In this document: in pieces, positions 1-64,000 of the stretch
Numbering within the stretch: position 1 is the stretch's first letter
Layout of the letters: the number at the start of each line of letters is the position of its first letter
Origin: Leptolyngbyaceae cyanobacterium
GTDB lineage: Bacteria > Cyanobacteriota > Cyanobacteriia > Phormidesmidales > Phormidesmidaceae
Length of the DNA stretch: 64,000 bases
Reading direction: 5' to 3'
Assembly: GCA_965263355.1 (NCBI GenBank)
Contig: CBDHHL010000032.1
Span: forward strand, 1,856,001-1,920,000
The notes under the pieces: generated by a model
The model's database searches: none
What the model was told of the DNA's origin: nothing
What the model saw: the letters and a program-made list of their open reading frames with translations, nothing else
Translations under genes and position numbers: made by a program

Positions 1-1393
1 ACCAGCCATCATCTTCATTGTTGCCTGCAGGCACAAACACCGGTTCATCGGTAAAACTAAGACCGTCTTCCATCCAAATTTGCGACGTTTGGGTTTGCAG
101 ATCCACCTTGAGATAACCGATGGGTGGCGAAGACTTCCCAACACAGTTGCTATAGGTCATGTAAAGATAGCGAATTGCCTGGGTTTCATAGTCAGGATTA
201 GCACAGGGATATTCAATGCAATGGTTATTGAGAACAACCTGGTGCTCTACGGTAGCGCCCTGGGGTTGAATGGTCGTTTGCCAGAGATAGGTGGGTGCGA
301 TCGCATCAAAATCTGGCGCATAGCCCTGCCAGCTACTCAAAAAACCCTGTTCTAACCCCGCCTCTGGCCAACCAGCACTATAAACCACCACAGAGCCATC
401 CGGTTGATCATAGGCGCAAGCCTGGTGAATCGAAAACCAGGGGCTGGTCTCAAAGGTTTGTACCGGTTGCCCTGACATGGCACCACCGGGGCGGGGCACT
501 AAATGTACTCGTGTTGGTTGGTCGGTTTGTAGTTGTAGGCAATCAGCCGGAGACTGGAAACCTAGGATAAACGGCCAGGGATTGAAGGTGAGGCGGTTTT
601 CAAAAAACACATAATACGTTTGGGTCAGGGCAAAATCATGGGGATTTACCTGGGCTCCTGGCATTTGAAACTGGTAGCGGCTATATTCGTGCCATTGTCG
701 GTCATATTCCACGATATCAATGGTTAGCCCCTTAAGCTGGGGAGCCCAATGCCATAGGATAATGCGATCGCGCACCGGATCAATATGGGGATGGGCCGTC
801 GTTGCCCATTGCCCCCGAGCAAAGTGTTGTAGGGTTTTCCAACGGGAGCCTGACAAGGGTGGGATAACCAATTGCCCGTGGGGATTTTCCGCTCCCAGGG
901 TATCAAGGGTATAAGGATCAACCTGATAAGGCAATCCAGCCTCATACATGGCTAGCAGTTTATCCCCCCAGGCCACAGCATTGACATTAGCGGGATTTTT
1001 GAGATAAAGCTCAAACAGATTGTCCTGAGGTTTTCGCGTGCCAAAGGTAGAACGAAACAAAAAGCGATCGGCCTTTTTTTCTTGCACAAACTCTGCCGTT
1101 TGCACAAACCTGGAGTCAAAGAACACGCGTCTATCATCGCGAAAGGCGATTCGACAGAGATAGCCATCGCCATCTAAAAAATGATTAACTCGTTGGTTGC
1201 CCCGTTCAAACCCGCTGGGGCCGTTATGAAACCAGGTAGAGTTTAAGAGCCGCTCTGGTAGTGAACCTTCAATGTCAGTAATTTCGTAGGAAAACTCCGC
1301 TGTTTGTGGGCGAAATGCACCAAACCATGCGTCTTTCTGCCCCTGTCTTAGCCTACTATCACATTTGCCCCAAACAATCTGGTCAGCATTCAC
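1..1393 (-). CDS. Carotenoid cleavage oxygenase (RPE65/CCD family), 3' end beyond the window edge
   Basis: Not in the ORF track; translated by hand from GTG at 1393. Motifs NGPSGF, HFLDGDG, KNPANVN, TAHPHID, PHDFALT, FSIHQA, IEYP and DEPVFVP...EDDGW. Three of the four Fe-binding His are visible. Start codon is uncertain. Confidence 0.9.
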   Translation of the reverse strand, partial: MNADQIVWGKCDSRLRQGQKDAWFGAFRPQTAEFSYEITDIEGSLPERLLNSTWFHNGPSGFERGNQRVNHFLDGDGYLCRIAFRDDRRVFFDSRFVQTAEFVQEKKADRFLFRSTFGTRKPQDNLFELYLKNPANVNAVAWGDKLLAMYEAGLPYQVDPYTLDTLGAENPHGQLVIPPLSGSRWKTLQHFARGQWATTAHPHIDPVRDRIILWHWAPQLKGLTIDIVEYDRQWHEYSRYQFQMPGAQVNPHDFALTQTYYVFFENRLTFNPWPFILGFQSPADCLQLQTDQPTRVHLVPRPGGAMSGQPVQTFETSPWFSIHQACAYDQPDGSVVVYSAGWPEAGLEQGFLSSWQGYAPDFDAIAPTYLWQTTIQPQGATVEHQVVLNNHCIEYPCANPDYETQAIRYLYMTYSNCVGKSSPPIGYLKVDLQTQTSQIWMEDGLSFTDEPVFVPAGNNEDDGW

Positions 1394-1503
1394 AGGTCCC
1401 TGGTCTGTAATCATGGTCAGGCTGGCAGAAAAGAACGGCAGAATATACCTGTACCAGAATAAAATATAGAGCTACCGTAAAGGTATCGATACCATGACCT
1501 TGT

Positions 1504-1842
1504 ATGAAATACTCTATGCTGCCATTACTCCCCAACCATCCCCTGGTGCTTAACGTGCTTAAAGTGCTTTCTTGCATATTAATTGCCGGAGCATTGGCTT
1601 TAGTGGTGGGCAAGCTGAGTGGTATTATCGCCGAGCATACCTTTTTAGAGAGAGTCTTTTGGGTTGGTACAGTAGCCTTGTTGATCCATGCTTTGGAGGG
1701 TATAGTTGCTGGCATTCTGGCTTATCGTTTAAAGGAAAATCCAGTTAAAGCAGGTGTTTATACTTTTTGGACAGGTACTGTAGGTATTACAGAAATTTTG
1801 CAGAGACTTGAAAACAGCCATCAGGTAACAACGGCTGAGTAA
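1504..1842 (+). CDS. Small hypothetical membrane protein
   Basis: 112 aa with 2-3 hydrophobic segments; contains HALEG and YTFWTG. Confidence 0.7.
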   Translation: MKYSMLPLLPNHPLVLNVLKVLSCILIAGALALVVGKLSGIIAEHTFLERVFWVGTVALLIHALEGIVAGILAYRLKENPVKAGVYTFWTGTVGITEILQRLENSHQVTTAE

Positions 1843-1844
1843 CT

Positions 1845-2750
1845 TTATTTCTTTTTCTTAGAGCGATTTTGCTTACGGGCCTGTTTTTGAGTTTGCCGCT
1901 TTTTCTTCCGTTTGGCTTCACCTTTTTTCGGATCCGTAAATCCAAAGGAAAGACCAAGTCCCGCCGGAGCCATCCGTTTCTGTTTTGGCGCATTGCCTTG
2001 AAAGCAAGCCCACCATCCCATTGACTTGATGGCGTCAGTTATAAAGCCATATCTCTGGGCAACTAGCTTCTGCCTAGAACCCTCTGTACCCAAGTCAATT
2101 GCCCTGCCTAAATCCTCCATAGTACTCCATTGAGGAAATATTCTATTTGTCTGGTAATCATAGCGTATCAGCTCTGCCAGTGACTTATGGGGACATAGGT
2201 CCAAACTGTACATGAGTAGTATGTGATAGATGAAATCATCATCATCGTCTGTTTCTTGTCGAAATTTAGGCCATATCTCCTCAAAGTAGTTTAGTACTGA
2301 TTCTCGAGAGATTTCTCCTTCCACTACCAGTACCAACAATGCTCTCATGCTTGCACTGCGAACATATTCATTGACATCTGTGTTTTCGATAGTTTGCTTG
2401 ATCAGCTCCAAATTGCCATCACAAACAGATGCCAGAATATTGCCTAAATCTTCAGTAACTACATCTCCAGTGATATTCATAATGATGTCACCGGGTACTG
2501 AAACAAAGTCAATGATGGGTTGATATGCTTGAGTTTCTCGGAACTGTGCCAGCAAGTAAAGCGTGTAAAGATGGCGAATATAGTCAGGATTTGCATCAAT
2601 TTCTGCCAGCTTCTCTGCACTGGGGGTTATCTCTGTCAGTAGCAGAGGGGTAATTTCTTCTTTTTTGGCAATGGCTTGTTTTAGGGCTTCATGGGGAAAA
2701 TTGCGATCGCAAACTTCCTTTAATGCCTCCATAATAGCCGTTACGTCCAT
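1845..2750 (-). CDS. DUF1186-family protein with basic C-terminal tail
   Basis: LYLLAQFRE, GDVVTEDLGNILAS, NEYVRSA and MGWWACF motifs. Confidence 0.75.
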   Translation of the reverse strand: MDVTAIMEALKEVCDRNFPHEALKQAIAKKEEITPLLLTEITPSAEKLAEIDANPDYIRHLYTLYLLAQFRETQAYQPIIDFVSVPGDIIMNITGDVVTEDLGNILASVCDGNLELIKQTIENTDVNEYVRSASMRALLVLVVEGEISRESVLNYFEEIWPKFRQETDDDDDFIYHILLMYSLDLCPHKSLAELIRYDYQTNRIFPQWSTMEDLGRAIDLGTEGSRQKLVAQRYGFITDAIKSMGWWACFQGNAPKQKRMAPAGLGLSFGFTDPKKGEAKRKKKRQTQKQARKQNRSKKKK

Positions 2751-2874
2751 TGTCTTAATCTTTCAGTGTCTATAAGTTACCGGACTCCTATCCTAAAGTA
2801 TGCGCTTACTTTCAATGCAGTTTTTGTCCATTCATGAGATAAATCGCAACGATTATTCTGGTAGGAAATACTCG

Positions 2875-4116
2875 TTAAGCTAAGCCCTGTTTGTCTAGCT
2901 GCAACAGCGTATGTAACAACACATCTGCCCCCTGTCCACATTGTTCTGGTGAGGTATACTCATCTTCCGCATGGCTCACCCCTGCCTGGCTGGGTACAAA
3001 AATCATTCCCATTTGAGTAAACCGACCAATTTCCTGGGCATCATGAATAGCTCGGCTGGGCATAGAATAATGGCTTAGCTTTAGGGAGTTGCAAACAGTA
3101 GCAATAGTCTCTTGAATCTTAGGGCTGGCCATGGTGGGAGCTACCGCATGTTGTCGTTCTAACTGGATCTGATTGCCCGTAGCTGCTTCGATTTCCTGGC
3201 CCCGTTGTTGTAATACATTTACCATGGCCTCAATGGTTTCCAGGGATAAATCTCGCAGATCAATGGTGAGGTCTACTTGCCCTGGCACAATATTGGCAGC
3301 ATTAGGAGTCACATTTAGATAACCTACGGTAGCTACCTGATCCCCAGGAATATCCACCGCCGCATCATGTACCGCCGCTATTAGCAAAGAGGCTGCATAA
3401 AGGGCATCCTGACGCATATCCATAGGGGTAGTGCCCGCGTGATTAGGACGCCCAGTAATGGTCACTATGTAGCGCTGCAAGCTTACAATGCCCTGAACTA
3501 CACCAATCTGACATTCTCTCGCTTCTAGTACACCACCTTGTTCCACATGCAATTCTAAATAGGCTGCTATATCCTGAGATTTCCTTTGGGCGGTGACCAG
3601 ATTATCCCAGTCTCCACCAATCCGGTGTAAACAGGTTTGAATGGTGTTGCCATCCAGACGACGATAGAATTCTGCATCGCTGTAATGGGCAGTGCCAGCC
3701 ATGGCTTTACTGCCAATCATTTCCCCTTCTTCATCGGTGAATACAATTACTTCAATGGGATGATTAAGGCGTTGTTCAGCCCCATGGAGGGTAGCGACAA
3801 CTTCGATACCAGCAAGCACTCCCAGGGCTCCGTCATAGCGACCACCTGCAGGCACCGTATCAATGTGGGAACCTGTGGCCAGGGCTGGCAAATCTTGGGT
3901 GCCGCTGTAGCGTCCGATAATGTTGCCAGCGGCATCTATGGTGACATCCATATGGACCTCTTCCATAGCGGTAATTATCTGCTGACGAGCAGCCAGGTCT
4001 TCTGGGCTATAGGCCGTACGGCGCACGCCACCACAGGAAAGCTGGCCAATGGTAGCCAGATCGCTTAGTCGTTGTTGGAGTCGAGCGTAATTAGTCTGCA
4101 GTACGGCGGTAACCAT
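2875..4116 (-). CDS. hyuC: Zn-dependent N-carbamoyl-amino acid amidohydrolase (M20 family, HyuC/AllC type)
   Basis: GSHIDTVPAGGRYDGALG, DEEG, ELHVEQG, NHAGTTPM, HDAQ and GVSHAEDE motifs. ATG at 4116 preferred over the TTG at 4128. Confidence 0.85.
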   Translation of the reverse strand: MVTAVLQTNYARLQQRLSDLATIGQLSCGGVRRTAYSPEDLAARQQIITAMEEVHMDVTIDAAGNIIGRYSGTQDLPALATGSHIDTVPAGGRYDGALGVLAGIEVVATLHGAEQRLNHPIEVIVFTDEEGEMIGSKAMAGTAHYSDAEFYRRLDGNTIQTCLHRIGGDWDNLVTAQRKSQDIAAYLELHVEQGGVLEARECQIGVVQGIVSLQRYIVTITGRPNHAGTTPMDMRQDALYAASLLIAAVHDAAVDIPGDQVATVGYLNVTPNAANIVPGQVDLTIDLRDLSLETIEAMVNVLQQRGQEIEAATGNQIQLERQHAVAPTMASPKIQETIATVCNSLKLSHYSMPSRAIHDAQEIGRFTQMGMIFVPSQAGVSHAEDEYTSPEQCGQGADVLLHTLLQLDKQGLA

Positions 4117-4440
4117 AGGGGAGCCCAAAACTTAGGATTTTATAGTGATCGAAAAGAAATTAGAGGATTGTTATTAAAGTTACCTGAGCTGAGACATTGT
4201 AGTCTTGGCAAAGCAAGAAAAAGTTATCCAATTGTCTGTTAGGCAAAATAGCCATAGTCAAAGCTATAGTCAAACCATAAACTTAATTTTTAACAAGCCC
4301 TTAATGCAAGAGTTCTGTGAGAGTATTACAGTTCGTTACTGATTCATCATTGGAAAACCATTAAATGGTGCGTGCTGAACACTTTGTCTAAGGGGAAATG
4401 CTTAAAATTCCAACGGTGGCTTCTACCTAAGGGACCCAGC

Positions 4441-6555
4441 ATGAAACTTATCGGCGTAGATATTGGCGGCACATTCACAGATTTGATCCTGGCGGATGTG
4501 GCTCAACAACAGACCTGGATCCACAAAGTGCCGACAACGGTGGATGATCCCTCCATTGCCATGATTCAGGGAATTGAAACCCTATGTCAGATGGCCCAAG
4601 CGGACTACGGTGATATTGAACATGTGCTCCACGGTACGACCATTGCTACCAATACGTTACTCACCCATGATGGTGCCCGTACAGGTATGGTCACCACGAA
4701 GGGATATCGGGATATTGTTCATATTGGTCGCCACCAGCGCCCCCAGCATTATTCCATCATGCAGGATATTCCCTGGCAGGCGAGACCGCTGGTGAAAAGG
4801 CGCGATCGCAAAGTGGTCTCAGAACGTCTCGACCCCAAAGGCGAAACCCTCACTCCCCTGAATGAAGCCGAAGCCAAAACCGCCATCCTTGAACTCAAAG
4901 AAGCCGGAGTCGAATCCATTGCCATTTGTTTTCTCAACTCCTACTTTGATGCTCGCCACGAAGAACGCGTTGCTGCCATTGCCCAAGAACTCTATCCCGA
5001 AGCCTTCATTACTACCAGTGCCAGTATCTTTCCCCAGTTCCGAGAATTTGAACGGTTCACCACTGCCTGTATAAATGCTTTTGTTGGCCCTAAGGTGAAA
5101 CGGTATATTAACAACCTTAGCCATCGCCTCAAAGAACAATCTGTACGGGGCGAACTACACATCATGCGATCAAACGGTGGGGTAGCCACGGCAGATGTCG
5201 CCGGAGAACAACCTGTTACACTATTGCTATCAGGTTTAGCAGCTGGTGTACTGGGTGGTGCAGCCGCTGGTGCTCAGTCCAAGCGAGATCGACTGATTAC
5301 CTTTGATATGGGCGGCACCAGTACCGACATTGGCATTGTTACCGAGCAAGGCTTTGCCGAGGCCACAGCAAGAGACACCTGGATTGCTGGATATCCCGTC
5401 ATGGTACCTATGATAGATGTTCATACCATTGGTGCTGGTGGCGGTAGCATAGCCTATGTTGATGCTGGCGGAGCATTTCGTGTGGGTCCCCGCAGTGCTG
5501 GTGCTGAACCTGGTCCCATCTGCTACGACAAGAATGGCACCGAAGTAACCGTAACCGATGCCAATGTTGTTCTCAATCGGTTGGACCCAGACTATTTTCT
5601 CGGGGGTGAAATGACCATTTACCCAGAAAAAGCCTTTGCAGCCATGCAGGCTTTAGCAGATCATATGGGTTTGGACCTCCACGAAACCGCAGCCGGAATT
5701 CTCACCATTGTGAATAACAACATGGCCAATGCCATCCGCTCCCGCACCATTCAAAAAGGGCAAGACCCCCGTAAGTTTGCCCTAGTTGCCCAGGGGGGTG
5801 CTGGTCCCCTTCATGCAGCTGAAGTGGCCTTATCCCTTGGTATTCCCGAAGTGATTGTCCCACGCTATCCTGGCATCACCTCTGCCATGGGGCTGCTCAC
5901 TACTGACCTCAAACATGACCTGATTCAAAACGAATTTATCCTTAGCACCGATCCCAATCTGCCCAAACTCAACGCCGATCTACAATCCCTAGAAGCCCAG
6001 GTTAAAGAGCAACTGCGAACCGATGGCTTTAGCGAAACAGACATAGCCCTACAAAGGTTTGCCGACTGTCGCTATGTAGGCCAGGGCTACGAACTACGTG
6101 CTCAAATACCCAATGGAACCCTGGATGAAGCCGCTCTGCAATCCGTCTGGCAACAGTTCCAAGATCTCCACACCGCCGAATATGGCCATGCCTTTCCAGA
6201 AAATACGGTAGAGCTAGTTACCCTCAGAGTCACTGGCACCGGTCCCATGCCTAAACTTTCAGACTTCCCCGCACCTGCTCAGGGAGACCTACAAGATGCC
6301 TGGTTAAAAACAGCCGTTACCTACTTCCGAGTTAACGGCCAGCTAGAGAAATATTCCACCCAATTCTTTGATCGAGACCGACTGCCCATAGGTGTTCAAA
6401 TTGAAGGTCCTGCTTTAATCTTCCAAAAAGACTCCACAATTTTATTACCTCCCCACAGCCGCACCACCGTAGAACCCAATGGCAACCTAGTCATTCGCGT
6501 AACCGACGATTCCTTAATGAATAAAGCTATAGAAATGGCCACTTCTGCCATATAG
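4441..6555 (+). CDS. hyuA: ATP-dependent hydantoinase/oxoprolinase subunit A
   Basis: GVDIGGTFTD, HGTTIATN, FDMGGTSTD, IGAGGGSIA and RYVGQGYEL motifs; ATG at 4441. Confidence 0.92.
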   Translation: MKLIGVDIGGTFTDLILADVAQQQTWIHKVPTTVDDPSIAMIQGIETLCQMAQADYGDIEHVLHGTTIATNTLLTHDGARTGMVTTKGYRDIVHIGRHQRPQHYSIMQDIPWQARPLVKRRDRKVVSERLDPKGETLTPLNEAEAKTAILELKEAGVESIAICFLNSYFDARHEERVAAIAQELYPEAFITTSASIFPQFREFERFTTACINAFVGPKVKRYINNLSHRLKEQSVRGELHIMRSNGGVATADVAGEQPVTLLLSGLAAGVLGGAAAGAQSKRDRLITFDMGGTSTDIGIVTEQGFAEATARDTWIAGYPVMVPMIDVHTIGAGGGSIAYVDAGGAFRVGPRSAGAEPGPICYDKNGTEVTVTDANVVLNRLDPDYFLGGEMTIYPEKAFAAMQALADHMGLDLHETAAGILTIVNNNMANAIRSRTIQKGQDPRKFALVAQGGAGPLHAAEVALSLGIPEVIVPRYPGITSAMGLLTTDLKHDLIQNEFILSTDPNLPKLNADLQSLEAQVKEQLRTDGFSETDIALQRFADCRYVGQGYELRAQIPNGTLDEAALQSVWQQFQDLHTAEYGHAFPENTVELVTLRVTGTGPMPKLSDFPAPAQGDLQDAWLKTAVTYFRVNGQLEKYSTQFFDRDRLPIGVQIEGPALIFQKDSTILLPPHSRTTVEPNGNLVIRVTDDSLMNKAIEMATSAI

Positions 6556-6574
6556 CCGATATGTAATCCCCGCC

Positions 6575-6648
6575 TGGGAGGGGCAACGGGTGGGTCGACC
6601 CTTGGCGCTAGTGATCGAGACTACCCCGTCTGACCAGCGCCCCTCCCA
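6575..6648. repeat. Intercistronic long hairpin (REP-like)
   Basis: TGGGAGGGGC (6575-6584) pairs with GCCCCTCCCA (6639-6648); inner arm ACGGGTGGGTC / GACTACCCCGT. Confidence 0.65.
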
Positions 6649-6712
6649 AGAGAAGATTGAGGCGTACTCCTGATTAAATTCTTTTTCTTTTAACACTGCC
6701 TGGTGACTTCCC

Positions 6713-8512
6713 ATGACCATCTCCCCCACCCCATCCCGCCAACTTCCTAAAATCGATCCTGTCACCGCCCAAGTTATCGCCGGAGCCCTCAATGGCATCG
6801 CCTTAGAAATGGGCCACAAGCTTGCTCGCATGTCCTACTCCAGCATCATTCGTGAGTCCGAGGACTTTGGTGCCGCCGTTCTCGATGCTGACTGTCAGCA
6901 ACTGGCTGAATGCGCCTATAGTACTCCTCTACAGCTTGGTCCTATCCCTGGCTACATGCGGGGCGTCCTCAAAGCCATGGAAGAAGACGGAGAAGAGTTT
7001 TACCCTGGTGATGTAATTTTGCACAATCACGCCTATTATGGTGCTTCCCACGGTCCCGACATTGGTATTGGTATTCCCATTTTTCGAGATGAAGAGCTGA
7101 TTGGCTATTCTTTTACCACGGCTCATCACCTGGATATTGGTTCATCTTCCCCAGGCAGTTGCGGTATTGTCGATGCAGTGGATGCTTTTGCCGAAGGGTT
7201 ACAGTTCAAGGCCGTAAAGATTTACGAGAAAGGTATCAAAAACCGCCAAGTTTGGCGCATGCTACGACAGAACATTCGTAGTGCTCAGGTTGTAGTAGGC
7301 GATATTGAAGCTCAAGTAGCGGCCTGTCGCGTGGGTGAGCAGAGATTTCTAGAACTGGTAGACCAATACGGGTTAGCTATAGTATTAGCTGCCAGCGAAG
7401 TCCTGATGAACTATTCCGAACGGATGATGCGTCAGGCAATTTCAAAGCTACCGGATGGCACTTATTCCGCCGAAGGCTTTATTGATGGCTTTTTGGATGA
7501 TCCGGATCCCAGTAAAAAAGACTTAAAAATTGCCGTTACTGTCACCATTGATGGTAGCGATATGACTATCGACCTGACAGGTACAGCGCCCCAGGTGGAC
7601 GATCGCCCTATTAATATGCCTTTTGTGGGCACCGTGGACATCGCTATTTTTGTTACCTTGCGTTCTGTTTTGCTCGATACGTCTTTGATGGAATATGTGC
7701 CTCAAAATTCTGGTCTGACGCGTCCCATTCATATTGTCGCGCCTAGGGGCTGTTTGGCTAATCCCATTTACCCAGCTCCAGTTATTGCCCGCTGTTGTCC
7801 AGGTAATATTGTCGCTGACACCCTGATGAAAGCCCTAGCCCAGGTTGCTCCTCAAAACGTTAGCGGCGGCATTGGCAATATCAAGGTGGTTTCCTATAGT
7901 GGTGCCTTGGATGAAGACTACTGGGTCTACATGGACATTACAGAGGGCAGCTACGGTGGTCGCTATGGCAAGGATGGCATGGATGGTGTAGATACACTCT
8001 ATGCTAACACTCGCAACAATCCCATCGAAGACATTGAAGCTCATTTGCCCCTGAGAGTAACCCGTTACGAACTGATTGAAGACGCCAGCGGTGCTGGTAA
8101 ATGGCGAGGTGGTCTAGGCTCCATTCGAGATATTCAGTTTCTCTCACCTGGGCAAATGTCTTTGGAAGGAGAAGGTAATAAATATGCACCTTGGGGCATA
8201 TTTGGCGGAGAAGATGGCACACCCGGTGGCGTGCAAATCCTACAGTCAGATAGTGATGAAGTCCAGGTTTTGCCATCTAAGTTCCCTTGTCGTAAGACAA
8301 AACCCGGTGATACTTTACGTACCATTAGTCCCTGCGGTGGTGGCTATGGTAATCCTTTAGAACGTGAGCCAGCCTTGGTTTTGGAAGATGTTCTAGATGG
8401 GTTTCTTACCATTGATTCGGCTCAGCAAGACTATAAGGTAGTGATTGATCCCATTATACTTACAGTTGATGATGCCGCAACAACGTCTCTGCGACAAGCT
8501 CAGGAACTCTAA
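6713..8512 (+). CDS. hyuB: Hydantoinase B/oxoprolinase subunit B
   Basis: DPVTAQVI, SSIIRESEDF, GASHGPD, AHHLDIG, GAGKWRGG and GGGYGNPLER motifs. Confidence 0.92.
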   Translation: MTISPTPSRQLPKIDPVTAQVIAGALNGIALEMGHKLARMSYSSIIRESEDFGAAVLDADCQQLAECAYSTPLQLGPIPGYMRGVLKAMEEDGEEFYPGDVILHNHAYYGASHGPDIGIGIPIFRDEELIGYSFTTAHHLDIGSSSPGSCGIVDAVDAFAEGLQFKAVKIYEKGIKNRQVWRMLRQNIRSAQVVVGDIEAQVAACRVGEQRFLELVDQYGLAIVLAASEVLMNYSERMMRQAISKLPDGTYSAEGFIDGFLDDPDPSKKDLKIAVTVTIDGSDMTIDLTGTAPQVDDRPINMPFVGTVDIAIFVTLRSVLLDTSLMEYVPQNSGLTRPIHIVAPRGCLANPIYPAPVIARCCPGNIVADTLMKALAQVAPQNVSGGIGNIKVVSYSGALDEDYWVYMDITEGSYGGRYGKDGMDGVDTLYANTRNNPIEDIEAHLPLRVTRYELIEDASGAGKWRGGLGSIRDIQFLSPGQMSLEGEGNKYAPWGIFGGEDGTPGGVQILQSDSDEVQVLPSKFPCRKTKPGDTLRTISPCGGGYGNPLEREPALVLEDVLDGFLTIDSAQQDYKVVIDPIILTVDDAATTSLRQAQEL

Positions 8513-8617
8513 CTTTAGTGCAGCTTTCATTAGCACCTTTGTTGGCCAGTAACCATTGGGTTTATTGTCGTTTTCCTCGGTACGTTTTTCGCCCGGCGCG
8601 TTGCCTTCTTAAGAAAT

Positions 8618-8741
8618 TAAGTAGGTAGGCAAAATAACTTACACAAGAACTTTTCAAGGATGACACTTTTGAAAAGGCCCCCAGAATTGGGGGATTTAGG
8701 GGGCTTCCAGGATTTTGAAATTAATTGTGCTTATCTACTTA
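8618..8741. mobile_element. MITE-like short dispersed repeat
   Basis: Imperfect terminal inverted repeats TAAGTAGGTAGGCAAAATAA / TTAATTGTGCTTATCTACTTA enclose the core GCCCCCAGAATTGGGGGATTTAGGGGGC, a type of repeat seen in cyanobacterial intergenic DNA. Confidence 0.65.
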
Positions 8742-8935
8742 CGATATTCCTGAGCCCGTCTCAGCATTTTGGGATTTTCTCATGCCAAGAATCAACAACA
8801 TGCCTATACATTTAGGCTGCAAATCAAGCGTTTCAGCAGCAGTAGAAACATATTATGAAATTATGACAAGTTTTTGTAATCTATTGTAGGCTGTAATCTG
8901 TATATCAGAATACGCGTTTTTGCTAAGACAGCTTG

Positions 8936-9820
8936 ATGGACAATTGGAATGAGATCAAGACAGCCTATCAGGTCGCACGTTTTGGAACTATCAGCGCTGC
9001 AGCAGAAGCATTAGGTGTACATCGCTCAACCGTTATTCGACATATTGATACACTAGAAGCTGTTTTGGGAGCCAAAATTTTTCTGCGTCATGCACGGGGA
9101 TATACGCCAACAGATTTAGGGTTTGATTTGATGCGTGTGGCAAAGGCCACTGATGAACAATTTAGTCGGTTAGTGGAACGGGCAAAGGCAGATACAGCAG
9201 GATTATCCGGTGAATTTATTTTAACATCGTTGTATATCCTCGCACCGTTGGTGATCCCAATCTTGAAGTCCTTTCAAGCCAGCCATCCCAAGGTCATTGT
9301 CCGATATCTGACCGGCGAACGACTTTTTCGGTTGAACTATGCGGAAGCCCATGTTGCTGTAAGAGCCGGTCCCAAACCTGATCTCCCAGACCACATCGTC
9401 CAGCCCTTTATTAAGACAAGGGTAGGATTATATGCTAGTGCTGACTACATTTCCCGTAATGGTACTCCACAAACGTCTGAGGATTTTGTAAATCACTGTT
9501 TTGTAGGTTTTGACAACTTAAATTCTGGTCCACCCTTTAATCTAAATATCTGGATGCGAGAAAACATTCCTGAAACAAATGTTGTTCTTCGAAGTACTGA
9601 TGTACTTGTGTTAGACCATGCAATATTATCGGGCATAGGAATCGGTTTCTATCCGGCTGAAAAAGCCAAACAACATTCTGATTTAATTGAAATCTTACCC
9701 CATCAAAATGAATGGGATGTGCCATTCTGGCTGATCACCCATGCTGACTTACATCGAACTGCTAAAGTACAGGCCTTTCTGAAATTTTTGCAGGAAAAGG
9801 CTAATGAACAAGCTTCTTAA
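8936..9820 (+). CDS. LysR-family transcriptional regulator
   Basis: N-terminal HTH (GTISAAAEALGVHRSTVIRHIDTLE...LFLRHARGY) followed by a substrate-binding domain. Confidence 0.92.
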   Translation: MDNWNEIKTAYQVARFGTISAAAEALGVHRSTVIRHIDTLEAVLGAKIFLRHARGYTPTDLGFDLMRVAKATDEQFSRLVERAKADTAGLSGEFILTSLYILAPLVIPILKSFQASHPKVIVRYLTGERLFRLNYAEAHVAVRAGPKPDLPDHIVQPFIKTRVGLYASADYISRNGTPQTSEDFVNHCFVGFDNLNSGPPFNLNIWMRENIPETNVVLRSTDVLVLDHAILSGIGIGFYPAEKAKQHSDLIEILPHQNEWDVPFWLITHADLHRTAKVQAFLKFLQEKANEQAS

Positions 9821-10062
9821 TTTGCCAATTCCGTTGACTGAATTGTCTGGTCAGATGAATTGAATAAAAATACTGGAATAATAGACCATGCAATTAAAAT
9901 AGCAAAGAAAATATATTCGGGAAAAAGCTTAAACCAGTTAGCTGCCATAGGAATTTCAACATCATACTCGCACAAAATATCGGGGTCTGCTTCTGTTAGT
10001 TCACAGTGGGGGCTGAATAACTGTCCACTTTTGAGGGTATGCGTGACAATTGGAGCTAGGGT
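9817..10062 (-). pseudogene. Probable chimeric remnant: CocE/NonD-hydrolase-like N-terminus joined to a membrane-protein C-terminus
   Basis: DPDILCEYDVEIPM resembles the start of CocE/NonD hydrolases, then switches abruptly to hydrophobic EYIFFAILIAWSIIPVFLF. No convincing start codon. Confidence 0.5.
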
Positions 10063-10078
10063 TCGAACTGTGTTCAGC

Positions 10079-10537
10079 CTATGAAGGCTGGCGCTGGAAA
10101 TAGGCATAAAAACTAAACACAACTGCTGCTGCTGAGATGATTGTCATCATAGTTCCAGGAACAAACTTGTTGTAACCACCAAGGTCAATGAATATAAAGT
10201 AACCGATATCGAGCAGACCACCTACCAGGGCTGAGATAAATATGGCAGCAACGCTTTTGCGCCATATAAATATGCCGCCGATAATGGTAACGACACCAGC
10301 CCAAAGCAGATTAAAACCGTGCTGATTGATGATGGCACCAACAGCATCAGGATAATCCATCGCTAACAGAGCAGGGGCAACGCCATCGGCAATTCCAGAA
10401 ACTGCAGATGTTGTGTCACCAGAGATGGTCAGAATCCCAGCTAAGGCATGGACAAGTCCCCAAATCACCCAAAGGATGGCGGAAATTTTCAATAGTGTGT
10501 GATTCATGGGTGATGGATATTTACTGTCTAATTGCAT
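10079..10537 (-). CDS. Hypothetical 4-TM membrane protein
   Basis: GAGGA RBS upstream, four hydrophobic helices, WGLVH and QHGFNL motifs. Confidence 0.8.
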   Translation of the reverse strand: MQLDSKYPSPMNHTLLKISAILWVIWGLVHALAGILTISGDTTSAVSGIADGVAPALLAMDYPDAVGAIINQHGFNLLWAGVVTIIGGIFIWRKSVAAIFISALVGGLLDIGYFIFIDLGGYNKFVPGTMMTIISAAAVVFSFYAYFQRQPS

Positions 10538-10560
10538 AATCTTGCGTTCCTCATCGTGGC

Positions 10561-12039
10561 CTAGAAGTCATATCGAGCAGATGTTTCAAGTCGTGCACCT
10601 GTACCGCATTCTCCATCGAAAGTCTCTCGATCGGCATAGATGACGTCAACCCCAAAGGTGATGTCTTCGATCGGTGTCCAAAATAGATTGATATTGACAT
10701 AAAGACCATTGTCAAACGTACCTGAGTCAGCACTACTGGGTAAGTCAAGGTCTATAAAACCCAAGATAAAATTAGACCGCATGCGATCACTCCACCAATG
10801 TTGATAGGCAACATAGCCAGAGACTGAACTAATCGGGTCAATAGTGCCGTCAGTGTCTATAATTCCGTCAAGGCCAGCGCCTGCAAAAGCAGGCTGATAG
10901 CGAGTAATGCCTTGCCCAGCTTGCACTTGAAACGCCATATTATCTCGTTCCCCAAGGAATCGGAGTGGGATGCGACCGGATAGATTGCCTCCGCCCACAA
11001 ATGCCTGATCGTCTTTTGATACAAGCTGTCGTAGGATACCAGAAGCACGCACACGTCCCCAGGGGCGATCTAGTTGGACATGGCCAATCACATCGGGAAA
11101 CGACTCAGAAGCCAAGTTGTCAGCAGGACCAGTTAGATCTCCCTCTGGGTTCTCAAGCGCTAGACCATATGTCAATCCAGCATCAGTTTGATGCGCCCAT
11201 TGAATCCCAGGTTGGCGAATGTTTGACGCTCCCACTGAAGGGATACCGCTTTGTTCAGGTAAGGCTTTGATGTCAGCAAAGCTAGTCCACCATTGGCCAA
11301 GGGTGAAATCGTCAAATTGGACAACCGCATGGCGGAGCCGAAACTGAAAGCTAGAACCAAATTCGTTACCGCCGCTGGAGAAATCGCCCTCAATAAACGT
11401 ACGGATGGGAAAACGAGCTGTGGTACGTCGAACATCTACATTGAGCCTGCTACCCCGAGCCAAAAACCGTAACTGATTTGTGCCATCGTCTTCTGAGTTA
11501 TCAAGCGGGATAGTGCGATTGAACACCCCAGTCTCAGACCCCAGGTTGTCGAAATCATATATTCCCTGAAGTTTAACGAAACCACCAATTCGTACTGATG
11601 TATTTGTGCCGGGAATACTAATAGAGCCAGGGAAGTTGCCCGTCGTTACGATGGCATCATCAGGAAATCTTCCATCTGGTAAGGGAGATTCTGAACTGTC
11701 TGGTTGTTCTGCTATATCTGGCATTTCCAGTGTGTTTAATGGCTCTGCCATGTCTGACTGCTCTTCGTCTTCAGCAGAAGTAGTGACTGTTGAGGCATTG
11801 TTCGAATTTAGTTTGTCATCATCAACATCGAGATTATCAAGCTGACGCTGCAGCGCTTCAATCTCAGCTTCCTGACGAATGATTTCTTCGTCCTGGCGGG
11901 TAACAGTGTCCTCTAACAATTCTAGCCTTTGACGCAACGCTTCAATCTCAGGATTAAGGGATTGGGCCATGACCGCTTGGCCAAGAGACATAAAGACAAC
12001 TGTAGCCACAGATCCCCAAATACATGTTTTCACTTTCAT
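10561..12039 (-). CDS. DcaP-family trimeric outer-membrane porin
   Basis: Signal peptide (AVMA), N-terminal coiled coil, GTNTSVRIGGFVKL, SRLN, TFIEGDF, FRLRHA, GQWWTSF and a terminal ARYDF beta-signal. Confidence 0.85.
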   Translation of the reverse strand: MKVKTCIWGSVATVVFMSLGQAVMAQSLNPEIEALRQRLELLEDTVTRQDEEIIRQEAEIEALQRQLDNLDVDDDKLNSNNASTVTTSAEDEEQSDMAEPLNTLEMPDIAEQPDSSESPLPDGRFPDDAIVTTGNFPGSISIPGTNTSVRIGGFVKLQGIYDFDNLGSETGVFNRTIPLDNSEDDGTNQLRFLARGSRLNVDVRRTTARFPIRTFIEGDFSSGGNEFGSSFQFRLRHAVVQFDDFTLGQWWTSFADIKALPEQSGIPSVGASNIRQPGIQWAHQTDAGLTYGLALENPEGDLTGPADNLASESFPDVIGHVQLDRPWGRVRASGILRQLVSKDDQAFVGGGNLSGRIPLRFLGERDNMAFQVQAGQGITRYQPAFAGAGLDGIIDTDGTIDPISSVSGYVAYQHWWSDRMRSNFILGFIDLDLPSSADSGTFDNGLYVNINLFWTPIEDITFGVDVIYADRETFDGECGTGARLETSARYDF

Positions 12040-12089
12040 CTAATGCAACCTTGTAAGCCTAAGGGATACTGAGGATTTTAGTAGGGGCG

Positions 12090-12548
12090 TTAGCCTAGTT
12101 GCCTGTGAATTCTAAGGAAAATTTGTTCAGTTGCAATCATGGAGAGGACAACGACAATAAAAGCAAGATTTCCATTAGCTGTCCCTGTGAAAACAACTTT
12201 GTCACCAAACAGAAAATCAATGCCACTAATGAGAACTAACTTAGAACCCACTTTAGCTAGCACAAAGCACAGCACTTTGAGTAATATCATTCTAAAACCG
12301 CTTTTTCCCTTAAAGAAAGCAGACACTTTGCTAAACGCATACGTTGTAAATGTCAACGCAATTTGAATGATAAATGCCATCAAAACAAGGACAGTAAAAG
12401 AATCAATGGACACATACTGCCAATATTCTTCAATCAGTCCAATGACTACTAAACTGAGCAGAACTCCAATCAGATGACGAGTAAAAAATTTCTGCTTGTC
12501 AGTTGGAATAAAAACTTCAGAGTTGCTGGATGAAACCATGATTTCCAC
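12090..12548 (-). CDS. Hypothetical membrane protein
   Basis: 152 aa with about four hydrophobic segments; co-oriented with the porin gene. Confidence 0.75.
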   Translation of the reverse strand: MEIMVSSSNSEVFIPTDKQKFFTRHLIGVLLSLVVIGLIEEYWQYVSIDSFTVLVLMAFIIQIALTFTTYAFSKVSAFFKGKSGFRMILLKVLCFVLAKVGSKLVLISGIDFLFGDKVVFTGTANGNLAFIVVVLSMIATEQIFLRIHRQLG

Positions 12549-12600
12549 ACGTAATCGACAGCTAGTAGCTGAACAAAATTAATTGTTAAACCTATTAGCT

Positions 12601-12672
12601 GGCTTCGACTCCGCTCGACCAGCTAAGCCCCTTGCCTGGCATAAAGACTGAGAGTTGAGCGGAGTCGAAACC
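12601..12672. repeat. REP-like inverted repeat
   Basis: GGCTTCGACTCCGCTCGAC ... GTTGAGCGGAGTCGAAACC form a long stem. Confidence 0.75.
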
Positions 12673-12705
12673 CGTCTACAAGATAATTACTTAGATATAG
12701 AAATC

Positions 12706-12844
12706 GGGTATCCACTCAAGTCGGGAAATTTTGGTTAAGTAGTAATCTAGAATCCAGGAGCCAGAATTTAGAAGGGATATTGCTTCTGGCTCCTGACTTC
12801 TGACGTCTATCCTTAGGAAAACTTCCCGCTTTAAGTTGGTACCC
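12706..12844. mobile_element. 139-bp MITE with 8-bp target-site duplication
   Basis: 27-bp imperfect TIRs GGGTATCCACTCAAGTCGGGAAATTTT / AAAACTTCCCGCTTTAAGTTGGTACCC; inner IR CAGGAGCCAGAA / TTCTGGCTCCTG; TAGAAATC on both flanks (12698-12705 and 12845-12852). Confidence 0.8.
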
Positions 12845-12850
12845 TAGAAA

Positions 12851-13477
12851 TCAGTTAGATGCAGATTTCAAAGTTGCTTTAGCTTCTTTATTCAAAGCGA
12901 GATATTTTTCAACGTCATCAAACGTTGCTGGAATAGCATCTTTTCTGTCACCCAGCTTAGGGTTGAATTCCCTTGTATCGCAGGCAAATTCAAGCATAAT
13001 TCCGTCGGGATCTTGAAAGAAAATGGAACGCATCCAAACCCCTTCATGAAGTTCGTCTGACACCTGTGCAGGTGAATTGTCATGGTTCATGATTGGAGTA
13101 GCGTTTACCCCTTTTGCAATTAACTTCTGATAATATTCTTCCATCTTTTCTGGAGGGACATTAAAAGCAAAGTGGTTCATTGATCCATGTGAAGACACGG
13201 ATACCTCATTACCTTGTTCTGGATCGAAGACAGATTGAGGGTTAGAAATACCGATCTCTCGCTCTGCAGCATCGGGAAACCAAAAAAAAGCGAAACTTTC
13301 TTGCCCGCCCATGCTGAAAAAAAAGTGTTGACCAACACCACCAGGCATCTCAAGCGTTCTACTTAACTCCATGCCCAGCACATTAGTGTAAAAATCTACC
13401 GTGCGTTGCATGTCTTTACAAACCATTGCTATATGGTTTAGTCCTAGAATTTCAAATTCTGAGTTTGTATTTTTCAT
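12851..13477 (-). CDS. VOC/glyoxalase-family protein
   Basis: GLNHIAM...DFYTNVLG, MNHFAF and FFQDPDGIMLEF motifs; GAGGAG RBS before the ATG at 13477. Confidence 0.9.
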   Translation of the reverse strand: MKNTNSEFEILGLNHIAMVCKDMQRTVDFYTNVLGMELSRTLEMPGGVGQHFFFSMGGQESFAFFWFPDAAEREIGISNPQSVFDPEQGNEVSVSSHGSMNHFAFNVPPEKMEEYYQKLIAKGVNATPIMNHDNSPAQVSDELHEGVWMRSIFFQDPDGIMLEFACDTREFNPKLGDRKDAIPATFDDVEKYLALNKEAKATLKSASN

Positions 13478-13719
13478 GGATATACTCCTCTCAAATGATT
13501 GGAACAATTTACTTGCAAGAACAATCTCATGCTTAAGAGGTCTAGCATGACGCCTAGGTGTCAGGGAATGGAATCATGTGCATTCTCTTCGCACCTGATA
13601 TCTACATGTCATGCTGACATGCTTCAAAATTGCTGTAAATTCCATTAATATGCACATCATATGTGCGATTTTGCAGAGGTAGCTTGTGGGATTAGAACAG
13701 ATGCTGGCCACAATGATTG

Positions 13720-14838
13720 CTAGAAACTTAGACGACGGGCGGTGCGATCGCAGTAATTAATCACCCTAGCCTGCCAATAATCCACCTGACGTCGCCAATT
13801 AGAGCGACTACACCAGCTCTGATAAGCCGGTATCGCCACCTCGCACAAAAACTGTTGCCATCGTTGAGTAATCACCTCTGGAGTGTAGTGAATAGAACGA
13901 ATTTGCCCTTTTTTAACAATCCTTGCCCGCAGCACAGTATCTTGTTGCAATTGATCTAGACAAGACAACAACTCTGCCATAGAGTTAGCTTCTAAATAAT
14001 CTACACCAGAAGTCCCCTCTGTTTGATAGGCTAACTCTCGACCCAATATGGCTGGAACACCTGCTAACCAGGCATTATAAAGCTTGGTAGCAGGTTTATT
14101 CCGATAAGCAGGACGTCTCAGATTAAACTGACGCACAGCGATAATTCCATCGATATGTCGATAATCATTCCAGCGGGTATCAATCGATTGATGGCTATCC
14201 CAGACATTGGTATTGATCACCGGTAACCAGTTCAACCCTCGCTGCTGCAGCTTTTTTTCCCACTCGGGGGCCATCAACTCAGCCACTAAACTGTTGCGAT
14301 GTCCTAGAAACGCAATCGTTTCAAACCGATCTCGTCGTTCCAATAAACGAGGCTGTAATCCAGGTTGAGGCCAATGGGGAATAAAATAACATCCCAGCCA
14401 CCTAGAGGCCTCACAGGGATTTTGTACCACATGGAGCTGTGCCTGGGCACACAAAGTATCCTCGGCCTTCAAACAAATTAGCAAACGTCTAGGACCGGGC
14501 CGAATAGCAGCCCCTCGAGTAGCGTTAGCATGGAATAGAACAATGCCCTGATCAGGCAACTGCTTCGTTAGCTGACAAGCAAAACCAGCTTCCCGTAGCT
14601 TTAGATATGTCTGTAAAGTCCAAGCATAAATACCTAACCCAAAGCCTGACCAGTTTTCAGCACTGGATGTCGGTAGCTGAGCAGGCCAGAAAGCTGCCGG
14701 GATATAAAAGTAAATATCCGTAAACGAAGAATTTTCCAAACGTGTCAGCGAGGTGTAAACGACCCAAGATGATTTTATCAGTCTCCTAACGTTTTCAATC
14801 ACCACCCAACTGTAATCATCCCAACCGAAAACCACCAT
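13720..14838 (-). CDS. Putative glycosyltransferase (GT-B-like)
   Basis: HWPQPGL, WNDY and NKPATKLYNAWLAGVPAILG motifs. The true start may lie downstream of 14838. Confidence 0.7.
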   Translation of the reverse strand: MVVFGWDDYSWVVIENVRRLIKSSWVVYTSLTRLENSSFTDIYFYIPAAFWPAQLPTSSAENWSGFGLGIYAWTLQTYLKLREAGFACQLTKQLPDQGIVLFHANATRGAAIRPGPRRLLICLKAEDTLCAQAQLHVVQNPCEASRWLGCYFIPHWPQPGLQPRLLERRDRFETIAFLGHRNSLVAELMAPEWEKKLQQRGLNWLPVINTNVWDSHQSIDTRWNDYRHIDGIIAVRQFNLRRPAYRNKPATKLYNAWLAGVPAILGRELAYQTEGTSGVDYLEANSMAELLSCLDQLQQDTVLRARIVKKGQIRSIHYTPEVITQRWQQFLCEVAIPAYQSWCSRSNWRRQVDYWQARVINYCDRTARRLSF

Positions 14839-14840
14839 AA

Positions 14841-14886
14841 AATTCTCCCCCGATTCCTTCTTTTGAAAGGAAATCAGGGGAGAATT
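14841..14886 (-). terminator. Hairpin downstream of chemosensory cluster I
   Basis: AATTCTCCCCCGATTCCTT ... AAGGAAATCAGGGGAGAATT, about 27 bp after the stop at 14913. Confidence 0.55.
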
Positions 14887-14912
14887 CCGAAACTAAATGT
14901 CCAGAGTCAAAA

Positions 14913-15326
14913 CTATACTTTCTTACTTGCCAAGACCTTGATCTTAGTAATCAGGGAGTTTTTCAGTTTTTCATAATCTGTAGCCGATCCAGATGTGGGT
15001 TTTGGAAAAAAGTCCAGGGCACCAGCCTGCATTAAATTAAAAATATTATCCACATCAGAGGGATGTACCGTATTGCTTACCACGAGAATCGGTCGGGGAA
15101 ATTCAGACATAACTTTTTTGGTAAATTCCAGACCATCCATTTGAGGCATCTGTAAGTCAGTGCAGATTACATCTGGCATGGTTTGAGCAATCACCTTTAA
15201 CCCATCGGCCCCATCTTGAGCCGTACCGACAACGTCAACCTCTGGAGACGAATCGATCAGCCGCTGTAGAATTTGTAACGCAATGGCAGAATCTTCAACT
15301 AGAACAACTTTAATTGGGTTAGCCAT
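14913..15326 (-). CDS. Stand-alone receiver-domain protein, homologous to the CheB N-terminal receiver
   Basis: VEDS, PDVICTDLQMP, PILVVS and AGALDFFPKP align with the first part of the CheB at 38164; no esterase domain. Confidence 0.85.
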   Translation of the reverse strand: MANPIKVVLVEDSAIALQILQRLIDSSPEVDVVGTAQDGADGLKVIAQTMPDVICTDLQMPQMDGLEFTKKVMSEFPRPILVVSNTVHPSDVDNIFNLMQAGALDFFPKPTSGSATDYEKLKNSLITKIKVLASKKV

Positions 15327-15328
15327 AG

Positions 15329-17719
15329 TTAGATTAAACTCCTAAGGGTATTGAGAAGTAGACTTTGGTCGAAATCACCTTTGGTGATGTAAGCATTGGC
15401 TCCAGCGTCAGTACCACGCTGTTTGTCTTCATCTTTAGCCAATGTCGTAACTAAAATAATGGGTAACTTTTCGTATTTTGCCTCCTGTCGAATGCGAGTG
15501 GTTAACTCCAAGCCATTAAGATTGGGCATTTCTACATCAGATACTACTGCATTAAATGACTCTTCTTCCTGAAGTTTGTTCAACCCATCCAAGCCATCTG
15601 CAGCAGCTGTAACTTGATAGCCCGCTCCCTCTAAAATCCGTTTCACCTGAGTCCGAATTGGAATAGAGTCTTCCACTAATAATACTTTAGGAACAGAAAT
15701 AGTCTTTTCCAATGTGGGAATTACTAAATCGCCTTTACAACCTCGAAGTGATTTAAGTAAATCTTGGGGGCTCAGCACCATACAGACTTCCCCATTTCCT
15801 AAAATAGTAGCACCTGCAATGTTACGTACATGCTTAAGCAACTTACTATGGGGCTTTAAGACAATATCCTGTTGATCCACAAGGGTATCAACAAATAGCC
15901 CTAATCGCTCTGAGCCAACTTTGAGAACCACACAAGGCATTGATTGTTTATACTCATTGGGTTCGGCCTGTGTTGCAACAGATTTTGGTAGCTCCAATAG
16001 ATCGGTTAGCCAGACAACGGATAGGGGATTGTTTTGAAATGTAATGGTGGGATTGCCCTCAAGTTTAAATATATCCCCAGGGGCAACCCGCATCATCATA
16101 TCGATAGATTCTACGGGAATCGCATAGGATGTTTGATTGACCCCCACAATTAAGGCTGAGGCCGTTGCTAAACTCTTATTGAGGATAAATCGGAACGCAC
16201 AACCTTGAGCTGGTTCAGACGCAACTTCAATAGAGCCCTTCAACCGTTCAACATTGACACGAACAACATCCAAACCAACACCTCTACCAGAAATTTCGGT
16301 TACACTTGTACGTGTAGAAAACCCCGGCATAAAAATGAGTTCGTGAAGTTGCTCATTACTCATTTTTTCTAAGTCTTTTTCATTGTATAGTCCGCGTCGT
16401 ATCGCTGTTCGCTTAATGGTTTCTACACTGAGCCCACGACCGTCATCAATGACTTCAATACCGATATGACTACCCTGCTGATACGCTTTGAGGCATATGG
16501 TTGCTGTGGGGGGTTTACCCATGGCAATGCGCTCACTGGGTGTTTCAACACCATGGTCAATGGCATTGCGGATCAGGTGAGTCAGCGGAGCCTTCATCTC
16601 TTCTAAGATGCGTTTATCTGCCTGGGTATCGCCCCCTTCAATCACTAAATCGATGGTTTTCCCCTGTTGTTTAGCCAAATCCCTCACCATACGTGGGAAA
16701 AGACTAAACATACTGGATAATGGTAACTGACGTAGTTTGAGAATACCCGATTCTAAGTCATTAGAAAGGGTCTCTAACTGGGCAGAGTCTTCATAAGAAC
16801 TACTTCTAAGTTGCTTTAAGAGATCTCCTAATTGATCTAGACGGTCTTCTGTAGTTTGTTGTAAGGCCTGTATAGGTGCTAGGGCTTTAGATGTTAGCTG
16901 GGGGGCGTCGAGATTATCAATGGCTAAACGCTGGGCTAAACTATCACGGACCCAGCTTTCCCAAAATAGAAGCACCTTATCAATGTCATCCATCCGACGA
17001 TTAATCCGCCGTTTGGTCACAGCTAACTCACTGGCTTGAGTCATTAAGGCATCGAGCTTTGGTGCTTCAACCCGCACAGTATCAATTTGATAAGTATCAC
17101 CAACGATAGGCTCAGGCTGCTGAGATAGCTGAGGAACTTCGGGGGAGTCTACAGCGGCGGGTACAGGTTGTTTCCCATTAGTCGCTATATCAAGTTCTCC
17201 CACTGCTGATGACGCAGTTAATGAGGTAATAATAGCAGTCGTATCACTTGAGTCATGGCCAGCATCACTGGGAGCCCATTCCAGCATAGCCCGTTCCTCA
17301 GCAGCTGGCGCAATCTCACCAAAATCTTGATCCGAGGATTCCCCAGCATCTACCAACTGGGCCATCACATGGAAAATACTGATATTGGAGGGCTCACCCG
17401 TGACAGCTTCATGGGCGATTTTACGCACCGCATCTAATCCTTGATAGAGACAATCGCAGAATGAAGGCGTAATCTGTCGCTCACCTTGTTCCACACTGCT
17501 TAGTAGGGTTTCTAACTGATGCGTTAAGGTCTCCGCATCCTTTACCCCGAGCATACGTGAGTCCCCCTTTAAGGAGTGGGTCGCTCGCAATAGATCTTTT
17601 AGTTTAGCCGGGTCATCTGGATGTTTCTCTAAATAGAGCAATCCTGCTTCTAATTTGTCTAAATGGTCTTTACTAGCATCTCGATAGAGCGTGCGTAGTT
17701 CTTCATCTTCGATAAACAT
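15329..17719 (-). CDS. cheA: Hybrid CheA (Hpt-dimerisation-HATPase-CheW-REC)
   Basis: THSLKGDS, HLIRNAIDHG, DDGRG, SGRGVGLDVV and a C-terminal receiver (SDVEMP); ATG at 17719. Confidence 0.93.
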   Translation of the reverse strand: MFIEDEELRTLYRDASKDHLDKLEAGLLYLEKHPDDPAKLKDLLRATHSLKGDSRMLGVKDAETLTHQLETLLSSVEQGERQITPSFCDCLYQGLDAVRKIAHEAVTGEPSNISIFHVMAQLVDAGESSDQDFGEIAPAAEERAMLEWAPSDAGHDSSDTTAIITSLTASSAVGELDIATNGKQPVPAAVDSPEVPQLSQQPEPIVGDTYQIDTVRVEAPKLDALMTQASELAVTKRRINRRMDDIDKVLLFWESWVRDSLAQRLAIDNLDAPQLTSKALAPIQALQQTTEDRLDQLGDLLKQLRSSSYEDSAQLETLSNDLESGILKLRQLPLSSMFSLFPRMVRDLAKQQGKTIDLVIEGGDTQADKRILEEMKAPLTHLIRNAIDHGVETPSERIAMGKPPTATICLKAYQQGSHIGIEVIDDGRGLSVETIKRTAIRRGLYNEKDLEKMSNEQLHELIFMPGFSTRTSVTEISGRGVGLDVVRVNVERLKGSIEVASEPAQGCAFRFILNKSLATASALIVGVNQTSYAIPVESIDMMMRVAPGDIFKLEGNPTITFQNNPLSVVWLTDLLELPKSVATQAEPNEYKQSMPCVVLKVGSERLGLFVDTLVDQQDIVLKPHSKLLKHVRNIAGATILGNGEVCMVLSPQDLLKSLRGCKGDLVIPTLEKTISVPKVLLVEDSIPIRTQVKRILEGAGYQVTAAADGLDGLNKLQEEESFNAVVSDVEMPNLNGLELTTRIRQEAKYEKLPIILVTTLAKDEDKQRGTDAGANAYITKGDFDQSLLLNTLRSLI

Positions 17720-17818
17720 GATCTCTTTGGTTGGATAGGGTAGATGGGGTGAGATGGGCATACACTCTACCCCAATGAGAACCTTAAACTGTTGTGAACT
17801 ATGGGCGCAAAGCTATGA

Positions 17819-19177
17819 TTAGACGGCAACTCGTAGTTCTTGTGCAATAGTCTGCAGTTCTTTGGTGGAGTTTTGTACCTCACTCACCGCAGTCACCGTT
17901 TCCTTTGCTCCCAGGTTAATGGTGTTCATGGCTGAAACTACCTGCTGTACTCCCACCGCCTGTTGCTTAGCCGTTTGGGCAATTTGTTGCGAGTTTTCAT
18001 AGACTTCGCTAATTGCATTGGCAATCTGGCTAAATACATTAGCTGTATTTTGGGCAGTTTCAATACCCACTTTTGCGGTTTTGTTGCCCTCGTCCGTCAC
18101 CATGACCGTAGAATTAATTGAAGTCTGAATAGCTTCTACCAGAGTGCCAATTTTACCGGCTGAATCACGACTTTGGTCAGCCAACTTTCGAATTTCACCT
18201 GCAACCACTGCGAAACCTTTACCTTGTTCACCGGCTCGAGCTGCCTCAACCGCTGCGTTTAGGGCTAACATATTCGTTTGGTCGGCGACGTCTGCCACCA
18301 GGCCTGAAATTGTCGAAATTTGGTCGGTTTGTTCACTGAGCTGCATAATCTGATCTGCGATCGCACTCACCTTGTCTCGCAGGTCCTCAATTTCCTGCAC
18401 CGTGGTTTCCACCGCCTGACTTCCGGTTTCCGATAGGGTGAGTGCTTCGCGGGCACCTGTTGCCGAAGAATCTGCCTTTTGAGCCGCTTGCAGTGATGCA
18501 GCTCCCAAGGATTCAATGGTAGATGTTGTTATATTCACAGAATCCGTTTGTTCTATTACCGCCCGCTCCTGGGCTTCTACCGTAGCGGCAATGTTGGCAG
18601 AACTTTCAGACACCGTTGACACTGATTTTTGGAGTACCTTTGAAGCTTGGTGAATACTCCAAAATACGAATCCTAATATCGCGATGTCCAGAATCAAAAA
18701 TGCTAACTGGGAATTACTTACTTCCTTAATGTGCGCTGTTGTAAAGTTCTCTGCTGCCTCTGCAGCTATATTGGCATCGTCAAAAAATTGTTCACTGTCA
18801 CTGAGCACCTGAGCCTTTAGATTTGGATTTTGGCGATATTGCAGAATATCTGACTTTAGTGTTTGCCAATCACTCTCAACCTGCTCCATTGCAGCTACAA
18901 ACGCTGGATCCTTCTGCTTATGCAACTTTAATTCTTCATCACCGTTAACCAGGCCATTAATGACCTTATCGATTTCGGCTATCAGTGCATCATTGGGTTG
19001 TCCATTAGTTTCCAGTTTTACTAATCGTTGAGTAGCTCCGCGAACAAAACCCGTTTTGTTCACCGCACTTCCATCAAAAACACCCTCATTAGTTCGAAGG
19101 TTTTCAAAAATAGTTATACCAATGGTAAAGGCAGCCAGTCCAGCAATGGTGTATTTTAGCTGGTTAGTAATTTTCAT
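17819..19177 (-). CDS. Methyl-accepting chemoreceptor with PilJ/NarX-like periplasmic sensor
   Basis: Two TM helices; [18 protein letters not shown]-box-like motif; signalling tip [27 protein letters not shown]. Confidence 0.92.
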
Positions 19178-19244
19178 GGAATCACTCCTAAGTTGTATTT
19201 AAGACAATATGGGTAGAGAAGTTATGCTGCTTGTAGCTCTGGGG

Positions 19245-20342
19245 TTAAGCTGTCTGATCTACAAGTAAACCTCCCTGGGAGAAGACCTTAGAAAGATCAA
19301 GAATACTCAAGCTTTTTTGGTGATATTGAGTTGCTCCTTGAAAAAATGCTTGAGAATGCTGAGATAATGCAGCGGGCATCGCTGAAATCTCTGAGAGAGG
19401 AAGATAAACAACATCCAGAACCTGATCAACCGTAATACCAGCGACAATATCATCAACCTCAATAACGACAGCCTTAGACGCTTGGGCAACTGTTTGGGCA
19501 AGGTTCAAGGTCTCTCGAATATCAATTAGAGTCATGATATCTCCGCGCAAATTAATGTTGCCCATAATGTGAGATGGGCAACAGGGAATGGGCTGAACAC
19601 GACGAATATTAATAAATTCTTGTATCTGCCCTAGCTCTAAACCAAAGTATTCGTCTGCCAGCTTGATTACAGCTAGGGGCATTAATTTATCACTATTAGA
19701 ACTCCCTGCTAATGCGTGACGTAGCTTGACAGCACGCTGTTGAAAAATAGCTTGTTCTTCTAATGTACTATTGGGACAGTAAAGTGAGAAAAAATTAGTC
19801 AAAACAGGTATTGGTTGCGCATCAAACACCTGTTCCTCGGGATAGGCCTTAGCACTGTCATCCTCTTCTATATTGTCAAGGTTAGCTTCCCAGACCATCA
19901 TGGCCACTTCATCCGTTTGGCGAATCAAGGACTCTGGATTGAGCAAGAGAATTAAATGATCATCAACCTTAGCCACCCCTGATGCGAATGCCGAATGCAC
20001 TGATTGTCTAAATTCATAGGTTGGTGCCGCTTCAATTATAGAAGGTGGCAGGGTTTGTACATCATGAACCCCATTAACCACCATTCCAATTTGTATTCCC
20101 TGCCATTCAATCACAATGACACTATCGCTTACCTGGCAAGTTGGCATATCTTGCCCCAAACGTTTAGCAAGGTGCATTACTGGCAAAATGGCTCCTCGCA
20201 AATTGAGGATACCGATGATGTCCCCCGGTGCATCAGCCATTGGTGTTAGCTCGGGGAGCTGAAAAATCTCTCGAACCTGGTCCGTTTTGAGACCGTACTG
20301 TAGGTCATTTAGTTCAAAAATTAAATAGGTTTGGGTTTCCAT
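19245..20342 (-). CDS. cheW: Double-domain CheW
   Basis: Two CheW repeats: GILNLRG and GNINLRG. Confidence 0.9.
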   Translation of the reverse strand: METQTYLIFELNDLQYGLKTDQVREIFQLPELTPMADAPGDIIGILNLRGAILPVMHLAKRLGQDMPTCQVSDSVIVIEWQGIQIGMVVNGVHDVQTLPPSIIEAAPTYEFRQSVHSAFASGVAKVDDHLILLLNPESLIRQTDEVAMMVWEANLDNIEEDDSAKAYPEEQVFDAQPIPVLTNFFSLYCPNSTLEEQAIFQQRAVKLRHALAGSSNSDKLMPLAVIKLADEYFGLELGQIQEFINIRRVQPIPCCPSHIMGNINLRGDIMTLIDIRETLNLAQTVAQASKAVVIEVDDIVAGITVDQVLDVVYLPLSEISAMPAALSQHSQAFFQGATQYHQKSLSILDLSKVFSQGGLLVDQTA

Positions 20343-20366
20343 GATGATCGATTAACAATGAACTCT

Positions 20367-21614
20367 CTACGATATAACTGTGCTAGGAATATATTTTTCT
20401 AATACTTCCAGTAATTTTGGACGGTCAACGGGTTTAGTTAAATAGTGGGTTGAGCCTACGATTTGACCTCTGAGTTTGTTAAACATTCCATCTTTAGCAG
20501 TCAGCATCACAATCGGAAGATCCCGAAACCTACCAATACTCCGAACGGTGCGACAAAGCTCTAGTCCGTCGATATCAGGCATTGTTACGTCCAACAGCAT
20601 TAGTTCGATTTTTTCTTTATTTAGCAGGCTGAGTGCATCCATCGCATTGCTTGCCAGTAGTACATGATAGTAGTCACCAATGGCGCGTTTAATCATTGTC
20701 TGCACTACTGGACTATCATCAACACTGAGAATGGTAGGGCGATTCTCAGTGACTTTGGCAACAATAGGAGCTGGCGGATCAGGAATTGTTTCGACCAGCC
20801 CATTGATGTTGATTTTCTGTGGATTAATGATTTTTTGTGAGTCATTAACAACCGTTTTTGGCGAATTCTCAATGGTGGATAGATACTTAGTTTGTTCAAA
20901 TGTAAGCCAGCCCATTTGCACAAATTTGAGATATTTATGGGCTAATTCCAATGGATCCAGGTTGATTTGGCTTGCTATTTCGTAAAGTGTTTGCTGGCCA
21001 TCGATCCACTGGGGCAAATGTTGTCGTGCCCAATCATCAGTGATAGTTTGATGGCTATGCAGAAGCTGATAGGGAATTGCATTGACAGAAGGAATGGTAT
21101 CGGCTAAGGATGCCCATACCTGCTGTCGCTGCATCATATCTTGCTCTAGTGGCTCCCAAGTAAACCCATGACAGTCTTCTCCATAGGCAAGATCAATAGA
21201 AATAGACGTATTTACGGTTAGTTTTCCTGCATAGGGAAAAATACGTTCTAATATCAAGATGACTTGTTTTCGAATATATTTTTCAACATCTTGCCAAGTA
21301 AATAGTTTAAGACGAACAAAAAGCTCTAGATGTTTACGTATAGAAGTCTGATCGTCGAGCCGTTTCTTAGCTAGCTGCAAAGCTGTTCTCATAATTTCTA
21401 AGTCGAAATGCTTTCCCAGCGCTTGTGAGAACGTTATTGGTTCCGGTAATGATAATCCGCAGTAGGTGAGTTCTCCATTGTGCCACACAAAAACCGTAGA
21501 ACGATTGTTATTTAGGACATTGGGAAAGGTTTCTATATAGGTAACCCCACTAAATTTCTTGTATTGCAGGTCTAAAATTACATCGCCTAAGTGATTAGCT
21601 TCAAATCGCAACAT
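20367..21614 (-). CDS. PatA-family response regulator
   Basis: PATAN-like N-terminus plus receiver (SVDDS, LLDVTMP, MLTAK, YLTKP). Confidence 0.85.
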   Translation of the reverse strand: MLRFEANHLGDVILDLQYKKFSGVTYIETFPNVLNNNRSTVFVWHNGELTYCGLSLPEPITFSQALGKHFDLEIMRTALQLAKKRLDDQTSIRKHLELFVRLKLFTWQDVEKYIRKQVILILERIFPYAGKLTVNTSISIDLAYGEDCHGFTWEPLEQDMMQRQQVWASLADTIPSVNAIPYQLLHSHQTITDDWARQHLPQWIDGQQTLYEIASQINLDPLELAHKYLKFVQMGWLTFEQTKYLSTIENSPKTVVNDSQKIINPQKININGLVETIPDPPAPIVAKVTENRPTILSVDDSPVVQTMIKRAIGDYYHVLLASNAMDALSLLNKEKIELMLLDVTMPDIDGLELCRTVRSIGRFRDLPIVMLTAKDGMFNKLRGQIVGSTHYLTKPVDRPKLLEVLEKYIPSTVIS

Positions 21615-21703
21615 TAATACTTTCCTATAGAAACTTTAGAAGGGTAAAAGACTTTTTCTTGACGCTGGTCATATAATGATTTAAGAAATGACACTAACAC
21701 TCT

Positions 21704-22885
21704 CTAAGTAACTACTTGAGATGGGACATATTTATTGAGCACTTCCATCAGTTTTAGTTGATTGATAGGCTTAGTTAAATAATGTGTTGAGCCGGCCATT
21801 TGCCCTTTAATCTTATTGAACATGCCATCCTTAGCCGTCAGCATGATCACTGGCAGATTTCGGAATTTATTAATCTTTCGGATCGTACGACAAAGTTCTA
21901 GCCCATCAATATCTGGCATTGTGACATCCAATAACAATAGGTCAATTTTTTCGCTATTTAATAGGTTGAGTGCATCCATTGCATTACTGGCTAGCAGTAG
22001 GTTATAGCAATCACCAATAGCGCGCTTAATCATTGTTTGTACAACGGTACTATCATCAACACTGAGAATTGTAGGTAGCTCTTGGGACAGTGACTCCTGA
22101 GGAAGTGTTTTTTGAAGGGTTGTTGGTGCACTACGGACAATAGATGTGTGACTCTCTTGACGAGGTTGAAACGTCAACCAACCCATCTGGACAAAATGCA
22201 TATAGCTATGGGCTAGCTCTAATGGATCTCGACCAATTGCATGGGCAATATCTCCTAGAGTACGCTGGCCGTCTATCCACTGGTGTACATGTTGTTGCAC
22301 CCAGGGATCATTGATTGTCTGTTGGGTTGCCTGGATGCGGTGGGGGATTGCGTTGATGGATGCGATCGCAGGTGATAATGAGGCCCATCCCTGCTGTCGC
22401 TGGTTGATTTCAGCCCCTAACTGTTGCCAGGTAAATCCATGGCTATCTTCTCCGTAGGCAAGATCAATGACTACAGTTGGATTTAATTTGATTGTTCCAC
22501 GATAGGGTAGGATTTCTTCTAATGTTAGAACGATTTGTTTGCGAATAAATGTTTCAAGATCTTGCCAGCTAAATAACTCAAGTTGGATGTATAGCTCTAA
22601 ATATTGACGAATAGAGGCCTGATTTTCAACTTTTTTACTAGCTAGTTGCAACGCTGCATCCATAATTTGCAGCTTAAAATGCTGCCCCAATTGTTGAGAT
22701 AATTCATGGGGCTCTGGCAAATATAGTCCCGCATAGGTGAGTTCACCGTTGAAAAAGCTTAAAACCCTAGGGTGCTGAAGTTTTCTAATATTAGACAGAG
22801 GCTCTACATAAGCAACTCCACTAAAACCATCATATTGTAAGTTTAAAATGGCACTGTCCAATTGCTTGGCGTTAAATTGAAGCAT
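21704..22885 (-). CDS. PatA-family response regulator (tandem paralog)
   Basis: Colinear with 20367-21614 (GELTY, IDLAYGED.HGFTW, QWIDGQ, receiver); GGAGG RBS before the ATG at 22885. Confidence 0.85.
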   Translation of the reverse strand: MLQFNAKQLDSAILNLQYDGFSGVAYVEPLSNIRKLQHPRVLSFFNGELTYAGLYLPEPHELSQQLGQHFKLQIMDAALQLASKKVENQASIRQYLELYIQLELFSWQDLETFIRKQIVLTLEEILPYRGTIKLNPTVVIDLAYGEDSHGFTWQQLGAEINQRQQGWASLSPAIASINAIPHRIQATQQTINDPWVQQHVHQWIDGQRTLGDIAHAIGRDPLELAHSYMHFVQMGWLTFQPRQESHTSIVRSAPTTLQKTLPQESLSQELPTILSVDDSTVVQTMIKRAIGDCYNLLLASNAMDALNLLNSEKIDLLLLDVTMPDIDGLELCRTIRKINKFRNLPVIMLTAKDGMFNKIKGQMAGSTHYLTKPINQLKLMEVLNKYVPSQVVT

Positions 22886-23204
22886 TAACACCCTCCCACA
22901 AAAGATTTAGAAGATCGTAAAAATGGTTTTATACAGTCAATAGACTGGCGTAAATACTGACTGTTGTTGGCAATGATTTACTCAGATGAATCGCCGAGCA
23001 AACAATCAACTCAGCTTGATGTTAATAATTCATGGCAACAAGTTTAAGGGAACAATCTTTACTCTCATTGTTGATTTTTCTATGGTTAAAGTGCCCACTA
23101 AATCAGAAGACGAACATAGAAAATAAGGGGGACAACTTAACCTGAGAAATCGTTACTCGGCAGATAATTGAAAGGCAGGGTACAAAAATCAGTTAATCCA
23201 GGGC

Positions 23205-23225
23205 GTAAGCGATTCAATCGCTTAC
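23205..23225. repeat. Perfect palindrome upstream of the ExoV-like gene
   Basis: GTAAGCGATT-C-AATCGCTTAC. Confidence 0.5.
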
Positions 23226-23273
23226 AATATCCCATGGATGAGGTTTTATTGGTCAGATCTGTATGGATGGGAT

Positions 23274-24182
23274 ATGAAGATCTTTTATTACCGACGACGG
23301 GATAGTCAGCCTAATTTTGGAGATGAGCTAAATACGTGGCTGTGGCCCCAATTGCTGCCGAATTTCTTTGATGATGATGAGTCTACCCAGTTTATCGGCA
23401 CTGGGACCTTACTTAATCATCGATTACCAGAACGCACAGCTAATGCCCAGCGTCTGATTATATTTAGCAGTGGTGCCGGTTATGAACAGCCATTATCAGA
23501 GATTCCATCCCATTGGCATATTGCCTGTGTTAGAGGTCCACTATCCGCCAGACGTTTACAGTTGCCCAGTCAAAAAGCCATTACAGATGGGGGTATTTTA
23601 GTGCGCCGCTGCTTTTCTCCTGTTGGGGGAACAATAGCTCCCTATGGGTTTATGCCTCATATTCACCATGCTAATTTTGCCGATGTGACCTGGAAAACCC
23701 TGTGTAAAGATGTTGGTATTAGCTACATAGACCCTCGTTGGCCCATAGAACAGATTTTAGAGGCCATTAGTAGTACAGAAGTTTTATTGGCAGAAGCCAT
23801 GCATGGGGCAATTGTGGCCGATGCCCTCAGAACGGCCTGGATTCCTATTATTACTAGCCCTAGGATTCTGAGCTTTAAATGGCAAGACTGGTGTGCCTCC
23901 ATTGGTGTGCCCTATCGTCCCTGGAGATTGTTGCCATTACCAGACTATCCAAAATATGCGCAGGGATTTCGGTCATCACTCCAGGCCGGATGGCTCCGAG
24001 CAAAATGGGGACAGCAGCTATTAGAACATCAGCCAACACAGCTATTCAGCCAATCCACAGCAGATACTCTTAGAAGAGTAATCAAACACGGTCGGCCAGT
24101 TTTAAGTGAGGACGCCACCCTAGAACAGTTGACCACTCAGTTAGAAACAACATTAAGTTCTCTAAAGAAATCTCTAGTTTAG
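23274..24182 (+). CDS. Polysaccharide pyruvyltransferase (ExoV-like)
   Basis: NFGDELN.WLW, VRGPLSA, EAMHGAIVADALR and FKWQDW motifs. Confidence 0.85.
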   Translation: MKIFYYRRRDSQPNFGDELNTWLWPQLLPNFFDDDESTQFIGTGTLLNHRLPERTANAQRLIIFSSGAGYEQPLSEIPSHWHIACVRGPLSARRLQLPSQKAITDGGILVRRCFSPVGGTIAPYGFMPHIHHANFADVTWKTLCKDVGISYIDPRWPIEQILEAISSTEVLLAEAMHGAIVADALRTAWIPIITSPRILSFKWQDWCASIGVPYRPWRLLPLPDYPKYAQGFRSSLQAGWLRAKWGQQLLEHQPTQLFSQSTADTLRRVIKHGRPVLSEDATLEQLTTQLETTLSSLKKSLV

Positions 24183-24269
24183 TGAGTTGATAATCACTCA
24201 GCAACGCTTAAGGGGTTCATCGCTACAATCGCGCATCTGCTTATAGTGTATCTGTACTGTAGTGGACTC

Positions 24270-25376
24270 CTAATGTTTTGTCTGTTTTAGTATCAACCAG
24301 ATTAGAATTGGAGCGCCCAATAGGGCCATGACTGCATTGAGGGGAAGAACGATTTGGCTACCAGGAATCTGGGCAATACTGTTGGCCACCAGGGCTAACA
24401 TTGCCCCCAGCAAAGCGACAACAGGTACCAATATCCGGTGGTCTTGAGTGTGAAAAAGACTACGGCCCAGATGGGGAACAGCCACCCCTAGAAACGCGAT
24501 CGGACCACAAAATGCAGTGATGCTGCCTGCCAAAAGAGAAGCACTAAAAATCAGATAGCAGCGCACGATTGTGATGGATAGTCCGAGGCTAATGGCTTGT
24601 TCTTCACCCAGGAGTAAAAGGTTGAGAGGCTTACAAGCAAATTGGGAAATTATTAGTCCAACGCTTACCATCGATAACAAAATTGGCATCTGTTGCCAGG
24701 TAACTCCGCTAAAACTACCAAAAGTCCAATTGAGATAGGCCAGGGTTTGTTCTAGGCGGCTAAAGTGTAGCAGAATTGTCACGAGGGCAGTGGTGACATA
24801 GCCCAGCATAAGGCCAAAGATCAGCAGCGCCAGGGAGCTACGAACCTGACGAGCAATTAGGAGAACCAGGAGCATTGCGATCGCAGCCCCCGCACTAGCG
24901 GCTCCTACCACACTCAACTGGCCCCACCAGCCTATTCCACCCCCCGTTAAGACAATCAAGGCCGCGCCAAGACTAGCTCCAGCATTAATTCCAAGGACGG
25001 ATGGTCCAGCCAGTGGGTTACGGAATAGGGCCTGAAGTTGGAGACCACTAATGGCTAAAGCTGAGCCTGCGGCCATGGCGGTGAGGGAACGGGGAAGACG
25101 AAAATTGAGGATGATTTCTTGCCAGGCAGGTTTTGTAGCAGTGCTACCAAAAAGAATATTGAGCACTTCGTTGGGGGGAATGGCTACGGAGCCGAGGGCA
25201 AGGCTCGTGATAAATGTTATTAGCAGAGTAATTGTGAGGATGGTTAAACCAGTTAGATGGTTAATGGAGAGAGATTTAAATTGGTAATTGAATAGTCTGC
25301 TAAATAATTTGTTTAACTGAGGGACTGCTGGGTGCCTAGTATGTCTAGGTTTTAGGGGGTAGATTTTGTTGGCCAT
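24270..25376 (-). CDS. btuC: Cobalamin ABC transporter permease (FecCD family)
   Basis: RLPR, FRNPLAGPSVLG and GPIAFLG motifs; lies in a riboswitch-controlled operon. Confidence 0.85.
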   Translation of the reverse strand: MANKIYPLKPRHTRHPAVPQLNKLFSRLFNYQFKSLSINHLTGLTILTITLLITFITSLALGSVAIPPNEVLNILFGSTATKPAWQEIILNFRLPRSLTAMAAGSALAISGLQLQALFRNPLAGPSVLGINAGASLGAALIVLTGGGIGWWGQLSVVGAASAGAAIAMLLVLLIARQVRSSLALLIFGLMLGYVTTALVTILLHFSRLEQTLAYLNWTFGSFSGVTWQQMPILLSMVSVGLIISQFACKPLNLLLLGEEQAISLGLSITIVRCYLIFSASLLAGSITAFCGPIAFLGVAVPHLGRSLFHTQDHRILVPVVALLGAMLALVANSIAQIPGSQIVLPLNAVMALLGAPILIWLILKQTKH

Positions 25377-25658
25377 AATAAATCTGTTGTGGTTTTTCGA
25401 ATGTTGGGGAAGAGCTTAAATGTGCTGCTTGGGGTCCCTCCGAGTTCACATTCGGAAGTAGGTATAGTATCCCAATTAGGTAAACTGGAGGAATACGGAT
25501 ATGGCAAATTGGATCGATTTGGCTATCGGTGAAGCGGTTTAGAATTTTATGTGTCGCAATACATAAAATTCTAAACCGTTTTATCCATGTCGTTGTTAGA
25601 CTCTTTCTATCCATAAATTTTTTTCTTATAAAGACTTGGAAAATACTTTTGCTCGGAC

Positions 25659-26459
25659 CTAACTGTAACTTAGCTTTCTCGCTATTGGCTCAGTGTCTCG
25701 AATAATGGTGACCCTTCTCACTTTCGTTCTGTAAGTCCCATCTGCATACAACCAAATCAGCCTAAAACCCGGCTTCTCTTCCACAATACCCACATCCAAT
25801 GACGTCACCTGCAAACAAGTCGACGGACATCCATAAAAGCTAATCCCCTCAGCCGTCTCCTGCCGAAACTCATGGTGAATATGCCCAAAAAAAACTACTT
25901 TAACGTTGGAAAATTGATTGATCAGTGAGAGAAATTCATCCGCATTTTGTACCTGCATCAGATCCACCCAATCAATACCTACCGGCAACGGTTGATGATG
26001 CAACGCGATGAGCGTAGGCTTATGGGAAGACTGACGCAAGTAACGTTGAAGTCGCTGTAACTGTTGTTCAGACAAATAACCTTCACCAAATTTTGCCTGG
26101 GGTAACACTGAATCAAGGAGAATCAGCTGCCAGGAACCCAGATTAACTGAAGTGAGTCCTTGAGCTGTAGGCAACTGCCGACATATCTGTTGAAGCCTAG
26201 GCAAGTGGTCATGATTACCAGGAATCCAATAGACGGGCAGTTGAAACGGTGCGATCGCATCCACTAAATGCCCATAGGCTTCAACATCCCCCTGTTCGGC
26301 CAAATCTCCTGTCAACAATAGCCCATCAGGTTTACACCGCATCACTTCCCGTAATACGGTATTAAATGACTGCCAGGGATTACAGCCCCGTAGCAGAGCC
26401 GTCGTTTGGGCTAGCAAATGGCTATCGGTAACTTGGGCTAATAGGAACGGTAAGCTCAT
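25659..26459 (-). CDS. cpdA: CpdA/Icc-type metallophosphoesterase
   Basis: QVTDSH, TGDLAE, PGNHD, LHHQP and FGHIH motifs; start overlaps the btuF stop (ATGA). Confidence 0.88.
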   Translation of the reverse strand: MSLPFLLAQVTDSHLLAQTTALLRGCNPWQSFNTVLREVMRCKPDGLLLTGDLAEQGDVEAYGHLVDAIAPFQLPVYWIPGNHDHLPRLQQICRQLPTAQGLTSVNLGSWQLILLDSVLPQAKFGEGYLSEQQLQRLQRYLRQSSHKPTLIALHHQPLPVGIDWVDLMQVQNADEFLSLINQFSNVKVVFFGHIHHEFRQETAEGISFYGCPSTCLQVTSLDVGIVEEKPGFRLIWLYADGTYRTKVRRVTIIRDTEPIARKLSYS

Positions 26460-27688
26460 GGTTCTAACTTTTGGTAGTACACTAATTCATGGTCGGGTAG
26501 AAGCTCCGGATGAAAAATCTTAACTAAATCCGCCAGAATCAGGTGAGGATTAACAGCACCGCTTTCCCAGTAATCGTTGCCACCGGTATCATTCATACGG
26601 GCATTGTTATTGAAAACGTTTTCTTGCTTAAAGGCTCCAAAGTTGCCATAGCGAGGGTCGGTTGCGATCGCATCGCCATAGGCTAACCAATCCTGACTAA
26701 CATTCACCCACACATCAGCCGCCGCCGCCTGATCAAAAACAGATTCAAAATCCAACGGGATGGTAACAGTAGACTCATTTTCTGCCCACAAATAATTTGA
26801 ACCTGCATCTTTTAACAGCTGAGCAGCATAGCTTTTACCCCCTGGCATATACCAAGTACCCTCGTAGCTAAAGCCAGAAAAAACGGTTGGTCGTTTTGAG
26901 ACAGTTGCTGTTAACTCCACTAATGATTCATACGCTGTAGAGATATCTGCAAACACTTGTTGAGCAGTTACCTCTTGATTAAAAAACAATGCTGTAAAGG
27001 TTAACCATTCAGCTCGTCCCAGGGGAGAGTTTTCCACATATTCCCCTAGTAAAACCACCGGTAATCCTACTTGGATCAAGCGCTTATAACTATCGACATC
27101 CGGATCACCGGTACCATAAGCCATGATCAGGTCTGGAGAACTAACTAACAGTCGCTCAATATCAAGGGTTCTACCTGAGCTAAATTCTATGAGTTTTCCC
27201 TGCTCAATTTTTGTACGCACATTAGGCGTGTATACAAAACTAAAATTATCCATACCCACCAGCGCATCTATTTCGTTTAACAGCTCTAAATGGGGCAGAT
27301 ACGTCGTAGACAGTGTAACAACGCTACTAACAGGCACCTGTATCACCTGAGCTTCTGTAAATCCCTCTGGAGTCGGTGTACCGCATTGTACTAGCAGATA
27401 TTCAAAGGTTTCATTAGCAGCTTGCCATGGCTGAACCACCGTTACGATCTTGTAATGGTTGTAGTAGTCAACAGAAAAGCCGATGGCGTACTCTGGCTGA
27501 ACTTTGTTGGGAAAATAGTCTTTATTAGGATCATAGTCAGTTACACAGGCAGAATTTGCAGATTTTTCAGAGATGGGGGGGGCTGTTACAGAGGGAAGTT
27601 GCCGACAGCTAACAGTTGTGAATAAACCTGTTAGGAACACTGCCGTAAAGACAGGCTTATCCCCTAGCCACTTAGATCGGTACATCAT
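26456..27688 (-). CDS. btuF: Cobalamin ABC substrate-binding lipoprotein
   Basis: Lipobox-like TVSC; SPLGRAEW, GNDYWESG and ADLVKIFHP motifs. Confidence 0.85.
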   Translation of the reverse strand: MMYRSKWLGDKPVFTAVFLTGLFTTVSCRQLPSVTAPPISEKSANSACVTDYDPNKDYFPNKVQPEYAIGFSVDYYNHYKIVTVVQPWQAANETFEYLLVQCGTPTPEGFTEAQVIQVPVSSVVTLSTTYLPHLELLNEIDALVGMDNFSFVYTPNVRTKIEQGKLIEFSSGRTLDIERLLVSSPDLIMAYGTGDPDVDSYKRLIQVGLPVVLLGEYVENSPLGRAEWLTFTALFFNQEVTAQQVFADISTAYESLVELTATVSKRPTVFSGFSYEGTWYMPGGKSYAAQLLKDAGSNYLWAENESTVTIPLDFESVFDQAAAADVWVNVSQDWLAYGDAIATDPRYGNFGAFKQENVFNNNARMNDTGGNDYWESGAVNPHLILADLVKIFHPELLPDHELVYYQKLEP

Positions 27689-27709
27689 CGTTCCCTTCTC
27701 CTTAGCGCA

Positions 27710-29815
27710 TCAAAATGTCCCTTTTATCCCTACCTGGATGCTTCGCCCCACCCCTGGAAAGCCAGGAAACTCTTCAAACTCCTCGTCAAAAATATTGTCC
27801 ATACTTGCTCTTAATGTCCAGTTATCACTCAGAGGTACCCGTAATTTAAAGTCCATAGTTGTTCGTCCGTCAAGAGTTTCTAGGTTACCTCTATCAACAA
27901 AAGTATCACTGATGGAGTGCAAAAACAGAGCAGCGTACAACCCATCTCCTGGCTCATAGGCTACACCAAAATTAAAGCTGTCTGCATTAGTGAATGGCAA
28001 AGAGTTACCTTTATCGGCTGGGTTAGAACTTTCCCTGATTTCTGGACGGTTCCATGTATAGTTAGCAAAGGTAAACACATTGTCAAATACCTGGTAACTC
28101 AGCTCCGTTTCGATGCCAACAGACTCCACATGATCTATGTTTTCAAGTCTGAAGGTTTCACTGTCAAAGTTAATGGCATCATCAATTTCGTTACGATAGA
28201 AGGTAAATCTAAATAAACCTCGCTTCCCAATTTGTTGATCAATACCGACGTCAAAGCTAAGCCCAGTTTCTGGCTCAAGGTCTGGGTTGTTGGTATTGAA
28301 CGTTGTCAAAAAGAGATCCGAGAGAGTGGGTACGCGAAAATTACGAGCAAAGTTAGCCCGAAAATTAGTGGTATCGGTTAGGGCCACCCGTGTCCCCAGA
28401 TTAAAGGATGTAAAAGAGCCATCAGCCAAATCGTTGAAATCTTGGCGAATGCCAGCATTTACACTAAAATGAGATGTGATATCAGCCTGATATCGTACAA
28501 AAATACCCGTTTGGTTGATACTTTCGTCATAGGCCTCGGTGGTTATCCCTGTCAACAAATTTGTTGTCTCATTCTCTGCTTGAACGTTGCGATAGTCGAC
28601 GCCATAGGCAATATTTTGATTACTAGCAAATTGCCATGAGTGTTGTAATTGCCCTCCGAGAGATGTCTGGTCAATCCGGTCTTCCGAAGGATTATCAAAA
28701 CTATTATCAGCCACCGGGTCATTGAACGTTAAGTCAAGGAAATCGCCAAACAAGCGTGCTGTTAGTAATGAGTCATCACCTTGTCCTAGCTTTAACTCAT
28801 AGGTCAGATCAAGCAGCAAGTTTTCTGTGTACTGATTATCATCCTCAGTTAATGTATTAAACGCACCAAACCCGCTAGGTGTAGGCACACCACCAGGAAC
28901 ATTTAAATCTTTTGTCAGATATAATGCTCCCAAGTTGAGACGATTCCGGTCGTTGAAGTCAGCTGCCAATTGAAAATTGAGATTGTTATAGAGCACCTCT
29001 GCATTGGTGCGAGTACCCTCAAAGTCAGTTGTGCTTAGACTAAAAGGAAAGTCATTGTCCGAATCGGTGCGATTATAACCCAAGCTCCAGTTAATATTAC
29101 TAGTGTTTCCTCGTACTTGTAGTACCTGACTGTTATAACCAAAACTGCCAAGATCAAAGCTAGTTTTAGCTTCAATGCCTTCCTCCACCAATGGTCTGCG
29201 CGTAATAATGTTAATAACACCACCGATAGCATTGGACCCGTATAGCACTGAACCGCCCCCTGGCAGTACTTCGATTTGCTCCACTGCATCGGTTGTAAAA
29301 TTCGATAAGTCAAACGCTCCCGCAGCACCAATCTCGTTAATAGGACGTCCATCCAGTAAAATTAGGGTTTGAGCTGACCCATTCCCCCGAATAAACTGGC
29401 TACTTTGGGCTCCAATCTGACCACCCGCTGTACCTTCACTCAACACACCTGGTAAAAAGCGTAATGCTTCATCAACAGTGCGTGCCCCCTGAGCTTCGAT
29501 TTGCTCACGGTTGATCACATAGACTGGCTGTGTCGCCTCACGTACGGTGCCCTCACGACGGAAAGGGGTGTAGACTGGCTGATCAAGAATGCTCTCGATC
29601 ACATTAATTCGCAGAATATCGTCATCATCAGAAGACTGAGCGAATATTGCTGACGTTTCTGGATTGAATATTTCTTCGGCCCAAGCAGGTGCCACTAGCA
29701 GCCAAGGTAGCAGAATAAAAGAAACAGAAAATTTGGACATGGTAGATGATAATTGTTTTTTCAGTTTGAAGTGCGTTGGATGAGGAGAATCTAAAAGCCA
29801 AATCATTGACTTCAT
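27710..29815 (-). CDS. btuB: TonB-dependent cobalamin receptor
   Basis: Plug domain (ILLDGRP, EQIEVL..GSVLYGSNAIGGVINIIT), terminal Phe, upstream B12 riboswitch. An alternative start at 29740 gives a clean signal peptide. Confidence 0.9.
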   Translation of the reverse strand: MKSMIWLLDSPHPTHFKLKKQLSSTMSKFSVSFILLPWLLVAPAWAEEIFNPETSAIFAQSSDDDDILRINVIESILDQPVYTPFRREGTVREATQPVYVINREQIEAQGARTVDEALRFLPGVLSEGTAGGQIGAQSSQFIRGNGSAQTLILLDGRPINEIGAAGAFDLSNFTTDAVEQIEVLPGGGSVLYGSNAIGGVINIITRRPLVEEGIEAKTSFDLGSFGYNSQVLQVRGNTSNINWSLGYNRTDSDNDFPFSLSTTDFEGTRTNAEVLYNNLNFQLAADFNDRNRLNLGALYLTKDLNVPGGVPTPSGFGAFNTLTEDDNQYTENLLLDLTYELKLGQGDDSLLTARLFGDFLDLTFNDPVADNSFDNPSEDRIDQTSLGGQLQHSWQFASNQNIAYGVDYRNVQAENETTNLLTGITTEAYDESINQTGIFVRYQADITSHFSVNAGIRQDFNDLADGSFTSFNLGTRVALTDTTNFRANFARNFRVPTLSDLFLTTFNTNNPDLEPETGLSFDVGIDQQIGKRGLFRFTFYRNEIDDAINFDSETFRLENIDHVESVGIETELSYQVFDNVFTFANYTWNRPEIRESSNPADKGNSLPFTNADSFNFGVAYEPGDGLYAALFLHSISDTFVDRGNLETLDGRTTMDFKLRVPLSDNWTLRASMDNIFDEEFEEFPGFPGVGRSIQVGIKGTF

Positions 29816-30008
29816 CTTTCAGTCCCTCCTGCCTGAAGAGAAAGAGAAAAAAGGAAAAAATCTGACACAATATGATTTTTTCCAACTCAAAACTTCTCCT
29901 CAGGGAAAAGGCTTTAAAGTGAGGGGCAAAGCCTACATTTACAAGCCAACTCTCAGGTATCTATCCAGCTAAGTGATGTAGGTTTAAGCCGATTTAGAGA
30001 CATTATGC

Positions 30009-30104
30009 CTAGACTCTAGCCAATGCTGCACTAAAATCATCGATATAGCCACGAAAAACTCGCCAACAGAGCCTTGATCGGCTAAAAAATAATTGATTCA
30101 CCAT
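30009..30104 (-). CDS. Candidate 31-aa leader ORF directly after the riboswitch
   Basis: GAGG-tacgg-ATG inside the expression-platform hairpin; MVNQLFFSRSRLCWRVFRGYIDDFSAALARV*. Confidence 0.4.
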   Translation of the reverse strand: MVNQLFFSRSRLCWRVFRGYIDDFSAALARV

Positions 30105-30129
30105 CCGTACCTCGCAGATATTTTTAGAT

Positions 30130-30268
30130 CATTGCATCGGCGGGCATTCTGACTGAGAGGTATAAACAAGATTCAGAGCCTCCTTCACAGCTGCGGGACA
30201 GTGGCAGACTTTCACTGCGCTTTCCCCATTGACTCTAGTGACTGCTCCCCACTAGAACCGATACAGTG
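30130..30268 (-). promoter_or_regulatory. Cobalamin riboswitch
   Basis: Minus strand reads CGGTTCTAGTGGGG...GGGGAAAG...GTGAAAGT...CTGTCCCGCAGCTGT...AGTCAGAATGCCCGCCG (B12 box), upstream of btuB. Confidence 0.95.
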
Positions 30269-30287
30269 GAAAAATCATATCACACTG

Positions 30288-30313
30288 TCTAAAGCTGAAA
30301 TCTAAAGCTGAAA
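30288..30313. repeat. 13-bp perfect tandem duplication
   Basis: TCTAAAGCTGAAA twice, immediately upstream of the riboswitch. Confidence 0.8.
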
Positions 30314-30329
30314 TATTCAAATTGAATAA

Positions 30330-30399
30330 ACTACGTCCAAGTTGGACCCTTTAGATTCTTCACCGGAAAAACGACCATCCTGGACGTGGACAGAATTTA
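30330..30399 (+). mobile_element. Short dispersed element, copy 1 (internally deleted)
   Basis: Shares both ends with the inverted copy at 32950-33112: 33/41 identity at the ACTACGTCCAAGTTG end, and CGACC-N6-GACGTGGACA-N3-TTTA at the other. Confidence 0.6.
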
Positions 30400-30449
30400 G
30401 ATGGAGCCTCTCAATTTGTAATCACCCAGCCACAGTAACTCTGGTCGCC

Positions 30450-31448
30450 ATGACAAAATCTATCCTAACAATTGAAGCAGTCTATTCAACATTAAGTACG
30501 TCTGAGCTGCTAGCCAAAGTAGTGTCGCAGTATGCAATGCCTACTACCCCCACCTACTGTGAGTTCTGGTATCGGGGCTTAAATGACACCTATAAATTAT
30601 CTTCAGCAAAAGAGAATTTCGTTTTGCGTGTCTATCGAAAAAATTGGCGGACGCTCTCAGCAATAACGTTTGAGTTAGAGGCCATTATGTACTTACATCG
30701 GGCAGGTGTTGCTGTTGCGATGCCCATGGAGAAAAAAGACGGTGGTTTTATTACGTCCATTATGGCTCCAGAAGGTGAAAGATATGTCATTATCACCGAA
30801 TTTGCTCGAGGAAATATTCTAAAATTTGAAGATGACAACGATGCTAGAATCTTTGGCAAAGCTGTTGCAGAAATTCATCATTTTTCCTCTGGATTTAAGT
30901 CCAGCTCTTCTCGTTACACATTAAATCTTCAACATCTTATTAATGAGCCACTAGTAAATATTAAACCTTATCTGTCTCACAGATCTGCAGACTGGGAATT
31001 TGTCAGTGAGTTTGCACGTACCCTTTCTAGCATTATAAATAGAGCAGACTCAGGTGAACTCGACTATGGCTTTTGTCATGGAGACGTTCATGGAGAAAAT
31101 GCCCATGAACATAATGGCAAAGTGACGCATTTTGATTTTGACTGCTGTGGGTTTGGTTGGCGAAGTTATGATTTGGCTACCTTTAAGTGGGTGAGCAGGT
31201 TGCTAGCAAGAGAAGATAAACTATGGCCCAGTTTTTTGGAAGGATACCGATCAAAGAGAAAGATTTCTGGTTTAGATTTAAGCCTGATCGAGCCTTTTGT
31301 GGCTATTCGAGATATTTGGTTTTTTGGGCTGAATACGGGTAACTCTCTAGCGCAAGGCTGGCTTAACGATGACTATTTTGACCTACACTTGAATTTGCTC
31401 AAACAATCATCTGAGATAATTAGTCTGGGAATATTTTGGATGAGTTAG
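30450..31448 (+). CDS. APH/homoserine kinase type II-like phosphotransferase
   Basis: GLNDTY, VLRVYR, CHGDVHGEN and FDFDCCGFGW..YDLA motifs; ATG at 30450. Confidence 0.85.
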   Translation: MTKSILTIEAVYSTLSTSELLAKVVSQYAMPTTPTYCEFWYRGLNDTYKLSSAKENFVLRVYRKNWRTLSAITFELEAIMYLHRAGVAVAMPMEKKDGGFITSIMAPEGERYVIITEFARGNILKFEDDNDARIFGKAVAEIHHFSSGFKSSSSRYTLNLQHLINEPLVNIKPYLSHRSADWEFVSEFARTLSSIINRADSGELDYGFCHGDVHGENAHEHNGKVTHFDFDCCGFGWRSYDLATFKWVSRLLAREDKLWPSFLEGYRSKRKISGLDLSLIEPFVAIRDIWFFGLNTGNSLAQGWLNDDYFDLHLNLLKQSSEIISLGIFWMS

Positions 31449-31563
31449 TAGGGGCAATTGTTGGCCTGACTGGACATCTTGACTAGCCTACGATGGTTAA
31501 CTGGCTTACCGGGTGCCTGCTGTAAATGCCTCTTAGCTGTAGTATTTCTAAATTTTAAAGCAC

Positions 31564-32856
31564 CTACCCAGAAATCTTGTCACCTGCTCTCAGGTATTTG
31601 TGAATCATGTTTAATAGCTCCTTAGCTTCTGGTGGCTTGACCAAAAACTCGGTAGCACCGGCCATACTAGCTCGGGCCCGATCCACTGGTTTACTTCGTC
31701 CCGTCAAGATAATGATAGGTGTATCCTTAAAGACTGGCGTATCGCGTAAAAATCGACAGATGTTATAGCCATCAGTATGGGGCAACATCACATCCAATAA
31801 GATCAGACTGGGCCTATGCTCAATCAGTTGCGCAAACCCCTGCATCGGTTCTTGAATAATTAACGTTCGATAGCCACCTGTCGCTAAGATTTTTTTCAGA
31901 CTATGGGCCAGGACTGGACTGTCATCAATGCAAGCAATCAGAGGCAGATGACTATTGTCACTCGATAGAACCGGCTCAGGTGTGGAGGATTTTTGGGGGA
32001 CTTGTGTTGTAGTTATCTGGGGTGGTGACGATTTAGCAGGCTTTGCAGAATTTGCAGAAATAGTTACAGGTGAAGCGGGTTTAAGATTTTGTGACCTTGC
32101 TGCTGTCGTTAAATGTGTTGGCACACCTGGTAAAGACTGGGGTGACAGCTGAATTTCTTCTAAGGGTAGATCAGGTATTATCTTTAATTCTAATATTTCA
32201 TTCCGGATAATGGGCAACAGAGATTTTGCCAGGTCTACAGGAGATTGCTCTAATGCTGTGGCAATATCCCAGATTGTATGCTTACCCGTTATATATTGAT
32301 GGGGCACTGATAGCCATTGGGGGGCTATCGGTTTTGTTAAAGTAGGTGCCAAAGTCGGTTTAATAACTGGCAATGCTGCTTTTTGCCAGTCCCTTTGCAT
32401 CTCCTTGATTTTGTGGATAATCATCTGGATTTCCCATGAAGAAAGGGCAATAGTCCGGCAGAAACGAGATATGGGTAATGGAGTTGGCTGCCATTCAGAT
32501 TTTAGGTAGGTACATTGACTCAACTCAAAGAAACATTCTTGAGTAAGTGCTCGCAGCATCACCTTAGCCCGTACTAAACTAAACTGCTGATATTTAAAGC
32601 CTTGATCCAGCAAATAGAGCTGCCAATGCTGGTGGCTTGATAGCTGAGCCGCTTTACTCTTTAAGTTGAACTTAGGAAAGTATTGATTAATGGCTCGGTT
32701 CCAACGGCGAACACTATGTAGTTCATCCACAGCCAAAATGAGCCGCCCCTGCACAAAGTGAAGAATCCAAATTACATCGTGGTCATTCAGAGTTAAATGC
32801 CCTTCAAACTGATTATTCGGTAGCTCTAACAGTTGGATCAGTTCTGTAATTTCCAT
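31564..32856 (-). CDS. PatA-family response regulator
   Basis: PATAN N-terminus (WILHFVQGRL, RRWNR, TIWDIA), Pro/Ser linker and receiver (CIDDSP, LLDVMLP, FLVKP). Confidence 0.88.
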   Translation of the reverse strand: MEITELIQLLELPNNQFEGHLTLNDHDVIWILHFVQGRLILAVDELHSVRRWNRAINQYFPKFNLKSKAAQLSSHQHWQLYLLDQGFKYQQFSLVRAKVMLRALTQECFFELSQCTYLKSEWQPTPLPISRFCRTIALSSWEIQMIIHKIKEMQRDWQKAALPVIKPTLAPTLTKPIAPQWLSVPHQYITGKHTIWDIATALEQSPVDLAKSLLPIIRNEILELKIIPDLPLEEIQLSPQSLPGVPTHLTTAARSQNLKPASPVTISANSAKPAKSSPPQITTTQVPQKSSTPEPVLSSDNSHLPLIACIDDSPVLAHSLKKILATGGYRTLIIQEPMQGFAQLIEHRPSLILLDVMLPHTDGYNICRFLRDTPVFKDTPIIILTGRSKPVDRARASMAGATEFLVKPPEAKELLNMIHKYLRAGDKISG

Positions 32857-32949
32857 CTACTGTAATCGTTCAAATAATTTTCTTCAGAAGATTTTTTATT
32901 TCCATAGGCACCAAACTTACCTATGGTTCCACCAGCAGCATGTATTAAA

Positions 32950-33112
32950 TAAACCTTGTCCACGTCTATAGCGGTCGCCGCTTGTTTTGAACATAAAAAA
33001 CCCTTATTCCAAGGGAGTTTCACCATTTCAAATATAGTCAAGACAACTGAGATCCGCTATAGAACTGAAGGTTTTCCGTAGAAGAGCCCATAGGTTTCAA
33101 CTTGGACGTAGT
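32950..33112 (-). mobile_element. Short dispersed element, copy 2
   Basis: See 30330-30399; also has an internal IR TCTATAGCGG / CCGCTATAGA. Confidence 0.6.
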
Positions 33113-33855
33113 GTATGTCAACCGAAACAGCGTTCCGGAAACCATAATTTATCTATGAAGGTGAGACTAGCACGCATGGACTAGCACAATAGGTTTGGAG
33201 AAATAGTGGTTATTTAACTCTTTAAATAAGGTAGATGACAATTAGACTGCCTCTGTTGTGCACAATCCCTGTCTTAAAAAAGACTCAGTAACAACTGAAT
33301 GGATCTACAATCAATTCAAAGTCTGCGGGATGTTATCAGGAAAGGTACTGAATTTTGTTCAAACTTGATTCAATTGATCTCCTATATGAAGACATCGTGA
33401 AACTAACACTTACTAAGCTTGAGTTTTTAAATCAAACATTGCCACTATAGAAGATACTTGGTCATTATTTTCAAGCTAATGGTCACAGGTTCTTATGTGA
33501 TTATGCTGTGTTTGGATTTTGATATCAAAGAATTTTGGCTGATTTTTTCTATTGTTTGTAACCTTTGTCCTATCTAGCACATCAAATCTACAAGGTTTAA
33601 GTAAGTAAAAAATATATTTGTAGTTATTTTGACACGGTGTATATCTATTAATATTTGTGCTCCCTATGGGGATGTCAATTACAAAATTTTAATCATGAGA
33701 CTAAACTGTATGGCTGGGACTGTTGAACTATTAAATTATCAAGGTATTCAGCTTTATCGTTAAAATCATCTATTCTTTTGCACATCTTTCTTAGCTTTAG
33801 TAACTAGTTTTTTCTGTTTATTCTTAATGAGCTTATTTCTCAAGGTTTAGCGAAT

Positions 33856-34950
33856 ATGTTTATCAAAATCTTGGATGACTTCAAAATCTTAGGTGATTTC
33901 AAAGGTCTTAAAGTTAGACACCAGTTTTTATTGTTAATTTTACTTAGCTCGACGATTCCTGCCTCAATTGTTGGGTTTTTAGGGACGATTTCTGCTAGTA
34001 AATCTTTGGCAAATAATACAACAGAGTTAGCATCGGTGAATGCATTTAAACGATCAGCAGCCTTATCGATGATTGCTTCTCTTGGTATTGTGCTTCCCAT
34101 CACCATTCTGCGTGGACGGCAGTTAATTAGAATGCTGGAGATACTAGCGGCTGATATTTCCATCTCTAGTCAGCAAATGACTTCCACAGTAGTTGAGCAG
34201 GAACGTATTGCCAGTCAGCAGGCGGCATCGGTGAATGAAACCACCACCACTATGGATGAGTTAGAAGCCTCATCTCGTCATGCCGCAGGACAAGCCAATG
34301 CAGCGGTGGATGCGGCAAAACATGCCTTTACAGCCTCTGAAGAGGGGGCCAAAGCCGTGGGTGAAACCTTGGAAGGGATGTTTGCCCTGGAAGAGAAGGT
34401 GGATGCGATCGCAGAAAAAATCGTCAACCTTAGCGCCCAGGCCAATCAAATTAGTAATGTATCGCAGCTGGTCATTGACTTTGCCAACCAGACCAATATG
34501 CTAGCCCTCAACTCTTCGGTTGAAGCCGTTCGAGCTGGCGAGCATGGTAAAGGCTTTGCCCTGGTTGCCAACGAGATTCGTAAATTAGCTGACCAAAGTC
34601 AACAGTCAGCTGACAAAATCAATAACTTGGTTTCTAGCATCCAAAAGTCTATCAACGAAACCGTTATGGTAGCGGAAGAAGGGACAAAAACAGTAAAAAC
34701 TGGGGTGCAAATCGCCAAGCAAACAGAAACCACCTTTAACGAAATCCAAGATTCAGTCAGTCAGGTAGTGCTGAACAACCAGCAAGTGTCACTCAACTTA
34801 AAACAGCAAGTAGATGCCATTCAACAGGTTGTCGATGCGATGGAAAATATCAATCGAGGCACTAGAGAAACAGCTTCCGGCTTGAGTCAGACAAAAGAAG
34901 GGTCAGAAAGACTCAATGAAGCCGCGCTTGGTCTTAAGAAAGTTGTGTAG
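33856..34950 (+). CDS. Methyl-accepting chemoreceptor with minimal extracytoplasmic loop
   Basis: Two TM helices about 20 aa apart; tip [23 protein letters not shown]. Confidence 0.92.
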
Positions 34951-34984
34951 TCCGATCGTAATTTTACCTTGATGCCTCCAACCC

Positions 34985-37900
34985 ATGATGATTCAAGATG
35001 AAGAACTTCGTCTTCTCTACCAAGAAACCAATACAGTCCGGTTACAAAAGATACAGATGGGCTTGCTCCAGCTGGAGCAAGAGCCCAACAATCAGACAAC
35101 CATTGAAGATGTTCGGCAAGAACTCCATGGACTCAAAGGTGATTCTAGCTGTCTTGGGTTAGACGCCATTGCCACAATTGCCCAAGAACTGGAAACTGTT
35201 GTTAAAACACTGCAGCTACAGCAGCTTAAGTTTACCCTGGAGGTAAGCGATTGCCTATATCAGGGTATCTATATGATTGAGCAATTGGCTAGCGAAAGCT
35301 TAACTGGTGAACTCAGTGGTCTTGATTATGAGCAGTCTCTGACTGCGCTAACAACGACAATTGCCTCCGTCATGGCTGCAGTTCAGTCGGAAGATGCCGC
35401 TATTCAACTGAGGTCTATTTACATCGAAGACGATGAACTGCGGGAAATATATCGCATTACCAGTTCAAGGCGATTATATACCTTAGAAACTAGCCTGAGT
35501 AAGCTAGAAAATGAAATTACCAATGCTGAAGTATTGGAAGTTCTGAGACGGGAGACCCATAGCCTCAAGGGCGACTCCAGGGTTGTTGGGCTAGAGTCTA
35601 TTGGCGACTTAATCCAGCTGTTAGAAAATGTTGTCAAAGCGATCCAACGTCAATCGATGTCATTTACGACTGACGTTAATGACTATCTGCAAGATGGATT
35701 CCAAACCATTGGCCAGCTTGTACATGCAGCAACGTCGGGAGACCCTATCAGCATTGATATCGACCAGACATTAGTAAAATTTACAGCCGCCACACCAGCT
35801 TTAGTCTCATTCCCAACAGCCTTGGATGACGAAACGATTGACCCAGGTGAGACGACTGTAGCAACCGTTGATCCGGTTAACGGTATCACCCGGATTTCTG
35901 ACGTTACGTTCAATGGGACTGATGGTAGGGCTGATGGGCATGGGGGCAATGTACCTGAAATAGCTGGTTTAATTGCTGATCATGAACTGCGGGAAATTTA
36001 TCAGATAACCAGTGTAGAACGGCTGGAGCGATTAGAGAATAATTTGCTGTATCTGGAAAAGCACCCCAATGATAATGGAGCCTTATCAACCCTACTGCGA
36101 GAAGCCCATAGTCTAAAAGGAGATGCCAGAAGTGCAGGCGTAGAGTCTGTCGAAACCTTGGCCCATGCCATGGAAGATATACTCAGTCAAATTCAGCGAC
36201 AGACACTGCCCCTTGATTCGGTAGTCAGCGATCGACTTTATGAAGGATTAGACGCGATTGGGGCCTATGTTCAGGAAGCCGTTACAGGTTTACCGGTTAA
36301 TCTAGATATCGATCAGCTGCTACAGGGATTACGAGACACCTTAACATCCGACGCCCTGCAGGAGGAGGACTCTCAATCGGCCCCTGCCGATTCATTGGCT
36401 GTTGTCGAAAACCAACCAGAGGCAGGTACTCAAGTTGAAACTGTGCGGGTGCATACCCGTGACCTAGATGCACTGATAAATCAAACTGAAGAGCTAGCGG
36501 TTACCCGGATTCAAATTGCTCAGGTGGCGTCTCAGAGTGAACAATTAATAACGTTGTGGGAAGAATGGCAGGCGAATAAAGACCAGCAGCAGGTGGCATC
36601 AATACCATCCTATGAAGAACGTTTGGAAGAGCTGATCTTAAGCCTCGGCCTAGCCGTCCAAAACAACAGTTCACGGTTGGAGAGCATTTCCGAAACGCTG
36701 AGAGATCGCATACGGCAGTTGCAACTATTGCCAATGTCCACACTATTTCAACCCCTGCGGCGGATAGTGCGCGATTTGGCCAAGGCACAATCTAAGGACA
36801 TCAACCTGGTGTTTGAGGGCGAAAACACCATGGCTGACAAACGTCTGTTGGATGGGATCAAGGATGCCATGTTGCACCTGGTGCGCAATGCCATTGACCA
36901 CGGTATTGAAACACCCGCAGAACGGGAAGCTATGGATAAACCGGCAGAGGCTAACCTATGTATAAAAACATATCAAACCGCCATTAGTCTCACCATTGAA
37001 ATTACAGATGATGGCAGGGGATTGGACCCTGAAAAAATCAAACAAACTGCCATTAAACGTAAACTCCATACCCAGGAAGAACTTGAGGCTATGCCCATTA
37101 GCCAGATTCAACGGTTGATTTTAACCCCTGGGTTTTCCACCCGCAGCTTTATTACTGAAATCTCTGGTAGGGGTGTGGGGTTGGATGTTGTTCGTAGTCA
37201 GGTAGAAAACCTAAAAGGGGCGATTCAAATTGAATCTACCCAGGGGCAGGGCTGTACATTCCGACTACAGCTTAGTACTGCCTTGAGTACGGCCAATGTG
37301 GTACTGGCAGAAACCGAGGGTATGACCTTTGCAATTCCAATCGAATTCTTAGAAACAACACTGCTTGTTTCTCCGGAACAGATTGTCGATCAGGAGGGCC
37401 AGGACACCATTGTTGCTTCAGGTAATCAAAGGATTCCTATTGTTGAGCTAACCAGTACTTTAGAGATTTCTAACTCACCGATTTACGATTGGGTTGCCCA
37501 ACCCAGCACCTATAGCGGCAGTGCTCGCCCTTGCCTCGTTTTGAAGGTGGGGAATGACCAAGCTGGATTTTTAGTGGATCGGTTACTCAATAATCAGGAA
37601 GTTGTTGTTAAACCCTTAGGCTCCCTACTAAAGCGGGTACGCAATGTAAGTAGTACTACCATCTTGAGCACCGGGGATGTGTGTATGATTCTCAATCCCC
37701 CGGATTTGCTTAAGTCCTTACAACAGCTGCCTATATCTGACCCATCAGCAAAACCGAAGGTAGCTTTACGCCATAAACCGATCATTTTGTTAGTTGAAGA
37801 TTCACCGCCGGTACGTATTCAGGAAAAGCGACTCTTTGAAAGCGCTGGTTACACCGTTGTTACTGCCACCGATGGTTTGGAAGGCTACAACATGCTCCAG

Positions 37901-38137
37901 ATGGGTGGATTTGATGCGGTGGTATCCGATGTTGAAATGCCTCATTTAGACGGCTTTTCCCTGGCCACCAAAATACGCCAGCAACAGGAGTATGAGGATC
38001 TGCCAATCATTTTGGTAACCACCTTGGATTCTGAAGCCGACCGCCAACGGGGGGCTAACGCTGGGGCCAATGCTTATATTCTTAAAGGTCGATTTAACCA
38101 GGATGCACTTTTAGAAACGTTAGAACGATTAATTTGA
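34985..38137 (+). CDS. cheA: Hybrid CheA with three Hpt domains and a C-terminal receiver
   Basis: LHGLKGDS, THSLKGDS and AHSLKGDA; HLVRNAIDHG; SGRGVGLDVV; SDVEMP. Confidence 0.93.
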   Translation: MMIQDEELRLLYQETNTVRLQKIQMGLLQLEQEPNNQTTIEDVRQELHGLKGDSSCLGLDAIATIAQELETVVKTLQLQQLKFTLEVSDCLYQGIYMIEQLASESLTGELSGLDYEQSLTALTTTIASVMAAVQSEDAAIQLRSIYIEDDELREIYRITSSRRLYTLETSLSKLENEITNAEVLEVLRRETHSLKGDSRVVGLESIGDLIQLLENVVKAIQRQSMSFTTDVNDYLQDGFQTIGQLVHAATSGDPISIDIDQTLVKFTAATPALVSFPTALDDETIDPGETTVATVDPVNGITRISDVTFNGTDGRADGHGGNVPEIAGLIADHELREIYQITSVERLERLENNLLYLEKHPNDNGALSTLLREAHSLKGDARSAGVESVETLAHAMEDILSQIQRQTLPLDSVVSDRLYEGLDAIGAYVQEAVTGLPVNLDIDQLLQGLRDTLTSDALQEEDSQSAPADSLAVVENQPEAGTQVETVRVHTRDLDALINQTEELAVTRIQIAQVASQSEQLITLWEEWQANKDQQQVASIPSYEERLEELILSLGLAVQNNSSRLESISETLRDRIRQLQLLPMSTLFQPLRRIVRDLAKAQSKDINLVFEGENTMADKRLLDGIKDAMLHLVRNAIDHGIETPAEREAMDKPAEANLCIKTYQTAISLTIEITDDGRGLDPEKIKQTAIKRKLHTQEELEAMPISQIQRLILTPGFSTRSFITEISGRGVGLDVVRSQVENLKGAIQIESTQGQGCTFRLQLSTALSTANVVLAETEGMTFAIPIEFLETTLLVSPEQIVDQEGQDTIVASGNQRIPIVELTSTLEISNSPIYDWVAQPSTYSGSARPCLVLKVGNDQAGFLVDRLLNNQEVVVKPLGSLLKRVRNVSSTTILSTGDVCMILNPPDLLKSLQQLPISDPSAKPKVALRHKPIILLVEDSPPVRIQEKRLFESAGYTVVTATDGLEGYNMLQMGGFDAVVSDVEMPHLDGFSLATKIRQQQEYEDLPIILVTTLDSEADRQRGANAGANAYILKGRFNQDALLETLERLI

Positions 38138-38163
38138 TTTTATTCAGCAAAAGATAACTGCGC

Positions 38164-39219
38164 ATGTCTATCCGTGTCCTATTGGTTGAAGATTCACCCA
38201 TTGCCATGATGATCTTGAAACGGATTTTAACCTCAGCCCCTGAGATTGAAATCGTAGGAACGGCACGTACTGGTCAGGAAGGACTTGATCTTATCCCCAG
38301 GATTCAACCTGATGTAATTTGTACGGACTTTTTCATGCCCCAGATGAATGGTCTGGAATTTACAGTCCATGTCATGGTTGATTATCCTTTACCCATATTG
38401 GTGGTCAGTGCCTCAGTTCAAGAGGATGATCCCTTACGAGTTTTTCAGCTGCTAGACGCTGGGGCTTTAGATATATTACCAAAGCCTAAAACGGGGTTAG
38501 ATCCTGACAATGTGTTACTTCAGCAAACGCTGATCAACAAAGTTAAGGTTCTATCTGGAGTTAAGGTTTTCAGAAAAAGGCGATCGCACCTAAAACATCT
38601 CCAACAGCCTGCCCCCTCCCAACTAAAACAACCTATCCTTAACCTGTGCAATCTCAAGATTATGGCTGTCGGCGCTTCAACTGGTGGGCCATTGGCCCTA
38701 CAACAATTATTTATGGGGCTACCCAAACCCTTCCCATTACCGATTGTCTGTGTTCAGCATATTAGCCAAGGATTTCTGCAAGGGCTGATTGACTGGTTAT
38801 CAACCACTTGTGGGGTTGATATTGAAATTGCTCAAGCAGGCGAACGACCACAGCCAGGTAAAATCTATTTTCCACCGGAGCGTCAACATCTCACCATTAA
38901 TAAACGGGGTCAATTTGTTCATACCCAGGCCCGACCCAACGATACCCACTGTCCTTCTGTAGACACATTATTTTTATCGGTTGCTAATTTTTATGGCCGT
39001 AAGTCCATTGGTATTTTGCTCTCGGGCATGGGTCGTGATGGAGCCGATGGGCTAAAAGCAATGGTTGATGCTGGCGGATCAACCATTGCCCAGGATGAAG
39101 AAACCTCAGTGGTATTTGGCATGCCAAAGGCCGCTATTGAACTTGGTGCAGCTAATCAAGTGTTACCCATGGCTGCGATCGCACCTGCCATTATCAAGCT
39201 AGTCAGCCATGTCAATTAA
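38164..39219 (+). CDS. cheB: Chemotaxis methylesterase CheB
   Basis: Receiver plus GASTGGP, VQHIS and LSGMGRDGA (S-H-D triad). Confidence 0.95.
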   Translation: MSIRVLLVEDSPIAMMILKRILTSAPEIEIVGTARTGQEGLDLIPRIQPDVICTDFFMPQMNGLEFTVHVMVDYPLPILVVSASVQEDDPLRVFQLLDAGALDILPKPKTGLDPDNVLLQQTLINKVKVLSGVKVFRKRRSHLKHLQQPAPSQLKQPILNLCNLKIMAVGASTGGPLALQQLFMGLPKPFPLPIVCVQHISQGFLQGLIDWLSTTCGVDIEIAQAGERPQPGKIYFPPERQHLTINKRGQFVHTQARPNDTHCPSVDTLFLSVANFYGRKSIGILLSGMGRDGADGLKAMVDAGGSTIAQDEETSVVFGMPKAAIELGAANQVLPMAAIAPAIIKLVSHVN

Positions 39220-39257
39220 CCAAATCACACCCTGATTGAACCTACAATAAAACAAAC

Positions 39258-40358
39258 GTGTCATCAATAAAGCCCCTTAGCCCACGCATAAAACAGGCGT
39301 TTACTCAGTTAATCGCCGAACGAATTGGTGTCACTCTCAGAAAAAATGATTATGCGAGTTTTCAAGATTTTATCTTAAACAGAATTAAAGCTTTAAAATT
39401 AAATTTACCCGAAGAATATTATCTGTTGCTCCATGCCAATACCTGTCAAAGTCATCAAGAATGGGAGCTACTTGTTTCAGACGTTACTAATACTGAGAGC
39501 TTCTTTTTTCGAGATAAGGGACAGTTCAAACTACTCAAAGATTACATTTTTCCAAGTATAATCGCTCACAAATCCCATCAGAAAAAACTTCAGATTTGTA
39601 GTGCTGGATGTTCAACGGGGGAGGAACCCTATTCCATTGCTATCTTGCTTAAAGATATTATTCCAGATCTCCAGGATTGGGCTATAAAAATTGTCGGAGT
39701 TGATGTTAATGCAGCTGCGATTCAGGTGGCTCAACAGGGTACTTATCGCAACTGGTCTTTTAGGGGAATAGACAAAGCCCTGCAACAACGTTTTTTCAAA
39801 GAAGACAACAATTATTATCATATTAATGCTGATATTAAAGCGATGGTCGACTTCCAGATCGGAAATTTGCTAGACGACTCATTGTTAGCTCCATTTGCCA
39901 AGCTTAAAGATATGGATTTGATCCTATGTCGAAATGTCTTTATTTATTTTAATAACTCAGCCATTGAAAAAGCCGTACATAAAATCTATGATGCCCTTTG
40001 TCCATCAGGATACTTGCTCGTTGGTCATACAGAGCTTTATGGCCAAAACTCAAACAAATTTCACATCAAAATGTTTGAAGAGTCCATTGCATACCAGCGA
40101 CCTGAAAGTGATTCAGTTCAACCTATATCTGAATTTTTGTCGATGCAGATGCCTTCTGCCTCACCTCACTTTATTGAAGCCAAATCCGATCAACAGGATT
40201 TGGGGGAATTGTTCAAAGGAAATGACATCAAAATGCATAAAACAGCCCTTAATTTGTTACGACAACTCCCCAGTGGCAGCAGAATACCTAAGCTCGGTAA
40301 TCGCACGGCTTCAGAGTTAATTGCACAGCTTGAAAAGAATCTTGAAGATACTGATTAG
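39258..40358 (+). CDS. cheR: Chemotaxis methyltransferase CheR
   Basis: TNTESFFFRD, SAGCSTGEEPYS, DLILCRNVFIYF and GYLLVGHTE motifs. Confidence 0.95.
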   Translation: MSSIKPLSPRIKQAFTQLIAERIGVTLRKNDYASFQDFILNRIKALKLNLPEEYYLLLHANTCQSHQEWELLVSDVTNTESFFFRDKGQFKLLKDYIFPSIIAHKSHQKKLQICSAGCSTGEEPYSIAILLKDIIPDLQDWAIKIVGVDVNAAAIQVAQQGTYRNWSFRGIDKALQQRFFKEDNNYYHINADIKAMVDFQIGNLLDDSLLAPFAKLKDMDLILCRNVFIYFNNSAIEKAVHKIYDALCPSGYLLVGHTELYGQNSNKFHIKMFEESIAYQRPESDSVQPISEFLSMQMPSASPHFIEAKSDQQDLGELFKGNDIKMHKTALNLLRQLPSGSRIPKLGNRTASELIAQLEKNLEDTD

Positions 40359-40381
40359 AGGAAACTGTTTAGAGAAACATT

Positions 40382-41458
40382 ATGGAAATGTCCTATTGCC
40401 TGTTTGAAATCGACCAACATTTTAGTGCTATAAAAACAGACTATCTTGAAGAAGTACTTGCACTGCCGGAGCTTATTCTGGTTCCCAATGCTCCATCCGG
40501 TATTATTGGTGTGATCGACCTGCGAGGAGAGGTTCTTCCTGTGGTTGATTTACGCCTTTGTCATGAAGAGCAATCTCAGCAGTATCGACTGAGCGATAGT
40601 ATCGTCATCTTAAAACAGGCTGATCTAAGCATTGGCATTGTTGTTACTAACATTCAAGATATTAAAGAACTTTCAACCCAGGGAATGATCACTGAATTCT
40701 CTGATTATCAAGGATGGATGAATCCCGATATCATCAGTTTTTTTGATGGCATAATCCTGAGTGAATCGATGATTTTTATGTTGGGTGAGCCCCAATCTTG
40801 GTTTAATCCTGGTGAACTACAGCAGATAATATCGGTTACACGATTTCTTGTGGATGACTTTTCTAAGGCGCGTTCAGAGCAGCCTGACATCCAGATATCT
40901 GCAACCAACGCTACGGCATTTTTTGTCCCTAATGCGACCAGCCAAGAGCAACTTATTTTTCGTCAACGGGCTAACGACCTTAGACAACCAATTGATGACG
41001 GAACTACTCTGGACTCAAGGGTTCTGATTGTGCTTGTCTTAGATGATAAACTGCTGGGGATTGATGCCAACTGTGTCCGCGAATTTATTACCATTAAACA
41101 GGCAACGCCTGTACCTTGCTGTCCCAGACACATTCTCGGGAGTACTAATTTGCGCGGAGAAGTTTTAACTGTGATTGATATTTCTGAGCCCATGGGTTTT
41201 CCTGTCAAAGCATTGCCTAGAAACCCTAAGGCTGTTGTCGTGGAACTTGATAATACCCTTGTCGCCGTAATTATAGAAGAGGTCCGTGATGCCCTGTTCG
41301 AGGTTAACTCAAACAATATTCAAATGGATGTGACATTCCCAACGCGCCATAACTATGTGCAAGGAACGGTTCCCTATGGAGAACAAATGATGCAAATCTT
41401 GGATCTGCCCAAACTATTGCACAGTGATGAGTTAATTGTTAATAACGAGTTTCACTAA
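40382..41458 (+). CDS. cheW: Double-domain CheW
   Basis: GVIDLRGE and GSTNLRGE; paralog of 19245-20342. Confidence 0.9.
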   Translation: MEMSYCLFEIDQHFSAIKTDYLEEVLALPELILVPNAPSGIIGVIDLRGEVLPVVDLRLCHEEQSQQYRLSDSIVILKQADLSIGIVVTNIQDIKELSTQGMITEFSDYQGWMNPDIISFFDGIILSESMIFMLGEPQSWFNPGELQQIISVTRFLVDDFSKARSEQPDIQISATNATAFFVPNATSQEQLIFRQRANDLRQPIDDGTTLDSRVLIVLVLDDKLLGIDANCVREFITIKQATPVPCCPRHILGSTNLRGEVLTVIDISEPMGFPVKALPRNPKAVVVELDNTLVAVIIEEVRDALFEVNSNNIQMDVTFPTRHNYVQGTVPYGEQMMQILDLPKLLHSDELIVNNEFH

Positions 41459-41504
41459 GAACTGATATACCATTTAGGCTAGGTAGCCCCAAACAACCTG
41501 ATCA

Positions 41505-41645
41505 TCAAACGAGAACACGGATGCCAAGAAATCGATCACCTTCCCCGTATTCTCCTTTGCCTGTTTTGAAGAATCGTTGTGAGTATTCTGCAATGGTAGA
41601 ATCGGCCAGAAGTTGGAGAGTTTGACTGATTTCTTTTGCGTTCAT
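41505..41645 (-). pseudogene. Truncated DNA alkylation repair (AlkD-like) gene, first 46 codons only
   Basis: Hand translation [46 protein letters not shown]. FFKTGxGEYGEGDxFLGIRV is typical of the N-terminus of this family. Confidence 0.75.
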
Positions 41646-41863
41646 AATCTGCCGCGCCTACTATTAAGATTTTCCATCGTGAATAAACTCTTCAAATTCG
41701 AGGTTTCTTAAGAACGGATGGTACATTATCAAAGTTGAACATCAATACCGTTCCCGCTTTTTAGTGGAGGGCGTTTACGTTCCTTGCAGATCTAAAGTTT
41801 AGCCCAATACCAGTAATGGCAAGGGCATTCTTGGACTATCAAGGTCGTTTTTCAGGGTGGCTG

Positions 41864-43960
41864 ATGAGTTTATGCATTAATCCCGATTGTCCCCGGCCCG
41901 ATCATCCGGGTAATAATGAGGCCAATAGCTGTCAGGCCTGTGGGACAACTCTGATTTTGGCAGGGCGTTATCGTGTTATGCGATTGCTAAGCAGTCAAAC
42001 TGGTTTTGGCATGGTTTACGAAGCCTATGAACGGGATTTGCCAAAAATTCTAAAGGTGCTGCGTCGCGAGCATGGTCAAACGCCTAAAATCGTGGCTATG
42101 TTTCAGCAGGAGGCGGCTACATTAAGTCAGTTAAACCATCCGGGGGTGCCTTTTATGACTGAGGATGGCTACTTTACCCTGACCACCACCACCATGGCCA
42201 CGCCCCTGCACTGCATCGTCATGGAAAAAATTGATGGCATTAATTTAACCCAATGGATGAAACAGCAGGGCTACCATCCTATCCGTGAGCAACAGGCGTT
42301 GCGATGGTTGACTCAATTGGTTGAGATTCTGCAACAAATTCATCAAAGCAACTACTTTCACCGCGATATTAAGCCTGAAAATGTGATGATTCGTACCGGT
42401 GGTCAACTGGCTCTGGTGGATTTTGGGGCTGCTCGGGAAATGACTCAAACCTATTTAAAGCAAGTGAGTAATAGGGGAGGGATTGTCACCGCCATTAGCT
42501 CAGCTGGCTATACGCCCCCGGAACAGGAAAATGGACAGGCTGTGCCCCAGTCCGACTTTTACGCCCTGGGTCGCACTTTGATCTATTTATCGACAGCTAA
42601 AGCGCCCACCGATTCAGCCCTTTACGACCCTTTAGAAAATCGATTTGAATGGCGTGCCTATGCCCCTCAAATATCTACGGAGTTGGCTGATTTGCTAGAT
42701 AGTATGATTGCTCAACGGGTAGTGGATCGACCTGCCAGTGCCCAAGACATTCTGAGACGGCTAACGTCGTTGACTGACCGGATAGATCAAACAGCATCTC
42801 GATCTCCCAGTCCAACAGTTCCTGAAACTACCTTTCCCCAGGGTGCGCTGTTATCGAATTCAGCCTCCACATCGTTACAGTTTGGGATTACTACACCATC
42901 GTGGCAAACATTACCCCAGACGCTGTTGCCACCGAAGCGAAACCGGCGATGGCCCTGGGTGATTGCAACTTTGGTGGGTCTGGTGACCCTGGGCGGAGGA
43001 GCGATCGCACTGCGTCACTATGTCATCCCTCAACCTGTACCGGTGCAGCGTCCAGAGCCAAAACAGCTGAAAGTACAGCTCCAGCGAACGTTGCCAGCCC
43101 ACAGTGGAACTATCAATGACTTGCTGTTGTTTGCCGATGGCCTACGGATGGTCAGTGCCAGTGCAGATAAAACGATTCGGCTATGGGATTTAACCTCTGG
43201 TAAAGTGTTGCAAACTTTAGGCAATCAAACTGGTTTTGTCAATACGGTCCTGCTCAGCCCGGATGAAACCCTGCTTTACAGCGGTAATGCTGATGGTGCC
43301 CTACAGGGATGGATAATTGCCAACGGCACTTCACTTTGGCAGCAGCCTACTGCCCACAGTGGACCTATCAATACAATTACCCGTACCCCTGATGGTCAGC
43401 AATTGATCAGTGGTGGAGCCGATGGTCAAATCCATATTTGGCAGGCCAGCACCGGGCAATTGGTGCGCTCCCTGGATACTAAGCAAGGTGCGGTCAATAG
43501 TGTTGTGGTGACGTCAGACGGTCAGTACATAATTAGTGGCGGTAGCGATCGCACCATCAAGCTATGGAAAATCTCTACCGGCAATCTGGCTCGCACATTA
43601 AAGGGACATGAAAGTTTTATCAACGCCCTGGTGATTAGTCCAGATGGTCGTTTTTTATTTAGTGCTAGTGCCGACGGCACTATCCGTCAGTGGCAGATTA
43701 AGACCGGTAAACTGCTCCATATTTTGTCGGGACACACTAGCTTTATCAACGACATGGTCTTTAGTCGAGATGGTCGCACACTGAGTACAGGCAGTGCTGA
43801 CAAAACCGTGCGTATCTGGAATGTAGAAACTGGTGCAGCAGAACAGGTACTGACCGGGTTTAATATGCTGATCGATCACGTGGTGGTGTCATCGTCGGAT
43901 CAAATTGTGACAGCTAGTCGAACAATACCTGCCATCAAGGTTTGGTCGCGGGATCAATAA
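41864..43960 (+). CDS. Ser/Thr protein kinase with 4-Cys prefix, TM helix and WD40 propeller
   Basis: CINPDC...CQACG, HRDIKPEN, DFG, GYTPPEQ, TM segment and about seven WD40 repeats. Confidence 0.93.
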   Translation: MSLCINPDCPRPDHPGNNEANSCQACGTTLILAGRYRVMRLLSSQTGFGMVYEAYERDLPKILKVLRREHGQTPKIVAMFQQEAATLSQLNHPGVPFMTEDGYFTLTTTTMATPLHCIVMEKIDGINLTQWMKQQGYHPIREQQALRWLTQLVEILQQIHQSNYFHRDIKPENVMIRTGGQLALVDFGAAREMTQTYLKQVSNRGGIVTAISSAGYTPPEQENGQAVPQSDFYALGRTLIYLSTAKAPTDSALYDPLENRFEWRAYAPQISTELADLLDSMIAQRVVDRPASAQDILRRLTSLTDRIDQTASRSPSPTVPETTFPQGALLSNSASTSLQFGITTPSWQTLPQTLLPPKRNRRWPWVIATLVGLVTLGGGAIALRHYVIPQPVPVQRPEPKQLKVQLQRTLPAHSGTINDLLLFADGLRMVSASADKTIRLWDLTSGKVLQTLGNQTGFVNTVLLSPDETLLYSGNADGALQGWIIANGTSLWQQPTAHSGPINTITRTPDGQQLISGGADGQIHIWQASTGQLVRSLDTKQGAVNSVVVTSDGQYIISGGSDRTIKLWKISTGNLARTLKGHESFINALVISPDGRFLFSASADGTIRQWQIKTGKLLHILSGHTSFINDMVFSRDGRTLSTGSADKTVRIWNVETGAAEQVLTGFNMLIDHVVVSSSDQIVTASRTIPAIKVWSRDQ

Positions 43961-44139
43961 TTGCTATGCGTAACTTCACCCAAAATCCCATAACACTTAC
44001 AGAAAGCTTACGTAATTCTTCCGGAAGTAGGTATAAAATCATACTCAAGTAACACGTAATTCTTCGGGGAACTTGCTTGAACCCGTTTGAATAACCTTCG
44101 CAATACCTACTGTAGTCATAGCTTGTTTGGGAAAAACCA

Positions 44140-44394
44140 ATGTCACCAGCCTTTTTTGTACTTTTACCGTTCACATTGCTCCTGATGATGGCCAAGGGGG
44201 TTGGCAATAGCTCAGGCAAATCAACATTAGAAAAGCTTTCTTCTGACGAAGTGATAGATTTATTAACGGATCGGAAAAGTGCCGTCTCTCTTTTGGCAGT
44301 CGCTGAAAAAGAGGCATTGGATGCCCATAATAACCGTGTTGTTGTTGGTCCCAATGGTCGGCACTATCTTGTGAGCAACTTCACTCAGATGTAA
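44140..44394 (+). CDS. Small hypothetical protein with N-terminal hydrophobic segment
   Basis: 84-aa ORF in otherwise intergenic space; no recognised motif. Confidence 0.5.
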   Translation: MSPAFFVLLPFTLLLMMAKGVGNSSGKSTLEKLSSDEVIDLLTDRKSAVSLLAVAEKEALDAHNNRVVVGPNGRHYLVSNFTQM

Positions 44395-44556
44395 TACCAA
44401 ATCCGAGTTCATTAACCCCGAGCAAACATGCATCAGTCCGCAGGGGCAATCCCTTTGCGGTTCAACTGGGCTAACCCTCGAAGCCTTGCTCTGCGATATC
44501 GGGTAGAAGTAGCCAAGATTTTGTATAGTTCCAGCCTCAAAAAATACCCCAAATAG

Positions 44557-44605
44557 CTCCAAATACACGCTGCTGGTTATCAGGTTCAGCAGCGTATAGC
44601 TGGAG
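44557..44605 (-). terminator. Hairpin downstream of the leftward glucan operon
   Basis: ACGCTGCTG...CAGCAGCGT core with CTCCA/TGGAG extension, followed by T-rich sequence on the minus strand. Confidence 0.5.
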
Positions 44606-44640
44606 GATAAATTTGGCACACCCTTCAGGGGACGAGGTTT

Positions 44641-46614
44641 CTAAAACAAAACCAATACTCGAGCTTCTTTGGGTTCCAATTTCAACGCCAATAAGCCATC
44701 TGCCACATCTACCGATTGCCCCGTTTCCACTTGCTCGTATCGAGTCACACCTTCTTCAACAAATGGCAGCAAATACTCCCCTCCATAGGTAGAGTATGCA
44801 TATAGAATCCTAGGCTGTCCAGCTTCTCCAGATTCCCGTAGCATAAATAGATCATTATCATCATCTGCGCTTGGAGGCGACAAAAAGCGAGTTGTTCCAT
44901 AGCGCAAGACTGGATAATCTTGCCGTAGATGGGCCATATGTTGAGTGGTTTGATAAATCTCATCTTCCCAACCGATGGACTCTGGCCAAATCATCATCGG
45001 TCGATTAAATGGATCACCACCCACCCCAAAAAGTCCTTGATGTTTTGGATGATAGGGAACAGCCAACCCAGTTTCTGTACCATACATAATCAATGGCACT
45101 CCCCGAGCCGCAAATTGAAACTTAATTAGACTCTGATAGTCTTGTGCAGTGCCGTTAGGATAGTAGGTTCTGACCCTGGGCTGATCGTGATTTTCAATAA
45201 ATGTCACCCACCCCTTAGCATCTTCGTCAGAAATTTTATCGAGGGAGTCTCGCGGAATTTCCAAGGTTTGGGCAGGATTCAATAATCCTTTCGTCACACG
45301 CTTAAAGGGACCAGCATTGTAGTATTCTCCTTCTCGTCCCAGACAAATCTCCTTGAGTACATAGGGACGACCATCCCAGCCGCGATCGCCCATAAAAAAG
45401 CGACGGGCTGCTTCACTCAAATTAAAGTCAAACTGGGTAATATCGTCAGTACGGGTAAGGAACTCAATGCTGGGCTGATTGCGATAACCACCGCTAAAAT
45501 ATTCTCCCACCAACACGGCATCAGGATTGATGTCTAAAACCGTATCTTCAAACTTACGCCAGAATTTATAGTTGACGTGTTTGACCGCATCTAGCCGGAA
45601 ACCTGCAATCGGTGTTTGTTCCTGGTTGAAGGTAAGCCAGAACCTAGCTACATCTAAGAAATACTCTTCTACCTGGGGGGCAGACTGGTCTATGTCGGGC
45701 ATACCACCGCTGATTTGACCGTTTTCAATCAGCTCTTGAGATGCTGTATCAAAATCCCAAATCATCATCGGGGGGTGAAACCATCCCTGGGGATCCCGCT
45801 CACCGGTTTTTGGGTCCCAATGGGTGGCCACAAGCTCACCCTGACGGTAAATATTGCCATTATCCGCAAACCAAGATTCACCAAACAAAGATCCACCTGC
45901 TCCCAGCTCGGGAACCTCAGTGGAAATATGCCCAGGAGACGTTTGGTTCATTGTCAGGTCGAGGATAATACCGATACCATGCTCCGCAGCCTCGTTTAGT
46001 AACTGGCGAAAACTTTGGTACGGATCATCACTATTGGGAGAGCGATAATGCTCTTCCATGGCAAACCAGTCCTTAGTCCAATAGCCATGGTAAGAGGTGG
46101 AAATATGACGATAAAAGTCATCGGGAGCGGTATCAATCTTTGAACGATGCAGATAGCTCTCAATGTCAGGATGGTAAAACATCCCGTTCGCATTGTCTTG
46201 AATTGGCGACAAAATTATCTTGGTAATGCCCAACTGTTCAAGGTAATCCAGCTTTTGAGTGACCCCTTGCAAATCGCCTCCCCAATACATGCCCATGTAG
46301 CGATGGGTTGGATCATAAGTATGGTTGAGCATCAACCGGTTCATTGCCTTATAAAGCGTTTCGGACGAACTGTCCTCTGACGTTTCAGAAAAGGCAAACT
46401 CTGGCACATTATTTCTGGGTTCAGCGTCAAAAAAACGATCCACAACAATGTAATACAGTACATCGTTGCCAAGATTTCCACGGGTGTGAGCTAGGGCTGG
46501 GGGGCAAATCAGACTAAAACTCAGACAAAGGAATAGGCCGATGCTGAATAGGAAACGAATAAACAGGGAAGCAGGTCTCAAGGGAGGGTATTGATAATTG
46601 ACAACGGTAATCAA
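44641..46614 (-). CDS. Exported GH13 alpha-amylase/CGTase-like enzyme
   Basis: Signal peptide ending PPALA; YWGGDLQG, YHGYW; catalytic GFRLDAVKH / VGEYF / IENHD. Confidence 0.88.
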   Translation of the reverse strand: MITVVNYQYPPLRPASLFIRFLFSIGLFLCLSFSLICPPALAHTRGNLGNDVLYYIVVDRFFDAEPRNNVPEFAFSETSEDSSSETLYKAMNRLMLNHTYDPTHRYMGMYWGGDLQGVTQKLDYLEQLGITKIILSPIQDNANGMFYHPDIESYLHRSKIDTAPDDFYRHISTSYHGYWTKDWFAMEEHYRSPNSDDPYQSFRQLLNEAAEHGIGIILDLTMNQTSPGHISTEVPELGAGGSLFGESWFADNGNIYRQGELVATHWDPKTGERDPQGWFHPPMMIWDFDTASQELIENGQISGGMPDIDQSAPQVEEYFLDVARFWLTFNQEQTPIAGFRLDAVKHVNYKFWRKFEDTVLDINPDAVLVGEYFSGGYRNQPSIEFLTRTDDITQFDFNLSEAARRFFMGDRGWDGRPYVLKEICLGREGEYYNAGPFKRVTKGLLNPAQTLEIPRDSLDKISDEDAKGWVTFIENHDQPRVRTYYPNGTAQDYQSLIKFQFAARGVPLIMYGTETGLAVPYHPKHQGLFGVGGDPFNRPMMIWPESIGWEDEIYQTTQHMAHLRQDYPVLRYGTTRFLSPPSADDDNDLFMLRESGEAGQPRILYAYSTYGGEYLLPFVEEGVTRYEQVETGQSVDVADGLLALKLEPKEARVLVLF

Positions 46615-47889
46615 CTAGGTGCCAGTATGGTCGGGGTTGTTTAACACGGCCTGACTCGCCAAGGTATTGGCCAGGTCAATGCCATACTCTTGGAGAATAT
46701 CGGGGGGATTATTTGCGATCGCATCAGGCTCATAAAGGGCCTGCCAAAACGCTGGAAATCCAATAATGATCTCGTCTGAATCAGGCAAATGGGCTGTCTG
46801 AATCGGTGAATCAGATATCTGAGCTAACTGTATCTGATCCAAATGTCCGAACATAGAAAACCAAGCTCTATTGAACTGGGTACCCGCACTAATCATCCAC
46901 CCGGACCAACCCGGAGCTACCAACACAACACAGTAAACACCACAAATGATCGACAACAACCAACGCCGATTTAGACTGTAACGATCAGTCACAGGAGTCA
47001 ATCGCCACAAAAAGCGGTATCGTAACTCACGCCAATAGCCTTGGAGCGTCTCGACCAAACGATAGATATATTGAGACACCCTGGCCGACTGTTCTTGTTC
47101 ACTGAGGGCAGTCGCTTGTTCTCGTGCCCAAGCCGAATATTGTTCCTCTAGCCACGCTATTCGGAAATGAAACCACTCGCCGATATTAAAGCCAATAATA
47201 TAACCATAGGTATTGACCAAATAAAACGTGAGCATTTCGAAAAAAGCAAAATGCACTAGTGGAGCTAAGCTAAATTCTGCTGACTGGGCAAAGAAAATAC
47301 CCACTGTATACATCGACCAACTCAGCACCAGACCCGCATAATCCACTAACGGCTTTAGCAATACCTGACGCATGGGAATATCTTCACTAGTAGCATTAAG
47401 ATCCTCGTGGAGATACTTAGAAGCAATTCGCTGCCAACGGCTTGGACGCTCAGCAACAGGCGAGGGCGAGGGCTTGGGACGAAAGGGATTAACCTGTCCC
47501 TCAATCAGCATTTTGCGCCCTAGCAGGTAATAGATGAAGTACTGAATAATTGTGTAGGGAATCAGACCAGACCAGGTAAATGCCCGTTGCCAAGGCCCTA
47601 AACCTGTCACAATCAGGAAAAATCCCAAATCACATCCAATTTTCCAAGCAACAAACCCAATAGTCTGCTCAAATACTACGGGAAAATTTACCCGAATCGA
47701 TTGCCATCTCGGACCTTCTGGCAATCGCTGTAGCAATTTTTCCCTAACCGCAGGGCGGAGCAGTAACTGCTCAACTAACAGATCTCTGACTAATACATAG
47801 CTAGCTAAAGGTATCAGGATCTGAAAGAGCTTACTCGCTCCATACCGAATACCCATGGAATTAACTGAAATAAATGGCAGGTCGAGCAT
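46615..47889 (-). CDS. Unknown polytopic membrane protein
   Basis: 424 aa with about six hydrophobic segments; directly abuts the downstream GH13 gene and starts 15 bp after the upstream one. Confidence 0.8.
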   Translation of the reverse strand: MLDLPFISVNSMGIRYGASKLFQILIPLASYVLVRDLLVEQLLLRPAVREKLLQRLPEGPRWQSIRVNFPVVFEQTIGFVAWKIGCDLGFFLIVTGLGPWQRAFTWSGLIPYTIIQYFIYYLLGRKMLIEGQVNPFRPKPSPSPVAERPSRWQRIASKYLHEDLNATSEDIPMRQVLLKPLVDYAGLVLSWSMYTVGIFFAQSAEFSLAPLVHFAFFEMLTFYLVNTYGYIIGFNIGEWFHFRIAWLEEQYSAWAREQATALSEQEQSARVSQYIYRLVETLQGYWRELRYRFLWRLTPVTDRYSLNRRWLLSIICGVYCVVLVAPGWSGWMISAGTQFNRAWFSMFGHLDQIQLAQISDSPIQTAHLPDSDEIIIGFPAFWQALYEPDAIANNPPDILQEYGIDLANTLASQAVLNNPDHTGT

Positions 47890-47904
47890 TCTAGTCCAAA
47901 CTAT

Positions 47905-50028
47905 CTAGTTAAAACAGTATTTGAGTACAATCAAGCTTCTGGCCCCAATTCTAAGTTTGAGAACATTAGCCTGGTTAGAAAAGGTGCCTGTAGATTTTTC
48001 TAATCGTGTTCCAGGAGAATAGGCCTTCTGAGAATTACGATTATTCGCTATCCAGTCACCGTCAAAGAGCACCGTCCAATATCCTGCAAAGCCATCAGGT
48101 ACTGGTAACTCGTAACACCGATCATGATCAAACTCAGTGGGACCAAAGTTAAACATCACAAGCAAAGAATCTTCTAACGGTCCATGGCCATGCCTAAACA
48201 GGCAGAGTAATGAATCATCATGGTTAACATGATGGACATGGGATGTTACCTGGGGGGCACCCGTTGCCGCATCTACCTTGGTGTAGGTACGAAATATCTT
48301 GCGTAGACTAACCATATCAGCGCGATGTTGGTCATGCAGCCGGAACACCTCATGGCTTGGCAATCCTGTGTCTAACCAGCTTTCTAAAGCTTTGCCAGAC
48401 AGCCCTTCCCACGCTACCTTCCACTGATTGTCATCATCTAAACAGCCCAAGCTTAAGGCATCCACACCAGGTGTGAACATATATCGTCGGGTAGCCATGA
48501 ACATTGTCAGCGCTTCTGCATTGCGAACCATGCGACGTACATAGTCAAGCAACCGCTCAGAAGACAGCAAGCCTTGGTCAATCAATATCTCACCGTGGTC
48601 CTTAGCTAGCTGGGCTGGATGCTTACCATATGCCCAGGGAACAGTCGGTCGGCCTTGGGTCACATGGGGACAATACCAGGTCTCATCATGGAGCTGAGCA
48701 TAGAACGACTCTGATCGCTCCGACTTCAGCACCTCTTTAATATGGGTGGCCAACACCTCAACATCTGCATGTAGTGGCCTACCAGAATCGGTTGGAGGCT
48801 TATAAAGCTCTTCTAATATGGAGAAACCAATCGGTGCATAAAAGCTATCAATAAACGATTTAACAGCCTCATTGCCAGCCATTTCAAAGGTTTCACCCAG
48901 AGTTAACACATCGGGACATGCTTGCTTGAGTTCGGTCCGGAGTTCTTGAATAAATAACTCTCCGTAATTGATGTCGCGGTTAGAGTACTGCAGGATCAAC
49001 CCATCCACATAATCAATCCGCACTACCTTAAGCCGGTAACGCATAACGAATGCAACAAACTTTTCAATCAACATTCGTCGGGTACTTGGTTGCTCTAAAT
49101 TCAGCATCCACGTACCGTAGTCCCGAAACAAAAAAGCCCCCGCATCAACAAAGGGTTTGGGATTATCCTCAACCACATTATCCATCGAACCCTCAAAGGG
49201 CGACTTTACCTGATGGGCAAAAATCAGATCGGGGATCAATCGTAGTTGATGCTTATTACATTGATCTAAAAGCTGTTTAAACTCTTGAGCCTGACCAATC
49301 TGCCAATCGACATCAACAAAGTTGTAGGTTAAGTAGTTGAACTTAGGATTGAGATTAGCCCGATTAGCCACCGAAGAGCAGACAGGCACCATAATTTCGT
49401 CAATCCCCTGGGTGGCTAACTGTCCAATCAAATCGGTCGACAGGATGCGAGCAGCAACGGAACGATAGTGGAGTTCATCCAAACTCCTCGGAGCAAATCG
49501 CCCTCCCTTATAGCCCGCCAATAACCCCTCTAACGTAGTTTCCAGCAAAACAGTAGCATGCTCATAGACGGGAGGAGTATGCTTCCACTCGTAGCGCAGA
49601 CACGGAATGTAGGTGGTGCCATAGAGACTTTCACCATTATTTAAAGGCGCAATCGATTTCCACTGCCCATCAGCGTGACGATATCGAAACAAAAGGCGAC
49701 TGCCTTCAGGTACCCGCTTAAGGTCCAATACCCACAATTCTGGATCTTCCCGAGAAGGATTTAATGACTGCCACTGCCCTCGTGCTAATCGCACCTGCAC
49801 AGAAGTAACCGACGGTTGAGTATTCTCCTCAGTCGTTGTAGGTAAATAAACGACCGCACAAATATCAGCTCTACCATCCTCAAAAACCTCAGTTACATGG
49901 GTTAGGTAGTTGGGTAAATAGCCAGAGTGCCAATGATCTAAAGAACAAGCAGGATACTCCAACGGACCAATTCTTGGAAAACTGATAGGTGCGGATTTCC
50001 CTTCCCGCAAGCCTGGATCAACAAGCAT
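47905..50028 (-). CDS. Divergent GH13 enzyme (branching-enzyme-like), no signal peptide
   Basis: PDLIFAH, DYGTWM, VRIDYVDG / LGETF / QLHDE and a GlgB-like C-terminal domain. Confidence 0.8.
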   Translation of the reverse strand: MLVDPGLREGKSAPISFPRIGPLEYPACSLDHWHSGYLPNYLTHVTEVFEDGRADICAVVYLPTTTEENTQPSVTSVQVRLARGQWQSLNPSREDPELWVLDLKRVPEGSRLLFRYRHADGQWKSIAPLNNGESLYGTTYIPCLRYEWKHTPPVYEHATVLLETTLEGLLAGYKGGRFAPRSLDELHYRSVAARILSTDLIGQLATQGIDEIMVPVCSSVANRANLNPKFNYLTYNFVDVDWQIGQAQEFKQLLDQCNKHQLRLIPDLIFAHQVKSPFEGSMDNVVEDNPKPFVDAGAFLFRDYGTWMLNLEQPSTRRMLIEKFVAFVMRYRLKVVRIDYVDGLILQYSNRDINYGELFIQELRTELKQACPDVLTLGETFEMAGNEAVKSFIDSFYAPIGFSILEELYKPPTDSGRPLHADVEVLATHIKEVLKSERSESFYAQLHDETWYCPHVTQGRPTVPWAYGKHPAQLAKDHGEILIDQGLLSSERLLDYVRRMVRNAEALTMFMATRRYMFTPGVDALSLGCLDDDNQWKVAWEGLSGKALESWLDTGLPSHEVFRLHDQHRADMVSLRKIFRTYTKVDAATGAPQVTSHVHHVNHDDSLLCLFRHGHGPLEDSLLVMFNFGPTEFDHDRCYELPVPDGFAGYWTVLFDGDWIANNRNSQKAYSPGTRLEKSTGTFSNQANVLKLRIGARSLIVLKYCFN

Positions 50029-50672
50029 AGCAATCTTCCTCTATTCCCTAGTTAAGGCACCATGAAAAAGGCCAACGTTAGCCTCGTTATTGTCAAATAC
50101 AGATTTTAAAAGATAGATAATCCTATAAAGACCAGCTATGAAGGTTTTGCGCGGTAGAGCAACATACTTTTCAAGATGTAAACAATATAAACGTGTCACA
50201 AAATGCGTCTGCCAAGAGGTATTACAGAATACCTTTAAGAGCCGAAAAAGGTGTTTTACTATCTGTACGAGGTTAGTAGACCTGAACGACCGTTTTAATA
50301 TCCTTTTAACACAAATGTTCCGGAGAGCTAGAACTTTGTTTGGTTACAGGCTTTAGATCGTTACTTGCTTTCTAAGATTTTTATTCTAGCATTAAGTTTT
50401 GTATTTAAGAAAATACTCTGAAGAAAGTAAAATTAGTTTGGTGGCTTTTGCAAAGAGACGAGATTTTATACAATATTTTTTGGTGAAACTGGGGTTGCTA
50501 ACTACGTAGCGGCTCACCCTGCTCGATTGATTGGTCAAGAAGCCGAGGTGCTTCGTTAACTTGTCAAGCCCTAGTGCTTGTGTCACAAGTACAATATATT
50601 GATTTTCTTGGCTCAATTGCCAATCTGCCTACATAGTTGTTCAAATTTTCATAAGGTAACTAGACTCACGGA

Positions 50673-53306
50673 ATGGACGTCATAGCGATTTGTCTGGCCT
50701 GTCAACTGACTGCCCAGCTACCAGCCCTAGGTGCGAATGCACCCATAGTTCCTTTTTTTAGGAAAGGCCTAGAACTGCCTGTTCAGCAATTTCTTTCTGG
50801 TCGCCAGGGTGATTTCTGGATGGAGCCTCATCCTCCTTATTTGAGCGGTTCCCTGCCCAAAGTATCGCCTACGTTGGCAGACGTGCCGTCTGCTAAGTCT
50901 TCTCAACCATTTTGGGTGCGATTGTGGCGAGCGCTTACAAGTGGGTCGGAAAATCTGCAAGAGGCTCCTGGGGCTCTGCAAGAAATTTCTGAAAATCTGC
51001 AAGAGGTTCCTGAAGCTCCGCAAGAGCCCTCTGGGGATCCACAAGAAACTCCTGAGAATTTGCAGGAAGCTCCTGATGAATCAGCTCAATCGGCACTTTC
51101 GACGACGGTTGCACAGAAATCGTCGGAGAGTGGTGCAGTCAGCGAGCGCTTGGAGATTTCTGATGCAGACAATATAGGTATCAAGACGCAAATTGCTGCT
51201 GCTACGATCGCTACATTAGAGCCAGAGCTGAGTCCTATGGTGGCAGGTACTGATGTGAAACCTGCTGCATCGCGTCCAGATCGCCAAGTTAGTCCGGATG
51301 TCGAGCTACTGCAGCTGGCATCTACAGAGTTGCTGGGCCAAGAGCCTGTCTTGGATGCCGAAACGTTTCAGCCAGTTACAGGTGCTACGTTTAACTCAGA
51401 TGGGTCTGTCACGCTAAGAGTTCTGGTTGGTAACCCAAGTGAGCGTCTAACGGTTATCGGTGACTTTAATGATTGGGGTAATCGTGAGGATTTGGACGCT
51501 TATATATTGGCTCCTTCAGCTGATGATCCCAATATTCATGAGGCAACGTTGCCCCCTGGTAATTATCACAAAGCTCAATACCGCTTGCGTGATCAGGACG
51601 GACGAGAGCGGATTGATATGGGGGCTCCGCTTTTCTCAACGCCGGCGTTTAATGCCCGATTTTATGGTCAGCGTGCCGATGACAATTTGAATGCAGTTTT
51701 CTGGCAATCCACCCCCATTCCGGAGGCTGAGTTGGCTCCTGCAATGGATTTACGTGGCCAGCAGTTGGTCATTGCTGAAACGGATGCGGTTTCGCTATCT
51801 ATGAAATGGACCTGTCAAACATCCGGTTCTCAGTATTTTGGTCAGACGGGAGCAGATAATATCGATCAGCTTTACAACTTTATTGGTGAATGTGGTTTGC
51901 CTGAAAAGTTGGCGGAGTTAGGGTACAACGCTGTTCAATTTATGCCCCTTGATGCCCATGTAGACTTTTGGGATCCGGAGCGTTTTCCTTTTCCGGACTG
52001 GCGTTACAGCTACATCAACATTAGCTTCTATGCTAAGCATGCGGACTTCGGTAGTCCGGATGAACTAAAGCGGATGATCAATGCCTTCCACAAGGCCAAG
52101 GTAGCAGTGCTATTGGATGTAATTTATAGTCATTACTCTGATAGTGGTAATAACCCGCCGCGAGAATTTTATCCCTTAGGTTTTTCCCAGTATCATCGGG
52201 AAGATGGCTGGGAGCTATATGGTGGTTCCTGGACTCGCTGGGGCACGCGACGCTTTACCTATATCCCGGAAATTCGTCGGAATCTAATTGATGCAGCTTT
52301 AGTCAATATTCTGGACTATGGGTTTGATGGCCTGCGGGTTGACAATGTTAATGGTATTGACCGTCAGCCGGAAGGCCGTACCTTTTTGCGGGAGTTGACT
52401 GAGGCCCTTGCTCTCTACCGACCTCAAGCCGTAGTGATTGGGGAAGGTTATTTTGGCGATGCTTACTTGAATCGAAATCGAGGTGTGGGTGGTGCAGGAT
52501 TGATCACCACTTATAGCGATCGCTTTTATCTTTGGTTTACTGAGAACATCATTAAATACAGAGACCAGATAGATACCCAGCGTCTGGACTATATGTTGTC
52601 CAATGACTGGCCGCTGACGCTGCTCTACTACCCGGGTAACCATGATGAATTTGCTAATCCCGGTAATCAGTTTCAAACTCGAGGACGGTATCTATCCGAA
52701 GCGATTCAAGGCGGTATTCATACTCGCAAGGTTCAGTCCTGGTCAGCCCTGGCTATGTTTGCCAGTTCCTATTATTTGGATATGGTGCAGTTATGGACGC
52801 TACAGCCCGGTAGCTTAAATGACAACTCGCAGATTGATTGGCCTAGGTTTGAAGAGCCTTATGTGGCCGAACTAGCTCGGTTCCAGAGTGACATGAAGCA
52901 CTTTTACACCAGTCAGCCTGCATTTGCTCCCTATAATATCCATAGCCGGATGCTCCACTGGATGGACCATGAAAACAAAGTAGCGGTGTTTGAAAAGATT
53001 GACTTTGCTACTGGTCAACGGGTCTATGCCGTTGTGAATCTGGGGGATGAGGCTATTGATCATTACAAGATTCCGGTCCTACCTGATGGAGCAAGTTTCC
53101 GACTGGCATTGGACAGCGATCAGTCTACCTACGGTGGGCAGGGTAAAAATTTGGAGTGGCTAATGTCAGATAATCAAGAACTCGAGTTCTACTTAGGGTC
53201 CTATGGTGTCGTGGGTCTGGTACAGCAGGATAAGTTTGAACTGCCAATGGAAACGCCTTCTGAATTTGAGCTGAATCGTCCTACGGGTGACTGGTACGGT
53301 TATTGA
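50673..53306 (+). CDS. GH13 enzyme (GlgB/TreZ-like) with CBM48-like domain and long acidic N-terminal extension
   Basis: VIGDFNDW, LGYNAVQFMP, LDVIYSH, DGLRVDNVNG / IGEGY / GNHDE and LDSDQSTYGG motifs. Confidence 0.85.
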   Translation: MDVIAICLACQLTAQLPALGANAPIVPFFRKGLELPVQQFLSGRQGDFWMEPHPPYLSGSLPKVSPTLADVPSAKSSQPFWVRLWRALTSGSENLQEAPGALQEISENLQEVPEAPQEPSGDPQETPENLQEAPDESAQSALSTTVAQKSSESGAVSERLEISDADNIGIKTQIAAATIATLEPELSPMVAGTDVKPAASRPDRQVSPDVELLQLASTELLGQEPVLDAETFQPVTGATFNSDGSVTLRVLVGNPSERLTVIGDFNDWGNREDLDAYILAPSADDPNIHEATLPPGNYHKAQYRLRDQDGRERIDMGAPLFSTPAFNARFYGQRADDNLNAVFWQSTPIPEAELAPAMDLRGQQLVIAETDAVSLSMKWTCQTSGSQYFGQTGADNIDQLYNFIGECGLPEKLAELGYNAVQFMPLDAHVDFWDPERFPFPDWRYSYINISFYAKHADFGSPDELKRMINAFHKAKVAVLLDVIYSHYSDSGNNPPREFYPLGFSQYHREDGWELYGGSWTRWGTRRFTYIPEIRRNLIDAALVNILDYGFDGLRVDNVNGIDRQPEGRTFLRELTEALALYRPQAVVIGEGYFGDAYLNRNRGVGGAGLITTYSDRFYLWFTENIIKYRDQIDTQRLDYMLSNDWPLTLLYYPGNHDEFANPGNQFQTRGRYLSEAIQGGIHTRKVQSWSALAMFASSYYLDMVQLWTLQPGSLNDNSQIDWPRFEEPYVAELARFQSDMKHFYTSQPAFAPYNIHSRMLHWMDHENKVAVFEKIDFATGQRVYAVVNLGDEAIDHYKIPVLPDGASFRLALDSDQSTYGGQGKNLEWLMSDNQELEFYLGSYGVVGLVQQDKFELPMETPSEFELNRPTGDWYGY
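50946..51071 (+). repeat. Six degenerate 21-bp coding tandem repeats
   Basis: Encode SENLQEA-PGALQEI-SENLQEV-PEAPQEP-SGDPQET-PENLQEA. Confidence 0.85.
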
Positions 53307-53396
53307 CAAGGGGCTGATAGCTTAGCTTTTGAAGCCGCTAACAGGAGCCGATAGGATTTCACGTTGTGTCCCTTGATGATGCAGGCGAATGACTAA

Positions 53397-53436
53397 TACC
53401 CGCATTGAGCGCACTTATGTGTGCTCAATGCGGGTA
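53397..53436. terminator. 18-bp stem-loop between the GH13 and pullulanase genes
   Basis: TACCCGCATTGAGCGCAC-TTAT-GTGTGCTCAATGCGGGTA; no U-tract. Confidence 0.6.
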
Positions 53437-53525
53437 CGCTCAATATCTATAATTTTTTTCCCTAAGCTAAATATTTACACGGTACGTCTCAGTAGAAAAA
53501 CTTAGGAATTTTTAGGTGACCAGAT

Positions 53526-56500
53526 ATGAAGAGGGATTGGATAAACATATTCGTTCTGCCGCTATTTTTGGTATTGCTTCTGGTGGGAGGAAAGCCAAGC
53601 TATGCTTCGTCAGAGTCATCCCTTGCTTGGGTCGGTGACATGTTTCCTAGGGGCCTGTCAAGCAATATTCTTACCCAGGGAGACTCATTTACGGTTTATA
53701 CCCAGGTTTACAAACCTGGAGTCACTGATTTATCGGGGCGTGGTGAGAACATTAATTGCACCTTTTATTGGGGTGAGGTGGAGCAATTTGACAACGGTTG
53801 GAGTCAGGATTTTGAAACTCCGATGGTCTACAGCGGCGATATCGGTGACAACGACGAGTACAAAGTCACTATCGTTCCCGAAACAGGTCTTTATGAGTTT
53901 ACGACTCGCTGCAGTTCTCAGGAACCAGCCGTAGTGCGCTGGCAGAATAAGGGAAATGGACGGCTAATGGTGACGCCTCTGCCGGATGTCCCTAACGACC
54001 GTCGGGCCATTTGGGTAGATCGCTCTACGATCGCATGGAATCACCCTGAAGGTGCGACCTATGAACTGCACTACTCAATCGATGGCAATTTGATGGTGCC
54101 CGTCCGCCAGGGAACAGGCGTTCCCTTAAAGCTGAACGGTGTTTTGAACTGGCGCAGCTATAAGAAATTTCCGAACTTGAACAGTTACGATGCCTGGCGA
54201 TTGCCCAAGTCTGCTCAGCAGGATATTCCTGATATTTTGAAGAGTGAGGTTGCGATCGCAGCCTACGATACTACCGGTAAACTCATGGCTGCTACCGGTG
54301 TGCAGATGCAGGGAGTCCTAGACGATCTCTATAAGTACGATGGTGACTTGGGTGTGATCTACCACGGGGACACACCCACCCTCAAACTGTGGGCACCCAC
54401 GGCCCAATCAGTAGCGCTACAGCGGTTTACCGACGCCGATCCGGCAACTAGTGCCATTATTGAGCCCATGCATCTAGACCCCGAAACCGGCGTTTGGAGC
54501 ATCGAAGGAGATCCCAGTTGGGACAAGCAGTATTATCAATATGAGGTGAAGGTTTATACCCCGACGACGAGGCATGTAGAAACCAATTTTGTGACCGATC
54601 CTTATTCTGTGGGTCTATCTACCAACAGTCGTCTGAGCCAGATTATAGATTTAGAGAATGACGACAGTCTAAAACCTGAGGGCTGGGATAATTTGGCGAA
54701 GCCATCGTTTACTGTCCCTGAGGACATGGCCATATATGAAGTCCATGTGCGTGACTTTAGCCGCGATGACCCCTTAGTGGCCCCTGAGCACCGTGGCACA
54801 TTTAAGGCCTTTACCTACAACGGCTTAAATGGTCAGCCATTATCCCAAGGCATGAATCATTTGCTCAACCTGACCGAAGCTGGTCTGACCCACATTCATC
54901 TGTTGCCTGTCGCTGATTTTGCCTCTGTCGAAGAAGATATCAACGCGCGTACGGATCCCAACTCTGGTTTACTTAGCAGTTTTAGTCCTGATTCAATCCA
55001 GCAGCAAGCAATCATTGGCTCTACCCGTACCACCGACAGTTTTAACTGGGGGTATGACCCTTATCACTATGGGGTACCCGAAGGCAGCTACGCGACAAAC
55101 CCGAACGATGCCACCCGAGTCTTAGAATTTCGGGAACTGGTGCAGGCCCTTAACCAAAGAGGTCTGCGGGTTGTACTGGATGTCGTTTACAACCACACCT
55201 TTGCCAATGGCCTCTATACCCAGGCGGTGTTAGATAAAGTTGTTCCCGGTTATTACCATCGTTATAACCGAGATGGCTATTCGCAAAATTCTAGCTGTTG
55301 TGCTGATACTGCTGTCGAATTTGACATGATGCACAAGCTGATGGTGGATACCATTTTGCGTTGGGCAACTGCTTATAAGGTAGATGGCTTTCGGTTTGAC
55401 TTAATGAATTTGCTGACGGCCCATCGAATGATTGAGCTGCGAGACCAAGTATCAGCGTTGTCTCTAGAGCATGACGGTGTCAACGGTGAAGAGATTTACC
55501 TTTATGGGGAAGGTTGGGATTTTGGGTCTGCCCGTGACAATGGGTTTTACCATGCCAATCAGTACAACATGGCGGGTACTGGCATCGGTACTTTTAATGA
55601 CAAAATTCGAGATGCACTCCATGGGGGCTATTCTCAGGATCCTCTAGATAGTCATCGCCAGGGGGTGATCAATGGTCTTGCCTATGACTGGAATGGATAT
55701 TTCTATGGCAAACGGTTTCGCACTGATTTACGTACTCTAAGTGATCGCTTACGCATTAACCTGACGGGTAGTTTGCAAAGCTATAGTTTGTTGGACCAAA
55801 ATGACAATCAGGTGGATGGGCGCTTCCTGGATGGTGCAGGCTACACCCGTGATCCCCAGGAGGCGATTAACTATTTATCCAAGCACGATAATGAGGCTCT
55901 GTACGATTTGAATCTGTTCAAGATGCCGTTGGGACAGTCGGGGATGGCCTTGACTTCAATGAAAGAGCGGGTGCGATCGCAAAACCTGGGCCTCAGTTTT
56001 ATTGGTCTTAGCCAGGGAATTCCCTTTTTCCATATGGGCAGCGACATGCTGCGGTCAAAATCCCTTGATCGCGACAGCTACGACTCTGGTGACTGGTTTA
56101 ATCGAGTAGACTTTACTTACCAAAGCAACAACTTTGCGTCTGGGTTGCCACCGGCCTGGAATAATCAATCACGCTGGTCAGAGATGGCACCGCTGCTGGC
56201 CAATCCAGCCCTCAAGCCAAGTCAGGAAGATATTCTTGACTCAGTAAACCACCTGCAAGAGATTCTCAAAATTCGTAAGAGTTCAAAGCTGTTCCGTCTA
56301 GAAACTGCCGCTGATATTCGCTCTAGAGTCCGATTCCACAATACCGGTTCTAATCAAAAAGATGGCCTAATTGTCATGTCCATCAGTGATGATACTAGCC
56401 GTGACCTGGATCCTAACTACGAGAAAATCATTGTCCTTTTCAATGCCAATAAATCTGACCAACATTGGTACATGCCAAACCTAAAAAATACTGATGTAAC

Positions 56501-56633
56501 GCTGCATCCAGTTCAGGCGGAGTCCCATGATAGTGTTGTGAAAACAGCCTCTTTTAATGCCAAGACAGGTGTATTCAAGGTACCTGCCCGGACCACTGCC
56601 GTATTTGTTGTTACTGAAAATGCCTCTGCATGA
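53526..56633 (+). CDS. pulA: Exported pullulanase-type alpha-1,6-glucosidase (GH13)
   Basis: Signal peptide ending KPSYA; LWAPTAQ, FNWGYDP, DGFRFDLM / YGEGW / SKHDN and SGDWFNR motifs. Confidence 0.93.
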   Translation: MKRDWINIFVLPLFLVLLLVGGKPSYASSESSLAWVGDMFPRGLSSNILTQGDSFTVYTQVYKPGVTDLSGRGENINCTFYWGEVEQFDNGWSQDFETPMVYSGDIGDNDEYKVTIVPETGLYEFTTRCSSQEPAVVRWQNKGNGRLMVTPLPDVPNDRRAIWVDRSTIAWNHPEGATYELHYSIDGNLMVPVRQGTGVPLKLNGVLNWRSYKKFPNLNSYDAWRLPKSAQQDIPDILKSEVAIAAYDTTGKLMAATGVQMQGVLDDLYKYDGDLGVIYHGDTPTLKLWAPTAQSVALQRFTDADPATSAIIEPMHLDPETGVWSIEGDPSWDKQYYQYEVKVYTPTTRHVETNFVTDPYSVGLSTNSRLSQIIDLENDDSLKPEGWDNLAKPSFTVPEDMAIYEVHVRDFSRDDPLVAPEHRGTFKAFTYNGLNGQPLSQGMNHLLNLTEAGLTHIHLLPVADFASVEEDINARTDPNSGLLSSFSPDSIQQQAIIGSTRTTDSFNWGYDPYHYGVPEGSYATNPNDATRVLEFRELVQALNQRGLRVVLDVVYNHTFANGLYTQAVLDKVVPGYYHRYNRDGYSQNSSCCADTAVEFDMMHKLMVDTILRWATAYKVDGFRFDLMNLLTAHRMIELRDQVSALSLEHDGVNGEEIYLYGEGWDFGSARDNGFYHANQYNMAGTGIGTFNDKIRDALHGGYSQDPLDSHRQGVINGLAYDWNGYFYGKRFRTDLRTLSDRLRINLTGSLQSYSLLDQNDNQVDGRFLDGAGYTRDPQEAINYLSKHDNEALYDLNLFKMPLGQSGMALTSMKERVRSQNLGLSFIGLSQGIPFFHMGSDMLRSKSLDRDSYDSGDWFNRVDFTYQSNNFASGLPPAWNNQSRWSEMAPLLANPALKPSQEDILDSVNHLQEILKIRKSSKLFRLETAADIRSRVRFHNTGSNQKDGLIVMSISDDTSRDLDPNYEKIIVLFNANKSDQHWYMPNLKNTDVTLHPVQAESHDSVVKTASFNAKTGVFKVPARTTAVFVVTENASA

Positions 56634-57931
56634 TTGTTATCCAGAATGAACCCCTGCTTGAATTTATCAAACCTCGATATTCACTGACAGATATCCAGGC
56701 ACTGATCACATTCCTCAAGCAGCAGGGCACATTTGACTTTGCAGCCTTACCCAATGGTTTGTTTCCAGCTGCATTATTAACAGAAGAAACTGCCTACACG
56801 GGGTATGCGAATGTGTGGGTGCGTGACAACATGCATGTGGCCTATGCTCACTATAGGATTGGGGAGACAGCCGTTGCTGTTAAAACAGTCCAAACTCTGT
56901 TGACTTACTTTGGTAAGCATCGACATCGTTTTAACGCCATCATTCAGGGACAGGCCGATTTTCAGAAACCGATGAATCGCCCCCATATTCGGTTTAATGG
57001 GCAAACTCTGGAAGAAAATGAAGAGGACTGGCCCCATGCCCAAAATGACGCTCTGGGCTATTTCTTATGGCTGTATTGTTTGTTAGTCCGTGATGACCTA
57101 ATCGAACCGACCAGTGAAGATGTCGAAACGTTGGCACTTTTCCCGTTTTACTTTCAGTCAATTAGCTATTGGCAAGATGAAGATAGTGGCCACTGGGAAG
57201 AGACTCGCAAGATTGAGGCATCGAGTATAGGAGCTGTCGTCGCGGGGCTCAAAGCGTTGCGTCAAGTGCATCTGAAACCAGCATTTGTGACCCATTGTTG
57301 TCACCATGAGGGACAGTTGATTACACTACCCTTGTTGGATGAGTTGATTGCTAAGGGCCAGGAAGCACTGAACGAGATTTTACCGGCGGAATGTGTTCAA
57401 CCTAAACATGCCAGATCTGAAGATGGGGCCTTATTATTTTTAATCTATCCATTAAATGTGGTTGAGGGGGTTGTTGCCGATCAGATTCTCAATAATGTGC
57501 TCACTAACCTTGCTCGCGAAGTAGGTATATGCCGTTATCTTGGTGATTCCTTTTGGTGTGCTGATTATAAACAAAAGCTTTCTGGTGAACTGCGGACAGC
57601 AGATTTTAGCAACAATGTTAGCCTGCGCGATCAATTTTTGAAACCTGGAGAAGAGGCCCAGTGGTGCATTTTTGATCCGATTGTGTCGGTGATTTTTGGC
57701 CTGAAATATCAGACCACAGGCCAGGAAAAGTATTTGGACTTACAAATTCATCACCTCAATCGCGCCCTGGGTCACATTACGGGTACAGACAGTGAGTTTG
57801 GCAGTTTTCAATGCCCTGAGCTATATCACTTAGACAATGGTCGTTATGCGCCCAGTGATGCCACACCCTTGTTATGGACCCAGGCAACGTTACGGGTAGC
57901 CCTTGAAGTCATGGTACAAACCCTGACATAG
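56630..57931 (+). CDS. GH15 / phosphorylase-kinase-alpha-beta-like protein
   Basis: VWVRD, AQNDALG, DSGHWEE, EAQWC, PELY and PLLWTQA motifs; ATGA overlap with pulA. Confidence 0.85.
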   Translation: MIVIQNEPLLEFIKPRYSLTDIQALITFLKQQGTFDFAALPNGLFPAALLTEETAYTGYANVWVRDNMHVAYAHYRIGETAVAVKTVQTLLTYFGKHRHRFNAIIQGQADFQKPMNRPHIRFNGQTLEENEEDWPHAQNDALGYFLWLYCLLVRDDLIEPTSEDVETLALFPFYFQSISYWQDEDSGHWEETRKIEASSIGAVVAGLKALRQVHLKPAFVTHCCHHEGQLITLPLLDELIAKGQEALNEILPAECVQPKHARSEDGALLFLIYPLNVVEGVVADQILNNVLTNLAREVGICRYLGDSFWCADYKQKLSGELRTADFSNNVSLRDQFLKPGEEAQWCIFDPIVSVIFGLKYQTTGQEKYLDLQIHHLNRALGHITGTDSEFGSFQCPELYHLDNGRYAPSDATPLLWTQATLRVALEVMVQTLT

Positions 57932-57948
57932 AACTAACATAGAAACTG

Positions 57949-58488
57949 TTACTCACCCTTGATCGACGAGGCGGATGCCAATGTTGAAGCCCCTTGCTGC
58001 ATTCGCTCAATGTCTGCTTCTGACCATACTTTAGATGTCTGACAATGATGGGCTGCCAGTAAACCCCATAGGCCCTGACTTGTCAGAACTGGCACCACCA
58101 GGTTGGCCCGTACCTGTAAATGGTGCAAAAAATCACGATGACAGGGTTCGATTGGTTCAGTTTGAATATCGTTTATGGCCCTTACTCGGCCGGCCAGGTA
58201 CAGCGCCGCATACTCATCGTTAAAACACTGATCAGGTCCTGTAGAGCCATAAATAGAAAACTTTCTATCACTCAAAGATTCGAAAGTAACCTGGCCTTTC
58301 CACTGATTGTAAAAATAGTAAATGGCTACTCGATCTACCTTTAGAAAGGTTCGCAGTCCATCGGTAGTACTCTGTACCAGCTGATCTCGTTGCATTGTCT
58401 GACTCAGACGCTGCAAAATAAACCTCATTGCATCGACTTCTGAGTCGAGTCGTTGGCCATGAATATTTGGATCAAACTGAATCGACAT
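57949..58488 (-). CDS. Stand-alone cyanobacteriochrome-type GAF (DXCF + CH)
   Basis: DRVAIY, GPDQCF, PCHRDFL, VRANLVVP and LWGLLAAHHC motifs. Confidence 0.85.
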   Translation of the reverse strand: MSIQFDPNIHGQRLDSEVDAMRFILQRLSQTMQRDQLVQSTTDGLRTFLKVDRVAIYYFYNQWKGQVTFESLSDRKFSIYGSTGPDQCFNDEYAALYLAGRVRAINDIQTEPIEPCHRDFLHHLQVRANLVVPVLTSQGLWGLLAAHHCQTSKVWSEADIERMQQGASTLASASSIKGE

Positions 58489-58946
58489 GATAAAGCAGCA
58501 TTTTCCAGTATTAGTTTACCTTTTAACACTGGTTGCAGATATACCTGGGCTTATTTACAGAAACTTAAGCAATGAGATTTTTGGAATCGCCTTTATTTTT
58601 ATATATTCTTAAGCACTGAAAATCGTGAAGTGCCGCATCTAATGTTTGTTATCTCTACTAAGGGTTAGCGATCGCAAAAATGGCCAAGGGGAAACGCCCA
58701 AGCATTAATCGCAACTACAAACTGTAGTACGGCCAAAACTAGTGCCAGTTGGACTTCATTAAATAAAAATTTATGAGATATAGCCCCACTTACAGGAGAG
58801 TAACACAAATGCCTACTTAGATTTCCCTCAGCAGCACTCATCACAATTTCGATACAATTTCGATTGATAGAATAGATGAGCTTAAACCAAGTTCAATCCG
58901 CCAACGGTATACATGGGACGGTAAATTCAGTTATAGGCTCAATACT

Positions 58947-59591
58947 ATGAAATTAAATCAGGGGCTACTAATTGTTGGAGTATTCGTTGGCTTAGGCGCA
59001 TTACTTGTCTGGGGCTATCGAGCATCATCTGCCCCTTTACCAGAGGGGTTCCCGCCACCTACGGCAAAGGGGAACATTGAGGTGAAGCAGTATCCGGCCT
59101 ATCGGGCAGCGACAGTTCAGGTGCGGGGTGACTTAGAAAAAGCAGCATCTCGTGGTTTTTCGCCGTTATTTCGTCACATTAGCGACAATAATATTTCGAT
59201 GACGGCTCCGGTGGAGACGCGGTACCCGGTGGCGACTTTACGGTCGGGGGTGATTTCACAGGGGGATGCCGCCGTTTCGTTTTTGTATCGCAGTGTGGAC
59301 GTAGTGCCGAAAGAGGTGGCACAGAATGTGCAGGTGGAGGATATGTCGCCGATGGAGGTGGTAAGTGTTGGGGTACGCGGCGGCTATGGCTACGGGGTGT
59401 ATACAAAGGGTGTACAGCAGTTGCAGGATTGGCTGGCGGAGCATCCCGAGTATGGTGTGGCAGGTCCTCCACGACGTTTTTTCTATGATGGACCGTTTAT
59501 GCCGAATGGTTTAAAGCGTAGTGATATTCAGATTCCGGTGCAGCGCACTGATAATGAGGTGCCCATAGTTGACGACAATGGTGATCTCTAA
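58947..59591 (+). CDS. SOUL heme-binding protein
   Basis: N-terminal anchor; VKQYPAYRAA, FSPLFRHI and ISMTAPVE motifs. Confidence 0.85.
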   Translation: MKLNQGLLIVGVFVGLGALLVWGYRASSAPLPEGFPPPTAKGNIEVKQYPAYRAATVQVRGDLEKAASRGFSPLFRHISDNNISMTAPVETRYPVATLRSGVISQGDAAVSFLYRSVDVVPKEVAQNVQVEDMSPMEVVSVGVRGGYGYGVYTKGVQQLQDWLAEHPEYGVAGPPRRFFYDGPFMPNGLKRSDIQIPVQRTDNEVPIVDDNGDL

Positions 59592-59616
59592 AAGTTTCAA
59601 ATAACAACAGCTCGGC

Positions 59617-59646
59617 GCAAACTGCTGAATGTATTCAGCAGTTTGC
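59617..59646. terminator. Palindromic hairpin between convergent genes
   Basis: GCAAACTGCTGAAT-GT-ATTCAGCAGTTTGC. Confidence 0.6.
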
Positions 59647-59686
59647 TGTAAATAACTGACTTAGATCGCGGGGTAGGCGATATCGA

Positions 59687-59812
59687 TCACCTTTTCCCAC
59701 GCACTGCCTTTACCTTACTCACCGTCAGGTAAAAACATTCATCCGGTTCCGAGCCACTTTCCAAGTCTTCTCGCTCTAATGTCGTTGAACCCAACGGATA
59801 GATGGTGTTGCC
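59687..59812 (-). pseudogene. Uma2/DUF820 endonuclease internal fragment
   Basis: Hand translation GNTIYPLGSTTLEREDLESGSEPDECFYLTVSKVKAVRGKR*. GSTT..REDL..G.EPDECFY is the Uma2 signature; both ends are missing. Confidence 0.75.
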
Positions 59813-59857
59813 TTGCCTCAAGCATGCTCTGACCTTGATTCTAGTGAATAATGCTCC

Positions 59858-60490
59858 TTAAAGCTCTCCTTCAAATTTCATCTCTTTTAAGTTTTTCTCA
59901 ACTTTGGACCGATGCTCCAGTTGCCAATCTTCTAAGGAACGAGCATCATCTTTCTCAGCTCGGCGCTTAGCAATCTCCCACACAGTCTCTTGCTGAGCAG
60001 CAGGAATCACAGCAATCCCTTCTTCATCGGCAATTACAATATCACCTGCATCGATCTGTACCCCACCACAGATAATCGTGTTTTGTAGGGTACCCGGTCC
60101 CTGCTTTTTACCCGGTACTGGCACGACACCTCGAGCAAATATTGGAAACCGTAGCGCACGGACCTCGGCCACATCTCGAATAACACCATCAATAACAAAC
60201 CCGGCGATCCCTCTTTTTTGAGCGGTGGCGCATACATTGCCCCCCGACATGGCATAGTCCACATCCCCGGCCTTTACTACAATGATGGCCCCTGGTTCTG
60301 CCCGATAGATGGCTGCATGCAGCATCAGGTTATCCCCTGGAGCACAGCTTACCGTATACGCTGGTCCGGCAATCCGAGGGATATGGGGCCACATTTCCCT
60401 AATCCCCATATCCATAAACTGTTCACGCCCCAGGCGAGCATCGGCATAGGTGGTAGGGGAGAACTCAACAAATTTTGAATAGGATTCCAT
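59858..60490 (-). CDS. RraA/HMG-aldolase family protein
   Basis: AGPAYTV..PGDNL, VIDGVIRD and GDIVIADEEG motifs; ATG at 60490. Confidence 0.88.
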   Translation of the reverse strand: MESYSKFVEFSPTTYADARLGREQFMDMGIREMWPHIPRIAGPAYTVSCAPGDNLMLHAAIYRAEPGAIIVVKAGDVDYAMSGGNVCATAQKRGIAGFVIDGVIRDVAEVRALRFPIFARGVVPVPGKKQGPGTLQNTIICGGVQIDAGDIVIADEEGIAVIPAAQQETVWEIAKRRAEKDDARSLEDWQLEHRSKVEKNLKEMKFEGEL

Positions 60491-60783
60491 TGGATGATTG
60501 GGATAGCGACAACTAACGGTGTACTCAATGCTAGCCATACGGAGGTATAGAGAACTTCTACAATACAGGTATACCAATCATAGTGGCCATACCAGGAAGC
60601 GATTTCACTAATTTCACCAATGGAAACAGCCTACCCACGATAGGGGCTTTGTCTTCATTGATAGACCTATTTTGCAACTGGAATACTCTACAGCCCTCCC
60701 CCAGCGGACGTATCAGGTTAAGAACGTTAGCGGATTGATCATGCCTATGGTGAATATCTAACTACAAAAGTTAGGGACATGTC

Positions 60784-60942
60784 ATGATTACTCAAGTTAA
60801 ATGTATTAAATGCCAGAATTTTGCCGAGGATTTGTGGTGTAATCAGTACTGCCAAAGGTGTTGGGAGAGCTTTAGTGCGGGTGTATGGTCAGCTGTGATG
60901 GAACAGCTAAAAGAATTATCTGAGAAAACAACTCTCAATTAG
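60784..60942 (+). CDS. Candidate 52-aa Cys-rich microprotein
   Basis: MITQVKCIKCQNFAEDLWCNQYCQRCWESFSAGVWSAVMEQLKELSEKTTLN*; AGGGA upstream; below the ORF-track length cutoff. Confidence 0.5.
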   Translation: MITQVKCIKCQNFAEDLWCNQYCQRCWESFSAGVWSAVMEQLKELSEKTTLN

Positions 60943-61007
60943 TGTGTGAGTGACAACGCCTTACGGTAAGGGTCTGCCAAGAAATAAAATCCCTGGCTTA
61001 GATAGGT

Positions 61008-61116
61008 GGGTGAAAGGGTAAGGGTGAAAGGGTAAGGAGCAATCGGTTGGTATGCTTACGAAATCCTGTTTGATAGCGTCCGGTATCGAAGGGCATCCAC
61101 AAGGGAGTGCCCCTAC
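61008..61116. repeat. Short tandem repeat plus REP-like hairpin
   Basis: GGGTGAAAGGGTAA twice (61008-61035) and AGGGCATCCACAAGGGAGTGCCCCTAC (61090-61116). Confidence 0.55.
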
Positions 61117-61396
61117 CGGATACAAGCACTCCACTTGCTATGGCGCTCAGCCACATGAATAACCTTTCAGCCTGGAGAAATGCATGAAGTCACGCGAAAG
61201 TAAAGTTTACTTATCACAATTAAAAGAAAGTTGATAACCCTAGGGTATCGGACTAGCTTCCGGTAAACATGTTGCTAGGGGGGCAGCCATAATGCCCAGG
61301 CATAAGCCACTTTAGATTCAGAGAGCAGACATACTGCTCCTTCACCTGCAGACATACTGCTTTACACATTATATGTGTAACTTTCTATGACTAAGC

Positions 61397-61430
61397 AGCC
61401 CCCGATGCCACTGGCATTGGGGGTTATTTA
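61397..61430 (+). terminator. GC-rich hairpin
   Basis: AGCCCCCGATGCC-ACT-GGCATTGGGGGTT followed by ATTTA. Confidence 0.55.
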
Positions 61431-61489
61431 ATGCTGGCATCATGAAAATAAACTATAAATATTCCGAGGTCTAGGCAAATTGGCAACCC

Positions 61490-62986
61490 ATGCAAGAAAT
61501 CTGGTGGATTTTGATGTTTCAGCTGCGATCGCAACTAGCCTTAATCCAGCTAGCAGCGGTTGAGCCCTATGGCAGCATTGCCTATGAGTATGAAAAAAAT
61601 TCTTATCCTCTGGCGATGGCAGATGTATTGTGGGGGCAGCCAGCATCGGGGCTAGATTTTTTACAGCAAATTGATCAGCAGGCCATCGAAACGGAAGGCA
61701 TTGACCTGCTTTCTGGGTTTACGCTCAAAGGCCAGATGCGCAAGTACTTTTACTTTGGTGATCAGTTGAACCCAGCCTATCGACAGCGCATGTGGGATGC
61801 CATGTATGGGTTTACGGTAACCGATCCACTGACCCGTCAGGCAAACCCACCCCGCAAATTCTGGTCGCGTTCCACGGATGACTGTGATACACCAGTGGAT
61901 TGTCGCAATACGGACAATCTCAGGGCCATGCGCGACACATCGGTATATTTAATGGCTGAGGAAACGGACAATGAATCAACCCGGTTGATTTATAAGCAAT
62001 ATCTAGAGCGTTACGTGTCAACGCTGCTGGATATTGGTATGGGGGAATGGGACAGTCCGGTTTACCATGGCCACACCACAGCGGCCTATCTAAATCTGTA
62101 CGACTTTGCCCAGGATCCTGAGGTAAAACAGCTGGCCAAAGATGCATTGGACTGGCTCTATCAGTCAGCGGCGATTAAGTACTGGCGTGGTACCTGGACG
62201 GGGCCGTCCAAACGAACCTATGGGGAAAGCGCAGCCCGGTTTTTCTGGCTATATTTTGGCAATGCCACCGGACCAGACGAAATTGAACGCGATTGGCTCT
62301 ATGGGCTAACCAGTGATTATAGGCCACCGGACGAAGTGGTTGCGATCGCACAGCGCCGTTTCCTCAAACCCATTGAACTCCGCCGTACCCATCCCCACTA
62401 CGAAAACTGGAAACCAGGGCGTTACGGCCCCGCCTTTTATGAAACGCTATATATTAGCCATAGCTACCAGCTTGGCAGTCTTGCCAAGGGTACAGGGGGA
62501 GACTGGAGTGGCTTTAGTCTTAGGGTAGCTACCGACAAGGGTGGCACCGATGCGCTGACAGTGGATGCCGATAAATCTCACAACATTGCCCAGTATAAAA
62601 ATCTGTTGATCTGGTATGGCCACAGTGCCCCTCAAATCGGTGTTCCAGGCACCTGTATTAAGCAAGAAAATGACATCACCTTTCTAGTCTGTGATCAAAC
62701 CTGGATCGCCATCCAAGAATTTGACCGTGGGTTTGTCCTGGAGATTGGTGAACCCCAAACTCACGGAAACTTTGCAGCGTTTCAGCAAGCAGTTAAGGCC
62801 CGGACCCAGTTAACCATAGAAGCTGATCGTGTTGAGTATCGTGGCAGCGATGGCAAAACTGTTGCCATTTCACCTCAAGGGAATCAACTACCTGACGTTT
62901 GGTACGATGGACAACAACATGACTGGCAAACCCACAGCAGTGCAGTCCCATTTGTTTTTCCGCAAATCTTGCCCTCATCACCTTAA
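61490..62986 (+). CDS. Hypothetical protein (helical N-terminal half, beta-rich C-terminal half)
   Basis: 498-aa ORF; contains GEWDSPVY and YLNLYDFAQD; family not recognised with confidence. Confidence 0.8.
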   Translation: MQEIWWILMFQLRSQLALIQLAAVEPYGSIAYEYEKNSYPLAMADVLWGQPASGLDFLQQIDQQAIETEGIDLLSGFTLKGQMRKYFYFGDQLNPAYRQRMWDAMYGFTVTDPLTRQANPPRKFWSRSTDDCDTPVDCRNTDNLRAMRDTSVYLMAEETDNESTRLIYKQYLERYVSTLLDIGMGEWDSPVYHGHTTAAYLNLYDFAQDPEVKQLAKDALDWLYQSAAIKYWRGTWTGPSKRTYGESAARFFWLYFGNATGPDEIERDWLYGLTSDYRPPDEVVAIAQRRFLKPIELRRTHPHYENWKPGRYGPAFYETLYISHSYQLGSLAKGTGGDWSGFSLRVATDKGGTDALTVDADKSHNIAQYKNLLIWYGHSAPQIGVPGTCIKQENDITFLVCDQTWIAIQEFDRGFVLEIGEPQTHGNFAAFQQAVKARTQLTIEADRVEYRGSDGKTVAISPQGNQLPDVWYDGQQHDWQTHSSAVPFVFPQILPSSP

Positions 62987-63257
62987 GCCATATGATAAGG
63001 AATCATTAAGAAGCATTTTATGATTTGAGTTTATGCGCTGATTTTCCGCAAAAAATCGATCCAGAACTTTGATAATTGTCCCCGCCGTAACCCCAACTTA
63101 ATGCTATTAGGAATAACTCAGTACGTTGGGTTTTAGGGCGACGTCCCGGCCCTAATCATGGGAAACCCCAGTATGCCTAAACGAGATAACTTAATTACTT
63201 CCGGAAAGGGAACTCGGAGGGACCCCAAGCAACAGCTTTAACCACCTCACCAATATT

Positions 63258-64000
63258 CTACGCAGAATATTGCGATCGCCATGCCCCTGGCGGCATATCC
63301 AAATGTCGTTTAAACGCCCGGTTAAACGCCGCTAGATTCTCATATCCCACCTGTACAGCAATCTCACCAATATTGTTATCTGTATTTTTAAGAAGACGAC
63401 TAGCCACATGGATTCTCCACTTAGCCACATAGCTCATAGGACTTTCCCCCAGAGTGTCTTTAAAACGAGCAGAAAATCGAGAAGGAGATAGGTCAACACT
63501 TCGAGCCAAGGTCTCCACAGACCAATTATCTCCAGGCTGAGCATGAATCATAGCCAGGGTGCGACTAACAATGGGATCTTGCAGACCCGTTAACCAATTA
63601 GAATCTTGGGGCTGTATTTTATCCATATATGCTCGGATAGCCCCAGCACACAGCAATTCTAAAAGTCGCTCCACCATAAAGTCACTACCTGGAGAACGCT
63701 GATCTAGCTCTTGGGCAATCAAACTGGCAACACCCGACAGATTTTGAAACGTCTCAGCTTGAGACACAGGAGCATGTAAAACCGACGGTAGGGAGGCAAA
63801 CAAAGGATTAAGGTATGTGTCCTGTAAGTAAAAAACGCCGCACAGACACAACACAGAAACATTGCGAGTCCCCTTTGGGCAACGAAATGGCACATCTTTA
63901 CCAGCAAAAACATTCTCTACGGGAAAGATATGGGGATTTGTACCCTGGCCAATTTGATGAGATGCCCCCCCAAAGCAGATCACCATTTCTCCTGCTTCAA
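63258..64000 (-). CDS. AraC-family regulator (cupin plus HTH), 5' end beyond the window edge
   Basis: WSVETLA, LSPSRFSARF, PMSYVAKWR and VGYENLAAFNRAFKR motifs. Confidence 0.9.
   Translation of the reverse strand, partial: EAGEMVICFGGASHQIGQGTNPHIFPVENVFAGKDVPFRCPKGTRNVSVLCLCGVFYLQDTYLNPLFASLPSVLHAPVSQAETFQNLSGVASLIAQELDQRSPGSDFMVERLLELLCAGAIRAYMDKIQPQDSNWLTGLQDPIVSRTLAMIHAQPGDNWSVETLARSVDLSPSRFSARFKDTLGESPMSYVAKWRIHVASRLLKNTDNNIGEIAVQVGYENLAAFNRAFKRHLDMPPGAWRSQYSA

Follow-up and report, generated by a model that had tools for sequence, protein, structure and literature searches.

A six-helix membrane protein in a conserved three-gene alpha-glucan cassette of cyanobacteria, with a predicted carrier-like fold and a possible role in malto-oligosaccharide transport

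The gene studied here lies on the minus strand at 46615..47889 of the window, that is, the whole 64,000-nucleotide stretch of Leptolyngbyaceae DNA that was analysed. Its product, 424 aa long, is a membrane protein with six helices; it belongs to an unannotated family and has a predicted N-out/C-out topology with long basic cytoplasmic loops. A GH13 gene adjoins it on either side, also on the minus strand, and both are core genes of the cassette: the upstream one (47905..50028, 707 aa) is remotely GlgB-like and lacks a signal-like N-terminus, and the downstream one (44641..46614, 657 aa) starts with a signal-peptide-like N-terminus. The tight coupling to both neighbours claimed from the sequence holds, with a gap of 15 nt upstream and of 0 nt to the ORF-finder start downstream; promoter and terminator scans gave chance-level results.

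Hydrophobic segments of the membrane protein were located by family-averaged hydropathy at residues 18-38, 74-95, 105-124, 177-201, 214-238 and 309-328 (all approximate), and all six form long helices in both structure models. The motifs quoted in the sequence-only reading start at residues 73 (FEQT), 82 (WKIGCD), 179 (KPLVDY), 226 (NTYGY) and 233 (GFNIGE); the family hydropathy bears out its estimate of about six membrane segments. Residues W82, K83, D87, K179 and W191 are invariant (113/113 alignment rows), and FEQT is not conserved across the family. The absence of an ABC, MFS or glycosyltransferase signature was likewise borne out: Pfam and NCBIfam gave nothing above cut-off for the protein, and no known family, carbohydrate-unrelated ones included, matched it. 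No transporter family passed the Pfam cut-off in any of 104 family members, and the BPD_transp_1 domain of MalF/MalG-type ABC proteins had no Pfam match in the family. MFS and SWEET proteins, with 12 and 3 or 7 helices against six here, gave no Pfam match either, and their folds were not among the top structural matches listed. A PDB sequence search returned no solved relative and the ESM Atlas no feature match for two homologues. A polyphosphate-kinase match (E 0.012) was rejected, being below cut-off and covering the cytoplasmic helical hairpin only, and the Atlas model of one homologue was set aside for its low quality (pTM 0.26).

The protein is not the orphan it had been taken for: separate searches gave 75 homologous proteins, 24 representatives at 50 % clustering, and 53 genome and 19 metagenome loci. 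A profile centred on a divergent clade gave 40 matches, and the last of the profile searches retrieved family proteins only. Longer forms were looked for with none returned although two fusions exist, so this search was insensitive. The gene is rare (4/401 cyanobacterial and 1/301 Verrucomicrobia genomes, each count taking in the genome used as centre). Going by record titles, most hosts are cyanobacteria from mats, hypersaline or fresh water and symbioses; Verrucomicrobia and unassigned long branches make up the rest. The nearest named homologues are Leptolyngbya-type cyanobacterial hypothetical proteins (70-82 % identity), with which the protein is also placed in the family tree; this tree is a quick version with unsure long branches and is not used here to propose a donor or a direction of transfer. 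Several genomes carry two copies from different clades, each beside its own GH13 neighbours. One long-branch member of 564 residues (P0087) has an N-terminal leader and a C-terminal extension matching no known family. Outside subscription journals, no description of the family or the cassette was found in the literature; the family is undescribed, and the logic of the system and the fold group are already known.

Together with the two GH13 genes, the gene forms a conserved alpha-glucan cassette of three genes, in which it supplies the membrane component. Homologues are not mostly found without GH13 neighbours, as they might have been: at least one is kept beside 67 of the 72 loci examined, the upstream gene in 54 of the 67 loci with room for it and the downstream gene in 54 of 61. 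Within a sample of 401 genomes, both enzymes were detected in exactly the four with the membrane gene, the upstream GH13 being located elsewhere where it is not adjacent; this co-occurrence is supportive rather than statistical because the genomes are non-independent and only a few candidates are scored in each. Two distant members (P0088 and P0090) are fused to GH13 through Fn3-like and other linker domains. An insert in the exported GH13 of Nostoc parmelioides (L052:11100-13415) was seen by eye to resemble the carbohydrate-binding-like domain of these two proteins. The proposed arrangement of one enzyme inside and one outside agrees with a hydrophobicity heuristic, which found a signal-like N-terminus in 0/25 upstream and 37/40 downstream GH13s, rows without a locatable anchor motif being left out. 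No conserved ABC cassette was present among the recurring neighbours of the 72 loci.

The upstream GH13 has an intact catalytic triad (D339, E379 and D448). It scored 37 bits against an NCBIfam GlgB cut-off of 577, and its match to GlgB structures is a remote profile match only (E 6e-11). The nucleophile Asp is retained in 38 of 43 aligned rows and is replaced by Gly or Ser in the other five (L034:2500-4623, L035:2792-4951, L037:1273-3432, L043:4211-6319 and L045:1547-3691), all of them in second-copy cassettes that have retained the gene; three of the five adjoin EF-hand membrane members. The closest solved relatives of the downstream GH13 are a three-domain CGTase (6wni) and an alpha-amylase (1qho). 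Most of its 49 long homologues have the triad motifs, and conserved region V reads GGMPD or GGLPD. According to PMC8760340, cyclising CGTases need a central aromatic residue (Tyr/Phe) in this region, which the downstream GH13 does not have.

Accessory genes on the plus strand follow beyond the cassette. A divergently transcribed GlgB/TreZ-like GH13 gene (50673..53306, 877 aa; 13/72 loci) encodes a short hydrophobic leader, by which the enzyme is possibly exported; an exported branching-type enzyme would be unusual. The leader is unusually short and contains Cys, and the enzyme also has a long acidic, proline-rich linker. A divergent GH13-like protein (L043:10836-13346) without a Pfam match, 30 % identical to this enzyme, was noticed beside an EF-hand cassette. 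The next gene (53526..56633; 12/72 loci) encodes a pullulanase-type alpha-1,6-glucosidase, above cut-off for TIGR02103 and with a signal-like N-terminus, as found by the hydrophobicity heuristic in 7/7 pullulanases. A GH15-like protein (433 aa) without such an N-terminus is encoded at 56630..57931 (3/72 loci). The GlgB/TreZ-like gene and the pullulanase gene were each found in two of the five cassette genomes searched.

Both termini of the membrane protein are predicted to lie outside, on the basis of charge bias, of the leaders on P0087 and P0088 and of the C-terminal GH13 fusions. Near the helix ends, Lys and Arg average 12.1 on the long-loop side against 2.1 on the termini side (113/113 members). 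With the termini outside, the fused GH13 would lie on the side expected for the free exported enzyme. EF-hand motifs occur in six members, in the TM5-6 loop, which is cytoplasmic in this topology. On TM1-5 the conserved face is opposite the hydrophobic face (angles of 138-179 degrees); helical periodicity is significant on TM1, TM4 and TM5 (p 0.010-0.022) and not on TM2, TM3 and TM6. The conserved faces carry Lys, Asp, Gln, Asn, Trp and Tyr, and the conserved charges within helices are the lysines K20, K83 and K179 and the acids D87, D183 and E238. A conserved polar and aromatic face is the usual look of a sugar-binding cavity. With cavity residues derived from helical periodicity, the lining, unlike that of SLC25 carriers, suggests a sugar rather than a nucleotide.

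In the structure models, TM1-5 superpose on helices H2-H6 of SLC25 carriers (UCP1, 8hbv; AAC, 2c3e and 6gci) with an rmsd of 4.4-4.5 over 172-177 residues. A circularly permuted SLC25/CysZ/CTL-like fold is predicted accordingly, in which TM1-5 would correspond to H2-H6 and TM6 to H1 moved to the end. The likeness extends to a predicted six-helix bundle, to short helices after TM2 and TM4 and to a small-xxx-Gly...Pro pattern in TM6 like that of an odd helix. In some copies an EF-hand pair lies ahead of the H1-equivalent helix, a placement shared with the EF-hand domain of ATP-Mg/Pi carriers, which lies ahead of the carrier domain (PMC12410006). The protein differs from SLC25 carriers in being permuted and bacterial, in its identity of 7-8 % and in lacking a significant repeat or profile match; Foldseek searches against the PDB and viral models returned nothing significant. 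As a whole, the predicted fold points more to the translocator than to the scaffold, which the sequence-only reading had offered side by side.

Since 301 Verrucomicrobia genomes and 14 controls held no SLC25 gene, viral genes were used for profile comparison, the set consisting of 39 virus-encoded carriers. On many of the viral contigs (L073-L118) the SLC25 carriers are compact, at 190-300 residues, and their matrix loops are very short. Alignment of the family with SLC25 by using hhalign gave P 0.08-0.27 (0.24 and 0.08 against the 39 virus-encoded carriers). The best local match set TM6 on an odd helix in the register predicted beforehand, and 0/25 shuffles reached its score, this being one of nine pairs tried. 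With an odd-helix matrix, TM6 ranked at the 98th percentile of 362 unrelated hydrophobic segments, its score still being negative, and TM5 at the 94th; TM2 and TM4 were at background. For a sequence repeat of TM2-3 against TM4-5, 2/25 shuffles reached the score, compared with more than 99 % probability for control SLC25 repeats. The carrier motif PX[DE]XX[KR] was found at the P326 position (TM6) in 0/113 members, and such a string anywhere in the core in 6/113; a resemblance of W-S-G-L-I-P to the second half of the motif, seen by eye, was dropped when profiles gave it no support. Pfam Mito_carr was not among the 25 of 33 families listed for the 104 members at E <= 10. By these sequence tests the protein is not an SLC25 member. 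CysZ and YihY likewise fail against SLC25, so the null result excludes membership and not remote kinship.

CysZ and YihY have been proposed as bacterial permuted relatives of SLC25, with termini described as cytoplasmic (bioRxiv 10.64898/2026.03.31.715626); against the predicted outside termini of the membrane protein, its orientation would be inverted. They are widespread, whereas the present family occurs in few genomes and in association with GH13 genes. Comparisons by hhalign with CysZ and YihY were null, the YihY set being roughly extracted, so that close membership only is excluded, and neither Pfam EI24 (PF07264) nor BrkB (PF03631) was among the families listed for the 104 members. CTL1 (CTL/SLC44; 7wwb and 9qu3) has ten helices, is eukaryotic and is proposed not to transport; the membrane protein has six and no sequence link to it, and Pfam Choline_transpo was not among the families listed for the same members.

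Complex prediction for the L065 homologue and its cytoplasmic GH13 gave a score of 0.57, against 0.01 for the best control; contact agreement between runs was at least 93 %, with a partner pLDDT of 65 or more. Such scores were judged by a mark that 116/157 solved pairs and 2/215 mismatched pairs reached. The prediction lends weak support to docking of the cytoplasmic GH13 on the membrane protein, weak because scores that reach the mark and do not exceed 0.60 came from only 18 of the 157 solved pairs yet from both mismatches. A GH13 fold, partly catalytically dead, also partners transporters in the SLC3 heavy chains (4F2hc and rBAT); these differ in being extracellular, single-pass and eukaryotic, and their partners are LeuT-fold transporters.

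Transport of malto-oligosaccharides in one direction or the other is probably the function of the membrane protein. The preferred form of this reading, to which we give a probability of roughly 0.45, is an ATP-independent carrier with a predicted permuted mitochondrial-carrier-like fold that would take short malto-oligosaccharides in from the outer compartment and pass them to the cytoplasmic GH13. Alpha-glucan would be cut in the periplasm by the exported GH13, joined by the pullulanase in loci that have one; the carrier would admit the pieces by alternating access; the docked GlgB-like enzyme would transfer or branch them into the glycogen pool; and EF-hand copies might add calcium control from the cytoplasmic side. 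This follows the logic of the cld, cym and mal clusters, which, according to PMC8760340, group an exported CGTase or amylase with a transporter and with GH13 and GH15 enzymes of the cytoplasm. There, an ABC importer with a binding protein fills the slot that is taken here by a single non-ABC protein; the cassette differs further in that its exported enzyme lacks the cyclising aromatic and that a GlgB-like enzyme takes the place of the cyclodextrinase on the inside. Such a carrier would add a new kind to the bacterial sugar transporters. It is possible, if doubtful, that the family goes further and belongs to the mitochondrial-carrier fold superfamily as a bacterial branch of it, no further in structure from UCP1 and AAC than the published CysZ and YihY candidates are. 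Inserted upside down, this branch would transport malto-oligosaccharides while a GH13 is docked to it on the cytoplasmic side, and one of its clades would have gained an EF-hand pair at the position equivalent to that of the calcium domain in ATP-Mg/Pi carriers. If so, sugar transporters would gain a new class, and the origin of SLC25 a bacterial model that can be tested.

The same genes could serve export: the cytoplasmic GH13 would cut oligomers from glycogen, the carrier would release them, and exported GH13s would build them into an alpha-glucan of the periplasm by elongation, branching and trimming, for use as an osmolyte or an outside store. Carriers of the SLC25-like type are reversible, most hosts are phototrophs (with record titles that point in many cases to salty mats or symbioses), the accessory GlgB-like enzyme has its N-terminal leader, a transglycosylase is the closest solved relative of the exported GH13, and no outer-membrane uptake gene was recognised among the recurring neighbours of the 72 loci. 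We nevertheless consider export unlikely: region V of the exported GH13 is Gly-Gly-Met/Leu and not the cyclisation aromatic (by the criterion in PMC8760340), the accessory exported pullulanase is degradative, and searches of five cassette genomes did not find the GlgB-like enzyme with its leader in three of them.

It is equally improbable that the protein is a non-transporting anchor or sensor, comparable to the proposed role of CTL1, that would bind outside glucan or the product of the exported enzyme and control the docked cytoplasmic GH13, with calcium control in some copies. The weak predicted complex, the retained upstream GH13s without the nucleophile, three of them beside EF-hand members, and the EF-hand motifs of the TM5-6 loop argue for such a role, as do the CTL proteins, which share the fold and showed no choline transport. 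However, conservation is strongest at polar and aromatic positions within helices, most cytoplasmic GH13s keep the nucleophile, and no regulator recurs in the loci except generic response-regulator proteins. A carrier for another solute of the pathway (glucose, glucose-1-phosphate, ADP-glucose, phosphate or a lipid-linked glucan) is quite unlikely: SLC25 proteins mostly carry anions and nucleotides (in part from PMC12410006), CysZ carries sulfate and three conserved lysines lie within helices, but these are matched by the conserved acids, aromatics dominate the conserved faces, and no synthase, phosphorylase or kinase was recognised among the recurring neighbours of the 72 loci. GH13 enzymes are not known to use nucleotide sugars.

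Further along the window, a Ser/Thr kinase fused to a WD40 propeller (41816-43960) is convergent with the cassette. A chemosensory cluster was recognised by eye at 34985-41458; its CheA-like protein has three Hpt-like repeats and a receiver domain, and CheB-, CheR- and double CheW-like genes follow.
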